In this document: positions 1-64,000 of the stretch, in pieces
Layout of the letters: every line of letters starts with the position of its first letter
How positions within the stretch are numbered: position 1 is the stretch's first letter
From: an uncultured Stomatobaculum sp.
GTDB lineage: Bacteria; Bacillota; Clostridia; Lachnospirales; Lachnospiraceae
Assembly (NCBI GenBank): GCA_937924975.1
Contig: CALEYG010000022.1
Span: 11-64,010, forward strand
Length of the DNA: 64,000 nucleotides
Reading direction: 5' to 3'
Notes under the pieces: generated by a model
The model's input: the letters and a program-made list of their open reading frames with translations, nothing else
Database searches by the model: none
What the model was told of the DNA's origin: nothing
Translations under genes and position numbers: made by a program

Positions 1-58
1 CTTACTGTGACACTTTCGTGTCCAGTAAAGAGGGTACATATCAAACAGCGATTTTTAC

Positions 59-532
59 TCAGTCGTTCTTTTTGAACACATAGAACTTACTGATGATATA
101 GTTCGAAACGATTACAAAAATCTGCGCTGCGAGTTTCACCCCAATTCGGTTCCAGTGCAGACTCACGATGAAAATTCCCAGAATCAATTCCTCCAGAAGT
201 AAGGTCAATAACCTCCCACCAAAAAATCCGGCAAGCTGTGCAAGCAAGCCCTTCGCGGAATCTGTCTCTGCCTCAAATACCCAAGTCTTATTGGTGATAA
301 ACTGAAACAGGACACAAATCACCCAGTCGACGACATTCGCAAACAAGTCACCCCAGCCTAGCTTCTTAGTGAAGAAGACAAAGAGGCTCAGGTTAAGGAA
401 AACCGCCAGCCCGCCGAAGAAGAGGTAAAGGAGTACCTCCTTGTGTTTGCTGTACCAGGGCTTCAAAATCCGCAACCCCGGTAAGCCCATTATGCGGTCA
501 AAAATATCCTCGTGAATGGTTTCCGATTGCAT
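59..532 (-). CDS. GtrA-family small membrane protein (lipid-linked sugar translocation-type)
   Basis: 157 aa with about 4 hydrophobic segments. The ends ('YLFFGGLAVFLNLSLF', 'NYIISKFYVFKK') resemble GtrA-like proteins. AGGAG lies upstream of ATG 532. About 40% GC, unlike most of the window. Confidence 0.7.
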   Translation of the reverse strand: MQSETIHEDIFDRIMGLPGLRILKPWYSKHKEVLLYLFFGGLAVFLNLSLFVFFTKKLGWGDLFANVVDWVICVLFQFITNKTWVFEAETDSAKGLLAQLAGFFGGRLLTLLLEELILGIFIVSLHWNRIGVKLAAQIFVIVSNYIISKFYVFKKND

Positions 533-544
533 GAAAATCTCCTC

Positions 545-2356
545 TCAGTGGATAGCCTCCTCAGCCTTTTTGCCAAACAAGGCCTTTAATTCTCCGTAAA
601 ACAAAATCGTATATAATACCATACCGGTCTTCGCAATTGTCATAAGTGAAGAAGTAATTTTAATTCCCTCTTCTGTTCCTGCCATACTTTGCTCTAACTG
701 CGTAAAGAAACCGACATGTCCGAAGTAACTGACAGCCGAGGTAATATCACCGATTCTCATCAGAACGACATCCGCCAAAATCAATGCCGAGAATCCCCAG
801 ATAAGCAAACGCCGCAATGCATCATCCTCGCGAAGCAAAAGATAAACAAAGGCAGGAAAAGTCAGAATATATACGGAGGGTGTTGCAAGTATCGTCGCAC
901 TGAAGAGAAGCACTATCGCTGCATTTAACAGCAGTGCTCCGAATAACAATTCGCTCCGGCTGACAGTCGATTTTAAGTGCAGTGCAGCCAGGGAAAACAG
1001 CAATATCAGAGCAAACAGAGTGATATACAAATACACCCCTTGCACATATTGAAAAACGGAGAACCAGATCCTATCGCTCTGTTTATTCTGCGATAAAAAG
1101 ATTCCTATGCTGGGATTGATTACATAAACATTTGCAATTCCAAGCACCAGTGTCTCCAAAAAAAGTACTGCATTGACCAGTTCTCCTCTTCTCTGCCAGA
1201 TTAAAACAAAGTAAACCAGCAAACAAGCCGGAGCCATCATCAGGTTCTGCATCTTGCAAAAACAGCCCAGTGCTGCAAGGACGGAGCCGATTGCCTGATT
1301 CTTTTTGGAACCGTTTTCCCGCAACAGTTGCAATAGTCCTTCACCGAGTAAGTACATCGGAAGAACATCCAATTGGATGTAAACAATGGCAACATAAAAC
1401 ACGAGCGGTGTTAAAAAGGCCTGCCAAAATTTTGTCTTTGAGACTGTCTCTAACATGCCGCAGTCCAGCATATATCCTTCTAAAGACAGAACCATCTCCC
1501 GCATCATAAGAGCATTGCAAACTTTAAGAATAACAGCCGGTAACCAGAGTGAAGCGGTCTGCAAATAAATCGGCGCAAACCCAAAGCTAAGCAAATTGGG
1601 AATTGCATATAGCAAAAGCATCACCGGATTATAGGGATAAGAATTGAACTCAAAAAAATGCACTTCAATCTCACGCAGATTCTGAATTTGGTAGATGTCC
1701 CCTCCTGACGCAAACTGTGACATCATTCGAGTGATACTCGGCAAATCAACGCCGGGCGCCACCACAAAACTGATCAGCAGAATAATCCCCAATAAAGTCC
1801 ATTGCTTCTTCGTCCAAGGTGTTTGTTTTTTGCTGCGGTAATAAAAGCAGGTCGCAAACTGTGCCAGTGTATAGTTCTTTTTCTTTGCAAACAGCAAGAC
1901 AAGCGCCAGACAGATATTAAGTGCTAAGAATATTCCTGCCTGTTTCGGAATTGCATTATGGATGACCACATCATACATCCCTTGATATGTGTACGGATGC
2001 AGTTTCTCCAAATTCAAAACCGTGACCGGTACAGTCGCACTTGCCGTTTCCTTCGGAATATCTATTTCTACGGCTTCGTCAATGTGATATAAATCGCTGT
2101 GCACTCGCCCTTTTCCCTCATTCGAAAAAGTAATCTTGCGATATCCTTCACGATCATTCACATATCCGACATACCGATTGTCAACCTTCTCCACCAGCAC
2201 ATTGCAACTCGGCACAATAAGCTGCACCAGATAGAAAAAGACCAGTTCCAAGAGTAAGAGTAATGCGAGGCGCTGCCATAAGCCCGCCTTCTTTTGTTTC
2301 GTCTGTTGTTTCATGCTCTTCGTTGTAAGCCCCCTCACGACTAAGAGAGATGGCAT
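545..2356 (-). CDS. Large polytopic membrane protein, candidate GT-C-type glycosyltransferase or polymer-modifying enzyme
   Basis: 603-aa ORF with at least 12 hydrophobic segments and no recognisable soluble domain. It sits directly upstream of gtrA in an AT-rich block. The start is uncertain: ATG 2356 lies in the loop of the 2344-2370 hairpin, and an alternative ATG at 2314 gives 'MKQQTKQKK...'. Confidence 0.55.
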   Translation of the reverse strand: MPSLLVVRGLTTKSMKQQTKQKKAGLWQRLALLLLLELVFFYLVQLIVPSCNVLVEKVDNRYVGYVNDREGYRKITFSNEGKGRVHSDLYHIDEAVEIDIPKETASATVPVTVLNLEKLHPYTYQGMYDVVIHNAIPKQAGIFLALNICLALVLLFAKKKNYTLAQFATCFYYRSKKQTPWTKKQWTLLGIILLISFVVAPGVDLPSITRMMSQFASGGDIYQIQNLREIEVHFFEFNSYPYNPVMLLLYAIPNLLSFGFAPIYLQTASLWLPAVILKVCNALMMREMVLSLEGYMLDCGMLETVSKTKFWQAFLTPLVFYVAIVYIQLDVLPMYLLGEGLLQLLRENGSKKNQAIGSVLAALGCFCKMQNLMMAPACLLVYFVLIWQRRGELVNAVLFLETLVLGIANVYVINPSIGIFLSQNKQSDRIWFSVFQYVQGVYLYITLFALILLFSLAALHLKSTVSRSELLFGALLLNAAIVLLFSATILATPSVYILTFPAFVYLLLREDDALRRLLIWGFSALILADVVLMRIGDITSAVSYFGHVGFFTQLEQSMAGTEEGIKITSSLMTIAKTGMVLYTILFYGELKALFGKKAEEAIH

Positions 2357-2370
2357 TTCGCCATCTCTCT
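2344..2370. other. Perfect 11-bp stem / 5-nt loop hairpin at the GC-content boundary, just after the rfbG stop
   Basis: agagagatggc-atttc-gccatctctct read directly. There is no U-run on the minus strand after it, so it is not a canonical intrinsic terminator. Confidence 0.5.
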
Positions 2371-2375
2371 AAATT

Positions 2376-3452
2376 TTACTTTACGGAGAGAAAATTTCGA
2401 ATCTGCTCTTCCGTCACCGCATTCAAATCCTTGCCCTCAGCCCAGGCCTGATACCAATGAACGGTCTCACCGACCGCCTGATCTACATGCCAAATAGGTG
2501 CCCAGCCAAAGCTCTTTTTGAGCTTTGCGCAGTCAAGCTTCAGGAAACCCGCCTCGTGCGGCGCATTGGCCTCGGCCACATTCTTCCAAGATGCCGGCTC
2601 ACCCCAGTGCTTCACAAAGAGATCCGCGAGTTCTCCGGTGCTCACGCAGTCGCAGTCATCCGGTCCTACATTGTAATAGCCCGCATACTTTGCTTCCTTC
2701 GCCTGCTGCATCACAATCATGAGATACGCGTAGAGCGGCTCCAGCACATGCTGGTAGGGACGGGTCGAATAGGGATTCCGAAGTTCCACTGCCTCTCCCT
2801 TTACCGTTGCCCGCACGCAGTCCGGGATAATTCTGTCCTTCGCGAAATCACCGCCGCCAATCACATTGCCCGCGCGCGCGGTGGAAATGCGCATTGCACC
2901 CGGCTCCGAGAAAAAGGACTTTTGGTAGGAGTGGGTCACCAGCTCCGAGCAGCTCTTCGAATTCGAGTAGGGATCGTAGCCGTCCAGCTTCTCATCCTCG
3001 GTAAAACCGTGATTCGCCTGCTCCGGGTTCTCATAGACCTTATCGGTTGTCACGTTGAGGAAACTCTCCACACCGCCGAGTTCCCGCACGACCTCGAGGA
3101 GGTTCACGGTGCCCATCACGTTGGTCTCGTAGGTCTCACGCGGATAGCGGTAGGACTCTCTGACCAGAGGCTGCGCCGCGAGATGCAGTACGCAGTCCGG
3201 CTTTGCCTCCCGAACAGCCTCCTTGAGACGGGCAAAGTCACGGATGTCCGCGATTGTCGAATGCATCTTATCCTGTAAATCGAGGAGCGAGAACAAATCC
3301 GGATCACTCGCCGGCTGCAGCGCATAGCCATAGACTTCCGCGCCGAGCAGGCGGAGCATAACCGAAATCCAGCTTCCCTTAAAACCGGTGTGACCGGTCA
3401 AAAACACGCGCTTTCCCGCGTAAAACCGCTTCATATCCTCTGTATAGTTCAT
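2376..3452 (-). CDS. rfbG: CDP-glucose 4,6-dehydratase
   Basis: 'KRVFLTGHTGFKGSW' Rossmann motif and 'YSNSKSCSE' YxxxK. Length and N-terminus are typical of RfbG/DdhB. I chose the internal ATG at 3452 ('MNYTEDMKRF'), which abuts the rfbF stop at 3455; the longer ORF to 3533 overlaps rfbF. Confidence 0.85.
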   Translation of the reverse strand: MNYTEDMKRFYAGKRVFLTGHTGFKGSWISVMLRLLGAEVYGYALQPASDPDLFSLLDLQDKMHSTIADIRDFARLKEAVREAKPDCVLHLAAQPLVRESYRYPRETYETNVMGTVNLLEVVRELGGVESFLNVTTDKVYENPEQANHGFTEDEKLDGYDPYSNSKSCSELVTHSYQKSFFSEPGAMRISTARAGNVIGGGDFAKDRIIPDCVRATVKGEAVELRNPYSTRPYQHVLEPLYAYLMIVMQQAKEAKYAGYYNVGPDDCDCVSTGELADLFVKHWGEPASWKNVAEANAPHEAGFLKLDCAKLKKSFGWAPIWHVDQAVGETVHWYQAWAEGKDLNAVTEEQIRNFLSVK

Positions 3453-3454
3453 CT

Positions 3455-4225
3455 TTACCACCGCTTCCAGGGAGCCTTGCCTTCGTCCCAAAGTGTCTCG
3501 AGTTTTTCTTTTTCTCTCTGTGTGTCCATGCACTGCCAGAAACCATCGTGCGCATAACCGAAGAGCTGTCCCTCCGCCGCGAGCTTCCGCATGGGCTCCT
3601 GCTCGAGCACAGTCGCATCGCCCTCCAGATAGTCGAAGACCTTCGGTTCCAGAACCATGAAGCCGCCGTTGATGATGGCCGCATCCTCATCGTTCTTCTC
3701 GCGGAAGGAGAGAATCTGCCCGTTCTCATCTTTCTCAAGCACACCCTTCTGCTGCGCAAGGCTTACAGTCGTCATGGTAGCAATTCCGCCGTGCTGCTCG
3801 TGAAAGGCGAGAAGTGCATTGAGATCCACGTCCGCCACACCGTCTCCGTAGGTGAGCAAAAAGCGCTCGTTCTCCAGATATTGCTTTGCGCGCAAGACTC
3901 TGCCGCCGGTCATGGTGTTGAGGCCGGTATCCAGAATGGTGACTTTCCAATTCTCGCCCTTCTTGTCATGCACTTGCATCTCGTTGGTTGCGAGGTCAAA
4001 GGTGATATCCGAATTGTGAAGGAAGTAGTCCGCAAAATACTCCTTAATCACGTACTGCTTGTATCCGCCCAGAATAATGAATTCCTTGTAGCCAAAGCTC
4101 GAGTAGTACTTCATGATATGCCAGAGGATGGGCTGTCCGCCGATCTCAATCATCGGCTTCGGCTTCAGATAGCTCTCCTCGGAAATTCTTGTTCCAAATC
4201 CGCCCGCAAGTATGACGACCTTCAT
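3455..4225 (-). CDS. rfbF: Glucose-1-phosphate cytidylyltransferase
   Basis: 'MKVVILAGGFGTRISEESYLKPKPMIEIGGQPILWHIM' is the canonical RfbF/DdhA N-terminus. 256 aa. Confidence 0.9.
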   Translation of the reverse strand: MKVVILAGGFGTRISEESYLKPKPMIEIGGQPILWHIMKYYSSFGYKEFIILGGYKQYVIKEYFADYFLHNSDITFDLATNEMQVHDKKGENWKVTILDTGLNTMTGGRVLRAKQYLENERFLLTYGDGVADVDLNALLAFHEQHGGIATMTTVSLAQQKGVLEKDENGQILSFREKNDEDAAIINGGFMVLEPKVFDYLEGDATVLEQEPMRKLAAEGQLFGYAHDGFWQCMDTQREKEKLETLWDEGKAPWKRW

Positions 4226-4240
4226 GGTTCCCTCCTCTTG

Positions 4241-4972
4241 TTATGCGCGCTTACTGTCAAAGGATTTCATGCGCTTCCGAATCTCCGCAAAGTTACGAAT
4301 CGACTGCATTCCGATTTGGAAAATGCGCCGCACATTCATGTAATTCTTTCCGCCCTGACGCGGCTGGAAGGTCACGGTGCGGTAGCACACTTTCTCGTGG
4401 TATTTTGAAAAGCAAGCTGCGAGTATCGCGTTCGGCAGATTGAAATCCGCCGGCATAAGATCCAGATACTTGGCAACCACAGAACTCTTCATGAGACGGA
4501 ACGGTGCATTGGCATCCGGCACAAAGGTACCGAAGAAGATTTTCAGATAGACGCGCAGTACGTTCTCAACGACCTTGCGCCCCATACCGTCTCCGCGCTT
4601 CTTGCGGTCGCCCATAATGACATCATATTTTTCACGCAACTTCCAGAAGGCCGCAAATTCCGCCGGAACCGTCTGACCGTCCGAGTCGGTCTGGAAAATC
4701 CAATCCGCACCGTGCTCAATCGCATAGCGATATAATAAAATGACCTTTGTGCCGTGATCTGTTCCGGGCTTCGGAATCACCACCAGCTTCTCATACTGCT
4801 TCTGCAATTCATAGAGCACTTCCAAAGTCTTATCCTTAGAACCGCCGTCCGAAATGACCATTCTGGAATCCTCACTCCCGTTTTCCAGAATCGGATACCA
4901 TTCCGCCACAACCTCTCGGATATTTGCCTCTTCATTGTAGGCCGGCATCACAATATATAACGTGTCTCTCAT
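4241..4972 (-). CDS. Family-2 glycosyltransferase (polyprenol-phosphate glycosyltransferase-like, short form)
   Basis: 'YIVMPAYNEEANI' and the 'QTDSDGQ' DxD motif. 243 aa with no C-terminal TM helices. Confidence 0.75.
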   Translation of the reverse strand: MRDTLYIVMPAYNEEANIREVVAEWYPILENGSEDSRMVISDGGSKDKTLEVLYELQKQYEKLVVIPKPGTDHGTKVILLYRYAIEHGADWIFQTDSDGQTVPAEFAAFWKLREKYDVIMGDRKKRGDGMGRKVVENVLRVYLKIFFGTFVPDANAPFRLMKSSVVAKYLDLMPADFNLPNAILAACFSKYHEKVCYRTVTFQPRQGGKNYMNVRRIFQIGMQSIRNFAEIRKRMKSFDSKRA

Positions 4973-4981
4973 ACTCTCCCC

Positions 4982-6115
4982 TCACTGCAGTTCGCGTGCC
5001 AAGTCAAGCGCTCTGCGAATTGCCTGATCCATATTGTAGTACTTAAACTCCGCGAGGCGTCCCGCAAACGCAAGTCCCTTGACCTGCTTTGCCTCCTCGT
5101 AATACTTCTGAAACAGCTCCTGACTCTCTTCGGTCAGCACCGGATAGTAGGGCTCCATCGCCTCGCCCTGCTTGTAGGGCAAGGGATATTCCACGGCATA
5201 GGTGGTTCCTCTGACCTCCTGCACCGGGAGCTTCTTGTACTCCGTGATGCGCGTAAAGCCCTCCGCCTGCGGGTAAGCAACCACCGGCATATCCTGGAAG
5301 CTGTCAATGTCCTCGTGCTTCCACACAAAACGCAGCGAACGGTAGGGTAACTTGCCGTGCTTGCATCCAAAAAGTTCATCCAGAGCGCCGGTAAAGATTA
5401 AGACACCGTCCAGCGGCTTATCGCCGTCCATGACCTGATTGTCCCGAATCGAGAAGCGATCCAGCGCCTCCTCATTCAGGCGAAGTTCAATGCCCGGGGT
5501 CTTCAAGAGATTTTCGATGAACTCCATGTAACCCTTGACCGGCATTGCCTGATACTTGTCGCTGAAATACTTGCTGCCGTAGGAGAAGAGAATGGGCACA
5601 CGCTTAAAAATCTGGCGATCCACCTTCTCGGGATCTATGCCCCACTGCTTTGCGGTGTAGGGCTTATAGTCCTTCTCGTAAAGGAAGTCCGCAAAGCGTC
5701 TCACGTAGCTATCCTGACTTTCCAGCATTTCTAAGACCGTCGCCGAAGCACGGTCGCCGAACTCTGCCTTGATATGCGCCTTAATCTCCTCTGCTTCCTC
5801 CGGGAAGAAGGTATCCACGGAGCTAAAGTCAAAGGAGGTCGGAACGCACTTGCCGTCCATCACCGATCCGCAGACCAGGTTAAAGTCCTTGAGCTCGCAG
5901 TTGTCGCTCACATAGCGATAGACCTCATCGTCATTGGTGTGGAAGATGTGCGGTCCGTAGTGATGCACATGAATACCGTATTCATCGTCATAGTCATAGA
6001 CATTTCCGCCCGCATGCGCGCGGCGCTCCAGTACCTGCACCGTATTTCCTTTTTTGGCGAGCTCTGCCGCCAACACAGCGCCTACAATGCCGCTGCCCAC
6101 AATATAGTATTTCAT
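4982..6115 (-). CDS. glf: UDP-galactopyranose mutase family flavoenzyme (nucleotide-sugar pyranose/furanose mutase)
   Basis: FAD-binding motif 'IVGSGIVGAVLAAELAKKG' and 'HHYGPHIFHT', typical of Glf. 377 aa. Confidence 0.85.
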   Translation of the reverse strand: MKYYIVGSGIVGAVLAAELAKKGNTVQVLERRAHAGGNVYDYDDEYGIHVHHYGPHIFHTNDDEVYRYVSDNCELKDFNLVCGSVMDGKCVPTSFDFSSVDTFFPEEAEEIKAHIKAEFGDRASATVLEMLESQDSYVRRFADFLYEKDYKPYTAKQWGIDPEKVDRQIFKRVPILFSYGSKYFSDKYQAMPVKGYMEFIENLLKTPGIELRLNEEALDRFSIRDNQVMDGDKPLDGVLIFTGALDELFGCKHGKLPYRSLRFVWKHEDIDSFQDMPVVAYPQAEGFTRITEYKKLPVQEVRGTTYAVEYPLPYKQGEAMEPYYPVLTEESQELFQKYYEEAKQVKGLAFAGRLAEFKYYNMDQAIRRALDLARELQ

Positions 6116-7038
6116 CAGTCTCTCCCCATATCCCCGCGCACGCGGTCTATCACTCTGCTGATTCCTGTTTCAAAGTCTATCTTCGGTTCAAAGCCTGTAT
6201 CCCGCTTGATATCCGTCAAGTCAATGCAGGAGCAGGGCAACCTGTCGCTGTTGTACGGAATCTCGCCTATGCCGAGCGGCAAAGACGGATCAATCTTCTG
6301 GTGGATGATGCGAATATAATTTCGGAGCGGCCAGTTGTCTCCGTGGCCGATTGCATAGACCGCGCCGTCCTTTCCCCTCTCGCCGACCGCAATCAGCGCG
6401 GAGACCACATCGTCGATATAGACATAATCCCAGAGCTGCTCAAGCTTGGTGAGTGAGGGCTTCTCGCGATGTAAAAGCTTATCGATGGTGTAGAAAATAA
6501 CATTGTTATCCCGGCGATCCGCCGCATAAATACCGGCAATAATCGTGTAGATAAAGTCAATGTCGTTTCTCGACGCAAAGTCGCTGCAGAGATAGCGAAG
6601 GGCTATCTTGGCGGCACCGTAGGCATTGTTCGGCGAGGGCACGGCATCCTTGTTGAGCGGCTTCCCGTAGTAAAGATACTCATTCGTGGAGCCCGGGAAG
6701 ATAATCTTCCGTATGCCGATTGCGATTGCGAGCTTCATGCAATCCAGAGACATGTTCACATTTCCGATTTGAATGTCCAGCTCATTCCGGACTTCCGGCT
6801 TCACGCCGTTCCAGGCAAAGTGATACATCACATCGATATCCACCGGAAAATCCGCAATGTGATTTAAAATCTGGTTGAGGTCAAGACTGTAGACATGCAG
6901 CTTGGGATCCTCTTCTCCGCGGTAGATGTTGTGACCGGGATAGACAATTGCATAGACCTCTACCCCCTGCTTAAGCAAGCCTCTGATTAAATTTCTCCCG
7001 ATAAAACCGTCTGCACCTGTCACCAGAACTTTTTTCAT
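6115..7038 (-). CDS. NAD(P)-dependent extended SDR (epimerase/4-ketoreductase, RfbJ/RfbS-like size)
   Basis: 'VLVTGADGFIGRNL' and 'YGAAK' (YxxxK). 307 aa. Lower GC (~45-50% by eye) than the neighbours. 1-nt overlap with glf. Confidence 0.75.
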   Translation of the reverse strand: MKKVLVTGADGFIGRNLIRGLLKQGVEVYAIVYPGHNIYRGEEDPKLHVYSLDLNQILNHIADFPVDIDVMYHFAWNGVKPEVRNELDIQIGNVNMSLDCMKLAIAIGIRKIIFPGSTNEYLYYGKPLNKDAVPSPNNAYGAAKIALRYLCSDFASRNDIDFIYTIIAGIYAADRRDNNVIFYTIDKLLHREKPSLTKLEQLWDYVYIDDVVSALIAVGERGKDGAVYAIGHGDNWPLRNYIRIIHQKIDPSLPLGIGEIPYNSDRLPCSCIDLTDIKRDTGFEPKIDFETGISRVIDRVRGDMGRD

Positions 7039-7137
7039 CTCATTGTCTCTCTTTCACCGACATTCACACTGATCAAACCTTTCAGTCAGGCTTAATTCTT
7101 TGCCACAGCACCCCTTAGAGCAAGTGCTGTACCGCTC

Positions 7138-7524
7138 TTATTTTCGTCTTGCAAATTGCAGGACATTGAGAAGCAGGGAGAGTAACACCGCCGCATACAA
7201 AAAACCGTTAATCGGCGTGAATGCCGCCTTCATGCTGCCGTCTTCCTTATACTCTTTGCCGTTCACATAGAGCTTGCCGTCCACATAGACACCGCCGTAG
7301 CGGTCCACGGAGACCACAGCCTTGCCGTTCTCATCGACAACCTTGACGCCTCTTCCGCTCTCGCCCGGGCTCACGACGATCCAGTCATCGCTTCCGCCGT
7401 TGTCATTCGGCTGCTGCTGCACGCTTACATTGCCCGCCGTGCCGAAATCCTGTACTTCCGCTGCGTAGACCGGCGTCGCCGCGAGCGTCGCCAGCAAGAA
7501 CGCCATCGCTATTTTTTTCTTCAT
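7138..7524 (-). CDS. Small secreted protein with a C-terminal hydrophobic helix + basic tail
   Basis: Signal peptide 'MKKKIAMAFLLATLAATPVYA/AE'. C-terminus 'TPINGFLYAAVLLSLLLNVLQFARRK'. No recognised domain. Confidence 0.6.
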   Translation of the reverse strand: MKKKIAMAFLLATLAATPVYAAEVQDFGTAGNVSVQQQPNDNGGSDDWIVVSPGESGRGVKVVDENGKAVVSVDRYGGVYVDGKLYVNGKEYKEDGSMKAAFTPINGFLYAAVLLSLLLNVLQFARRK

Positions 7525-7533
7525 TGCTCTCCC

Positions 7534-16410: not shown

Positions 16411-17799
16411 TCAGAACTTGAGCTCGCCGCTCAAATCCCCCTTCTGCTGCACCGCCGTCAGCTGCCCTTCCGCAACGCCCTCGGTCTTCTCTTTCATAAA
16501 GAGTATCTTCGGCGTCATGAAAATGAGCTTTAAATCGAGAAAAATCGAATAGTTGCGAATATAAATCAGATCGAGCTTTAACTTGTCATAGGGCGTCGTA
16601 TTGTAAACGCCGTAAATCTGCGCATAGCCCGTGAGACCAGCCTTGACTTTGAGACGATAGTCGAATTCCGGAATTTCTTTCTTGTACTCAGCTGCGATTT
16701 CCGGCCGCTCGGGACGCGGTCCGACCATGCTCATATCGCCCTTTAGGATATTCAGCACCTGCGGGAGCTCGTCGAGCCGGGTCGCGCGGAGCACTTTGCC
16801 GACCCTCGTAATCCGGTCGTCGGCCTGCGCCGCGAGGCGCGCCACGCCGTCGGCCTCGGCATTGACCCGCATCGTGCGGAATTTCAGAATGTCGAAGGTC
16901 TTGCCATCCTTGGTCAGACGGCACTGCTTATAAAAAACCGGGCCTCTGTCCTCTAAACGAACCGCAATCGCAAAGAGCAAGAAGAGCGGCAGGCTCAGAA
17001 TAAGCAGCGCGCCCGCACTCAGAATGTCGAGCACGCGCTTACAGAAGAGCTGATCGACCTGCAGGCCGTCGTTCCGGGAGAGTAAGAGCACGGTGTCAAA
17101 GAGCTTTAACTCGTCCGAACTCCGGATCAGCACATCGCTGATTTTCGGAATCATGTAGACGCGCTTATCCATCTCATAGCAGCGCTTGAAAATCAGGTTC
17201 CGATCGTGGCTTCCGAGGTCGCCTATGATCACACCGCCATACTTCGGTACTTCTTCCATGATGCGCTCTATGCCCTCGTCAATCCGGATTGCGGCGGTCA
17301 GCACATACTTGTCGTCCCGCGAGTTCATCTTCTCGAGCACATGGGCGACCGAGCGCTTGCCGTAAATCAGCAGGAGCTGCCGCGGCGGGAAGAGCAGGTT
17401 ATATGTCCACTGGAAAATGCTCGCCCAGAAAAAGACAAGCATCATATCCGCTGCGGTCAGCAAAAGAAACGGCAACGGCACATACCAGTGGCGCTCCACG
17501 AGCGCGAGCAGGAGGTAGCCGAAAACATTCGTCGCGAGAATGGCGAGAAACTGCGAGTAGATGATGTTATTCTTCCGGAAAAAGCCGATTTTCAGGCCGC
17601 CGTAGAGATTGTGAAAGACAAAGAGCAGGGTGCCGTAGAGACCGGTCATGAACCAGTTGCCCCGGCGCCAGAACGGCATGGTAATCACGCGGTTATAGTA
17701 GTGTGTCCAGAGCAGGTAATAGAGCCCGATCTCGACAAAGAGTATCACCGCCGCCGCGCCGAACTTAATGAGGCGCTTATAGCGTTCCATCTGTTCCAT
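16411..17799 (-). CDS. Initiating polyprenyl-phosphate hexose-1-phosphate transferase (WbaP/WsaP/EpsE-type bacterial sugar transferase)
   Basis: N-terminal TM block followed by the C-terminal catalytic domain 'LPQVLNILKGDMSMVGPRPERPE...GLTGYAQI'. I chose ATG 17799 ('MEQMERYK'), which has a GGAG RBS and follows the upstream stop at 17804. Confidence 0.85.
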   Translation of the reverse strand: MEQMERYKRLIKFGAAAVILFVEIGLYYLLWTHYYNRVITMPFWRRGNWFMTGLYGTLLFVFHNLYGGLKIGFFRKNNIIYSQFLAILATNVFGYLLLALVERHWYVPLPFLLLTAADMMLVFFWASIFQWTYNLLFPPRQLLLIYGKRSVAHVLEKMNSRDDKYVLTAAIRIDEGIERIMEEVPKYGGVIIGDLGSHDRNLIFKRCYEMDKRVYMIPKISDVLIRSSDELKLFDTVLLLSRNDGLQVDQLFCKRVLDILSAGALLILSLPLFLLFAIAVRLEDRGPVFYKQCRLTKDGKTFDILKFRTMRVNAEADGVARLAAQADDRITRVGKVLRATRLDELPQVLNILKGDMSMVGPRPERPEIAAEYKKEIPEFDYRLKVKAGLTGYAQIYGVYNTTPYDKLKLDLIYIRNYSIFLDLKLIFMTPKILFMKEKTEGVAEGQLTAVQQKGDLSGELKF

Positions 17800-17803
17800 A
17801 CTG

Positions 17804-19477
17804 TCACTCCGCCGCTCTCGCGACCGCAAGAAGCGCCCAGAGAACCGGGGCCGCGACCGGAACATTGATATTGACGATAGCCTGGAAGGCATAGCAAATC
17901 ACCGCAATGCCGAGCGCGTTGAGATAGGCGCTGTACACCCGCGGAAGGCTCCCGTCCTGTCTCTCCCGCAGCGCTCTCGCCTTCGAAAAAGCGGCTCTCA
18001 CGCTGAACACGAGGATACCGAGGTGCGCAAGCAGACCGAACGGTCCCACGGTGAAGAGATATTGCAGGTACTCGTTGTGGGCGGCGTCGTAGAACTGCCC
18101 GGTGATCTGATTCATCTCGTTCCAGCGATTCGTGACCATGTAGCCGACATAGGTGTCGGGGCCGCTGCCGAAGATGCGGTTCAAGAGGGGGAGCTTGCTG
18201 TACTCGTCAAGCGTCGCGCGCCACACATAGCCGCGGAAGGTGCCCCATTCATTCCGGAATTTCAGATAATCGCCGAGCATTCCGAACTTCGCGTGCACGG
18301 TCTCATAGGGCAGGCTGTTCGCATAGACAAAGAGGCCGATCAGCGCGAGGAGCGCGAGGATCAAAAATGCCGCGTAGCCGCGAAGCCAAAGCGCCGCGTG
18401 CGGGCTCCGCACAGCCTCTTTGCCCTTCTCGCGGTACAGAAGTACCAGCGCGAGTAGACCGAGCACGGCGCCGATGACCGGCAGCCCCGGCAGTTTCCCG
18501 ATGACGAGGAACAGACCGTAGATCGGAATCACCTTGCCCACCTTCGCGATGCTGACTCCGGTCAGATAGTCGATGACCAGCAACATGGTTGCAAACAGCA
18601 GAAGGTAGCGCGCTCTTCCCTTCCGGCTCCGGAAGGCGACAAAGGGCAGTGCCCCGAAAAAGCCCGCAAGACTCAAGTAGCCATTGTCCGAGGCGCCGGT
18701 AATCAACGCGAGCATCGCAATCAGATAGACCAGGTAGTAGAATACGAGGCGTCCGGTCTTCTCTTCACTCAATGCAAACAGCGCGCCCGAAACACCGACG
18801 ACAAGTCCGACATAAGTCGTATAGGTGTTCACATTGCCGAAGGTCGACATGAACATCGCATACTGCTCCGGCAGCATCTCGGTGCGGAAGCCGAGCAGGT
18901 CCATGTTGTAGAAATCCGTATAGCCGAGCAGGCAGACCAGAAGCCCCACCGCGAGAAATACGGTCAGGTACTTTCCGGAAAAGCGCAGATTCCGGCTCAC
19001 GATAAAATAGACCGCCGTGATTAACGCGATGTAAAAGAGACCCACAAAGCGGCCGTCAAGCCCGGTCAGTGCCTGGAACCAGAACTTGCCGGAGAGCAAG
19101 GTCGCAATCAGCGCAATGCCGAAAAAGGCGAGCACCGAAAGATCGGCCCGGTTTAAATCCTCCCGGCTGCCGAGCGGCCGGAATTTCCGGCCGCCGTCCA
19201 GATAGACGATGCCCATGCCGACCGAGAGCAGCAGCGCCAGGACAATGAACGTCACATCCTTGGTCTGCAGAATGTTGAAGTAGTGGTCGGTAAAAATCAG
19301 CGGAAAGAGCGCGAACATGAGCATGACCCATGCGCCCGCAAGCCAAGAAGCCCGACTGTCCTCCGCTTCGCCCGGCTGCTCCCGCTTTGCCGCAACCTTC
19401 TTTTCCGCCCGCAGCGCATTGCTGTCCGCTTCCCGCAATCCCCCCGCACTGCCTGTATTTTTCTTTCTCTTACCCAT
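17804..19477 (-). CDS. O-antigen ligase family (Wzy_C) polytopic membrane protein; candidate glycan ligase / O-oligosaccharyltransferase
   Basis: 557 aa with at least 10 TM segments. A periplasmic-loop motif, 'YDAAHNEYLQYLFTVGPFGLL', is typical of the Wzy_C domain. AAGGAGAA RBS. Confidence 0.75.
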   Translation of the reverse strand: MGKRKKNTGSAGGLREADSNALRAEKKVAAKREQPGEAEDSRASWLAGAWVMLMFALFPLIFTDHYFNILQTKDVTFIVLALLLSVGMGIVYLDGGRKFRPLGSREDLNRADLSVLAFFGIALIATLLSGKFWFQALTGLDGRFVGLFYIALITAVYFIVSRNLRFSGKYLTVFLAVGLLVCLLGYTDFYNMDLLGFRTEMLPEQYAMFMSTFGNVNTYTTYVGLVVGVSGALFALSEEKTGRLVFYYLVYLIAMLALITGASDNGYLSLAGFFGALPFVAFRSRKGRARYLLLFATMLLVIDYLTGVSIAKVGKVIPIYGLFLVIGKLPGLPVIGAVLGLLALVLLYREKGKEAVRSPHAALWLRGYAAFLILALLALIGLFVYANSLPYETVHAKFGMLGDYLKFRNEWGTFRGYVWRATLDEYSKLPLLNRIFGSGPDTYVGYMVTNRWNEMNQITGQFYDAAHNEYLQYLFTVGPFGLLAHLGILVFSVRAAFSKARALRERQDGSLPRVYSAYLNALGIAVICYAFQAIVNINVPVAAPVLWALLAVARAAE

Positions 19478-19492
19478 GTTTCTCCTTTTTGC

Positions 19493-21730
19493 TCAGAGTA
19501 ACGGCGTGAAGCCTCTCTCCTCCTGCTTTCCGCGCTGCTTTTCTTCGAGGTGCGCGACCGCGGCTGCGGCCGTCGCTTCCTCGGCAAACACTTCCTGCGA
19601 GTTGAGCGGCGCTCTGCCGCGGCGGTTTTCCTTCTCGTAGCTGCCGTCCGGGCGGTAAATACTTGCCTTCACATTGTCGCGGAGTTCGGTCTCCAGATAG
19701 TGCTGTACTTCCTGTCGGATTGCGCTGTCCGTGACCGGGAACACAATCTCAACGCGGTTGTCGAGGTTCCGGCTCATCCAGTCGGCCGAGCCGAGATACA
19801 GTGTCTCCTCGCCGTCCGCATAGAAGCGGAAGATGCGCGCGTGCTCGAGAAAATTGCCGACAATCGAGCGCACACGGATGTTCTCCGAGATGCCCGGTAT
19901 GCCGACCCGGAGGCAGCAGATACCGCGGACAATGAGATCGATCTGCACGCCGTCCATACTCGCGCGGTACAGCTCCCGTATCATATCGGGATCCGAGAGC
20001 GAGTTCATCTTCGCCATGATGAAAGCGGGTTTTCCGGCGCGCGCCGCCGCGCGCACCCGCTCGATTTCGCGGACAAAGCGCTCGCGCATCCAGAGCGGCG
20101 CGACAATGAGCCGGTTCCAGAACAGCGGCTCCGAGTAGCCTGAGAGCATGTTAAAGACAGCGGTCGCGTCCTCGCCGAACTCACGCTTACAGGTGAGTAA
20201 CCCCAAATCCGTGTAGAGCTTTGCGGTCGAGTCGTTGTAGTTCCCTGTGCCGAGGTGCACATAGCGGCGTATGCCGTCCTCCTCGGAGCGGACAATCAGT
20301 GTGATTTTCGAGTGCGTCTTTAGGCCGAGCAGACCGTAAATGACATGGCAGCCCGCCTTCTCGAGCATCTTTGCCCAGACAATATTATTCTCCTCGTCAA
20401 AGCGCGCCTTTAATTCAACCAGTACCGTGACCTGCTTGCCGTTATCCGCCGCCTTCGCGAGCGCCTGGACTATGGGCGAATTGCCGCTCACGCGGTACAG
20501 GGTCTGCTTGATGGCGAGCACATCCGGGTCCTTTGCCGCTTCCTGAATGAAGTTCACGACCGGGTCAAAGGACTGATAGGGGTGACTTAAGAGAATATCG
20601 CCCTCGCGGATGTTTGCGAAAATGCTCTTTTCGTTCACAAGCGCCGGCACCGGCTGCGGGACATGTTTCGGAAGTTTCAGGCGATCAAAGCCGCCGACGC
20701 CATAGAGCTTCATGAGCACCGTCAGGTCGAGCGGGCCGTTGATAAAAAAGAGGTCCTCCGACTCAATCTCGAGCTCATCCTGCAATATTTTCAGGAGTTC
20801 TTCGTCCATGCCCTCTTCGACTTCGAGGCGGATGGCCTCGCCCCACTGCCGCCGCTTCAACTTCTTCTGAATTTCAACCAGAAGGTCGGCTGCCTCTTCC
20901 TCGTCCAGCTCAAACTCCGCGTTCCGCATGATGCGGAACGGATGCGCCGCGAGGATGTCGTAGTTTAAGAAAAGAGAGCTTATGTTCCGCTCGATGATTT
21001 CCTCGAGCAAAATAAAGGTCTTTTCTCCCGCCGGCCTACCTGTGACTTCGGGCGGCAGTTCCACGAGGCGCGGAAGCACCGACGGCACCTGCACAATGGC
21101 AAAGTCCGGGCGCTGGCCGCCTTTTTTCTTCTTCTCCTCGATGCGGATTAAGGGCTTTACATGCTCTTTTTTCCGGATGCGCGCCGCGATATTCAAGGTC
21201 TTATTCCGAATCAGCGGGAAAGGTCTCGAAGAGTCCACCGCCATCGGGGTGAGCACCGGGTAGATGGTGTCCTTAAAATAGCGGTCCACAAAGATCCGCT
21301 CTTTTTCCCCGAGTTCCTCGTGGCGGGCAATCAGATGCACCCCCTCCTTCTCGAGCGCCGGCAGCAGACTCCGCTTCAGGCTGTGATACTGCAGTTCGAC
21401 CATCTCATGGGTCTCTTTGGAGATTTTCTTCAGCTGCTCCGCCGCCGTGAGCCCCGCGATGTCCCGCTTCGTGAAGTCTGCGAGCACCTGGTCCTTCAGG
21501 GAGGCCACGCGGACCATGAAGAACTCGTCCAGGTTGGAACTCACAATGCTCAGGAATTTGAGCCGCTCAAAGAGCGGAATGGTTTTATCGCGCGCCTCAT
21601 TCAGAACGCGGAGATTGAACTGGAGCCACGAGAGTTCGCGGCACACATAGTAGTCGGGATTTGCGAGGTTCAGAGTCTTCTCCTGCCGCTGTCCCTGCTT
21701 TTTATTTTTCTTCTCGTTTTCTCTCTTCAT
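19493..21730 (-). CDS. ppk1: Polyphosphate kinase 1
   Basis: 'CRELSWLQFNLRVLNEA' N-domain and the PLD-like 'LKTHSKITLIVR'. ATG 21730 forms an ATGA overlap with the ppx stop. Confidence 0.9.
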   Translation of the reverse strand: MKRENEKKNKKQGQRQEKTLNLANPDYYVCRELSWLQFNLRVLNEARDKTIPLFERLKFLSIVSSNLDEFFMVRVASLKDQVLADFTKRDIAGLTAAEQLKKISKETHEMVELQYHSLKRSLLPALEKEGVHLIARHEELGEKERIFVDRYFKDTIYPVLTPMAVDSSRPFPLIRNKTLNIAARIRKKEHVKPLIRIEEKKKKGGQRPDFAIVQVPSVLPRLVELPPEVTGRPAGEKTFILLEEIIERNISSLFLNYDILAAHPFRIMRNAEFELDEEEAADLLVEIQKKLKRRQWGEAIRLEVEEGMDEELLKILQDELEIESEDLFFINGPLDLTVLMKLYGVGGFDRLKLPKHVPQPVPALVNEKSIFANIREGDILLSHPYQSFDPVVNFIQEAAKDPDVLAIKQTLYRVSGNSPIVQALAKAADNGKQVTVLVELKARFDEENNIVWAKMLEKAGCHVIYGLLGLKTHSKITLIVRSEEDGIRRYVHLGTGNYNDSTAKLYTDLGLLTCKREFGEDATAVFNMLSGYSEPLFWNRLIVAPLWMRERFVREIERVRAAARAGKPAFIMAKMNSLSDPDMIRELYRASMDGVQIDLIVRGICCLRVGIPGISENIRVRSIVGNFLEHARIFRFYADGEETLYLGSADWMSRNLDNRVEIVFPVTDSAIRQEVQHYLETELRDNVKASIYRPDGSYEKENRRGRAPLNSQEVFAEEATAAAAVAHLEEKQRGKQEERGFTPLL

Positions 21731-23268
21731 ACGACGCCGCTCCCAAGGCTTCTTCTCTGCCGGAATACCGGGCTGATGCCGAACACATTGCTGAACGAGG
21801 GGATACACTGTCCGAAACTCAGGCACTCCAGGGTCATGTCACCGCCGAAATCGGTCGCAACCAGCAGACTGCCGTCCTCCCGGAGGCGGATACGGTAGGC
21901 GCCCGCCTTCTGCTTGGCCGAGCGGTCCATTGCGTTCGCGAGCCGTATCACGGCCGCAAATTTGGCCGCCTTGAGCGGAATGTTGCGCCGCCCGAAGACA
22001 TCGTCCTCATTTCGAAGAATCTGTACAATCAGCGCGTGTTCCTCGGTCGAAAGTCCCACAATCTCGGTCGCGCGGATAATGTCGCCGCTCGACTCGCTCG
22101 CATTGCCCATGTTCAGGAAGCGCCCGCAGTGATGCAAGGTCGCCGCAATCTCGAGGAGCAGGCGGTCGCGCGCCGTGAAGCCCTGCGCCTTTTTCAATGC
22201 GTCGAAAATCTGCAGGGCGCAGCCGACCGTGTAGCGGCGGTGCACCGTTCGCTCGCCGTAGCGCGTCGCGAGTTCCTGCACAGCCGCCAGAATATCCGCG
22301 TCAAAGTCGTGCGTGCGCCGCACCAGCTGCTTTTCAAAGGCGTAGTCCGCCGCGACACCGTCAATCAGACGGGTACCGGGGAACCAGACCTTCTCCGCGC
22401 CGACGGTCTCCGCCATGCGCTGGTAGAGCACCGCTGCCGGCAGCAGGACACCCGTGGTCGCCGGATTTAAGTCGAGCGTCTCCTCGAGCTCGGCCTCGGT
22501 GCGCGCAATCACGTACTGGTAGAGTCCCTTCATCCTGTCAATGTCGGCAAAGCTCTCCTCTTCCGGATTCAGCTGCTGCGCGCGCATAATCTTGTCATAG
22601 AGCACGCGAATCGGGTCGCCGATTGCAATCAAGTGTCTCACACGGCGCCCGCAAAGATGCAGGTGCTCGTAGATGTCCAGTTCGTGGGCCACGGTCTCCT
22701 GCAGAATGCGTTCTCTGTCATCCCGCGCGGAGTTTAGCTGCTGCAGCGTGTCGCGGAGCCGGAGCGCGCCGAGCCGCAAATTCTGTGTGCTCTGCATTTT
22801 TCCGGCCTCATAGAGATTCACCTGCATGGAGCCGAAGCCGACTTCCACAACGGCGGCTCCCTCATTCGCAAGCGCGTCAAAGCGCTCGCCGCAGGCAGCG
22901 AGCGCCTTCAGTACCAGCATGCGCTGTTCGGCATTCGAGAGAATCTGTACCGATAGCCCTGTCCTGGTTTTAATCTGATCCAGCACAATCGCGCTGTTCG
23001 TCGCCTCGCGCATCGCGGACGTCGCGATGGCGCGGTACGCCTCACAGCGATATTCCGCGATGATGCGGGTAAAGTCCTTTAAAACGGTGATCAGTTCCTG
23101 TACGAGCGGAAAGCTGATCTCGCCGTTCCGGTAGGTGTCGGAGCCGAGCGCAATGACATGACGCACATTGTCCACGAGGCGAATGCCGCCGCCCTTGCTG
23201 AGCTCATAGATACCCAGTTCGATTTCAAATGACCCTACGTCAATCGAAGCAAAGCGTTTTAACGCCAT
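21727..23268 (-). CDS. ppx: Exopolyphosphatase / Ppx-GppA family phosphatase with C-terminal HD-like region
   Basis: 'FASIDVGSFEIELGIYE' ASKHA N-terminus. Operon partner of ppk1. ATG 23268 is preceded by AGGAGG. Confidence 0.8.
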   Translation of the reverse strand: MALKRFASIDVGSFEIELGIYELSKGGGIRLVDNVRHVIALGSDTYRNGEISFPLVQELITVLKDFTRIIAEYRCEAYRAIATSAMREATNSAIVLDQIKTRTGLSVQILSNAEQRMLVLKALAACGERFDALANEGAAVVEVGFGSMQVNLYEAGKMQSTQNLRLGALRLRDTLQQLNSARDDRERILQETVAHELDIYEHLHLCGRRVRHLIAIGDPIRVLYDKIMRAQQLNPEEESFADIDRMKGLYQYVIARTEAELEETLDLNPATTGVLLPAAVLYQRMAETVGAEKVWFPGTRLIDGVAADYAFEKQLVRRTHDFDADILAAVQELATRYGERTVHRRYTVGCALQIFDALKKAQGFTARDRLLLEIAATLHHCGRFLNMGNASESSGDIIRATEIVGLSTEEHALIVQILRNEDDVFGRRNIPLKAAKFAAVIRLANAMDRSAKQKAGAYRIRLREDGSLLVATDFGGDMTLECLSFGQCIPSFSNVFGISPVFRQRRSLGSGVV

Positions 23269-23276
23269 AGTTCCTC

Positions 23277-24137
23277 CTAGAAGCAACCCAAAATACGCAA
23301 ACTCGTGCTGAGGCGCTCCACTTCCCGGAGCGCGCGCTGCACCGTACCTTCTTCCGGATTTCCCGCAAAATCGAGAAAAAAGCGGTACGCCCAGCTGACT
23401 TCCGGCACGGGGCGCGCCGCGAGACGGAGCAGATTGATGCCCTCCGCATAAAGCGCGCCGAGCACATGGTAGAGCGCGCCCGCCTCGTGGCGGGTCTCCA
23501 TCATGAGACTCACGGTCTTTGCGCCACGCAAGTATACCTTTTCTTTTCCGACAATTAAAAAGCGGGTTGTATTCTCCGCGCGGTAGTTCAAAGTCGGAAT
23601 CAGCACCTTGAGGCCGTAAATTTGTCCCGCATAGGCGGAGGCAATCGCCGCGGCACTTCTTTTTCCCATCGCCTGCACCAGCTGGGCGGCGACGGCGGTA
23701 TTCGAGACCGCGACCGCCTCAATCTCCGGGTGCTCCTCAAAAAACGGCGCACACTGCTTGATGCCCTGTGGGTGCGAGTAGACGGTCCGGATGTCCGCGA
23801 GTTCGGCGTCGCCGCACGCGAGCAGTGCGTGCCGAACCGGCAGCAGATACTCGCCGACCACCGAGACCTCGCGCTTTGCGAGCGCGTCGTAGCTGTCCGC
23901 GACACTGCCCGCTGTCGAGTTCTCGATCGGTAGCACAGCATAGTCGCCCGTGCCTTCATCGACCGCGCGCACCGCCGCATCAAAGGTCTTCACATGCGAA
24001 AAGCTCGCCTCCGGATAGTTCGCAAAAAATCGCACGGCCGCGAGATTGCTGTAAGCCCCCTCGAGACCTTGGTAGACAATGCGCTCTGCGTGCGGCAGGC
24101 GGTCACAGCACTCGTAACCGAAAGTATCTTGACTCAT
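23277..24137 (-). CDS. pheA: Prephenate dehydratase with ACT domain
   Basis: 'IVYQGLEGAYSNLA', 'ENTTRFLIVG' and a C-terminal ACT-like segment. Confidence 0.85.
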   Translation of the reverse strand: MSQDTFGYECCDRLPHAERIVYQGLEGAYSNLAAVRFFANYPEASFSHVKTFDAAVRAVDEGTGDYAVLPIENSTAGSVADSYDALAKREVSVVGEYLLPVRHALLACGDAELADIRTVYSHPQGIKQCAPFFEEHPEIEAVAVSNTAVAAQLVQAMGKRSAAAIASAYAGQIYGLKVLIPTLNYRAENTTRFLIVGKEKVYLRGAKTVSLMMETRHEAGALYHVLGALYAEGINLLRLAARPVPEVSWAYRFFLDFAGNPEEGTVQRALREVERLSTSLRILGCF

Positions 24138-24889
24138 GCGCGGCGCCGCTCTTCTTCGACCAGCATCTCGTGAATCCGCGCCGCCGTGTACTCGCTGACC
24201 TTTTTCTTCATCTCCTGCGGCAGTTCGGACGCGCGGAAGGGTTTGCCGAATTCAATCGTGATGTCGGTCGGTCGGACTGCCGGAAACTGATTCTCCCAGA
24301 GCACATCGGTGCCGTAGATTGCGACCGGCACAATATACGCATTCGCGCGCTCGGCAATTTTAAAGCTACCCGCGTGAAAGGGGCTCAGTGCGGTTTGATC
24401 CGAATTCTTCGCGCGGCTGCCCTCCGGGAATACCCAGATCGAGATCCCGTTTTTCACGAGTTCCGTGCAGGTCTTGATGGTCTCCATGCCCTTCCGGATG
24501 TCCTTCCGGTCGAGAAACTGGCAATGCAGAAGCTGCATCCAGCGGCGAAGCGACGGCACCTTATAGAGCCCGTCCTTCGCAAGGAAACCGGTCTGCACCG
24601 GGAGAATCGGATAGGTGCAAATGATATCAAAATAACTTCTGTGGTTGCCCATAAAGACAACGCCCTCGTCCCGGGGTATATTCTCGAGTCCCAGGACGGT
24701 CAGTTTCTTCCCGCCGAGTGCGGTCCGCGTGATGATGCCGAGTATCCAGGCGACATACCACTGCGCGCGCTCCGAGACGCGATGCGGGTTGAACAGCTGA
24801 TAAACCCAGAGCACCAGGAGCACCGGGAGACCCAGAACCAGAAATAAAAAAATCTCTAAGAAACAAAAAACGGCGCGAATCATACGCAC
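24134..24889 (-). CDS. plsC: 1-acyl-sn-glycerol-3-phosphate acyltransferase
   Basis: 'GNHRSYFD' (HX4D) and 'VFPEGSR' motifs, plus an N-terminal TM helix. Confidence 0.85.
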   Translation of the reverse strand: MRMIRAVFCFLEIFLFLVLGLPVLLVLWVYQLFNPHRVSERAQWYVAWILGIITRTALGGKKLTVLGLENIPRDEGVVFMGNHRSYFDIICTYPILPVQTGFLAKDGLYKVPSLRRWMQLLHCQFLDRKDIRKGMETIKTCTELVKNGISIWVFPEGSRAKNSDQTALSPFHAGSFKIAERANAYIVPVAIYGTDVLWENQFPAVRPTDITIEFGKPFRASELPQEMKKKVSEYTAARIHEMLVEEERRRA

Positions 24890-24966
24890 TTCCTTCCCAC
24901 GGCGATTGTATTTTTATCTATTTTACCACAATGTCAGGAAATTGACGAGACAGCCTCTCCGGACAC

Positions 24967-24999
24967 AAAAATAAGCCCCGGTTTCCCGGAGCTTATTTT
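24967..24999 (-). terminator. Intrinsic terminator after clpB
   Basis: Minus-strand stem AAUAAGCUCCGG-gaaa-CCGGGGCUUAUU followed by UUUUGU. It lies 27 nt after the clpB stop. Confidence 0.65.
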
Positions 25000-25025
25000 G
25001 ATACCGATTTCGCCGATCCTGTCTT

Positions 25026-27626
25026 TCAGGCGACCACTTCCGCCTTGAGACCACCCTTCTTCTCGTCGACATCCATCCGAATCACAGCGCCCTTGTGAAG
25101 TCCGCTGTCGCTGCTCAGAATCAGCTTTGCCGCGAGTGTCTCGACATGCTTTTGCAGGAAGCGCTTCAGCGGCCGTGCGCCGAAGGCCGGATCGTAGCCC
25201 TCGTCCGCGACATACTGCTTGGCCGCAGGCGTAAGTTCGATCGAGATCTCCTGATCCGCGAGACGCTCGTTGGTCTCCTGTAAGAGGAGATCCACAATGC
25301 CGCCGATATTCTGCTTCGTGAGCGGCTTGAACATGATGATTTCATCCAGCCGGTTCAGGAACTCGGGGCGGAAGTGCGCCTTTACATCGGCGTCGACCGC
25401 CGCAGCCGCCTCGGGCTTAATATTGCCCTGCTCGTCAATGCCGTCCAGAAGGTACTGGGAACCGAGATTGCTCGTCATAATGATAATCGTGTTCTTGAAG
25501 TCGACGGTCTTCCCGAGCGAGTCGGTGATGCGGCCGTCGTCAAGCACCTGCAAGAGGACATTGAACACATCCGGATGCGCCTTCTCGACCTCGTCAAAGA
25601 GCACCACAGAGTAGGGCTTTCTTCTGACCGCCTCGGTCAGCTGGCCGCCCTCGTCGTAGCCCACATAGCCCGGAGGCGCTCCGATTAAGCGCGACACGGA
25701 GAACTTCTCCATGTACTCCGACATGTCAAGCCGCACCATGGCGCTCTCATCGTCAAAGAGCGCCGCCGCAAGGCTCTTCGCGAGCTCGGTCTTGCCGACA
25801 CCGGTCGGACCGAGGAACAGGAAGGAACCGATGGGCTTCGAGGGATCTTTGATGCCCGCCTTGCTTCTCTGGATGGCCTCCGCGACCTTCTGTACCGCCT
25901 CATCCTGACCGATGACGCGCCGATGCAGCGTGTCATCGAGATGCAGGGTCTTATTCTTCTCGGATTCCGTCAGCTTTGCGACCGGAATGTTGGTCCAGCG
26001 GGAAATAATCTTTGCGATCTCATTCTCGGTGACTGCCTCGTGCACGAGCGAGAAGTCCTGCCCCTGCACCTTCGCCTCCTCGGCCGCAAGCTGTTTCTGC
26101 AGCTCGGGGAGCTTGCCGTACTGAAGCTCTGCGGCCTTGTTCAGGTCATAGGCCTGCTGTGCTGCCTGAATTTCGTGGTTCGTATCCTCAATCTTCTGCC
26201 GGATCTCGGCGAGCTTCGAGACACTTGCCTTTTCGTTCTCCCACTTTGCCTTGGCCTCGGCAAACGCTGCCTTCTTCTCGGCAAGCTCTTTCTCGATGGC
26301 CTCGAGTCTCTCTTTCGAGAGGTTGTCGGTCTCCTTCCGGAGCGCCGTCGCCTCGATTTCGAGCTGCATACGGCGGCGGTTCATCTCATCGAGTTCCGCC
26401 GGCAGAGAGTCGAGCTCGGTCTTAATCATTGCGCAGGCTTCATCGACCAGATCGATTGCCTTGTCGGGCAGGAAGCGGTCGGTGATATAGCGGTCCGAGA
26501 GCACGGCCGCGCTGACCAGTGCGCCGTCCTGAATCTTCACATGGTGGTAGTTCTCATAACGCTCTTTCAAGCCGCGGAGAATCGAAATCGTATCCTCTAC
26601 GGTCGGCTGATCCACGAGAATCGGCTGGAAACGCCGCTCGAGCGCCGGATCCTTTTCAATGTACTTCCGGTACTCGTCAAGGGTCGTCGCACCGATGCAG
26701 TGGAGCTCGCCGCGCGCAAGCATCGGCTTTAACATATTGCCGGCGTCCATGCTGCCCTCGGATGCACCCGCACCGACAATCGTGTGGAGCTCATCGATGA
26801 AGAGAATCACCTCGCCCTCGCTCTTCTTGACTTCCTCGAGCACAGCCTTCAGTCTCTCCTCGAATTCGCCGCGGTACTTGGCACCTGCGACCAGAGAGCC
26901 CATGTCGAGCGCAAAGAGCCGCTTGTCCTTGAGTCCCTCCGGCACATCGCCGCGCACAATGCGCTGCGCAAGCCCCTCGACGACCGCCGTCTTACCGACG
27001 CCGGGCTCACCGATTAAAACCGGGTTATTCTTGGTCTTACGGCTCAGGATGCGAACCGCGTTCCGAATCTCCTCATCGCGGCCGATGACGGGATCGAGTT
27101 TCTGGTCCCGCGCGCGCTCCACGAGGTCGTAGCCGTACTTATTCAGCGTGTCGTAGGTTGCCTCGGGGTTATCCGAGGTGACGCGCTGGTTGCCGCGCAC
27201 TGTCGAGAGTGCCTGCAGGAACTTCTCGCGGGTAATGCCGTAAGTCCGGAAGAGTTCCTTCAGGGCGCGGTTCGGATTCTTTAAGAGACTCAGGAACAAA
27301 TGCTCGACGGAGACATAGTCATCTCCCATCGCCTTTGCCTCATCCTCCGCGCCGTTCAAAGCGCGGTTCAAGTCCGCGCTCACATATTCCTGCCCGCCGC
27401 CGCTCACCTTCGGGAGCTTTTGAATCAGAGCCTCACTCTCATTGAGAAAGGCTTCTTTCTGTATTCCCATCTTTGCGACGAGGCTTGCAATCAGGGAGTC
27501 CGAAACCGTCAGCAGCGCGCTGAGCAGATGCTCTTCGTCAATCTGCTGGTTACCGTTCTGGATTGCCAGCTTCTCCGCTACGGCAATCGCTTCCTGAGAT
27601 TTTTGTGTAAACTTGCTGATATTCAT
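25026..27626 (-). CDS. clpB: ATP-dependent chaperone ClpB
   Basis: Two AAA+ modules ('GEPGVGKTA', 'GPTGVGKTE') and a long coiled-coil middle domain. I chose ATG 27626 ('[13 protein letters not shown]'); the GTG at 27635 lies inside the GAGGTG RBS. Confidence 0.95.
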
Positions 27627-27689
27627 GCACTTCACCTCGCTTTGCTACGAATGCTATACATGCTATATAACATTCTTTGAACTGTAATC

Positions 27690-27718
27690 AGTATAGCAGC
27701 TGTTATTAGCACTGTCAA
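27690..27718 (-). promoter_or_regulatory. Sigma-A-type promoter of clpB (TTGACA-17-TATACT)
   Basis: Minus strand: TTGACA (27718-27713), a 17-nt spacer, then TATACT (27695-27690), ~65 nt upstream of the clpB ATG. Motif-only call. Confidence 0.55.
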
Positions 27719-27732
27719 TAAATGAGTGCTAA
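27706..27732. promoter_or_regulatory. CIRCE operator (HrcA binding site)
   Basis: TTAGCACTG-TCAATAAAT-GAGTGCTAA has 1 mismatch to the consensus TTAGCACTC-N9-GAGTGCTAA. It sits in the comEC-clpB intergenic region. Confidence 0.8.
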
Positions 27733-27746
27733 TTTTTTGACTTTTT

Positions 27747-30020
27747 TCAGTTCGGCCCAAGTTCCACCGAGAGAGCTCCCTCCTTCGCCGTGCTGTGCAC
27801 CTGCTCCGCATGGCGGCGGAGTCGCTCCATCGCCTCGGCGTGCGGATGCCCGTAGGAATTGCCCCGCCCGCAGGAAATCAGCGCGCAGTCCGGCGAAAGC
27901 AACGCGAGAAAGCTGTCACTGCTCGCCCCTCTTGAGCCGTGGTGCCCGACCTTCAGGAGGTCAATGTCCGTGAGCGCGGCGCGCTCGGCAGCCCGTTCGG
28001 GGGCGGCAAGCCGCTCCAGCAGTTTCTCCTCGCTCGGCTGTCCCGCATCGCCCGTAAAGAGGCAGCGCTTGCCGTTTGCCGTAAAGAGGAGGATTAAGGA
28101 CTGCTCGTTGACTTCCTCCGGCAGCGCTTCCCGCGGCGGCCAGAGACAGTGAAAATTCCCGTAGACATCGCCCGCGCCCATAAAACAGAGTTCTGTCTCC
28201 GGATTCTCTCTGAGCGCAGCCATCAATTTCGCATAATGCGCATCGGTCTCCGCCGCCGGATTCAAAATGACGCGCTTCACCGGTATCCCCGAGTCCCTGC
28301 TTGCAAGGTAGCTCAGTCCGTTCGTGTGATCCAGATCCGCATGGGTCAGAAAGGCAGCGTCCACGGTTCCGAGCGCGCGGCTCTCGAGAAACGGCTCTAT
28401 GACCTGTTTCCCGCAGTCCGGCCGCGAAGTGCTGCCGCCGTCTATCGTGATGCAGCGGCTGCCCTGTTCAATCACGATGGCATCGCCCTGGCCTATGTCG
28501 AGAACCCAGACACGGGGCACGCGGCTCCGGATCGGCAGGAGGCTAAGCCCCGCGCCGAGTGCGGCGCAAAGCAACAGCACGCGGCGCAATTCCCGCTGCC
28601 GCTTCTCTTTGGGACGAGAGTCTCTGCCGAGCAGCAGCCGGAAGCCGAGCGCAAGGCAAACGCTGTAGACAGCCAGCTGCCACCCCCTAGGCCGCCCGAG
28701 CAGGATGCGGTGAAACGGCAGGCACTCCGCGAGACGACAGAGCAGAATCTGCGCACCGAGCGCAAGATGCAGAATTTGTCCGCAAAGCAGCGCGAGCGGC
28801 GGCGCGGCGAAGGCCGCGGCGAGCAGCACAAATCCGAGTAACAGCAGGGCACCTGTCATCGGAATGACGAGTAAATTGAGAAGGATGCCGTAGGGCGGCA
28901 GGGAAAAGAACCAGTAGGAAATGACGGGAAGGGTGACGAGAAAGACCGTGAGGCTCTGCAAAAACGCGGCACAAAGGTTTCGCTTTGCCGCAAAGCGCTC
29001 CGTGAGTGCCTTGCCGGGACCGCCGATCGAAAAGACTGCGAGAAAAGAGAGTTGAAAGCCGCACTGAAAGAGTTGAAGCGGCGAGAAGAAAAGAAGAAAC
29101 AGAAGGGCAAAGGCGGCAGCGCTCCGAAGATCGTAGCTTCTGCCGAGGCAGAGCGCGAGAAAACCGAGGCCGAGCATCAGGCTGCTCCTGAGAACGCCGG
29201 TGTCTCCGCCGGTCAATGCCGCATAAAGGCAGAGAAACAGCGCCGTGACGACAGCGCTCAGAGAAAGCCCGCACTTTTTCCGAAGCAGGCGGTAGAGCGC
29301 GAGTCCCAGAAAACCGGTGTGCAACCCGCTGATTGCGAGCAGATGCGCAATGCCGTTTTTCCGGTAGAGATCGTAGAAGTCCTCGCTGAGCGCGTGCTTG
29401 TCGCCGAGTAGGAGCGCGGCAAGATAGCCTGCCTCCTGTTCGGGGCAGACTGCTTTGAGCCGCTCCAGCGCGGCGCTTCGAAAGCGCCGGAGACACTCCG
29501 CGAGCGGACTCGCCCTGCCCTCCACGGTATACTGCCGCACCTGCATGCGGTGCGTCACGCCGCGCGCGCGGCAATAAGCCCGGTAGTCAAATTCTCCAGG
29601 GTTGGTCGGCGCCGCAATCGGGCTTAAGCTGCCGCTCGCCGTCAATACGCGCCCGAGCGCGAGGGTCTCTCCGCTGCTCTCCCGCAGCAAAAGGTACACG
29701 CTGCCGCAGCGGACGCGCGTCAGCTCGCCGCGCGGCTCGATTTCCGCAATGCGCCCGCGAAAGGTCGCAGCGGCTCCCTCGGCGCGCTGTAACTGCCGTT
29801 CGGCGCGGCCCGGCAAAAGGGCCGCCTGCAACCGAAGCGCCCCGGCGACTGCGCCGAGGACAAGGACAAGAAGGATGCGACGCCTCACCCCGCGCAGAAA
29901 AAGCGCTAAGAGCACGGGGCAGAGGCAGAGCAGAAAAAGCAAGATTCCGCGGATTCCGGCGAGGCAAAGCAGCTCTCCAAGCACAACCCCGACTGCCAGT
30001 ACTTCCAGCGGACGTCTCAT
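27747..30020 (-). CDS. comEC: DNA internalization competence protein ComEC/Rec2
   Basis: 757 aa. Polytopic competence domain plus a C-terminal metallo-beta-lactamase domain ('FLTHADLDHTNG', 'LKVGHHGS'). Confidence 0.9.
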   Translation of the reverse strand: MRRPLEVLAVGVVLGELLCLAGIRGILLFLLCLCPVLLALFLRGVRRRILLVLVLGAVAGALRLQAALLPGRAERQLQRAEGAAATFRGRIAEIEPRGELTRVRCGSVYLLLRESSGETLALGRVLTASGSLSPIAAPTNPGEFDYRAYCRARGVTHRMQVRQYTVEGRASPLAECLRRFRSAALERLKAVCPEQEAGYLAALLLGDKHALSEDFYDLYRKNGIAHLLAISGLHTGFLGLALYRLLRKKCGLSLSAVVTALFLCLYAALTGGDTGVLRSSLMLGLGFLALCLGRSYDLRSAAAFALLFLLFFSPLQLFQCGFQLSFLAVFSIGGPGKALTERFAAKRNLCAAFLQSLTVFLVTLPVISYWFFSLPPYGILLNLLVIPMTGALLLLGFVLLAAAFAAPPLALLCGQILHLALGAQILLCRLAECLPFHRILLGRPRGWQLAVYSVCLALGFRLLLGRDSRPKEKRQRELRRVLLLCAALGAGLSLLPIRSRVPRVWVLDIGQGDAIVIEQGSRCITIDGGSTSRPDCGKQVIEPFLESRALGTVDAAFLTHADLDHTNGLSYLASRDSGIPVKRVILNPAAETDAHYAKLMAALRENPETELCFMGAGDVYGNFHCLWPPREALPEEVNEQSLILLFTANGKRCLFTGDAGQPSEEKLLERLAAPERAAERAALTDIDLLKVGHHGSRGASSDSFLALLSPDCALISCGRGNSYGHPHAEAMERLRRHAEQVHSTAKEGALSVELGPN

Positions 30021-30081
30021 ATTCTGTTTTCTCCGAAATGAATTTTCTAATGATGAAATAAATTTACTTCAACCCGACTGC

Positions 30082-31059
30082 TTACTTCGATTCATCCGTC
30101 GCGGCGGTTTCGCTAGGCGAAGCGGTATTCCCGGGCAGGCCCTTGCCGACATAGTCGAGATTCTGCTCAAAGAGCGCGTCGAGAGAGATGGCATCCCGGA
30201 ACAGCACGGACTGCGAGCCCTCGACCGAAATGCGAACCCGCTGTACGGTTTTGAGTCCGGTCAAGGTGTCCACGAGCGCATAGAGGCTCACATCAGGGCT
30301 CACGCCTGTGACCGGATTCAGAAATTCCTTGCTGAAATTCAGATAGCAGATGTTTTCATTGACCGAGATGCTGAGCAGCTTGGTCTCCGGCGGCAGTATG
30401 GCCTTGCCGCTGCCCCGCGGCCCTGCAATCAGCTGCTCCACCGCGACCTGCTCGAGCAGGGTATTCGCGCGGTAGGTCACGCTACGGGTCTCCTCGGTGA
30501 ATTTTTTGCCGTCCGCAGACGCAAAGTAAAGCGGCAGTTCCACGGTCTCGTAGCTGTTCACATCCGAGACGCTGTTCACGAAATCGTTTTCGCTAAAGGG
30601 TCCCAGAAGACTGCCGTCCACCCCGGCGAGCGGCTTCCCGCCGCTGTAAATGCCGACATGTTCGACGCCTTTGATCTGCGCGAGCGTCTCAGTCAATGCC
30701 GCCGAGCAGAGGGTCTTCCGGTCGGTCTTCAAGTCCTGGTAGTTCTCATCAAAGTAGATATAGAGCACCTTGTCGTCAAAACTGAAGGACTCGTAACGCG
30801 TCTTGTCTCCCGTCGCCGTGATCAGATCCTCGGCGCTCGGCACATGCAGAAACTGTTGCATGAGTTCGCCGACCAGTTGATTCTTGTCCGTGGTCTGCGT
30901 CTCGTAAATGAGCGGTGTCAGTTTGGTCGCCGTCTTGTCCAGATAGTAAATCGCATAGCGCCCCGCCGCCGGGTCCGCGCCTGCTTTCTTTGGGCCGCAG
31001 CCGCAGAAGCAGAGCAGGCAGAGCAGCAGGACCAGCCACCCTTTTTGTTTATTCGCCAC
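30082..31059 (-). CDS. GerMN-domain lipoprotein (GerM-like)
   Basis: Lipobox 'LLCLLCFCGCG'. Two GerMN-like modules ('YYLDKT...LTETLAQIKGVEHV', 'LYFASADG...LVDTLTGLKTVQRVRISVEG'). I chose GTG 31059 (11-nt overlap with the kinase stop); the start is uncertain. Confidence 0.7.
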   Translation of the reverse strand: MANKQKGWLVLLLCLLCFCGCGPKKAGADPAAGRYAIYYLDKTATKLTPLIYETQTTDKNQLVGELMQQFLHVPSAEDLITATGDKTRYESFSFDDKVLYIYFDENYQDLKTDRKTLCSAALTETLAQIKGVEHVGIYSGGKPLAGVDGSLLGPFSENDFVNSVSDVNSYETVELPLYFASADGKKFTEETRSVTYRANTLLEQVAVEQLIAGPRGSGKAILPPETKLLSISVNENICYLNFSKEFLNPVTGVSPDVSLYALVDTLTGLKTVQRVRISVEGSQSVLFRDAISLDALFEQNLDYVGKGLPGNTASPSETAATDESK

Positions 31060-32590
31060 GCGCCTCACCTCTCTTTCCCCGTTCTCTCCGGTTCTTCTTC
31101 TGCGAGGCCGCCTGGGCGGGCGTGCTGCTCTCGATATATTTGAGCGGAATGCGCACCAGGAAGGTGCTGCCCTTTCCGACCTCACTGGTCAGGCGTATCA
31201 TACCCTGGTGCAGAAGGATGATTTCCTTCGTGATTGCAAGTCCGAGGCCCGTACCGCCGGTCTCACGGGAGCGCGCCTTGTCCACGCGGTGGAAGCGCTC
31301 AAAGACCAGTTCCTGCTGATCCTCCGGGATACCGATGCCGTTGTCCTCGACGCGGATATAGCAGAACTGGTGATCCGCATCGAGCGTGACCTGCACATAG
31401 CCGTCCTTCTGGTTGCCGTTATACTTGATGCCGTTTTCGACTAAGTTCATGATGGCGAGCGAGAACTTCACCTCGTCCACCTCGGCCGTGACCTCCCGCA
31501 CCGTGTGCAGGGTCAGCTCAATCTGATTTACTCTCGCGAGCGGTCGGAGACGCTTCAGAATCTGCTCGAGCATCTCGTGCATATCGGTCTCCTTCCGGTT
31601 CAGCACCGTGCCCGAGCGGTCCATGCGGACCAGACTCAGAAGGTCGTCGATAATCTTTGCCTCGCGGTCAATCTCCTTCGAGATATCGCTCATGAACTCC
31701 TTGTAGAGCTCCAGCGGCGCATCGCCCGCCGAAATCAGGGAGTCCGCGAGCACGCGCATCGAGGTAATCGGCGTCTTTAACTCATGCGAGACATTCGAGA
31801 CAAACTCCTGGCGCGACTCGTTCAGCGCGCGGAGTTTCCGGAGTGTCGCGTTGACATCCTCGCTGATCTGCGCGGTCACGAGGTAGCTGTTCTGCTCGAC
31901 CGTCTCATTCAGATTGCCGACCGACACCTTGCGGAGCGCCGCGCGGAGTTCCGCGAACGGGCGCAGAATCAGAGAGGCCAGTATCACGCTGAGCAGCGCG
32001 AGCAGCAGCCCGACCGCCACCGTAAAAATGCGCAGGGTCTCACTTACCCCCTGCAATTCCGTGCGCTGCAATTCCGTGGACGAGATGAAGAGAAGCACCC
32101 CCTCCACCACTCTGTCTTCCGCCTTTACATCCAGGGAGTCGTAAATCGGCGTGGTCTGCACCATGTAGTACTTGTCGGCATTGTAGTTGGTCGCGTTCTC
32201 GCCGCGAAAGCTCCGTATCACCTCCGGCGCGACATGGTACCGCCCCTCGGCGAGATGGAAACTATCCTCTATGATGCGATAGTTCTGATCCACGACCAGA
32301 ATGCGCCCGTGGTAGCTCTGCGCGATGATCTCGAGTTCCGAATTCAGACTGTTATCTTTTTTGTCCTGGTTGTGGAGATACCCCGTCCGGGTCAGCTTGG
32401 TCGACAGGATGCCGCTTCTCTCCTGCACTTCCGCCTTGTGGGTATCCAGGAGACTTTGCCGGAAACTGTTGGTCGCCACCGACACAGCGAGACAGAGCGG
32501 CAGAAGCCCCACAAGAAGAAACAGCACAATGAGGATATTTTTGAGGCGCAGAGGCGGCAGCTTTTTCGGAAACGGCGGATGCTGCGGCAT
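31049..32590 (-). CDS. Sensor histidine kinase (2 TM, extracytoplasmic PDC-like domain, HAMP, HisKA, HATPase)
   Basis: H-box 'VSNVSHELKTPITSM' and G-box 'ETGGTGLGLAITK'. ATG 32590 has an AAAGGAG RBS. No response regulator is adjacent. Confidence 0.85.
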   Translation of the reverse strand: MPQHPPFPKKLPPLRLKNILIVLFLLVGLLPLCLAVSVATNSFRQSLLDTHKAEVQERSGILSTKLTRTGYLHNQDKKDNSLNSELEIIAQSYHGRILVVDQNYRIIEDSFHLAEGRYHVAPEVIRSFRGENATNYNADKYYMVQTTPIYDSLDVKAEDRVVEGVLLFISSTELQRTELQGVSETLRIFTVAVGLLLALLSVILASLILRPFAELRAALRKVSVGNLNETVEQNSYLVTAQISEDVNATLRKLRALNESRQEFVSNVSHELKTPITSMRVLADSLISAGDAPLELYKEFMSDISKEIDREAKIIDDLLSLVRMDRSGTVLNRKETDMHEMLEQILKRLRPLARVNQIELTLHTVREVTAEVDEVKFSLAIMNLVENGIKYNGNQKDGYVQVTLDADHQFCYIRVEDNGIGIPEDQQELVFERFHRVDKARSRETGGTGLGLAITKEIILLHQGMIRLTSEVGKGSTFLVRIPLKYIESSTPAQAASQKKNRRERGKRGEARGE

Positions 32591-32766
32591 CGGAACACTC
32601 CTTTCTCGACTTGACCTTCGCGCTGCGATGCAGCGCGTGTTACTCTTTATTCTACACAGCTTCCCGCAAAAAGGAAAGCTGCACAGCGCCTGTCGCAAAA
32701 AAGCCCGCTTTGTAGTATACTTTGAGTAAACAACGGCTGTTCCAAGCCGCGCGAAAGGATGACGCT

Positions 32767-33537
32767 ATGCAAGTAAACGAACCTGCTTCCGACCGCACCT
32801 CGCGGGAGACCCCCCGCCTCTATGTGCGCCAGGAAGATCGCTATGAAGATTTGAGTTCCTCGGCCTCGGCCTTTTTGATTGTCGGCATCGTGATGAGCGT
32901 GCTAACGCTGCTAAGCTTCGGTCAACAGCTGCATCTCCCCTTCGCTCTGCCGACCACCGCACTGATGCGCTTTTTCTTCCTTGTCTTTGCGCTCGGTGCC
33001 TTCGGTCTCTACTGGAAAACGCGCCGGGAAGCTTCCCGCGCCTACTCGCACATCGAGGAGGAACAGCGCATCACCGAAGAACTGGAGCGCTGGTTCCTCG
33101 CAAGCTATGCGCCGGAGCAGATTGACCTCGAAATTCTCGGTGCAACCCGCCATCCGCTCCGCGCGGAGGCGCTCGCCCTGAAGCGCTTCGACTTTATTCA
33201 GGACTGCTTCTTACAGCGCTACGACGGCATGGACGAAGGCTACATAGAGGCCCTCTCCGAGGAACTCTACAAGAAACTCTTTGAGAGCGGCCACTACGGA
33301 AAGGCCGTGCTGAAGAAACCGGATGCATCCGTCAGCGCCGAGCAACACAGCGCAACGGCACCGTATAGCACGGAACCGCAGGACACAGCGGAAGCGGTTC
33401 CGACCGAACACGAAGCTGAGGCGGCAGACAGCGCTGAGACGCTGTCCGCCGCAGTGACAGCGACCGAAGATGCAGCGGCGGCTTCCGCTGAGACAGAAGC
33501 CGCCGCCTGCGACGAAGCGTCGGTCGAACATCCCTGA
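32767..33537 (+). CDS. Hypothetical 2-TM membrane protein with an acidic Ala/Glu/Thr-rich tail (the only plus-strand gene)
   Basis: ATG 32767 has an AAAGGA RBS (the ORF track begins at TTG 32722). Two hydrophobic helices. Followed by a strong bidirectional terminator. Confidence 0.6.
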   Translation: MQVNEPASDRTSRETPRLYVRQEDRYEDLSSSASAFLIVGIVMSVLTLLSFGQQLHLPFALPTTALMRFFFLVFALGAFGLYWKTRREASRAYSHIEEEQRITEELERWFLASYAPEQIDLEILGATRHPLRAEALALKRFDFIQDCFLQRYDGMDEGYIEALSEELYKKLFESGHYGKAVLKKPDASVSAEQHSATAPYSTEPQDTAEAVPTEHEAEAADSAETLSAAVTATEDAAAASAETEAAACDEASVEHP

Positions 33538-33572
33538 GACAGAGCGGGGACACAGATTCTTTGATTTGAGAC

Positions 33573-33607
33573 AAAAAAGTCAGGTCTTTCGACCTGACTT
33601 TTTTTTG
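33573..33607. terminator. Bidirectional intrinsic terminator between convergent genes
   Basis: aaaaaAGTCAGGTC-tttc-GACCTGACTtttttttt: a 9-bp perfect stem flanked by A- and T-runs. Confidence 0.85.
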
Positions 33608-33620
33608 TACCTGTCTCTCT

Positions 33621-34808
33621 TTATTCGCTCCGCAACGCGTCGATCGGATTCAGTGCCGCCGCGCGCTTTGCCGGCATATAGCCGAAAAAGAGGCCGATCG
33701 CCACCGAGACGGTAAACGAGATGAAAATTGCCTTCGGCGTCGCCGCAACGCTGTAGCCGAGGAACATTCCGACGATATTCAGAATTCCGCTGCCGATGCC
33801 GATACCGATCAGACCGCCGAGCACCGAGGTCGTAATCGCCTCGAGCACGAACTGCTGTAAAATGACCCCGGGACGCGCGCCGAGCGCCTTCCGGATGCCG
33901 ATTTCCCGCGTCCGCTCGGTGACCGAAACCAGCATGATATTCATGACGCCGACGCCCGCGACAAAGAGCGAGATACCCGCTATGCCGCCGATTAATACCG
34001 ACATCTGCGCCATCATCCGGTTGATCTGGTCGAGCATCTCGACCATGGCCATCAGTGTGTAGTGCTTTTTGTTGTGGAAAATACCGTGGAGATAGTCTTC
34101 GAGCGACTTTTTGGCGTTCAGAACAGCCGCCTTGTCCGTGCTGCTCGCCGCAAAGAGATAGGCCGAAGGCTGCGCCGTGTGCGCCATCTTGAGCGCCGTC
34201 GAATACGGCAGCAGAAGCACATCGTCCGTGCCGCTCTCTTCCATCTTGCCTTTGCTCTTCTGCTTGAGGAGACCTATGACGGTCAAATTCACGCCGCCGT
34301 AGGTAACCTTTTCGCCGAGCGCGGCCTCCGGAGAGCCGAACAGCCGCTTCGCCGTGTAAGGCCCGATGACACAGACCTCCTGCTTCGAGAGCACATCCGC
34401 GTAGCTGAGAAAGCGCCCCTGTTCCAACTGTTTGTCCACGAGAGACGCATAGCTCTCGCTGACACCTGTGATTGTGGTGCCCTCGGACTTCTTGTTGCCG
34501 ACCTTCAGGGTTCCGTCCCCCGGCGAGACCGTAGGGCTCATGCCGGCAAACAGATCCCTGTGGTCAGCGAGATAGGCATACATCTCATCCATGGTGACCG
34601 AGCGGCTCGGCTGGTTCACGACCGTGATATTGATATTCGTCGCGCCGAGATCGCCCCACTGGGAAATCTGACTGTTCAGATAACCGTTCATCAGACTCAC
34701 GAGGATGATGACGGAGGCCACGCCGATGATGATGCCGAACATGGTGAGGGCGGAGCGCACCTTGTTGCTCCAGATGCTCTTTAAGGCGAGTTTAAATGAT
34801 TGCAGCAT
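33621..34808 (-). CDS. ABC transporter permease (MacB/FtsX family)
   Basis: 'MLQSFKLALKSIWSNKVRSALTMFGIIIGV' N-terminus, a large extracytoplasmic domain and a C-terminal FtsX-type 3-TM block. Confidence 0.85.
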   Translation of the reverse strand: MLQSFKLALKSIWSNKVRSALTMFGIIIGVASVIILVSLMNGYLNSQISQWGDLGATNINITVVNQPSRSVTMDEMYAYLADHRDLFAGMSPTVSPGDGTLKVGNKKSEGTTITGVSESYASLVDKQLEQGRFLSYADVLSKQEVCVIGPYTAKRLFGSPEAALGEKVTYGGVNLTVIGLLKQKSKGKMEESGTDDVLLLPYSTALKMAHTAQPSAYLFAASSTDKAAVLNAKKSLEDYLHGIFHNKKHYTLMAMVEMLDQINRMMAQMSVLIGGIAGISLFVAGVGVMNIMLVSVTERTREIGIRKALGARPGVILQQFVLEAITTSVLGGLIGIGIGSGILNIVGMFLGYSVAATPKAIFISFTVSVAIGLFFGYMPAKRAAALNPIDALRSE

Positions 34809-35529
34809 AGTCCTCCGCCTTCCCGTCAAAATTGATCTTTCCGTCCTGAATCCGCACGACGCGCTTCGCCTGCACCGCAATCGAATTGTCGTGCGTGATC
34901 ATGACGATGGTATTGCCCTCTTTGTGCAGCTCCTTGAAAAAGTCGAGAATCTGACGACTGGTCTTCGAGTCAAGCGCACCGGTCGGCTCGTCGGCGAGCA
35001 AAAGAGACGGATTTCCGGCGAGCGCTCTCGCAATCGAGACGCGTTGCTGCTGACCGCCCGAGAGCTGGTTCGGCATGTTTCGCGCCTTGTCGCCGAGCCC
35101 CACGCGCTCCAGCTGCTGCAGGGCGCGCTCTTCTCGCTTGTCGCCCGGCACATGCGCGTAGAGGAGCGGGAGCTCCACATTCTCGAGGAGGTTTAACTTG
35201 GGCAGCAGGTTGTACTGCTGAAAGATGAAGCCTATCATACGGTTCCGGATATCCGCGAGCTCGTTCTGCGTCATGTCGCCGACATCCTCCCCGCCGAGCA
35301 GGTAGGTGCCGGAAGTCGGCACATCCAGCGCGCCGATGATATTCATGAGTGTGGACTTGCCCGAGCCGGACTTGCCGACAATCGCGACAAATTCGCCCAT
35401 CCGTATCGTGAGGTTTAAGTGGTCGTTTGCGTGCACGACCTCATCGCCCATCACATAGGTCTTGCAGATGTCCTTCATCTCAATCAGAACTTCGCCCTGG
35501 GGGATGTGGACCGTCTTAATTCTGCCCAT
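34792..35529 (-). CDS. ABC transporter ATP-binding protein (MacB/LolD-type)
   Basis: Walker A 'GKSGSGKST', signature 'LSGGQQQRV', Walker B 'LLLADEPTGALD'. I chose ATG 35529 (14-nt overlap with the upstream stop). Confidence 0.9.
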   Translation of the reverse strand: MGRIKTVHIPQGEVLIEMKDICKTYVMGDEVVHANDHLNLTIRMGEFVAIVGKSGSGKSTLMNIIGALDVPTSGTYLLGGEDVGDMTQNELADIRNRMIGFIFQQYNLLPKLNLLENVELPLLYAHVPGDKREERALQQLERVGLGDKARNMPNQLSGGQQQRVSIARALAGNPSLLLADEPTGALDSKTSRQILDFFKELHKEGNTIVMITHDNSIAVQAKRVVRIQDGKINFDGKAEDYAAII

Positions 35530-37282
35530 TCGCGTCACCGCCCTGCGCTTCGCCGCCTGCCGTGTCGCCGTTCGCTTCACCGCCGCTTCCGCCGGCCTCG
35601 CCCTCCGCGCTCTGTCCGCCGTTCATGTACATACTCATGCTGTCACTCGTGTCCGGTGCCTTGGGCTGCACATAGACTTCATCGCCCGCCTTGATATTGT
35701 CCGAAGTGATCTGCACCTTGTCGCCGTTGATGAGACCGGTCTCGACCGTGACCGCGCGGAAGCCCGCCGGGACCTCGCCCTTGGCCTCGGTGACCGAGTC
35801 GTCCTTCACATAGACCTGGTTGTTCCGCATCAGCGCATCCGCCGGAATGCAGAGCGCGCCCGAAGCCGAACCGATCACAATCTTCGCGTTGATATTCATG
35901 CCCGGCAGGAGTTTCTCGGTGTTGTCGAGCGTGACCGTCACCGGATAGGTCGAGACACCGCCCTGGGAGCTGCCCTCGAGGCTGATATTCGTGACCGTGC
36001 CACCGAAGGTCTCGCCCGGAATTGCATCCGCCGTGATTTCGACGCGCTGTCCCACCTGAATTTTCGAGATATCCGTCTCGTCAATCGCCATCTTAAATGT
36101 GTAGGCGCTCATGTCATAGATGGTCGCGAGCGTCGTCGCGGACTTCGTGCCGCTCATGCCCGCGCCGCCGAGCTTATCGCCCACCTTATAGCTCTTTGTG
36201 ATGACTTCGCCGTCAATCGGGGATTTAATCGTGTAGTTGTCGAGCGTCTCCTTGGCGCTGTCCACGCCCTTCTGCGCGCCTTCGACACCGCTCTGCGCGC
36301 TGTCGACCTTGTCCGAATAGGTTTCGAGCATGTCCTTCACGGACTTCGGTGTCATCGTGAAAATCGGCGTCCCGGGCTGAATGTAATCGCCGACATGCAC
36401 CAGAATCTTCACGCTGTCCGCCGCGCCCGGCAGATCCGCCGCCATATTGGTCGTGTAGTGCGCCTCAAACTTTCCCTCTTCGACGCAGCGGAAGCCGTTG
36501 ATCGTCGCGCTGACCGAGGTGTTGCTCGTCAGACCGCCCGGGTTCTTCAGGGAAATTGTCACATCTTTCACAAGGCGGCCGCCCGTCAGGGTTCTCTCCT
36601 GCGCGCCGACCGCGACCACCGTGCCCTCGACCTGCTCCTGCGTGTCCGAGAGCGTCAAGGTCGCCGGGGCGCCGGCCTGAATCAGATCCGCCTCGCCCGA
36701 GAGAAACGGAATGCGCACATTCATGCTCGTTTCATCGGTCAGGTCGACGAGCGTCGCGCCGCCCGAAATTTTTTCGCCGTCCGTCACATAGACCTTGGTC
36801 ACATAGCCCGCGCGGGTCGCCTTATAGACCCCGTCGCCGTACTTGCTCTGCGCGTCCTGTAAGTCCGCCGTCGCCGAGGCGAGGCTCTTCTGTGCCCGCG
36901 CGAGTGCGCTCTCCGCGCTCTTCATCTCCGAGGCCGCGAGCTTGTCATCGATCCGGTAGAGAACCTGATCCTTCGCGACATGGTCACCGACCTCAAAATT
37001 CGCCTCGGTGATGGTGCCGCTCTGCACGAGCGCGGTGATCGAATAGGTGTCCTTTGCGGAAATGGTGCCGGTCGAGGAAATCTTCTGAGTGATGTCCTCG
37101 ACGGTCGCCTTGCCGGTGTCCACCGCCATGCTTGCCGCCGCCGCTTTTTTGGCCGCCGCCATGCGGCTGTGCACAAAGGCACCACCGAGCCCGAGAACCG
37201 CGAGCGCGATGACCGCGCGCCGGATGTTCCGCTTTGCCCCTCTGCTGAGCCCTTTCTTCTTCGGCTTTACTTCTTCTGCCAC
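35516..37282 (-). CDS. Periplasmic-adaptor / membrane-fusion protein (HlyD/MacA family), unusually long
   Basis: N-terminal TM anchor, coiled-coil hairpin ('AASEMKSAESALARAQKSLASATADLQDAQ') and beta-barrel-like repeats. Gly/Glu-rich C-terminal tail. GTG start with an AAGGGGG RBS. Confidence 0.75.
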   Translation of the reverse strand: MAEEVKPKKKGLSRGAKRNIRRAVIALAVLGLGGAFVHSRMAAAKKAAAASMAVDTGKATVEDITQKISSTGTISAKDTYSITALVQSGTITEANFEVGDHVAKDQVLYRIDDKLAASEMKSAESALARAQKSLASATADLQDAQSKYGDGVYKATRAGYVTKVYVTDGEKISGGATLVDLTDETSMNVRIPFLSGEADLIQAGAPATLTLSDTQEQVEGTVVAVGAQERTLTGGRLVKDVTISLKNPGGLTSNTSVSATINGFRCVEEGKFEAHYTTNMAADLPGAADSVKILVHVGDYIQPGTPIFTMTPKSVKDMLETYSDKVDSAQSGVEGAQKGVDSAKETLDNYTIKSPIDGEVITKSYKVGDKLGGAGMSGTKSATTLATIYDMSAYTFKMAIDETDISKIQVGQRVEITADAIPGETFGGTVTNISLEGSSQGGVSTYPVTVTLDNTEKLLPGMNINAKIVIGSASGALCIPADALMRNNQVYVKDDSVTEAKGEVPAGFRAVTVETGLINGDKVQITSDNIKAGDEVYVQPKAPDTSDSMSMYMNGGQSAEGEAGGSGGEANGDTAGGEAQGGDANGQN

Positions 37283-37300
37283 TGCCTGCCCCCTTTCCGC

Positions 37301-38419
37301 TTACGGCTCCACATAGTCCACGACGCTGAAGCTCTGGCTCGCCTCACCGTCTTCGGTCGCCGCGCCGCTTCCCGCAACCTGGTAAATCAATACGACATGA
37401 TCGCCGACCTTCACGCTGCCGTAGACCGAAAACACAAACTGCATCTCGGTCGAATTGAGCTGATAGACATTGCCGTCGTCCAGCTTGACCGCGCTCGGCG
37501 TGAGCGTGTTCGTGTTCTGATAGTAGATGGCCTCGACCACGCCGCGCGCCACGCGCTTGTCGGCGTCGGAATCGGTGTCCGCATTGTAGGCCCAGACCGT
37601 CTTGGTCTGCGAGCTGTAGTAGATGACCGCATACTGCGCGGCCGCCGCGTAGAGCGCTTCTTTCTGCACCTCTCTGCCGTTCATGAAGATGGTCGCATCG
37701 TCCAGGCGGAAGGGGATGATGTTGTCGACCTGGGTGCGGCTCTCCGCGACCTTCGGGCCGCGCGTCGTATTGTCCGCCATCTTGAGCGCGTTCACCTCGC
37801 CGTTCGAATCGACCTCGGCATTCAAAACGCCCGCATAGACCGTGCCGCTCTTCTGCTTTGCCTTCAGGAGGTTATAAAAGAGATTCACACAGTCCGCCTT
37901 CGTGAGTTCGGTCTGCGGGTCGCTGTAGCCGATGTTTTCGTTTAAGTCGGAATTCGCATACTGCGCCATGCGCTTGTTGAACTGATCGCCCGCAAAATCA
38001 TCCGCCGTGTAACCAAGGAGCCCCAGCACGCCCTTTGCCGCCTCGTTTAAGCGCACGGGTTCGGACGGCTTAAACTTGCCGCCGAGATAGCCGGTCATCC
38101 AGCCCTGCTCCGCCGCAAGCCGAATCGAAGCCGCATATTCATCGCCCGACTTCACATCCGCGAAGACGGAGACATTGCTGGTCTTCGTGAGCACACTGCG
38201 ATACGCGGAGGCTCTGACCAACATCTGCGCGAACTGTGCGCGCGTCACCTTTTCGGACATGCCGCCGGTGGTCGGCATAATGCCCGAGAGCGCTATGACC
38301 TGACGGCGATACGCAAAGTTACTGCTTGTATTTGCATAGGCGCTGAGCGGAGAGGCCACGGTGCTCACCACCGCGACCGCACTCAGTAGGCATGCAAGGG
38401 ATTTTCTTCCACGAATCAT
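37301..38419 (-). CDS. Secreted SLH-domain protein
   Basis: Signal peptide 'LLSAVAVVSTVASPLSAYA'. SLH-like repeats ('VTRAQFAQMLVRA', 'FADVKSGDEYAASIRLAAEQGWMTGYLGGKFKPSEPVRLNEA'). Confidence 0.75.
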   Translation of the reverse strand: MIRGRKSLACLLSAVAVVSTVASPLSAYANTSSNFAYRRQVIALSGIMPTTGGMSEKVTRAQFAQMLVRASAYRSVLTKTSNVSVFADVKSGDEYAASIRLAAEQGWMTGYLGGKFKPSEPVRLNEAAKGVLGLLGYTADDFAGDQFNKRMAQYANSDLNENIGYSDPQTELTKADCVNLFYNLLKAKQKSGTVYAGVLNAEVDSNGEVNALKMADNTTRGPKVAESRTQVDNIIPFRLDDATIFMNGREVQKEALYAAAAQYAVIYYSSQTKTVWAYNADTDSDADKRVARGVVEAIYYQNTNTLTPSAVKLDDGNVYQLNSTEMQFVFSVYGSVKVGDHVVLIYQVAGSGAATEDGEASQSFSVVDYVEP

Positions 38420-38566
38420 TCCGGTACCTCGCTTTGCTGTATGAATCTGTTATAACGAAGCCATTTTACCATAAATAACCGGCAACCATTACAAACGGTC
38501 CTCGAAAGTCCGTAAACTTTTCGTGAACTCACCGCACACCGTTATGCGAAATAGCTTACTATCCGC

Positions 38567-38595
38567 ATAATACACCGTTACTCTATCTCTGTCAA
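38567..38595 (-). promoter_or_regulatory. Sigma-A-type promoter of the SLH/efflux operon (TTGACA-17-TATTAT)
   Basis: Minus strand: TTGACA (38595-38590), a 17-nt spacer, then TATTAT (38572-38567). This implies a ~140-nt 5' UTR. Motif-only call. Confidence 0.55.
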
Positions 38596-38603
38596 CTTAC
38601 TTT

Positions 38604-38645
38604 CCGACAAAAGAAGAGCGGCCCGCCGAAGCGATGCCGCCCTCT
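38604..38645 (-). terminator. Probable intrinsic terminator after tpiA (imperfect GC-rich hairpin + U-rich tail)
   Basis: Minus strand AGAGGGCGGCAUCGCUUCGGCGGGCCGCUCU followed by UCUUUUGUC. The stem has bulges. Confidence 0.45.
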
Positions 38646-38666
38646 GTATGAAGCCCACCAAAAGGC

Positions 38667-39419
38667 TCAGAGTGCCTTGTAGTTTACGATTTTTCCGAAT
38701 TCCGGCTTTAAGGACGCGCCGCCGATCAGGCCGCCGTCGATGTCCGGCTCCGCAAGCAGCTCCTTGCAGTTCTTCTCGTTCATCGAACCGCCGTACTGAA
38801 TGCGGATTTCCTCGGCAATCGCCTCGCCGTAGAGCTCCTTCACGGTCTCGCGGATGCCGCGGCACACTTCCTCGGCCTGTGCGACGGTTGCGGTCTTACC
38901 GGTGCCGATCGCCCAAATCGGCTCATAGGCAATCGTGACTTTCGCCGCATCCGAAGCGCTGACGCCCTGAAACGCGAGCTTTAACTGCATCCGGATGAAG
39001 TCCATCGTGACGCCCGCCTCGCGCTGCGCAAGGCTCTCGCCGCAGCAGAGAATCGGTTTAAACTGGTGCTCGAGAAGCTTTAAGAGTTTCTTGTTGATGA
39101 TCTCATCGGTCTCATGGAAATACTCTCTCCGCTCGGAGTGGCCGATGATCACATACTCGACGCCCGCGTCCTTTAACATCGCCGGGGAAGTCTCACCGGT
39201 GAAGGCGCCCTTCTCCTCGAAGTAGACATTCTCCGCGCCGAGATGCACGGCCGTGCCCGCAATCACTTCCTTGACCGGGAAGATATCGATAAACGGCACG
39301 CAGTAAACTACGTCGACCTCCGGGTTCTTGACGAGCGGCGCCAGCGTGGTCGCCAGTGCCTTCGCCTCGGTCGGCGTCATGTTCATCTTCCAGTTGCCCG
39401 CAATAATCTTTCTTCTCAT
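38667..39419 (-). CDS. tpiA: Triosephosphate isomerase
   Basis: 'IAGNWKMN', 'IIGHSERR', '[12 protein letters not shown]'. Confidence 0.95.
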
Positions 39420-39430
39420 CTCTCGCTCCT

Positions 39431-40648
39431 TCAGTCCTTGTTATCCGCCGCCGCAACACCCGGGAGCTCCTTGCCCTCGAGGAACTCGAGCGAAGCGCCG
39501 CCGCCGGTCGAGATGTGCGTCATGCGATCCGCGAAGCCGAGGCGCTTCACCGCGTTCACGGAGTCGCCGCCGCCGACCACAGTCGTCGCATCTTTCAGCT
39601 CTGCGACTGCCTTGCAGATTGCCAGCGTGCCCGCCGCAAACGCCTCAAACTCGAAGACGCCCATCGGGCCGTTCCAGACCACGGTCTTTGCGCCCTGCAG
39701 CGCCTCGGTGAAGCGCGCAATGCTCTTCGGTCCGATGTCGAGGCCCATGTAGCCCTCCGGAATCTCATCGACCACCTTGTGCGGTGCATCGGCCGCAAAC
39801 TTCTCCGCCGCAACATGGTCCACCGGGAGTAAAAGCTTCACGCCCTTCTCCTCCGCCTTCTTCAGCATGTCGAGGCAGTACGAGAGCTTATCCTCCTCGC
39901 AGAGCGAGTTGCCGATGCTCTGTCCCTCTGCCTTTAAGAAGGTATACGCCATGCCGCCGCCGATGATCAGCGTATCCACCTTGTCGAGCAGGTTGTTAAT
40001 GACATTCAGCTTATCCGAGACCTTTGCGCCGCCGAGAATCGCGACAAAGGGGCGCACCGGGTTCTCGACCGCCTGGCCGAGGAAGCGGATCTCCTTCTCC
40101 ATGAGGTAGCCGACCACATTCTCCTTGCAGTGCTTCGTGACGCCGACATTCGAGCAGTGCGCGCGGTGCGCGGTGCCGAACGCGTCATCGACAAAAATGC
40201 CGTTGTCGCAGAGCGCCGCGAGCTCTTCCGCGTACTTCTCGGCCGCCTCGTCCTTGCCGTACTTGGTCTCCTCGCCGCGGTAGCGCGTATTCTCAAGGAG
40301 CAGCACCTCGCCGTCCTTTAAGTCCGCAGCCGCTTTCCGGGTCTCTTCGCCGGTCACCTGCGGGTCCGAGATAAACTTGACCGGAACACCGAGGCGCTCG
40401 GAAAGTGCCGGTGCGACCGGAGCGAGACTCATCTCCGGCAGCGGCTCACCCTTCGGCTTGCCGAGGTGGGAGCAGAGAATCACCTTTGCGCCCTGGTCGA
40501 GGAGCTTCTTGATGGTCGGCAGCGCGCCGTCGATGCGGTTATAGTTCTGAATCACGCCGTCCTTCAGCGGAACGTTGAAGTCGCAGCGCACCAGTACCTT
40601 TTTGCCCTTTAAGTCTTTGAGATCGTCTACGGTCTTCTTGTTTAACAT
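39431..40648 (-). CDS. pgk: Phosphoglycerate kinase
   Basis: '[14 protein letters not shown]' and '[19 protein letters not shown]'. Confidence 0.95.
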
Positions 40649-40668
40649 GCTTGTCCTCCGTCTTTGTC

Positions 40669-40704
40669 ATAAAAAAGCGGGCCCGGTCCAAAGACCGGAC
40701 CCGC
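40669..40704 (-). terminator. Intrinsic terminator between gap and pgk
   Basis: Minus strand GCGGGUCCGGUC-uuug-GACCGGGCCCGC followed by UUUUUUAU. It lies 27 nt after the gap stop. Confidence 0.75.
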
Positions 40705-40730
40705 GAGAGTCGCCTTGCAAAAGCAGATGC

Positions 40731-41756
40731 TTACAGCTCTGCGAAGTACTTGATCGTGCGAACCATCTGGCTCGTGTAGGAGTTCTCGTTGTCGTACCAG
40801 GAGACCACCTGCACCTGATAGCAGCCGTCCGCGATCTTGCTGACCATGGTCTGGGTCGCATCGAAGAGGGAGCCGTAGCGCATGCCGATCACATCGGAGG
40901 AGACAATCTCGTCCGTGTTGTAGCCGAAGGACTCGTTTGCCGCTGCCTTCATCGCTGCGTTAATCTCTTCCTTCGTGACCTCATCCTTCGCGACAACCGC
41001 GACCAGGATGGTCGTGGAACCGGTCGTGACCGGGACACGCTGTGCGGAACCGATGAGCTTGCCGTTCAGCTCCGGGATGACCAGGCCGATCGCCTTCGCG
41101 GCACCGGTGGAGTTCGGGACAATGTTCGCAGCGCCGGCTCTCGATCTTCTGAGATCGCCCTTTCTCTGCGGGCCGTCGAGAATCATCTGATCGCCGGTAT
41201 AAGCGTGAATGGTGCTCATGATGCCGGACTGAATCGGCGCGTAGTCGTTCAGTGCCTTTGCCATCGGTGCGAGGCAGTTCGTCGTGCAGGAAGCTGCGGA
41301 AATAATCTTGTCTTCCTTGGTCAGCGTCTTCTCGTTGACGTTGAACACGATGGTCGGCAGATCGTTGCCTGCCGGTGCCGAGATGACAACCTTCTTTGCG
41401 CCTGCCTCGAGGTGAGCCGAAGCCTTCTCCTTCGAGGTATAGAAACCGGTGCACTCCAGGACAACATCGACATCCAGAGCCTTCCACGGAAGGTTCTTTG
41501 CGTCCGCTTCCTTGTAAATCGTAATCTTCTTGCCGTCGACGGTGATGGAATCCTCACCTGCCTCGACCGTGTGCTTGCCCTCGCCGATCTTGCCGAGGAA
41601 GCTACCCTGCGAAGTGTCGTACTTCAGAAGATGTGCGAGCATCTCCGGCTTCGTGAGGTCGTTGATCGCAACGACTTCATAGCCCTCGGTCTCAAACATC
41701 TGACGGAACGCAAGACGTCCGATGCGTCCAAATCCGTTAATCGCAACTTTAACCAT
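40731..41756 (-). CDS. gap: Glyceraldehyde-3-phosphate dehydrogenase (type I)
   Basis: '[11 protein letters not shown]' and '[11 protein letters not shown]'. Confidence 0.95.
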
Positions 41757-41806
41757 GGCTTTTCTCCTCCTGTATCTGCTGCGGAAATGAATTATCTTTC
41801 TATTTC

Positions 41807-41835
41807 ATTCTAACCGTGTGCCTGCAAAAATGCAA
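41807..41835 (-). promoter_or_regulatory. Candidate gap promoter (TTGCAT-17-TAGAAT)
   Basis: Minus strand: TTGCAT (41835-41830), a 17-nt spacer, then TAGAAT (41812-41807), ~50 nt upstream of the gap ATG. Motif-only call. Confidence 0.45.
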
Positions 41836-41855
41836 GAAAGGAAATCTCGCTTTCT

Positions 41856-44123
41856 TTAACTGTGCATCCACCAGTCCTGGCTGCTCACATAGTTATAATA
41901 GCGCTGAATCGGCGTGATTCTGCCGTTTCGGATTTCAAAGATTTCCCAGACTACGCCCGGCCGGTTGGTCGGCACATGGTAGGTCGCCGCGAGGCCCTGA
42001 TCTGTGTAGACCTGCACGGTCGCGCCCGAGTTCGAAAGTTCATAGCTCTGCGTATTTTCCCGCACGCCGTTCGTGAAATCAAAGACACAGTACTTGTAGT
42101 AGTCCTGCGCGGAGAACTGCTTGATGGTCACGGTCTCCGGCCCGTAGGAACTCGTGTCGTCGACATCGAGGTCGTTGCCGAACGCGTCCTCCTTGCTGCC
42201 GAACCAGACATGCGAGGTCTCGGTGCCGCGCTGCGTAAAGAGGTGAGAGTCAAGATCCGATGGCACCGCGCCCCAGGTCAGGACAATCGACACCTGTCCC
42301 GAACCGACCGTCGGCGCCGCAAAGAACTCCCGCTCGGTCTCGCCGTTTTGCCGCGCGACCAGCGTGTCGTAGACCGTCTCGTAGCCGCTCGCAATCAGCT
42401 CGACCGTGTAGACGCCCGGCTTCAGCTGTACATCCGCCTCGCCGGACTCATCGGCCTTTGCGGTCGCGACAATGGTACCCGTGCGGTTATTGATGCCTTC
42501 GCGCAGATTGATCGCCGAGGCGATGACGGTCTGCATGCCGCTCCGGCTCTCGTTGTAGTGGAGCGCATCGCCGAGTTTCAGGCGGTAGTCGATGGTCGCG
42601 CCGCCGCGCTCGAAGAGGTATACCGGTGTCTGGTAGGCGACCAGCTGGTCGCTCTCGACACCGATGCCGTAAATTTCGCAGGCCTGATAGGGCTGCTTTG
42701 CAATTTGCAGCATGTACTGTCTCGCCTCGCTCGGCACATAAATCTGGTACTTGCCGTCCGCATCGGTCTGACTCTCGTAGAGCAGCTTGCCGTCCTCGTT
42801 CCGGTAAAGCCGGACCGCCGCCGCGCCTATGCCGTTGCCCTGCTCGTCGTAGGCATAGCCGCTGATACTCGTCAGGTTCTGCGCGTTCATCACGGTCTCA
42901 TAGGTGTTGTACGCGGCATTCAACATAATCGATTCCCGCTCGTCGAAGGCGCGCCGCATATCGGCACTCTCATTCTGGTAGAGAAAAATCGTGTTGGCGG
43001 GCCAGGACTTCCGGAGCCGCTCAGCCTCCGTCGCATTGGCCGCACAGTTCCACTTGAAGCCGCCGTCCCGGACTTCTCTCCAGGTGAGCAGCGTGTCACT
43101 GCCGAAGAGGAAGCGCTGTCCCGGCTTCTCCGGCACCGCATAGCCCGCGACATAGTTGTCAATGTCGTACTGATAGACAAAGCGCGGCATGCGGTTCGCG
43201 TCGTAGTAGTACTCCGTGACCTGCAAACTCCCGCTGACCAGGTATTCGATTGCGACAATCTTGTTCGCGACACCGTCGTTCGGGTTGATGTAGATGACAT
43301 AGTCAATCCGGTTTCCGGTCGCCGCGTTGATGAGCTGCTTTTGCTCGAGGCGGCAAAGGTTCTTGTTCACATAGCCCGGGCGGTTCTCATAGCCCTCGAG
43401 CGTGTAAAAGACATCCGAATTCCAGCTCTCGCCCGGATTTCTGGTGCCGACCGCGTGGTTGACCGCCGACAGGTCAATGCGCTGGGCAGCCGCCGCCGTG
43501 CTGTTTAGCTCTGCGATTTTTCGCTGCAGGGTGCCGAGCTCGGTATTCTCGGCTGCAAGCACCAGCTTCTCCTCGCGCTTTGCGCCCTCGCTCCCGCTCT
43601 TCGCACTGCTCTCCGCGCTCTCCCTGTCTGCGCCGCTCTCGCCGCTTTCCGCTGTGGCCGCCTTGCCGCTCTCCTGTGTGTCCCGCTTCGCAAACGGGTC
43701 GTTTTGCTTGATTGAACCGCCTCCGGGCCCGAGCCCCGAGCCGATTCGGATGCCGAGAACCACGCCGAGCCCGGCGAGCAGCAGAAAGAGGGGAATCAGA
43801 AGAAGTCCCTTTTTCGACTTCCCGCCCTCTGTCTTCTTTTCTTCCGGCGGCGTTGACGCGGACGGCTTGGGCTGTTCCGCCTTTTTTTGTTCCGTCTTTT
43901 TGGGTTCCGTCTCTTTCCGCTCTGTCAGTTTCTTCTCCGCGCCTTCCGCTGTCGTTGCCTCCGCTTCCGCTCTCGCAGTTGCCGCAGTATCCGTCTGCGC
44001 TGTCGCTGTCGCCGCTTTGGCCCCGGTCTCCTCTGTTTTTTCGGACGACTCGACTTTCATGCCGCAGCTCGTACAAAATTTTGCCCCCGGCTTTAACTTG
44101 CTCCCGCAATACCTGCAATACAT
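41856..44123 (-). CDS. Zinc-ribbon-anchored single-pass membrane protein with CarboxypepD_reg-like beta-sandwiches and a C-terminal YfaP/DUF2135-like domain
   Basis: N-terminal 'CRYCGSKLKPGAKFCTSCG', a K/E/T-rich linker and TM 'LLLIPLFLLLAGLGVVLGI'. Also 'ISGYAYDEQGNGIGAAAVRLY...DADGKYQIYV'. The C-terminal 'LTWGAVPSDLDSHLF...GNDLDVDDTSSYGPETV' resembles the YfaP motif. Confidence 0.7.
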   Translation of the reverse strand: MYCRYCGSKLKPGAKFCTSCGMKVESSEKTEETGAKAATATAQTDTAATARAEAEATTAEGAEKKLTERKETEPKKTEQKKAEQPKPSASTPPEEKKTEGGKSKKGLLLIPLFLLLAGLGVVLGIRIGSGLGPGGGSIKQNDPFAKRDTQESGKAATAESGESGADRESAESSAKSGSEGAKREEKLVLAAENTELGTLQRKIAELNSTAAAAQRIDLSAVNHAVGTRNPGESWNSDVFYTLEGYENRPGYVNKNLCRLEQKQLINAATGNRIDYVIYINPNDGVANKIVAIEYLVSGSLQVTEYYYDANRMPRFVYQYDIDNYVAGYAVPEKPGQRFLFGSDTLLTWREVRDGGFKWNCAANATEAERLRKSWPANTIFLYQNESADMRRAFDERESIMLNAAYNTYETVMNAQNLTSISGYAYDEQGNGIGAAAVRLYRNEDGKLLYESQTDADGKYQIYVPSEARQYMLQIAKQPYQACEIYGIGVESDQLVAYQTPVYLFERGGATIDYRLKLGDALHYNESRSGMQTVIASAINLREGINNRTGTIVATAKADESGEADVQLKPGVYTVELIASGYETVYDTLVARQNGETEREFFAAPTVGSGQVSIVLTWGAVPSDLDSHLFTQRGTETSHVWFGSKEDAFGNDLDVDDTSSYGPETVTIKQFSAQDYYKYCVFDFTNGVRENTQSYELSNSGATVQVYTDQGLAATYHVPTNRPGVVWEIFEIRNGRITPIQRYYNYVSSQDWWMHS

Positions 44124-44143
44124 CTCTTTTCCCCCGCTTTTCT

Positions 44144-45904
44144 TCAGAGTGCGCCGATAAACTTCGAAATTCCCTGCTGCGGCGTCGTGCCGTCCAGCAG
44201 TTCATCGTCTATGTTCTCTTCCTCCCCGGTCGGCAGCGCCGCGGTGCCGGTCTTCGTGGCCTTCAGGGTGAAACTGCCGAGCTCGTTCTTCAACTCATAG
44301 AGCGAGTTTGCGCCCTCGTTTCGCACCTCGAATTTGATGCCGTCTCCGTCCTCATCGCCGCCCGGCAGCAGGCGGTATTTCCCGCAGGGCAGACCGAGCA
44401 CACTCTTTTTCTTAAAGTCCACATTGCTGTACTTGAGCGCAAAACTCTCGGTGCGGAACCACCAGCTGAAGCGGCAGGCGACGGTGCCGTAATAGCCGCT
44501 CTTCTCGAGATCCCGCTTTTCCGTGAGCACCGAGTCAAACACTTTGACCCCGCGGTACAGCTTGCCCTTGTCCGTATCCCGCTCATAGCAGAAGATCTGC
44601 GTGTCGCCGCCGTCCAGCTGGAGGAGAATCGCACGGACTTCACTCCCCTCCGTCACGAGTTTCCAGGTGAACTTGCGGTCTTCCAGGCGGTTCGCGTAGG
44701 TCTCCGCATTGTCCCGTAGCCTGTCTGCGAGATCTTCAAACCTGACGCTCCGTCCCGGGTGCTGACCGCTCGCCTTCGCAAACTGCTCGCCGATTTCCTG
44801 CCGTCTGTCATACCAGGCAGCGAGCGCCCTGTCCTTCTCCATTTCATCCGCAATGTTCCGGAACAGCCGCTCGAGCTCCTCGGCATTCGGCTCCCAGCTG
44901 TAAATCGTATAGTCCTTCTCAAGCGAATGCTTTAACTCGGGCTTTAAGACGCGCGAGCGGTAGCTCCGCTTCTCGGTCTTCAGATTGTTGCGGTTGATGG
45001 CCGCCGCCACAATTTTTCCGTAGCGCTTCACCGTAGCGGCGCGGAGCTCCTTCGAAAACTGTAAGTCCGCAAACATAGAGGTGCTGAGCCGCGACTCGCT
45101 GCCGAGCTCCTGTAATACCTCCGGATACCGCGTCACATAGACCTTGTCGCTCTTTTGCGGAAGGCGGAAACCGAGGCGATCCGGATCGATGAAGCAGTCC
45201 GCCTGCAGCACCGGGTCATCCCCGCGCCCGAGCTCCAGGTTTAAGACAGCCTTTTCAAATTTCTTGCCGATAAAAATGCGCGCCTCGCTGCCGTCCCGCA
45301 AGATGCGCTCGTACGGCCCCGAGAAGAGCCCGCGCCGCGTGAGCGCTGTCACCTGTCTATCCGAGAGCTCTGTCGTGAGCTGAAAATCGCTTGAGAAACC
45401 GTTCTCAAAGACTTGCTCCGCGCTGCTTAGTACCGCGGCCTCCTTGGAAAGTGCCCGGAACTGTCCGGCGAGAAAGCGCTCCCCGGGCGATCCGAGATTT
45501 TTCGACACGGTGCGCGCGCCGAAACCGATCGCCAGTCCCAGCACGGCGAGGGCGATGAGCGCGGCGGAACCGATTTTTTTCTTCTTTCCCGCACTGCCTT
45601 CCGCTGCCGCATCCTCCGCGGTTTCTGCGCCCGAAGTCCTGTCTTCCGCGGCAGGGCCCGCCGCGTCCTTGTGCTCCGCCGCGTCCTCTTTCTCCGCCGC
45701 AGCCTCGCTCACAATCGGCTCTTTCGGCGTCGGCTCCTCTCTCACGATGGGCTCCGCCACCTCTTCATGTTCCGCCTCTTTCGTTTCTGCCGCCGCTTCT
45801 TCCGCGGTTCCTCTGGGCTTCTCTTCCTCGAGTCTCGCGCCGCAGTTCGCGCAAAAGAGCTCGCCTTCCCCCGTTTCGCTGCCGCAATGCTTGCATTTGC
45901 CCAT
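44144..45904 (-). CDS. Zinc-ribbon-anchored single-pass membrane protein, unknown ~430-aa ectodomain (paralog A)
   Basis: ATG 45904 ('MGKCKHCGSETGEGELFCANCG') with a GGGGGAAG RBS. Acidic linker, TM 'AALIALAVLGLAIGF', then an ectodomain colinear with paralog B. Confidence 0.75.
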   Translation of the reverse strand: MGKCKHCGSETGEGELFCANCGARLEEEKPRGTAEEAAAETKEAEHEEVAEPIVREEPTPKEPIVSEAAAEKEDAAEHKDAAGPAAEDRTSGAETAEDAAAEGSAGKKKKIGSAALIALAVLGLAIGFGARTVSKNLGSPGERFLAGQFRALSKEAAVLSSAEQVFENGFSSDFQLTTELSDRQVTALTRRGLFSGPYERILRDGSEARIFIGKKFEKAVLNLELGRGDDPVLQADCFIDPDRLGFRLPQKSDKVYVTRYPEVLQELGSESRLSTSMFADLQFSKELRAATVKRYGKIVAAAINRNNLKTEKRSYRSRVLKPELKHSLEKDYTIYSWEPNAEELERLFRNIADEMEKDRALAAWYDRRQEIGEQFAKASGQHPGRSVRFEDLADRLRDNAETYANRLEDRKFTWKLVTEGSEVRAILLQLDGGDTQIFCYERDTDKGKLYRGVKVFDSVLTEKRDLEKSGYYGTVACRFSWWFRTESFALKYSNVDFKKKSVLGLPCGKYRLLPGGDEDGDGIKFEVRNEGANSLYELKNELGSFTLKATKTGTAALPTGEEENIDDELLDGTTPQQGISKFIGAL

Positions 45905-45954
45905 GGTCACTTCCCCCTTTTTCAATCCGAGACCGTGTGTTCCCCCGTTGCGTG

Positions 45955-45989
45955 CAAAAAGGCGCCTGTGTCCAAACGACACAGACGCC
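45955..45989 (-). terminator. Terminator-like hairpin in the conserved leader of paralog A
   Basis: Minus strand GGCGUCUGUGUC-guuug-GACACAGGCGCC followed by UUUUU. It lies 51 nt upstream of ATG 45904. Confidence 0.6.
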
Positions 45990-46031
45990 TTGCGCAAAAT
46001 CTCTGGCAATGTTGTCAGGACTTTCCTTTTT

Positions 46032-46060
46032 ATCTTAACATTTGTTGTGCTAAACCGCAA
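46032..46060 (-). promoter_or_regulatory. Candidate promoter of the paralog A leader (TTGCGG-17-TAAGAT, TGt-extended)
   Basis: It occupies a position colinear with the paralog B element (offset 2232 nt). Motif-only call. Confidence 0.4.
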
Positions 46061-46172
46061 TCTTTCCGGCTCTTTCGAGCCTTTCCTCTCTGATATTCCG
46101 ACAATTTTTGCCACCTCTCCGGAACATCTCTCCGGAAAAGTTTGCCAGCTTGCTTCGTGTTTCCTTTTCCGC

Positions 46173-48125
46173 TCAGAGCTTCTCGATGATGTCCGAAAAC
46201 TTCTCCTGCGGCAGACTCTTGCCGCTGCCCGACAACTCGTCGCTGATATCCACTTCCCGGCCCGTCGGCTTCTCGGCGCTACCCTTCCGCGTCGCCGTCA
46301 GCGTGAACTTGTCGTAGCCGTCGTCAAGCTCGTAGACAGAGCGACCCCACTTCTCCTTGACCTCAAAGGTATACTTCCGGTCCGGCCGGTCCGCGTCAAA
46401 GTAGGTGTAGCGATAACTACCGTTCGGCAATCCGAGCACCGAAGGCTTTCCGTCAAGCGGCACCTTACTGTAGTACAGCCGGAAGCCCCAGAGCCAGGCG
46501 TCGCCGAACATCGCGAGGCGCCCGATGGCCCGCCCCTCATAGCTATTCTCTTTTTTGCTGCGCTCTTCGGCGAAGGTACCGAGAAACAATTCACCGCCGA
46601 CGCCGTGGTAGAGCGTGTCGCCGACCTGATCCCGCTCGTAGCAAAAGAGCGGTCTCTCGCCGTTGTCGACCACGCGTATGGCCGCGACTTCCTTCCCCTT
46701 CATCACAAGCTTCCAGCGCAGGTTCCGCTTTTCCAGTGTCTCCGCCCAATCCGCAGCGTGTTTCTCGACATAGTCGGCGACATCCGAAAAGTGGGCCGCC
46801 CTGCCCCGTCCCATGCCGAGTGCCGTGGCAAGCTCTTCGCCCGCCTCCTGCCGTTTGTTATACCAGTCGGCAAAGTCCTTATCCTTCCGCATCTCGACCG
46901 CGAGATTCCGAAAGAGTGCCTCCAGAGTCTCCTGATCGGGATTCCAGGTGTAGACCGTATACTCCCCCTTCATCTCGTGGTCCAGCTGACGCTTCAGAAC
47001 ATGGGAGGTATACGCCCGCTTTTTAACTTTGATCTCCTTCGGTTTGACAGCGGCCGCGAGCACATTCCCGTAACGCGCCGCGGACGCGGAGAGCAGCTCC
47101 TTCGACGGCACCAGCCCGGCGAGCGCCGCCGTGCTGAAGCGCGCCCCGCCGCTGTACTGCCCAAGCACTTCCGGGTAGTTCAGAACAAAGACCTGCTTGC
47201 CGACCTGCGGAATCCGGTAGCCGAACTTCTCGCTGTCCAGAAAGCAGTCAAAATTGAGTTTCGCGCTATCGTCGGTGCCAAACTCCAGGTTCAGCACGGC
47301 GGTCTCCAGATGTCTCCCGAGGTCCACCTTGGCCTGAATGCCGCGCTGCAGAGCCTTTGCGACCAGCATATAGTCCTCATTGCCGCTCCGCGAGATTGCG
47401 AGCAGTCTGCTGCGCGACATCTGCATGCTGAGCACAAAGTCGCTCGAGAAACCGTTCTCAAAGACCGCGCCGAGTCCCTCGAACGGCACAGCCTCCTGCC
47501 GCAGCGCTTCCGCCTGCACGCGGACAAAGCGTTCCCCCGTCATGGCCGTCATACGGTGCAGTAGCACAGCCGCGCCGACCGCCGCAACCGCGACCGCCGC
47601 GGCGGCAAAAAGAGCCGCCCGCAGACGGCCCGGTTTCCGCTTCGCGGTCTCGCCGGGCGCTTCCTGTCCCGCTGCCGTGCTCTCTTCGACAGGCATCACA
47701 GCATTCTCTTCGGTCGCCGTCGCGACACTCTCTTCGGAAACCTCTCCGACCGCTCTGCCTGACGCCGGATGCATAGCTTCGCCGGGCGCTTCCCGTTCTT
47801 CTGTCCCGCTCTCTTTGACAGCCGTCGGAGCATTCTCTCCGGTAGCTGTCGCCACAGATTCTCCGGTAGTCTCTGCCGCAGGTCTTGGTACTGCCGGATA
47901 CACAGCCTCGTCGGGCGCTTCCTGTCCTTCTGTCCCGCTTTCTCCGGCAGTCGCTGCCGCATTTTCTTCGACAAACATCACAGCATTCTCTTCGGCCGCC
48001 GTCGCGGCACTCTCTTCGGAAACCTCTCCGATTGCTTCCGCCGCCGCTTCCTGCGGCGCGCCGCAGTTGCCGCAAAAGCGCATGCCTGCCTTCACCTCAC
48101 TGCCACAATGCTTGCACTGTCCCAT
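46173..48125 (-). CDS. Zinc-ribbon-anchored single-pass membrane protein, unknown ectodomain (paralog B)
   Basis: 'MGQCKHCGSEVKAGMRFCGNCG', a long acidic repeat linker and TM 'AALFAAAAVAVAAVGAAVLL'. The ectodomain shares blocks with paralog A ('VFENGFSSDF', 'AVLNLE(L/F)G', 'YPEVL', 'LFCYERD', 'SVLGLP'). Confidence 0.75.
   Translation of the reverse strand: MGQCKHCGSEVKAGMRFCGNCGAPQEAAAEAIGEVSEESAATAAEENAVMFVEENAAATAGESGTEGQEAPDEAVYPAVPRPAAETTGESVATATGENAPTAVKESGTEEREAPGEAMHPASGRAVGEVSEESVATATEENAVMPVEESTAAGQEAPGETAKRKPGRLRAALFAAAAVAVAAVGAAVLLHRMTAMTGERFVRVQAEALRQEAVPFEGLGAVFENGFSSDFVLSMQMSRSRLLAISRSGNEDYMLVAKALQRGIQAKVDLGRHLETAVLNLEFGTDDSAKLNFDCFLDSEKFGYRIPQVGKQVFVLNYPEVLGQYSGGARFSTAALAGLVPSKELLSASAARYGNVLAAAVKPKEIKVKKRAYTSHVLKRQLDHEMKGEYTVYTWNPDQETLEALFRNLAVEMRKDKDFADWYNKRQEAGEELATALGMGRGRAAHFSDVADYVEKHAADWAETLEKRNLRWKLVMKGKEVAAIRVVDNGERPLFCYERDQVGDTLYHGVGGELFLGTFAEERSKKENSYEGRAIGRLAMFGDAWLWGFRLYYSKVPLDGKPSVLGLPNGSYRYTYFDADRPDRKYTFEVKEKWGRSVYELDDGYDKFTLTATRKGSAEKPTGREVDISDELSGSGKSLPQEKFSDIIEKL
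47650..48040. repeat. Three ~130-bp tandem coding repeats in the acidic linker of paralog B
   Basis: 'catcacagcattctcttcgg(t/c)cgccgtcgcg(a/g)cactctcttcggaaacctctccga' occurs at 47694 and 47976, with a more diverged copy between them. At protein level, 'GEVSEES(A/V)ATA.EENAVM.VEE' recurs. Confidence 0.8.
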
Positions 48126-48188
48126 CCCTGCGCCTCCTTATTTTCGCGTTGCACGCATGTTCTACCTGTCTCCGGCAATTCTGTAACG

Positions 48189-48222
48189 CAAAAAGCGCCT
48201 GTGTCCGAACGACACAGGCGCC
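48189..48222 (-). terminator. Terminator-like hairpin in the conserved leader of paralog B (also downstream of the Na/Pi gene)
   Basis: Minus strand GCGCCUGUGUC-guucg-GACACAGGCGC followed by UUUUUG. It lies 64 nt upstream of ATG 48125. Confidence 0.6.
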
Positions 48223-48263
48223 ACTTTCAAAAGCTCCGGCAATTCTGTCAGGACTCTGTTGCT

Positions 48264-48292
48264 ATCCTAACATTTGTTTTGTTAATTTTCAA
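48264..48292 (-). promoter_or_regulatory. Candidate promoter of the paralog B leader (TTGAAA-17-TAGGAT, TGt-extended)
   Basis: Minus strand: TTGAAA (48292-48287), a 17-nt spacer, then TAGGAT (48269-48264). Motif-only call. Confidence 0.4.
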
Positions 48293-48322
48293 TAATTTAG
48301 GAAGTCAGGCCTTTTGTTAAAT

Positions 48323-49987
48323 TTAAATTTCATTCATGATGTACTCCGCCATGTTTTGTGCATGGTCGGAGATACGCTCCAGATTGTCGATAATCTCAAT
48401 AAAGACCAGACCTGCCTCCGGCTTGCACTCGCCCCGCGAGAGGCGGTCCATGTGACGCTCCTTCTGCTCATCGCGCAGCGAGTCCACAAGATCCTCGCAA
48501 GCGCTCACTTTTCTCGCGCTGGTCACACTCCGCTCTTCCCGCGCCTTGACCGCGCAGCGGAAGGCTTCCTGCACGGCGTCCGTCATATCGCGGAGATCCT
48601 TCTTGCCGGTCTCCGAGAGCGTGAGCTGACGCGTCATCAGGAGCTGCACTTCCTTGGCGACATTTTCCGCGTGATCGCCCGAGCGCTCCAGATCCGTCAG
48701 CGTATTGAAGAGATCCGTGACGACCAGGCGCTGGTGGTCGTTGACCGGCAGCGTGTTCGCCTTGATTAAATACTCCGAGAGCTCGCGGTTCATCGCATTA
48801 ATTTTCTTCTCGGTCTCGAAAATTTCGGCGATGACCGCCTCATCCTGCGTAAAGCAGACCTCGCAGGCGCGCTCCACATTGCGGAGCGTGAGCTTGCCCA
48901 TGGTCGCGACCGCATTCGAGAGCGCCGCGACCGCAATCGCCGGCTGCTCAAAGATACGCGGATCCAGGCGGGTCACAAACTCTTCTTCCTTCTTCTCGCC
49001 CGTGAGCAGCGCCTGCTTCTCCGGCACCAGCATGCCCGAGAGCTTGACCAGCTGCTCGCCGAACGGGAACAGCAAAATGGTCATGGTCAGCTTAAAGCCC
49101 GTGTGGAACACGGAAATCTGCACGGGGCTGATGTGATAGTGCGCGAGTGTCGGCTTCAGCGCAAAGAGCACAATGCTGATGACCGTAAAGAGCAGCGCAC
49201 CTATCATGTTGAACGAGAGGTGCATGACCGCCGCACGCCGCGCATCGCGCGAGCCGCCGATCGACGAGAGCATGGCGGTCACGCAGGAGCCGATGTTCTC
49301 ACCGAGGGTGATGAAAATCGCGGCATTTGTCATAATCAGGCCGTTGCCGGCGAGCATCTGCAAAATACCGACCGAGACCGAAGAACTCTGTAAGAGCGCC
49401 GTGACGACCGCACCGGCGAGCATGCCGAGAAACGGATTCGAGCCGAGCGTCGTGAACACTGTCGCAAAAATCGGCGCGTCGGTGTAAGGCGCGACCGACT
49501 CCGACATGAACTTGAGACCCTGGAACAGAAGACCGAAACCGATGATAATCTCCGCGCGGTTCTTCTTGGTGTCGGACTTCGAGAACATGATGATGCCCGC
49601 GCCGATGCCGATTAAGACCGGTGCGTAGAACTCCGGGTTCAAAAACTTCATCGAGTCGCCGATCTGGCTCAGCGAGACAATCCATGCGGTCACCGTGGTA
49701 CCGATGTTTGCGCCCATGATGACGCCGACCGCCTGGCTCAGTGTCATGAGACCGGCGCTCACGAAACCGACGACCATGACCGTGGTCGCGCCCGAACTCT
49801 GGATGATACCGGTGATCAGGGTTCCGACCAGCACGGCTTTCAGCCGGTTCGAAGTCAGCATCCCCAGGAAGTCCTTCATCTTACTGCCGACAGACTTTTG
49901 TGTTCCTTCCGCCATGACATGCATGCCGTAGAGGAACATTCCGAGTCCTCCGATAAAGAGAAACAGATTTGTAATATTGTCGAGCAT
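48323..49987 (-). CDS. Na+/phosphate cotransporter family protein with C-terminal PhoU-like repeats
   Basis: N-terminal polytopic NptA-type region ('GGLGMFLYGM', 'GATTVMVVGF', 'LQSSSVSVGILQ'). C-terminal helical region with duplicated 'ERSGDHAENV' / 'ERISDHAQNM' PhoU-type motifs. Confidence 0.8.
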   Translation of the reverse strand: MLDNITNLFLFIGGLGMFLYGMHVMAEGTQKSVGSKMKDFLGMLTSNRLKAVLVGTLITGIIQSSGATTVMVVGFVSAGLMTLSQAVGVIMGANIGTTVTAWIVSLSQIGDSMKFLNPEFYAPVLIGIGAGIIMFSKSDTKKNRAEIIIGFGLLFQGLKFMSESVAPYTDAPIFATVFTTLGSNPFLGMLAGAVVTALLQSSSVSVGILQMLAGNGLIMTNAAIFITLGENIGSCVTAMLSSIGGSRDARRAAVMHLSFNMIGALLFTVISIVLFALKPTLAHYHISPVQISVFHTGFKLTMTILLFPFGEQLVKLSGMLVPEKQALLTGEKKEEEFVTRLDPRIFEQPAIAVAALSNAVATMGKLTLRNVERACEVCFTQDEAVIAEIFETEKKINAMNRELSEYLIKANTLPVNDHQRLVVTDLFNTLTDLERSGDHAENVAKEVQLLMTRQLTLSETGKKDLRDMTDAVQEAFRCAVKAREERSVTSARKVSACEDLVDSLRDEQKERHMDRLSRGECKPEAGLVFIEIIDNLERISDHAQNMAEYIMNEI

Positions 49988-50120
49988 AGCCCCCCCGCAG
50001 GTCAGACGACCCGCCTCGTTTCGCGGTTACCCGCCCAGTGTAGCATAGCCCCGTTTTCCTGTGCAAGTTCACAAAAAAACGGTTTTTTGATTCCTATCCC
50101 GCGGTCTTCCGTCTCTTTTT

Positions 50121-50597
50121 TCAGACTGCTGAGGAGAGCGGTTTCCCGTTCAGTGTCGCCGCAATCAGGCTATCGCCTTCATAGCAGAGTTTCAGCGAAA
50201 AGAAGGGAAGATTCTGCTGTAAGAGCGGCAGGAAAATGCGGTCGCCCGCCCAGAGCGGGAGTCCCAAAACCTCCTCCTTCGGAATCCAGGCGGAAATGCC
50301 CTCGTCGGTGTCGTGATAGTCGCCGGTGAACCCGTCCGCCGTAAAGAGGTGCATGTGTTCCGCCTCATAGCGGTCCGAAACAAAGGTCACGAGCCCCGCG
50401 TAGCGATAGTTCGTGAGCCGGTAGCCGGTCTCCTCAAAGACCTCCCGAATCACACAGTCCTCCGGGCTCTCACCCTCCAGGAACTTACCGCCGACACCCA
50501 CATACTTGCCCTCGTTGATGTCATTTTTCTTGGTCACGCGGTGCAGCATGAGCCATTTCCCGTCGCGCTCCAGATAGCAAAGCGTCGTACTGTACAT
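50121..50597 (-). CDS. NUDIX hydrolase (MutT-like)
   Basis: Nudix box 'GGKFLEGESPEDCVIREVFEETG'. Confidence 0.85.
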   Translation of the reverse strand: MYSTTLCYLERDGKWLMLHRVTKKNDINEGKYVGVGGKFLEGESPEDCVIREVFEETGYRLTNYRYAGLVTFVSDRYEAEHMHLFTADGFTGDYHDTDEGISAWIPKEEVLGLPLWAGDRIFLPLLQQNLPFFSLKLCYEGDSLIAATLNGKPLSSAV

Positions 50598-50602
50598 GGC
50601 GC

Positions 50603-51025
50603 TCAGTCTTCCTGTACTTTCTCTTTGAACTCCCGGACAGCCGCCTCGCGGTAAATCTTCCGGCCGCGCTCGGAGAGCCGCACAAAGGTGATGTTGTCGC
50701 GGAGCTCCAGAACAATCGCATCGAAGGCGTCTAAGTACTTATAGACCGCCTCGTTGTCCATGCGCACCTTGCCGTCCACATAGGCGCGCTCCAGACCGCT
50801 GTTCTCGTGCTGACGGATAAAGCGCCGCGAAACGCGATTCCTGAGTTCGTCAAAGAGCCAGTCCAGGGTTTTTACCGTCGGGGCGATGTAGCCGAGCAGA
50901 TTCACCGCCTCGATCATGCGGAGCGGCGCTTCTTCCTCGTGCTCCCGCTTGTCCTCATCCATCCAGAAGAGCTTAATCGGCATCTCCCGCTCAAACATTC
51001 CGACAATCTCTGCGATATCTCCCAT
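50603..51025 (-). CDS. Hypothetical cytoplasmic protein (140 aa)
   Basis: ATG 51025 ('MGDIAEIVGMF') is preceded by GGAGAG. No recognised domain. The longer ORF to 51145 has an implausible N-terminus. Confidence 0.5.
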   Translation of the reverse strand: MGDIAEIVGMFEREMPIKLFWMDEDKREHEEEAPLRMIEAVNLLGYIAPTVKTLDWLFDELRNRVSRRFIRQHENSGLERAYVDGKVRMDNEAVYKYLDAFDAIVLELRDNITFVRLSERGRKIYREAAVREFKEKVQED

Positions 51026-51161
51026 CTTCTCTCCTCTGCGCCGCGCGCACCGGTATGTTTTGACTGGTATCGCCGTCATTGTAACACGCCGCTCCCGGCT
51101 TTCCAAGGGACGAGACAGAGACAGGCTCGCGGAAGAAACCCGCACGACTTATCCGGAACGA

Positions 51162-51199
51162 CAAAAAAGAGCTGTAGAGAACTTCTTCTCTACAGCTCT
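51162..51199 (-). terminator. Intrinsic terminator after tRNA-Ser
   Basis: Minus strand AGAGCUGUAGAGAA-gaag-UUCUCUACAGCUCU followed by UUUUUGU (14-bp perfect stem). Confidence 0.85.
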
Positions 51200-51207
51200 T
51201 TGCTTCG

Positions 51208-51295
51208 CGGAGAGCATGGGATTCGAACCCACGCACCGGTCACCCGGCCTAACGCATTTCGAGTGCGCCCCCTTGAACCGCTTGGGTAACTCTCC
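51208..51295 (-). tRNA. tRNA-Ser (anticodon CGA)
   Basis: Hand-folded. Acceptor GGAGAGU/GCUCUCC, anticodon arm GCGCA-CUCGAAA-UGCGU, long variable arm and T-loop GGGUUCGAAUCCC. 88 nt; CCA is not encoded. Confidence 0.9.
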
Positions 51296-51353
51296 GAATA
51301 CCCAAAAAGTATAGCAGAGCTTTCCGGCTTTGTCACGCAAAATTTTGCATTTC

Positions 51354-51821
51354 TCAGTGCGGTGCGACGCCGATCTCCGCGCTCTCATATTCCGTCTGTA
51401 CCTCGGCGCCCGGCGCGCTGTGGTCTGCCGTCTCAAAGTCCTCCGCCGCGCCGTAGACGATTTTCCCGTTCCGGTCAAAGCGGAGCCAGCGCACATTGAT
51501 CGCGGTGCAGCGCAGCGCTTCGCCCCGCTTTATCTTGCCCGCGACGGTTCCGTCCGTGCCGGGGCGGTCGCGGAGTTCGCTCTCCTCTGCCTTGCAGTAG
51601 ACAATCTGATTGCTGCCGCTGAAGCGGTAGCCGTTTACAATGTCCTCCGGGCGCGCTTCCACGGTTCCCGTAGCAGCCGCGCTCTCACTGCTGCCATGCA
51701 GTTCCATCACGGAACTGCTCTCCGCAAGACTTATGGTCACCTGCTTCTTTTTGCCGCAGGCCGTGAACATCGCAAGTGCAAGCGGCAATGCGAGCATCGC
51801 CGCAATTCTTCTACCTCTCAA
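51354..51821 (-). CDS. Lipoprotein with SH3b-like domain
   Basis: I chose TTG 51821, with GAGGAGG 5 nt upstream. This gives 'M(L)RGRRIAAMLALPLALAMFTAC' (lipobox). The C-terminal 'YCKAEESELRDRPGTDGTVAGKIKRGEAL' is SH3_3-like. Confidence 0.6.
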   Translation of the reverse strand: MRGRRIAAMLALPLALAMFTACGKKKQVTISLAESSSVMELHGSSESAAATGTVEARPEDIVNGYRFSGSNQIVYCKAEESELRDRPGTDGTVAGKIKRGEALRCTAINVRWLRFDRNGKIVYGAAEDFETADHSAPGAEVQTEYESAEIGVAPH

Positions 51822-52896
51822 TGGTTCCTCCTCCGAGCACGATTCCCGCCTCCGTATAGAGCACAACGGCCTGTCCCGGCGTCACGGCGCGCTGCGGTGT
51901 CGGGAACATGACCTGTATCTTCCCGTCCGGTAGCACAAGGACCTCGCAGTCTGCACCGCCGTGGTTATAGCGTATCTTTGCGCGACAGCGAAGCTTTGTC
52001 CCGATCTCCGGCTGCGAAACAGCCATCCAGTTCACATCATCCGCGAGAAGCTTTGACGCAAAGACCTCTTTACCCGTACCGAGCACGACTTCATTGGTTT
52101 CGGGGCGAAGCGCGGTCACATAGCGAGGCTCACCGAAGGCTATCCCGAGCCCCTTCCGCTGCCCGACCGTATAGTGGGTAATGCCTCTGTGCTGTCCGAG
52201 CACCTGCCCCGCCGTGTCCACAAAACTGCCCGGCGCACTCGGCTCTCCCGTACTCTCGTCGATAAAGCGCGCGTAGTCGCCGTCCGGCACGAAGCAGATT
52301 TCCTGGCTGTCGGGTTTCGCGGCGACCGGAAGCCCGGCTGCCGCCGCAATCGCGCGAACCTCCGGCTTCTCATACGCCCCGATCGGCATCAGGGTGTGCG
52401 AGAGCTGCCGCTGGGTCAGATTGTAGAGCGCATAGGTCTGATCCTTTGCGGCGGTCTTCGAGAGACCGAGCGCATAGCGCCCGTTCTCGAGGCAAAGAAC
52501 CTGCGCATAGTGGCCGGTCGCGATATAATCCGCGCCGAGCAGGAGACTCCGCTGCAGCAGCGCCTCCCACTTCACAAAGCGGTTGCAGGCGATACAGGGA
52601 TTCGGGGTGCGCCCCAGGCGGTACTCCCGCACAAAGTAATCAATGACATCGCGCTTGAATTCCGCGCGAAAGTTCATCACATAGTAGGGAATGTCCAGCA
52701 CCTCGGCGACGCGGCGCGCGTCCTCCACGGCGGAAATGCCGCAACAGCCGCCCTTCTTCTCGACCTCGCACTTTGTCTCGCTCTGCCAGATCTGCATGGT
52801 CACGCCGATCACCTCATAGCCCTGCTCCTTCAGGAGATAGGCCGCAACCGAGCTGTCCACGCCGCCGGACATCCCGACGACTACCTTCTTTCCCAT
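51811..52896 (-). CDS. mnmA: tRNA 2-thiouridine(34) synthase
   Basis: PP-loop 'VVGMSGGVDSSVAAYLL'. I chose ATG 52896 (361 aa); the Arg-rich 156-aa extension in the ORF track overlaps the upstream gene. Confidence 0.9.
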   Translation of the reverse strand: MGKKVVVGMSGGVDSSVAAYLLKEQGYEVIGVTMQIWQSETKCEVEKKGGCCGISAVEDARRVAEVLDIPYYVMNFRAEFKRDVIDYFVREYRLGRTPNPCIACNRFVKWEALLQRSLLLGADYIATGHYAQVLCLENGRYALGLSKTAAKDQTYALYNLTQRQLSHTLMPIGAYEKPEVRAIAAAAGLPVAAKPDSQEICFVPDGDYARFIDESTGEPSAPGSFVDTAGQVLGQHRGITHYTVGQRKGLGIAFGEPRYVTALRPETNEVVLGTGKEVFASKLLADDVNWMAVSQPEIGTKLRCRAKIRYNHGGADCEVLVLPDGKIQVMFPTPQRAVTPGQAVVLYTEAGIVLGGGTIER

Positions 52897-52915
52897 CCTG
52901 TACTTCCTCTCTGTC

Positions 52916-54001
52916 TCAGAAACTCCAGCCGTCGCTCGGCGTGATGTCGTCTCGCGACGACGGTTCCGCCGTATGATCCGCGGCTTTCTCCTCGCCCGCG
53001 CTCTCATCCGGCGCTGTATCTTTGTCTCCGCTGTCGTTTGCTTCCGTCTCTGCTTCCGTCGCAGTCTGTGCTTCTGTCTCGGTCTGCACTTCGATCTCAC
53101 GCTCTGCGCTGTCCGCTGCCTCGTCCTCGCCGCTCGGCTTCTCTTCCGGCGCGGGTTCCGGTGTGAGCGCGCGAATACTTGTGTCGCCCGTATGCGGTGC
53201 GCGGTCGTCTCCGGTGTTCCGCGCATTTCCCGCCGCTCGCATACACTGCGCGGCGCGCGCCACGATAAAGAGGTCCAGGACAACCGCCGGATACATGGTG
53301 AGATCCGTGTCAAAGCCAAGCAGCGCAAGCAGCGCGACAATGAGCGTGGACATGGTCCGCGCATAGCCGGTCAGGCGATAGGTGCTGCCGAAATCGGTAT
53401 AGACGCCGACAAAGCGCAGAAGCAGCGCCGCGAGCACGGCTTCCACGAGATTCAGCAGGAAAAAGCCGATCAGGAGACCGGCGTAGACAATCACGCCCGC
53501 GATGACGAGCCCCCATTTGACATAGCCGGTGAGGGAGAGCAGCGTTTCTTTGCTGATGCCGTCCTGAAAATCCTGAAACCGAATGGTCCGCAGGTCTGCG
53601 GCAATGCCGCTGCTGTCGTTTTTCATGACGAGCTGATCCGCGTCGCCGAGAAGCACGACCGACTTCAACGCCATCAGCGTGCGGGTCTCCTGTGCATTTA
53701 AATCAATCTTGTGGCTCGCATCCGTATTGATGTCCACATAGTAGTCCGCCCCCTCCCGGTGATAGCCACCCGGCACCGAGAGCTTGCCGCTTTGAATCGT
53801 GAATTCGGGGATATTGGCCTCAAAGAAATGGCGCACACCGCCCTGCCGCTGCCAGAACATGCCGAGCGGCAGCACAAAGCCCGTGAGCCAGGTCAGCAGG
53901 CAGAGAAAGGCGCAGTAGGCGAAAAAACGGCCCGTCCGCCGCCGCATGAGCTGCCGATAGTCTTTTAAGCGAAACAAGGCACTCCGAAAGTCTTTAAACA
54001 T
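52916..54001 (-). CDS. DUF1189-like polytopic membrane protein with an acidic C-terminal tail
   Basis: ATG 54001 ('[18 protein letters not shown]...IPEFTIQSGKLSV'), a pattern I recall for DUF1189. Five or more TM segments. The ~90-aa E/T/A-rich tail ends in 'SDGWSF'. Confidence 0.6.
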   Translation of the reverse strand: MFKDFRSALFRLKDYRQLMRRRTGRFFAYCAFLCLLTWLTGFVLPLGMFWQRQGGVRHFFEANIPEFTIQSGKLSVPGGYHREGADYYVDINTDASHKIDLNAQETRTLMALKSVVLLGDADQLVMKNDSSGIAADLRTIRFQDFQDGISKETLLSLTGYVKWGLVIAGVIVYAGLLIGFFLLNLVEAVLAALLLRFVGVYTDFGSTYRLTGYARTMSTLIVALLALLGFDTDLTMYPAVVLDLFIVARAAQCMRAAGNARNTGDDRAPHTGDTSIRALTPEPAPEEKPSGEDEAADSAEREIEVQTETEAQTATEAETEANDSGDKDTAPDESAGEEKAADHTAEPSSRDDITPSDGWSF

Positions 54002-55154
54002 TTTGTTCCTCCTGTAAGCCTTTGACGCAGTTCGTGACGATCTGTGCGGCTTTCCGCACTTCCTCCTCCGTATTCTCCGCACCGAAGCTGAAGCGGAGCG
54101 AGGAGCGCGCCTCTTGTTCGCTTCGCCTCATCGCGAGGAGCACATGAGAGGGCTCGAGCGCACCGGAAGCGCAGGCCGCGCCCGCGCTCGCCGCAATGCC
54201 CGCCCGATCGAGAAGAATCAGCAAAAGTTCCGCCGAGACACCGGGAAAACAGAGATTTAGGTGTCCGGGAAGCCGCGCGGTCTCGCTGCCGTTTCGGTAT
54301 ACGGTGGGAAGCTCTTCCCGCAGCAGGCGGAAAAACAGCTCCGTGAGCGCCCGCTTCTTTTCTCCGCCCTCCGCCAGCTCTGCGAAAGCGACCTTCGCCG
54401 CCGCTGCCATCCCGACGATTCCGGCGACATTTTCGGTTCCGGCGCGCCGCCCTCTCTCCTGCGAACCGCCGTGTAAAAACGCGCCGACAGCCAGTCCGCG
54501 GCGTATATAGAGAAAGCCGACGCCCTTCGGCCCGCCGAACTTATGGGCGCTCACCGAAAAGAGATCCGGCAGTTCTTCGCCGAGTAAGCTCTTAAGCGGC
54601 AGCTGGCCGTAAACCTGTACGAGGTCGCTGTGCAGCGGAATGTTCCGCTCTCTGCAGCGCGCGAGCAGTTCACCGAGCGGCTGCAAGGCTCCGGTCTCGT
54701 TGTTTGCCCCCATACAGGAGACGAGCACCGGTCTCTTTGCCAACAGGGCGTCGAGCCCCGAAAGTTCCGCGACGCCGTCTCCGGTGACCGGGAGCAACGC
54801 ATAGTCGAGAATTCCCGTCTCTCTGCCGTAGCGCAGGGTCTCGAGTACCGCATGGTGCTCAATCGCCGTGCTGACGAGAAAAGGCGCTTCGCCGCGCGCC
54901 CGCGCCGCTTCCGCCGTCGCAAGCAGCGCCCAGTTATCCGCCTCCGTGCCGCCGGAGGTGAAGTAGAGCTCTTCCGGCAGGCAGGCGAGGGTCTCCGCAA
55001 GCTCCCGTCTCGCCCGGCTGACCGCCTGCCGCGCTTTTCTGCCGCTCTCATAGAGCGCCGAGGGGTTTCCGCACTGCGCCGTCAGGTACGGAAGCATGGC
55101 CTCGAGCGCTGCCGGGCGGAGCGCCACAGTCGCCGCGTGATCGAAATAAATCAC
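53994..55154 (-). CDS. Cysteine desulfurase (class V aminotransferase, NifS/IscS-like)
   Basis: PLP lysine '[14 protein letters not shown]' and active-site Cys region 'SAGAACASG'. Confidence 0.85.
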
Positions 55155-56074
55155 GACTGCTGTCCCTCTTCGAGCAGATAGGGCGTCACCTGATACACAT
55201 AATAGTTCAGCCAGTTCGTGTAGAGCGTATTTGCCATGTTCCGCCAGGTGAGCAGGGGCCGGCCACTCGGGTCATCGTTCTCATAGTAGTGAAGCGGGAG
55301 CTTCGGCTCCATGCCCCGCGCCTTGTCGCGCCGGTATTCGCTGTCCAAGGTCATGCGGTCGTACTCCGGATGCCCCTGCACAAAAATCTGCCGCCCGGTC
55401 TCGTCCATGATGAGGAGCACACCCGCCTCGTCCGACTCGGCCAGAATCTCGAGCTCGGGGTGCTTTACAATGTCCTCGCGCCGCACCTCGGTCCAGCGGG
55501 AGTGCGGGCAGTTCATATAGTCATCCATGCTCCTGACCAGCGGCACCGAGTGGTGCAGCACCTTGTGGCAGTAGACACCGGAGAGCTTCTCTTTCCGCGG
55601 GTACTTCTGAATCCCGTAGTGATAGTAGAGCCCCGCCTGCGCGCCCCAACAGATATGGAAGGTCGAGGTCACATGGGTCTTTGACCACTCCATGATGCCG
55701 CAGAGCTCCGCCCAGTAGCTCACTTCCTCGTAGGGCAGGTTCTCGACCGGCGCCCCCGTAATGATGAGACCGTCGAAATGACGGTGCTTCACCTCCTCGA
55801 AAAAGACATAAAAATTCGAGATATGGCTCTTACTTGTGTGTGTCGCCTCGTGGGAACTCGTCATCAAAAAGGTGCAGTCCACCTGGAGCGGCGTATTCGA
55901 GAGCGCGCGGAGCAGCTGGAGCTCCGTGTCCTCTTTGAGCGGCATCAGGTTCAGAATCAGGATCTGCAGCGGGCGAATGTCCTGCGACACCGCGCGTTTT
56001 TCGTCCATCACGAAGATGTTCTCCTGTTCCAAAATCGCCTTTGCCGGCAAATCGTTCTGTATGCGTATGGGCAT
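55151..56074 (-). CDS. metA: Homoserine O-acyltransferase (MetA family)
   Basis: '[11 protein letters not shown]...[16 protein letters not shown]' and '[14 protein letters not shown]'. Confidence 0.9.
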
Positions 56075-56125
56075 TGCCGCACCTCCTGTTCATTGCTTTG
56101 ATTCAGCGGCCTTGCCGCTGTCTGC

Positions 56126-58090
56126 TCACGACTCCGCCGCGAGAAATTCCGCCTCGCTCAGAATCGGAATGCCAAGCTCGTGCGCCTTCTTGTTCTTGCC
56201 GGAAGTCGAGTGAATGTCGTTGTTGATAAGCGCCGTGGTCTTTGCGGAAACCTCGCCCGCGACCTTGCCGCCGCGCGCCGTGATATAGTCTTTGAGCGCC
56301 GTCCGGTTTGGAAAATTCACGAGACTGCCCGTGATCACATAGGTCTGTCCCGCATAGCGCTGCGCCTCCGCGCCCGCGCTCGCCTCGGGTTCCAGCGTCA
56401 CCTCTTGCAGAAGTTCGTCGATAATCTCCCGCTCCTTCGGGTCCCGGAAAAAAGTCACAATATCCGCCGCCATCACCGCGCCGATGCCGTCAATGCCGGT
56501 CAGCGTCTCGACATCGGCCGAGAGCAGCGCCTGTATATCGCCCTGAAACGCCTTCGCAAGCACCTTGGCATTCTGCACGCCGACGCCCGGAATCCCGAGC
56601 CCGTAGACAAAGCGGGACAGGGGCAAGTGCCGCGCCTTCTCGGCCGCCTCGATCAGTTTTGCCGCCGAAGTCTCGCCGAAGCCTTTCATCGCCGCAATCG
56701 CGGCCTCCGCGCGCTTTAAGTGAAAGAGATCCGCGTAGCGGTGGATGAAGCCCTCCTGAATCAGTTTCTCGAGCGTGGTCTCCGAGAGCCCGTCGATATG
56801 AAAGGCGTCGCGGCTCGTCATCAGCGCAAAGCGCTTCACGCGCTTAATCGCGCAGTCCGGATTCACACAGTAGAGGGTCTCGGCGTCATTTTCCTTGCGG
56901 CGTTCCGTCGCCGTGCCGCAGACCGGGCAGTGCGCGGGCGGCTCTGCCGTGTCGCTCTTTGTTAAATTTTCCGCAATCTGCGGGATAATCATATTCGCCT
57001 TGTAGACCAGGATGTGGTCGCCGAGGCCCAGTTTCAGACTGCGCAGCACACTCACATTGTGGACGCTCGCGCGCCGCACTTCGGTGCCCTCAAGATCCAC
57101 CGGGTCAAAGATCGCAACCGGGTTAATGAGCCCCGTCCGCGAGGGACTCCACTCGATTTCGCGGAGCACCGTCTCCGCCTGCTCATCCTGCCACTTGAAC
57201 GCAATCGCATTCCGCGGGAACTTTGCCGTTCTGCCGAGCGAGTCGCCGTAGGCAATGTCGTCGAGCAAGAGCACCAGTCCGTCCGACGGAAAGTCGTTCT
57301 CCGGAATCTTCGCCTCAAAGCGCGCCACGGCCTCCCGGAGCGTGTCGGACGTCACTGCCTCAAATTCGACGACCTCGAATCCCTGATCCCGGAGCCACGC
57401 AAACTGCGCGGCGCGTGAATTGTTGAAATCGACCCCCTCCGCCTCCACCAGGGAGAAAGCATGGAAGTAGACGCCGCGTGCGGCCGTCACTGCGGGGTCC
57501 AGCTGGCGCACCGTGCCCGTGCAGAGATTGCGCGGGTTCTTGTACTTGGCATCGGTGTCCGGCAATTCGCGGTTAATCCGGTCGAAGTCCGAATAGCACA
57601 TCAGCGCCTCGCCGCGGAGCAGGAGATCCCCCCGATAGGGAATGCGGAGCGGCACATTGCGGAACGCGCGCACATTGTTGGTCACGAGTTCGCCGATGTA
57701 GCCGTTGCCGCGCGTCACCGCCTGGTAGAGTTCGCCGTTCCGGTAGCGGAGCACAATCGTGAGGCCGTCCATCTTCCAGGAGAGCAGGGCCTTCTCTGCA
57801 CCGAGCCAGGCAATCAGCTCGTCCACGCTCTTTGTCTTATCGAGAGAGAGCATCGGCTTTTCGTGCGTGATTTTCGGGAGCGACGAGACCACCTCATAGC
57901 CGACACGCTGCGTCGGCGAGCCCGAGAGCACAATCCCGCTCTCCTCTTCGAGGCGCTTCAATTCGTCATAGGCGCGGTCGTACTCGAAGTTACTCATGAG
58001 CTCGCGGCTCTCCTGATAGTAGGCGCGCGCCGCGGGGAGCAAGCGATCGATTAACGCCTGCATCTCTTCTCTTACTTTTCTCTCTTCCAT
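56126..58090 (-). CDS. ligA: NAD-dependent DNA ligase
   Basis: Adenylation motif 'WKMDGLTIVLRY', Zn finger 'CPVCGT...CVNPDC', HhH repeats and a C-terminal BRCT domain. Confidence 0.95.
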   Translation of the reverse strand: MEERKVREEMQALIDRLLPAARAYYQESRELMSNFEYDRAYDELKRLEEESGIVLSGSPTQRVGYEVVSSLPKITHEKPMLSLDKTKSVDELIAWLGAEKALLSWKMDGLTIVLRYRNGELYQAVTRGNGYIGELVTNNVRAFRNVPLRIPYRGDLLLRGEALMCYSDFDRINRELPDTDAKYKNPRNLCTGTVRQLDPAVTAARGVYFHAFSLVEAEGVDFNNSRAAQFAWLRDQGFEVVEFEAVTSDTLREAVARFEAKIPENDFPSDGLVLLLDDIAYGDSLGRTAKFPRNAIAFKWQDEQAETVLREIEWSPSRTGLINPVAIFDPVDLEGTEVRRASVHNVSVLRSLKLGLGDHILVYKANMIIPQIAENLTKSDTAEPPAHCPVCGTATERRKENDAETLYCVNPDCAIKRVKRFALMTSRDAFHIDGLSETTLEKLIQEGFIHRYADLFHLKRAEAAIAAMKGFGETSAAKLIEAAEKARHLPLSRFVYGLGIPGVGVQNAKVLAKAFQGDIQALLSADVETLTGIDGIGAVMAADIVTFFRDPKEREIIDELLQEVTLEPEASAGAEAQRYAGQTYVITGSLVNFPNRTALKDYITARGGKVAGEVSAKTTALINNDIHSTSGKNKKAHELGIPILSEAEFLAAES

Positions 58091-58923
58091 GCCCCGCCCT
58101 CTCTTTCTCTGCGCTGAAAGTACGCCTTTTGCCGCGCCGCATAATTCTTCTTTCGCCGCGCTTCCGTGCGGGCTGTTTTCGCGCTCCTGCCGGGGAGTGC
58201 CTTCGGCTTCTCTTCGAGCAGGGACAATAAGGTCTTCTGCTCAGCCGCCGTCACATTCCGGAACGCGCCGCTGTGGAGATTGCGGAGGGTGATATTCATG
58301 ATTCGGATGCGCTTTAAGCTGATTACATGATAGCCGCAGGCCTCGCACATGCGGCGAATCTGCCGGTTTAAGCCCTGCGTCAGAACAATCGAAAAACTCG
58401 TCTTGTCGCGCGCCTCTGCCTTGCAGGGCAGCGTAGTGACCTGCAGTTCCTCGAGGTGTACGCCGCGCCTTAGTTTCTCCAGAAAAGCCGGCGTCAGCGC
58501 CTTGTCGACCCGGACAATGTACTCCTTCTCGTGGCCGTTTTCGCAGCGGAGAATCTGATTCACGAGTTCGCCCTGGTTCGTGAGAAGCAAAAGTCCCTCC
58601 GAGTCCTTGTCGAGCCGCCCGATCGGATAAACACGCTCCGGGTAGTCGATTAACTCCACAATATTCGGCGCGCGGTCGTTGTCCGTCGTCGTGCAGACCA
58701 CGCCAACCGGCTTATTGACCGCAAGCAGAACCTTCTTTTTGGACGCCAGTTCCTCGACCGCGCCGACCCGCCTGCCGTTCACCTTCACTTCCATGCCGGC
58801 AGAGACCAGCGTCCCGAGTTCCGCCGTTTCTCCCGCGACCGTCACCTTGCCCGCCGCAATGAGCCGGTCGGCCTCCCGGCGCGAGCAGACACCCGCCGCA
58901 CTCAAGAATTTGTTGATGCGCAT
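58072..58923 (-). CDS. rRNA pseudouridine synthase (RsuA/RluB family) with S4 domain and basic tail
   Basis: 'MRINKFLSAAGVCSRREADRLI' (S4) and the catalytic 'GRLDKDSEGLLLLT'. I chose ATG 58923. 19-nt overlap with the ligA start. Confidence 0.85.
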   Translation of the reverse strand: MRINKFLSAAGVCSRREADRLIAAGKVTVAGETAELGTLVSAGMEVKVNGRRVGAVEELASKKKVLLAVNKPVGVVCTTTDNDRAPNIVELIDYPERVYPIGRLDKDSEGLLLLTNQGELVNQILRCENGHEKEYIVRVDKALTPAFLEKLRRGVHLEELQVTTLPCKAEARDKTSFSIVLTQGLNRQIRRMCEACGYHVISLKRIRIMNITLRNLHSGAFRNVTAAEQKTLLSLLEEKPKALPGRSAKTARTEARRKKNYAARQKAYFQRREREGGAWKREK

Positions 58924-59098
58924 TCCCTCGCTCTGATTCACTGTTCTCCCCCTCCGGCGCTGCTTGGCGCCGCTCTTATGCCGCTGTAACTTACAATTAT
59001 AGGCAAAGCTGTCCCTTCCAGTCAAGTTTGGCCGCCCTGCCGCGCCGGACAGAAAAAGACCGGTGCTCTCGCCCCGGTCCTCTCCCGTTTGTAACATC

Positions 59099-60124
59099 TC
59101 ACACAATCAACATCGCATCCCCGAAGCTAAAAAAGCGGTAGCGCTCCTTCACGGCCTCGCGGTAGGCATTTAAAATCTTCTCTCTCCCGGCGAGCGCGCT
59201 GACCAGCATGACCAGCGTTGACTCGGGGAGGTGGAAATTGGTAATCAGGCAGTCCAGAATGCGGAAGCGGTAGCCCGGGTAAATAAAAATTTTGGTGTAA
59301 CCGCTCTCGGCCCGGAGTGTTCCGTCCTCATTCGCCGCGGATTCGAGCGTACGGCAACTCGTCGTGCCGACACACACAATGCGGCCGCCCGCCGCCTTTG
59401 CGCGGTTCACGGTCTCTGCGGCTTCCTCGCTCACCACATAGAACTCCTCGTGCATGTGGTGTTTCAGAATATCCTGCTCCTTGACCGGACGGAAGGTGCC
59501 GAGTCCCACATGGAGGGTGATGCGGACAATGATAACACCCTTCTCCTCAAGACTCTTTAAGAGAGCCTCGGTAAAATGAAGCCCCGCGGTCGGCGCCGCC
59601 GCACTGCCCTCGTGCGCCGCATAGACCGTCTGATAGCGGTTCTTGTCCTTTAACTGATGGTGGATGTAGGGCGGCAGGGGCATCTGTCCGAGCTCGTCGA
59701 GAATCTCCTCAAAGACCCCCTCGTAGGAGAAGCGCACAAAGCGGTTGCCGTCCTCGGTCTGCCCCACAATTTCGCCGATCAGTTTCCCCTCGCCGAAGCT
59801 GATCTTTGTGCCGATCGGGCACTTTCTGCCGGGCTTCACGAGAGTCTCCCAGGTTCTGTCCTCTTTTCGTGTGAGGAGCAGCACTTCGATCTTCGCGCCG
59901 GTGCCCACTTTCTCGCCGATGAGGCGCGCCGGAATCACCTTCGTGTCGTTTAAGACCAGGCAGTCGCCGGGCTTCAGGTACGCCGCAATGTCCCGGAAAT
60001 GTCTGTGCTCAATCTCGCCGCTCTCCCGGTGCAGCACCATGAGCCGCGAGGAAGCTCTGTCCTCGAGCGGGTCCTGCGCAATCAGTTCCTCCGGCAACTC
60101 GTAGTAAAAATCTTTTAACTCCAT
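59099..60124 (-). CDS. queA: S-adenosylmethionine:tRNA ribosyltransferase-isomerase
   Basis: '[17 protein letters not shown]' and '[15 protein letters not shown]'. Confidence 0.95.
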
Positions 60125-60957
60125 CAGCCTTCCGTCCCTTCCGAAGCCGCCGGGGTCTCTGTCGCCGCTGTGGTCTCTGCTGCCGTCTCCGCCGCACTCG
60201 TGCCCGGAATTTCGATGACCGCATCGGTCACCGCCTCCGTGCTCTCCTCGGTTGTCTCCTCCGCGGCTGCGGCCGCGCTGCCGCCCGCGCGGAGTTTCTG
60301 GTAGAGTGAGCCGAGTTTTGCGTCGCTCACAATCGCCTTTGCGAGCGCCGTCCGGTAGTCATTGTTCATCTTCTTGACCGCCTCGCTGCCCTCGGCCGCC
60401 TTGATTGCCGCCCGCTCCGCCTCCGACAGTGACTCGTCCGGCTTCATCTGCAGCCCGTCACCGGTGCTCACAATGTAAGCGCGCAGCAGCACGGGTGCCG
60501 GCGTCTGAATCTTTTTGAACCACGCCTGGCTCTCGATGTAGGCGATGTAGCTCCCCGTCTCAACGCCCGGAATCACATAGGTGATTGTGTTCTCGAACGC
60601 GTCGTAGAGCTTCTTCTCCGCCGCCATCTGCTCCTGCAGCGCGGTCGGCAGTTCCTGCCCGCTCATGCCGAAGACGCGGTACAACTCCTCCGCATCGCCC
60701 TGGGAGCGCGCGGTCAGGTAGTCCTGCACAAGCGTGTTGACTGCGTCGTCCGTGCACTTCTCGGGCGCGGCGGCCGCATAATTGTAGCCGCTCTTGCCGG
60801 CCTTTTCCGCTTTCGGCTTTGCCGTCTTTTTGTGATCCAGCGCGAGAATCACGAGAATCAGGATGAGCGCCGCAAGCGGCAGCAGGAGAAAGCGCCCAAA
60901 ACGCTGCAGCGTGAGCTCATCGACCCCAAATATCTTTCTATCCTTTTCGTATCGCAC
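60124..60957 (-). CDS. Hypothetical N-terminally anchored membrane protein with an acidic Thr/Ala/Glu tail
   Basis: TM '[18 protein letters not shown]'. No recognised domain. 1-nt stop/start overlap with queA. Confidence 0.55.
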
Positions 60958-61164
60958 TCGTTTAACCTCCGTTGTAATTCACCTATTTTACCATGATTCC
61001 AAAACAGACTCCAGTCCGCAATTTTCGGCCGGTCGCTCCCGCGCCGCCCGCCGCTTCGCACCTCCTCTTCCACGAGATTTGCCGCAGAAAAAGTGCTTTG
61101 TGCTTCCTTGTCTTCTTCTCCCGGCATACCGTTCCCGGGAAACCGTACACGGCAAAAATTCGCG

Positions 61165-61196
61165 CAAAAAAAGAGAAGCCCGTTTCGGGGCTTCTC
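61165..61196 (-). terminator. Intrinsic terminator after tRNA-Arg
   Basis: Minus strand GAGAAGCCC-cgaaac-GGGCUUCUC followed by UUUUUUUG. Confidence 0.8.
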
Positions 61197-61203
61197 TCAG
61201 GTC

Positions 61204-61277
61204 TGTGTCTGGCGGGATTCGAACCCGCGACCTTCAGAGTCGGAGTCTGACGCGCTATCCAGCTGCGCTACAAACAC
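61204..61277 (-). tRNA. tRNA-Arg (anticodon CCG)
   Basis: Hand-folded. Acceptor GUGUUUG/CAGACAC, D-arm GCGC-AGCUGGAUA-GCGC, anticodon arm UCAGA-CUCCGAC-UCUGA and T-arm GCGGG-UUCGAAU-CCCGC. 74 nt. Confidence 0.9.
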
Positions 61278-61328
61278 AAAATACCTTACTACTATACCTT
61301 GTTTTGCGCCGGAGAGCAAGGCCATCTT

Positions 61329-63395
61329 TTATTCCCGCTTGTTCCGCTTGTGCTCCGCCGGTTTCTCGTAGCGCACCGCGACGGCGCGCTGCACTTCCGC
61401 CGCCTTCTCGCGGCTCTCGGGGTCGCTGCGGAGGCGCAGCACCTCTCCCATGCGGTCGCGGAGTCTCGCTGCCTCCTCGAAGTTGAGTTCGGCCGCGGCC
61501 TGACGCATCTTCTTCTCAAGTTCCTTCGAGAGGCGGCGAAGCTCTGCATCGCTCATCGACTCCGGGTCCTTGTCCCATTGCTTTTGATCCGCAATGACCG
61601 CCTTGGTCAGCATAATCACATCGCGAACCGCCTTTTTGATTGTGGTCGGCGTAATGCCGTGCGCCTTGTTGTAGGCCTCCTGCACCGTGCGGCGGCGCTC
61701 CGTCTCCGAGATCGCCCGGCGCATCGAGTCTGTCATATTGTCGGCGTACATAATCACACGGCCCTCGGCATTTCGCGCCGCGCGGCCTATGGTCTGCACG
61801 AGCGAGGTCTCCGAGCGGAGGAAGCCCTCCTTGTCGGCGTCAAGAATCGCGACCAGCGAAATCTCCGGGATGTCCAGCCCCTCGCGGAGCAGGTTGATGC
61901 CGACCAGCACATCGAACTCGTCGAGGCGCATCGCGCGGATAATCTGCGCGCGCTCCAGGGTATCGATATCCGAGTGCAGGTAGCGAACGCGGATGCCGAC
62001 CTCGCGGAGATAGGTCGTCAGATCCTCGGCCATGCGCTTGGTGAGCGTCGTGACCAGAATCTTATTCTTCTTCTCGATCTCTTTGTTGATCTCACAGAGC
62101 AAATCGTCAATCTGTCCCTCGACCGGGCGCACCGAAATCTCGGGATCCAGAAGACCGGTCGGACGTATCAGCTGTTCCGCGCGAAGCAGTTCATGCTCCG
62201 CCTCATAGCGGTTCGGCGTCGCCGAGACAAAGAGCATCTGGTTCATACGCTCCTCGAACTCCGCGAAGTTCAGCGGGCGGTTGTCCATGGAACTCGGCAG
62301 ACGGAAGCCGTACTTCACGAGCGTCGACTTTCGCGCAAAGTTGCCGTTGAACATGCCGCCGATCTGCGGAATTGTGATATGGCTCTCGTCGACAATCGTG
62401 AGAAAATCCTTCGGAAAATAGTCAATCAGCGTAAACGGCGGCTCGCCCGGCTTCTGTTCGGTCAGAAAGCGCGTGTAGTTTTCAATGCCGGAGCAAAAAC
62501 CGGTTTCCCGGAGCATCTCGACATCGTAGTGTGTCCGCTCTTCAATGCGCTGCGCCTCGAGGAGCTTGTCCTCGCTCTTTAAGAGCTTCACATAGTCTTC
62601 GCACTCGGCGAGAATTTCCCGCGCCGCCCGCTCGATTTTCTCGCGCGGCACCACATAGTGGTTCGCCGGGTAAATTGAGATGTGCAGCACTTCCGCGAGC
62701 GGATTGCCGGTCAGCACATCCGTCTCGGTGATCTTGTCAATCTCATCGCCGAAGAACTCAATCCGGTAGGCGAGCTTATCCTGATCCGCCGGAAAAATTT
62801 CTATCACATCGCCGCGCACGCGGAAGGTGCCGCGGTGAAAGTCGAGGTCGCTCCGGTTGTACTGAATGTTGATGAGCTCTGCAATGACCTCATCTCTGTC
62901 CTTCTCCTGCCCCGGCCTGAGACTCACCATCATGTTCTTATAGTCCGTCGGACTGCCGAGACCGTAGATGCAGGAGACACTCGCAACCACAATCACATCC
63001 TCCCGCTCGAGGAGCGCGCTCGTCGCCGAATTCCGGAGCCGGTCTATCTCCTCATTGGTCGCGGCGTCCTTCTCGATGTAGGTGTCCGTCTGCGGCACAT
63101 AGGCCTCCGGCTGATAGTAGTCGTAGTAGGAGACAAAGTACTCGACCGCGTTGTTCGGGAAGAACTCCTTCATCTCGCTGTAGAGCTGCGCCGCGAGCGT
63201 CTTGTTGTGGGAGATGATGAGTGTCGGCTTCTGCAGCTCCCGAATCACATTTGCCATCGTAAAGGTCTTGCCCGAGCCCGTCACGCCGACCAGGGTCTCG
63301 AACTGGTTGCCCACGCGAAAACCGTCGACCAGTTCCTGTATGGCCTTCGGCTGATCTCCCATGGGTTGAAACTCGCTGTGCAGTTCAAATTTCAT
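61329..63395 (-). CDS. uvrB: Excinuclease ABC subunit B
   Basis: '[12 protein letters not shown]', '[10 protein letters not shown]' and a C-terminal UVR motif ('[14 protein letters not shown]'). Confidence 0.95.
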
Positions 63396-64000
63396 CGTCT
63401 TCCCCCGGTGCGCTGTCTCACGGCTCTCTGCTTTGCCGCGCGACTCTCGCGGAGCATGCGGTGCACGGCATAGCTGTTCTTTAAGGACTGGGGCGTCACC
63501 TCGCCCGCAATGCCCGCCTTCTGTCCGTAGGCGCGTATCATCTTCCAGACGCCCTGGCGGCTCAGCGCGCCGCCGCTCAGGTTAAAAAAGAGATGCTCTT
63601 CTTCCGCGGTCTTTAAGAGCAGCGGCCGCCCGGACTCAAGGTACAGACAGAGCGCCTGCCGAAGCTCCTCGTCAAACGAGACCACGCGCTCCCGCCCTCT
63701 CGACTGCCGGCGCACATAGCCAAGCTGTACATCCACATCGCCGGTCTTCAGCGAGATGAGCTCGGAGACTCGGAGTCCCGTCGCACAGAGAAGCCCGAGC
63801 ATCGCGCGGTCGCGGAGCTGCTTTGCACTGCTCCCCTCGGTCTCGCGGAGAAAGCTCTGAATCTCCTCCTCCTCGAGAATATAGGGATTCCGGTGTTCCT
63901 GCCGCATGCAGCGCAATCCCTCCGCCGGGGACGTGAGATAGCGCCCGCCCGCCGTCTCATACGCAAAAAAAGCGCGGATGGAAGCCGCCGCGCGGTTAAT
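63392..64000 (-). CDS. XerD-like tyrosine-recombinase homolog, C-terminally truncated/degenerate; 5' end lies beyond the window
   Basis: The frame stays open to position 64000 ('[28 protein letters not shown]...'). Box I '[19 protein letters not shown]' is present. The 'HxLRH' position reads 'QSLKN', and the protein stops before the H-x(n)-Y nucleophile segment. ATGA overlap with uvrB. Confidence 0.65.

Follow-up and report, generated by a model that had tools for sequence, protein, structure and literature searches.

Does a shared N-terminal module make neighbouring genes parts of one machine? The question is raised by three consecutive genes, A (650 aa), B (586 aa), and C (755 aa), carried on the minus strand of a 64,000-nucleotide stretch of DNA from an uncultured Stomatobaculum sp. 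(the window). A reading made earlier from the sequence alone saw in them one dedicated three-gene envelope system, whose ribbons were thought to couple or tether a surface domain to the cytoplasm.

A, B, and C are built on one plan (Table 1). The N-terminus of each is a CxxC-x10-CxxC zinc ribbon, which scores above the 25-bit gathering cut-off of the Pfam model Zn_Ribbon_1 (PF13240) in A (27.6 bits) and C (29.2 bits) and just under it in B (24.7 bits), where the pattern is identical. A six-frame scan of ORFs of at least 60 aa over the whole 64-kb window found this pattern in A, B, and C only. A low-complexity linker follows, with acidic and basic residues (D+E/K+R) numbering 31/7 in A, 26/8 in B, and 16/15 in C, and then a single predicted transmembrane helix, preceded in all three proteins by a cluster of K/R residues that, by the positive-inside rule, would orient them N-in. 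The AF2 models of the ectodomains are confident (pLDDT 92–93). The common topology described by the sequence-only reading (zinc ribbon, linker, transmembrane helix, ectodomain) is thus borne out by Pfam, transmembrane prediction, and AF2, and, with the orientation taken from the positive-inside rule, it places the three proteins in the TcaA-like or YARHG-like topology class. By these features, A, B, and C are most likely envelope proteins of the bitopic kind (N-in, C-out) that carry a docking knob in the cytosol. They lack a sortase signal or wall anchor, and the N-terminal helix is their sole anchor. An anti-sigma reading was ranked low: the motif is a C4 ribbon and not HxxxCxxC, Pfam and NCBIfam place no anti-sigma (ZAS) domain in A, B, or C, and no sigma-factor gene flanks the cluster.

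Table 1. Features of the three-gene cluster and its leaders (positions in the window).
Feature	Position	Strand	Details
Gene A	46173..48125	(-)	650 aa; ORF, Pfam, TM prediction, identity to B
Gene A, parts			zinc ribbon residues 4-21; acidic Ala/Glu/Thr-rich linker; predicted TM helix ~167-190; ectodomain 195-650
Zinc ribbon of A	48063..48116	(-)	CKHCGSEVKAGMRFCGNC; Pfam and motif scan
Tandem repeat, cytoplasmic linker of A	47649..47950	(-)	129-nt (43-aa) unit, 2.3 copies; TRF score 327
Ectodomain of A	46176..47543	(-)	456 aa; AF2 pLDDT 92.0, pTM 0.86
Gene B	44144..45904	(-)	586 aa from ATG (MGKCKHCG)
Gene B, parts			zinc ribbon residues 4-21; acidic linker; predicted TM helix ~111-131; ectodomain 139-586
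Gene C	41856..44123	(-)	755 aa; start 20 nt after the B stop codon
Gene C, parts			zinc ribbon residues 3-20; K/E/T-rich linker; predicted TM helix ~107-128; ectodomain 185-755
N-terminal ectodomain region of C	42882..43571	(-)	ectodomain residues 1-230; AF2 pLDDT 92.9
Two CarboxypepD_reg/transthyretin-like β-sandwiches of C	42312..42881	(-)	Pfam PF13620, Foldseek
YfaP-type C-terminal β domain of C	41859..42311	(-)	motifs LTWG..P.DLDSHL and LDVDDT.SYGPE
Leader of A	48194..48292	(-)	promoter-like TTGAAA-17-TAGGAT with upstream TG, 48292-48264
Hairpin of A leader	48222-48194	(-)	12-bp GC-rich stem and T-run, ~65 nt before ATG
Leader of B	45961..46060	(-)	promoter-like TTGCGG-17-TAAGAT, 46060-46032
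Hairpin of B leader	45989-45956	(-)	hairpin and T-run

A and B are colinear paralogs with 41% identity over 486 aa (E 4e-109), and every sequence block quoted earlier for this relationship is present, while the homology of C to A/B is limited to the zinc ribbon. The start of B was set at the ATG of MGKCKHCG, a longer mechanical ORF beginning at an upstream GTG; it is this 586-aa paralog, and not the 650-aa one as had been stated, that C follows after 20 nt. The modelled ectodomain of A opens with a long helix that comes after the transmembrane helix, a mixed α/β part, and a four-helix segment, and closes with an 11-strand antiparallel β-meander, behind which lies a conserved tail, KPxGxxVDISDE, at the C-terminus. 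The family-wide form of this motif, P..G..(V)DI(S)D, is kept in A and B, and P426 and D432 are almost invariant throughout the A/B family. Foldseek found no match to the A model at E ≤ 1e-3 in PDB or BFVD, in a whole-chain comparison that domain-level likeness may escape. The top matches (RseB, porins, and FABPs, with TM 0.1–0.3) were set aside as noise; they give at most a hint of a β-meander or half-barrel. Likewise, Pfam identified zinc ribbons and no ectodomain domain in 41 diverse members of the A/B family, NCBIfam identified nothing but zinc ribbons in A/B and relatives, and A/B profiles of 4 and of 100 sequences, run against the PDB sequences, matched the ribbon only. Across Pfam, NCBIfam, PDB, and Foldseek against PDB/BFVD, the earlier remark that A/B contain no recognisable domain holds. 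The cytoplasmic linker of A varies in length from strain to strain: among 42 orthologues, the part ahead of the ectodomain spans 100–222 aa, counted where the zinc-ribbon start is called, and in these same orthologues the ectodomains are 91–97% identical and steady in length at ~457 aa.

The A/B ectodomain defines an unnamed family that has no Pfam model. A profile built from A/B retrieved 145 cluster representatives at E ≤ 1e-3, with distant members aligning to profile positions ~5–435 (E 1e-21 to 1e-28), and a reciprocal ectodomain-only HMM matched A at 4e-83 and B at 2e-89. N-terminal zinc ribbons are present in 37/41 members; one of the clusters bears the name Lachnospiraceae. Exact-protein look-up gave the neighbourhoods of eight independent distant loci, out of ~145 clusters. 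At seven of them (L089, L090, L092, L094, L095, L096, and L097), the A/B-family gene adjoins an orthologous DrrA-like ABC ATPase, the exception being L099. The two genes often overlap, by 11 nt at most, and are otherwise no more than 98 nt apart; pairwise, the ATPases share 44–60% identity. Where the locus is long enough (L089, L090, and L092), an orthologous ~800-aa fused 12-TM permease of the ABC2_membrane_3 type then follows, with 29–33% identity over its full length and a layout of two repeats of one TM helix, an outside loop of ~180 aa, and five TM helices. At the Stomatobaculum A/B genes, an adjoining DrrA-like ATPase and ABC2_membrane_3 permease were not seen in the window: tblastn with three permease queries found no orthologue in the 64 kb, and ATPase queries gave generic ~23–30% matches to unrelated ABC genes at 12.7–13.3 kb and 34.8–35.5 kb. 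From the gene order at the distant loci, we infer that the usual role of the family is that of an exporter subunit. A and B most likely derive, judging by this relationship, from an accessory subunit of an ABC-2 exporter, and they may have lost the exporter role entirely.

C belongs to a family of more than 300 proteins from Clostridia, and its orthologues in other Stomatobaculum are ~75% identical over the full length and 82–84% over the ectodomain. The ectodomain begins with an 8-strand β domain plus helices, which has no Pfam model, contains the invariant residues W50, K104, E109, Y122, R153, and R165, and is restricted to full-length Clostridia relatives (the C_N HMM matches L001–L040 only). 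Next come two stretches matched by CarboxypepD_reg (PF13620; 43.3 bits against a cut-off of 32.3), for which Foldseek returns a TIE protein, pilins, teneurin, and the regulatory domain of carboxypeptidase D; as a whole, the C model gives only generic matches to Ig/transthyretin-like sandwiches. In the fold searches, then, neither ectodomain proved to be a known enzyme or adhesin, A having no match and C generic ones. The C-terminal domain is related to E. coli YfaP, both by BLASTP (30% identity over 133 aa, E 6e-11) and by profile comparison (hhalign 97.7%, E 2e-12), so that the CarboxypepD_reg-like sandwiches and YfaP-like C-terminus described earlier for C are both upheld. Pfam DUF2135 (PF09906), a model of 48 positions that spans YfaP residues 199–244 only, does not match C at E ≤ 1 or the isolated C-terminal domain at E ≤ 10, and a literature search returned nothing on DUF2135 and found YfaP listed only as uncharacterised. 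The YfaP-type domain also occurs in proteins of Flavobacterium, Planctomycetota, and Bacillus that have other N-terminal parts, and it is elsewhere combined with CWB2, vWA, TPR, and Big_2. Relatives of C bear FHA or TPR modules in the position of the zinc ribbon. Among 92 neighbours of C-family genes, FHA is present in 26, Zn_Ribbon_1 in 17, and Pkinase in six, and PP2C genes are also found; FHA neighbours occur at 12 of ~32 non-Stomatobaculum loci. At one locus (L010), a neighbour is a zinc-ribbon/vWA protein that contains TcaA_5th. The earlier idea that the cytoplasmic ribbon is a coupling or tethering device is made plausible by this exchange with FHA and TPR amid FHA, kinase, and PP2C genes.

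Within Stomatobaculum, the order NaPi-(A)-B-C-gap is found at 21 same-species metagenome loci and at L001. B is present at every locus examined, and A is absent from five (L008, L009, and L122–L124). Paralog number does vary, with two lineages carrying A and B and the others B only; on this distribution, A is a lineage-specific duplicate and B the ancestral copy. The cluster lies between a Na/Pi cotransporter gene with PhoU domains, directly upstream, and gap-pgk-tpi, which corrects the earlier statement that no transporter is encoded alongside. Nothing ties the function of the cotransporter to A, B, or C. The leader of B is homologous to that of A and is conserved in L001, L008, and L009; in the alignment, one stem position passes through the series C:G / U.G / U:A, and all three folds return the hairpin as their centroid structure. 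A riboswitch or other known RNA was rejected, as neither leader matches Rfam at E ≤ 1. Because A and B are each preceded by a promoter-like element and a leader hairpin, A probably forms a transcription unit by itself.

Could the three proteins nevertheless cooperate, for instance as a heteromeric B–C (and A–C) complex that signals through its zinc ribbons? The N-terminal module is common to all of them, theirs are the only three such motifs in 64 kb, and the 20-nt B–C gap, which is devoid of promoter-like or terminator-like sites, is conserved with the gene pair in all Stomatobaculum lineages examined, which would fit a partnership of B and C. Against these points, the separate promoter-like element and hairpin set A apart, and the A/B family has another conserved partner in the ABC-2 exporter. 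With the ectodomain-only HMM, an A/B-type ectodomain adjoins a C-type gene only in Stomatobaculum: none lies within 10 kb at the ~32 C-family loci outside the genus, and no C-type gene was found at the distant A/B loci with visible flanks (L089, L090, and L092). A first HMM had suggested many A/B relatives beside C relatives elsewhere; this was rejected, as the matches were all ribbon-only and disappeared with the ectodomain-only HMM. The synteny expected of a single system therefore holds for the B–C pair across Stomatobaculum and in no case beyond it, and the proposal of one dedicated three-gene system did not find support; we consider such a cooperating complex unlikely. A, B, and C are, by sequence and gene order, two unrelated uncharacterised families, and since these stand side by side only in Stomatobaculum, they are not a conserved three-part machine.

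Patterns of divergence bear on a different possibility, that these are surface proteins in an arms race (phage receptors or exclusion factors, or adhesins for host ligands), duplicated under diversifying selection. B and C do diverge faster than their neighbours (72% and 76% amino acid identity between the window and L001, against 91–99% for the flanking genes), A has the highest within-species pN (0.0225), copy number varies, the linker contains repeats, and the Ig-like sandwiches of C resemble those of pilins and adhesins. However, gene-wide Nei-Gojobori estimates give dN/dS of 0.14–0.26 between species and pN/pS of 0.05–0.15 within species. Purifying selection acts on all three ectodomains, and the diversifying recognition proposed earlier is not seen at the gene-wide level. 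The variable repeat, moreover, sits in the cytoplasmic linker and not outside the cell, the proteins have only the N-terminal helix as an anchor, and PADLOC and PHROGs profiles gave no significant match to A, B, or C (best E 0.014–0.09), on which ground a defence or phage origin was rejected; an arms race is a quite improbable account. Membrane-tethered regulators, whose ribbon would bind nucleic acid and be freed or activated upon ligand sensing by the ectodomain, have been hypothesised for the same N-terminal architecture in zinc-ribbon-TM-YARHG proteins (PMC3355149), and the ribbon profile weakly matches RNA- or ribosome-associated ribbons (bL32, Nop10, and archaeal Zn-ribbon RNA-binding proteins; E 5e-4 to 0.2). 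We nonetheless hold this to be very unlikely for a ribbon of ~20 residues with no flanking basic surface and, in A and B, a strongly acidic linker, all the more as no site-2 protease or regulator gene was found nearby and the FHA and TPR replacements in relatives bind protein, which points to protein docking. Finally, C might act as YfaP would, as an accessory of a protease-trap system of the alpha-2-macroglobulin type. The homology of its C-terminal domain to YfaP is solid, and in E. coli K-12 yfaP sits with yfaQ, yfaS, yfaT, and yfaA. Yet YfaP is itself without known function, the domain is found in many other architectures, homologs of alpha-2-macroglobulin, YfaQ, YfaT, and YfaA were found neither in the window nor at C-family loci, no neighbour is an MG-domain protein of a yfaS-type locus, and the faint, sub-threshold bMG3 matches fall within the sandwiches of C itself. 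Such a role is scarcely credible.

The explanation that we prefer, to which we give an even chance of being right, is that two unrelated bitopic families share an N-terminal ribbon module, A/B stemming from a subunit of an ABC-2 exporter and C being a surface domain that is read inside the cell. Starting from the topology, paralogy, family membership, neighbourhoods, and purifying selection observed here, we infer each of its functional steps. The module common to both families would be a C4 zinc ribbon of ~20 residues on a flexible, acidic linker of variable length. The ancestral and usual role of the A/B family would be to complete a specific exporter of the ABC-2 type, made up otherwise of a DrrA-like ATPase and a fused permease, by adding a third subunit that is extracytoplasmic. 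The ectodomain of this subunit would dock on the outside loops of the permease or take over substrate from them, and the ribbon could reach the ATPase side or another cytosolic partner. In Stomatobaculum, the A/B-type gene would have left the transporter operon and, in one lineage, the B-type gene would have been duplicated, promoter and leader included, to give A. C would be an Ig-like stalk with a YfaP-type terminal domain and an interchangeable cytosolic module (zinc ribbon, FHA, or TPR), usually encoded near FHA, Ser/Thr-kinase, PP2C, and other zinc-ribbon membrane proteins. It would present a binding domain outside, while a small protein-docking module would hold it, or read it out, on the cytosolic side. 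A bolder version, which we regard as speculative and rather unlikely to hold in full, is that the A/B ectodomain is an undescribed fold and marks out, in Clostridia, a new ABC-2 exporter with three components, one of them a bitopic subunit linking both sides of the membrane. The ectodomain and the two outside loops of the permease would then form a substrate acceptor or a mechanotransmission arm, and the ribbon would engage the ATPase; in Stomatobaculum, the subunit would have escaped the operon, undergone duplication, and, with a conserved attenuator-like leader in front, become re-wired to a surface protein of the YfaP type.

Firmicutes abound in proteins that combine a zinc ribbon, a transmembrane helix, and an ectodomain, yet a function is known for hardly any of them; TcaA is a rare, clinically relevant exception. 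TcaA of Staphylococcus aureus has an intracellular zinc finger, one membrane span, and the bulk of the protein outside (PMC10328498). A, B, and C have the same topology, but homology does not extend beyond the ribbon and the ectodomains are unrelated; the NCBIfam model teico_TcaA (NF053815) scores B at 12.7 bits, over residues 1–46 only and against a cut-off of 550, and does not match A or C. Similarly, the zinc-ribbon-TM-YARHG proteins of Coggill and Bateman (2012) have one or more ribbons (PF13240, PF12773, or PF13248), a central transmembrane helix, and an extracellular C-terminal domain; they are confined to Gram-positive bacteria and their function is unknown (PMC3355149). Unlike them, A, B, and C contain no YARHG: the A/B ectodomains form a new family of ~450 aa, and that of C is an Ig-like stalk bearing a YfaP-type domain. 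In PDB sequence searches, the ribbon region of the family profile was matched best by ArnA of Sulfolobus (5a8i, E 1.6e-5), in which a zinc finger stands next to an FHA domain and which works beside FHA/vWA/kinase signalling (PMC6509490). The FHA/kinase company recalls that of the C-family genes; however, ArnA is a soluble protein of an archaeon, what its zinc finger does is not settled either, and the match spans the ribbon only. In the C family, the ribbon takes the place that FHA or TPR modules hold in relatives amid Ser/Thr-kinase neighbourhoods. The C-terminal domain of C (~125 aa) is homologous to that of E. coli YfaP, with the common motifs W..xxxDLDxH and LDxDxTxGYGPE, whereas YfaP is a secreted protein of 258 aa with a signal peptide, lacks a zinc ribbon and membrane anchor, and is encoded in an alpha-2-macroglobulin operon.

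For the A/B family, the closest parallels in arrangement are LptC (with LptB2FG), MlaD (with MlaFEB), and MacA (with MacB), each of them an accessory subunit that spans the membrane once and serves an ABC transporter. Like these, the distant A/B-family members combine an N-in bitopic protein and a folded extracytoplasmic domain with an operon for an ABC ATPase and permease. The resemblance does not extend to sequence or detectable fold, the A/B family goes with an exporter of the ABC-2 (DrrA-like) kind and with a monoderm cell, a cytosolic ribbon is added, and the exporter genes do not adjoin A/B in Stomatobaculum. One cluster of ribbon-bearing envelope proteins is now split into two definable families, and for A/B, whose modelled ectodomain matches no solved structure, the obligate-looking coupling with a specific ABC-2 exporter is a first testable functional handle. 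Stomatobaculum is a human oral commensal, which lends some practical interest to its envelope and efflux biology. If the ABC link is true, A/B would represent a new type of accessory subunit for monoderm ABC exporters and would suggest a purpose for the cytosolic zinc ribbons on envelope proteins.

Genes A, B and C lie consecutively on one strand, and the sequence-only reading described them correctly apart from minor corrections. Each protein opens with CxxC-x10-CxxC (Pfam Zn_Ribbon_1 scores of 27.6, 24.7 and 29.2 bits for A, B and C, respectively; cut-off, 25 bits), continues into a linker (mixed K/E in C, acidic in the other two), and has a single hydrophobic span. KRK, KKKK or KSKK stands just before the span, indicating an N-in orientation. 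A six-frame scan (ORFs of at least 60 aa) found the motif nowhere else in the 64 kb; thus, the clustering is not due to chance. A and B are colinear paralogs, with 41% identity across 486 aa (E 4e-109) and all previously quoted blocks present, and the ribbon is the sole part that C has in common with them. The nearest named relatives come from uncultured Stomatobaculum (Lachnospiraceae, Clostridia).

The upstream neighbour on this strand, a Na/Pi cotransporter (NaPi), has PhoU domains; the downstream genes are gap, pgk and tpiA, after which come an SLH-domain protein and a MacAB/HlyD-type efflux set. Elsewhere in the window, the first ~2 kb has a G+C of 0.44 (vs 0.51–0.63 in the rest), includes a 603-aa ORF with no Pfam match, and is possibly acquired DNA (1-2400). 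The ORF of the tRNA 2-thiouridylase MnmA, called mechanically, carries a ~155-aa Arg/Lys-rich N-terminal extension, probably an ORF-calling artefact because the orthologue in the comparison locus L001 is called at 362 aa.

Features of the window and of comparison loci (L-numbers)
Feature	Sequence	Positions	Strand	Remarks
Gene A	window	46173-48125	minus	650 aa
Gene B	window	44144-45904	minus	586 aa, counted from an ATG with a good RBS
Gene C	window	41856-44123	minus	755 aa; starts 20 nt past the B stop codon
SLH-domain secreted protein	window	37301-38419	minus	downstream of tpiA
HlyD-like adaptor	window	35516-37282	minus	MacB-type efflux set
ABC ATPase	window	34792-35580	minus	MacB-type efflux set
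MacB_PCD/FtsX permease	window	33621-34880	minus	MacB-type efflux set
Low-G+C ORF	window	545-2356	minus	603 aa
MnmA ORF	window	51811-53364	minus
Leaders of A and B	window	48194-48292; 45956-46060	minus
Homologous leaders	L001	5824-6020; 7746-8000
Homologous leader	L009	7583-7767
Homologous leader	L008	2340-2522
Tandem repeat in A linker	window	47649-47950
Zinc-ribbon protein, DrrA-like ATPase, fused permease	L089	1646-6377		protein ~550 aa, permease ~800 aa
Same unit	L090	149-4934
Same unit	L092	8001-12996
YfaP-type domain protein	L042	8051-11017
YfaP-type domain protein	L045	7733-11050
YfaP-type domain protein	L048	7946-11026
YfaP-type domain protein	L052	3478-5676
YfaP-type domain protein	L077	9677-10840

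With the A ectodomain as query, a word-indexed search returned only near-identical proteins and two relatives, at 70% and 46%. When 1.84 billion cluster representatives were scanned exhaustively with HMMER and a profile built from four ectodomain sequences, a family of 145 proteins emerged at E<=1e-3 (71 at E<=1e-10), nearly all of 500–650 aa, with ~20% identity and the profile covered almost end to end. N-terminal zinc ribbons, often two per protein, occur in 37 of 41 scanned members, and none of the 41 ectodomains has a Pfam domain. The AlphaFold2 model of the ectodomain (pLDDT 92.0, pTM 0.86; 100-sequence alignment) predicts a long helix past the TM helix, a part mixing alpha and beta elements, a four-helix segment, an antiparallel meander of 11 strands and finally a conserved tail. 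The family-wide C-terminal motif reads KPxGxxVDISDE in A and LPTGEEENIDDE in B. Foldseek found no match at E<=1e-3 in PDB or BFVD, bearing out the earlier failure to recognize a domain; RseB, porins and fatty-acid-binding proteins matched best, yet with TM-scores of 0.1–0.3, and were rejected as fold relatives. No obvious catalytic pattern emerges from the near-invariant positions (F, D, P, Y, W, E, G).

The strongest functional lead on this family is its coupling to an ABC-2 exporter. When eight distant members were located on their contigs, an ABC ATPase directly adjoined the family gene in seven (L089, L090, L092, L094–L097), where the two genes overlap by up to 11 nt or stand up to 98 nt apart, often with overlapping start and stop codons; in the eighth (L099), the downstream gene is of another kind. 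The ATPases are DrrA-like, with 44–60% mutual identity. On the three contigs that continue (L089, L090, L092), all from uncultured Clostridia, as are L094–L097, a permease of 789–848 aa comes next, built of two ABC2_membrane_3 halves, i.e., 2 x (TM, ~180-aa loop, 5 TM) with the loops outside, and 29–33% identical over the full length. No further conserved genes surround these units. The unit looks like a three-component ABC-2 exporter not described before, with the A/B family as its apparent third subunit. The window itself has no ortholog of this permease within its 64 kb, and its MacB-type efflux set and SLH gene (33621-38419) are unrelated to the ABC-2 pair.

C belongs to a separate family. 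Two stretches match CarboxypepD_reg, and its last ~130 residues align with the C-terminal half of E. coli K-12 YfaP (30% identity, E 6e-11; 97.7% probability for the family profile), both as first recognized. The Pfam DUF2135 model does not match C; it comprises 48 positions (YfaP 199-244), downstream of the best-conserved motifs, DLDxH and LDxDxTxGYGPE. The AF2 model (pLDDT 92.9) predicts a chain of beta domains, for which Foldseek returned only generic Ig/transthyretin-like sandwiches (TIE protein, pilins, teneurin, carboxypeptidase D regulatory domain). The family comprises >300 proteins at 35–50% identity. PF13620 is present in almost all of them and the ribbon in most, some having TPR or FHA/Yop-YscD N-termini in its place. 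In a genome scan, full-length relatives spanned Lachnospiraceae and further Clostridia. Without the rest of C, the C-terminal domain extends to Flavobacterium, Planctomycetota, Bacillus and others, where it is fused with TPR, CWB2, vWA or Big_2. Its motifs (LTWG..P.DLDSHL ... LDVDDT.SYGPE) are widespread outside Clostridia, with CWB2 repeats in Bacillaceae, vWA/DUF1194 in Thiotrichaceae and TPR in Flavobacterium and Cellvibrionaceae, and twice in one Planctomycetota protein; the 48-residue model misses all five proteins tabulated.

Among 92 neighbours in 22 C-family loci, Pfam identified FHA in 26, Zn_Ribbon_1 in 17 and Pkinase in 6, along with PP2C, Amidase_3, Peptidase_M15_4, NADase_transloc and LytTR. 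FHA neighbours occur at 12 of ~32 loci outside Stomatobaculum and at none within it. Dense clusters of 3–7 FHA-domain membrane proteins were seen within about +/-5 kb of the C-type gene (itself at ~9.4–11.7 kb) in L021, L022, L025, L027, L028, L030 and L033. Loci of a second group (L007, L012, L013, L017, L035) instead contain a Ser/Thr kinase of ~740 aa along with TPR, M15 peptidase and NADase_transloc proteins, and WXG100 genes lie upstream in L007.

The order NaPi-A-B-C-gap recurs in 21 same-species metagenome loci and in L001. Paralog number does vary: in L008/L127, L009 and L122–L124, a B-type gene directly follows NaPi and A is absent. Thus, the genus as a whole has B-C as its unit, and A arose later as a duplicate, carrying along its upstream region. 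Both A and B are preceded by a conserved promoter-like element, TTGnnn-17-TA(G/A)GAT with an upstream TG, followed ~40 nt on by a 12-bp GC-rich hairpin with a T-run and, another 50–65 nt on, by the ATG. This arrangement is kept in six leaders from four genomes, with one stem position varying among C:G, U.G and U:A, and matches no Rfam family. It may be an attenuator or short leader RNA, or the hairpin may be the upstream gene's terminator, copied in the duplication.

The best-supported reading, at about even odds, is that A/B and C are two unrelated bitopic envelope families with a common cytosolic module, A/B deriving from an ABC-2 exporter accessory subunit and C being a YfaP-tipped surface stalk. 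All functional steps for A, B and C are those we infer; the stalk family is usually found in FHA/kinase/zinc-ribbon neighbourhoods. In relatives, FHA and TPR take the ribbon's place, which suggests that the ribbon serves to dock proteins, as a compact module on a flexible tether, and not to bind nucleic acid. The first proposal, a three-gene envelope system, reduces to a genus-level juxtaposition: outside Stomatobaculum, no C-family gene has a match to an ectodomain-only A/B HMM within 10 kb. That B and C, constant within the genus, form a genuine system is given as unlikely.

A surface arms race is more doubtful still. A, B and C evolve faster than their housekeeping neighbours, yet under purifying selection: between the window and L001, the A ectodomain has a dN/dS of 0.14, B 0.22 and C 0.17, vs 0.03–0.05 for gap/pgk/tpi and 0.10 for NaPi, and within-species pN/pS is 0.15, 0.10 and 0.05 for A, B and C, vs 0.07 for NaPi and 0.01 for gap. 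The striking polymorphism of A is cytoplasmic; its acidic linker holds a 129-nt tandem repeat (2.3 copies), and among orthologues with the zinc-ribbon start called, the pre-ectodomain part spans 100–222 aa vs a steady ~457 aa for the ectodomain. Slightly less probable again are membrane-tethered regulators. An alpha-2-macroglobulin accessory, a reading that the YfaP likeness brings to mind, is very improbable.

The homologies found are to the YfaP domain, CarboxypepD_reg and Zn_Ribbon_1; comparisons with TcaA, Pfam DUF2135, ZAS anti-sigma factors, PADLOC and PHROGs families placed the proteins in none of these. As far as the searched libraries and literature show, neither the A/B ectodomain family nor its fold or ABC-2 coupling has been described before, and defining this new family of zinc-ribbon-anchored ectodomains, tied to an ABC-2 exporter, is the more valuable result. 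The topology class is already known: TcaA combines an intracellular zinc finger with a single membrane span and lies mostly outside the cell (PMC10328498), a layout shared by the zinc-ribbon-TM-YARHG proteins (PMC3355149) and by A, B and C.
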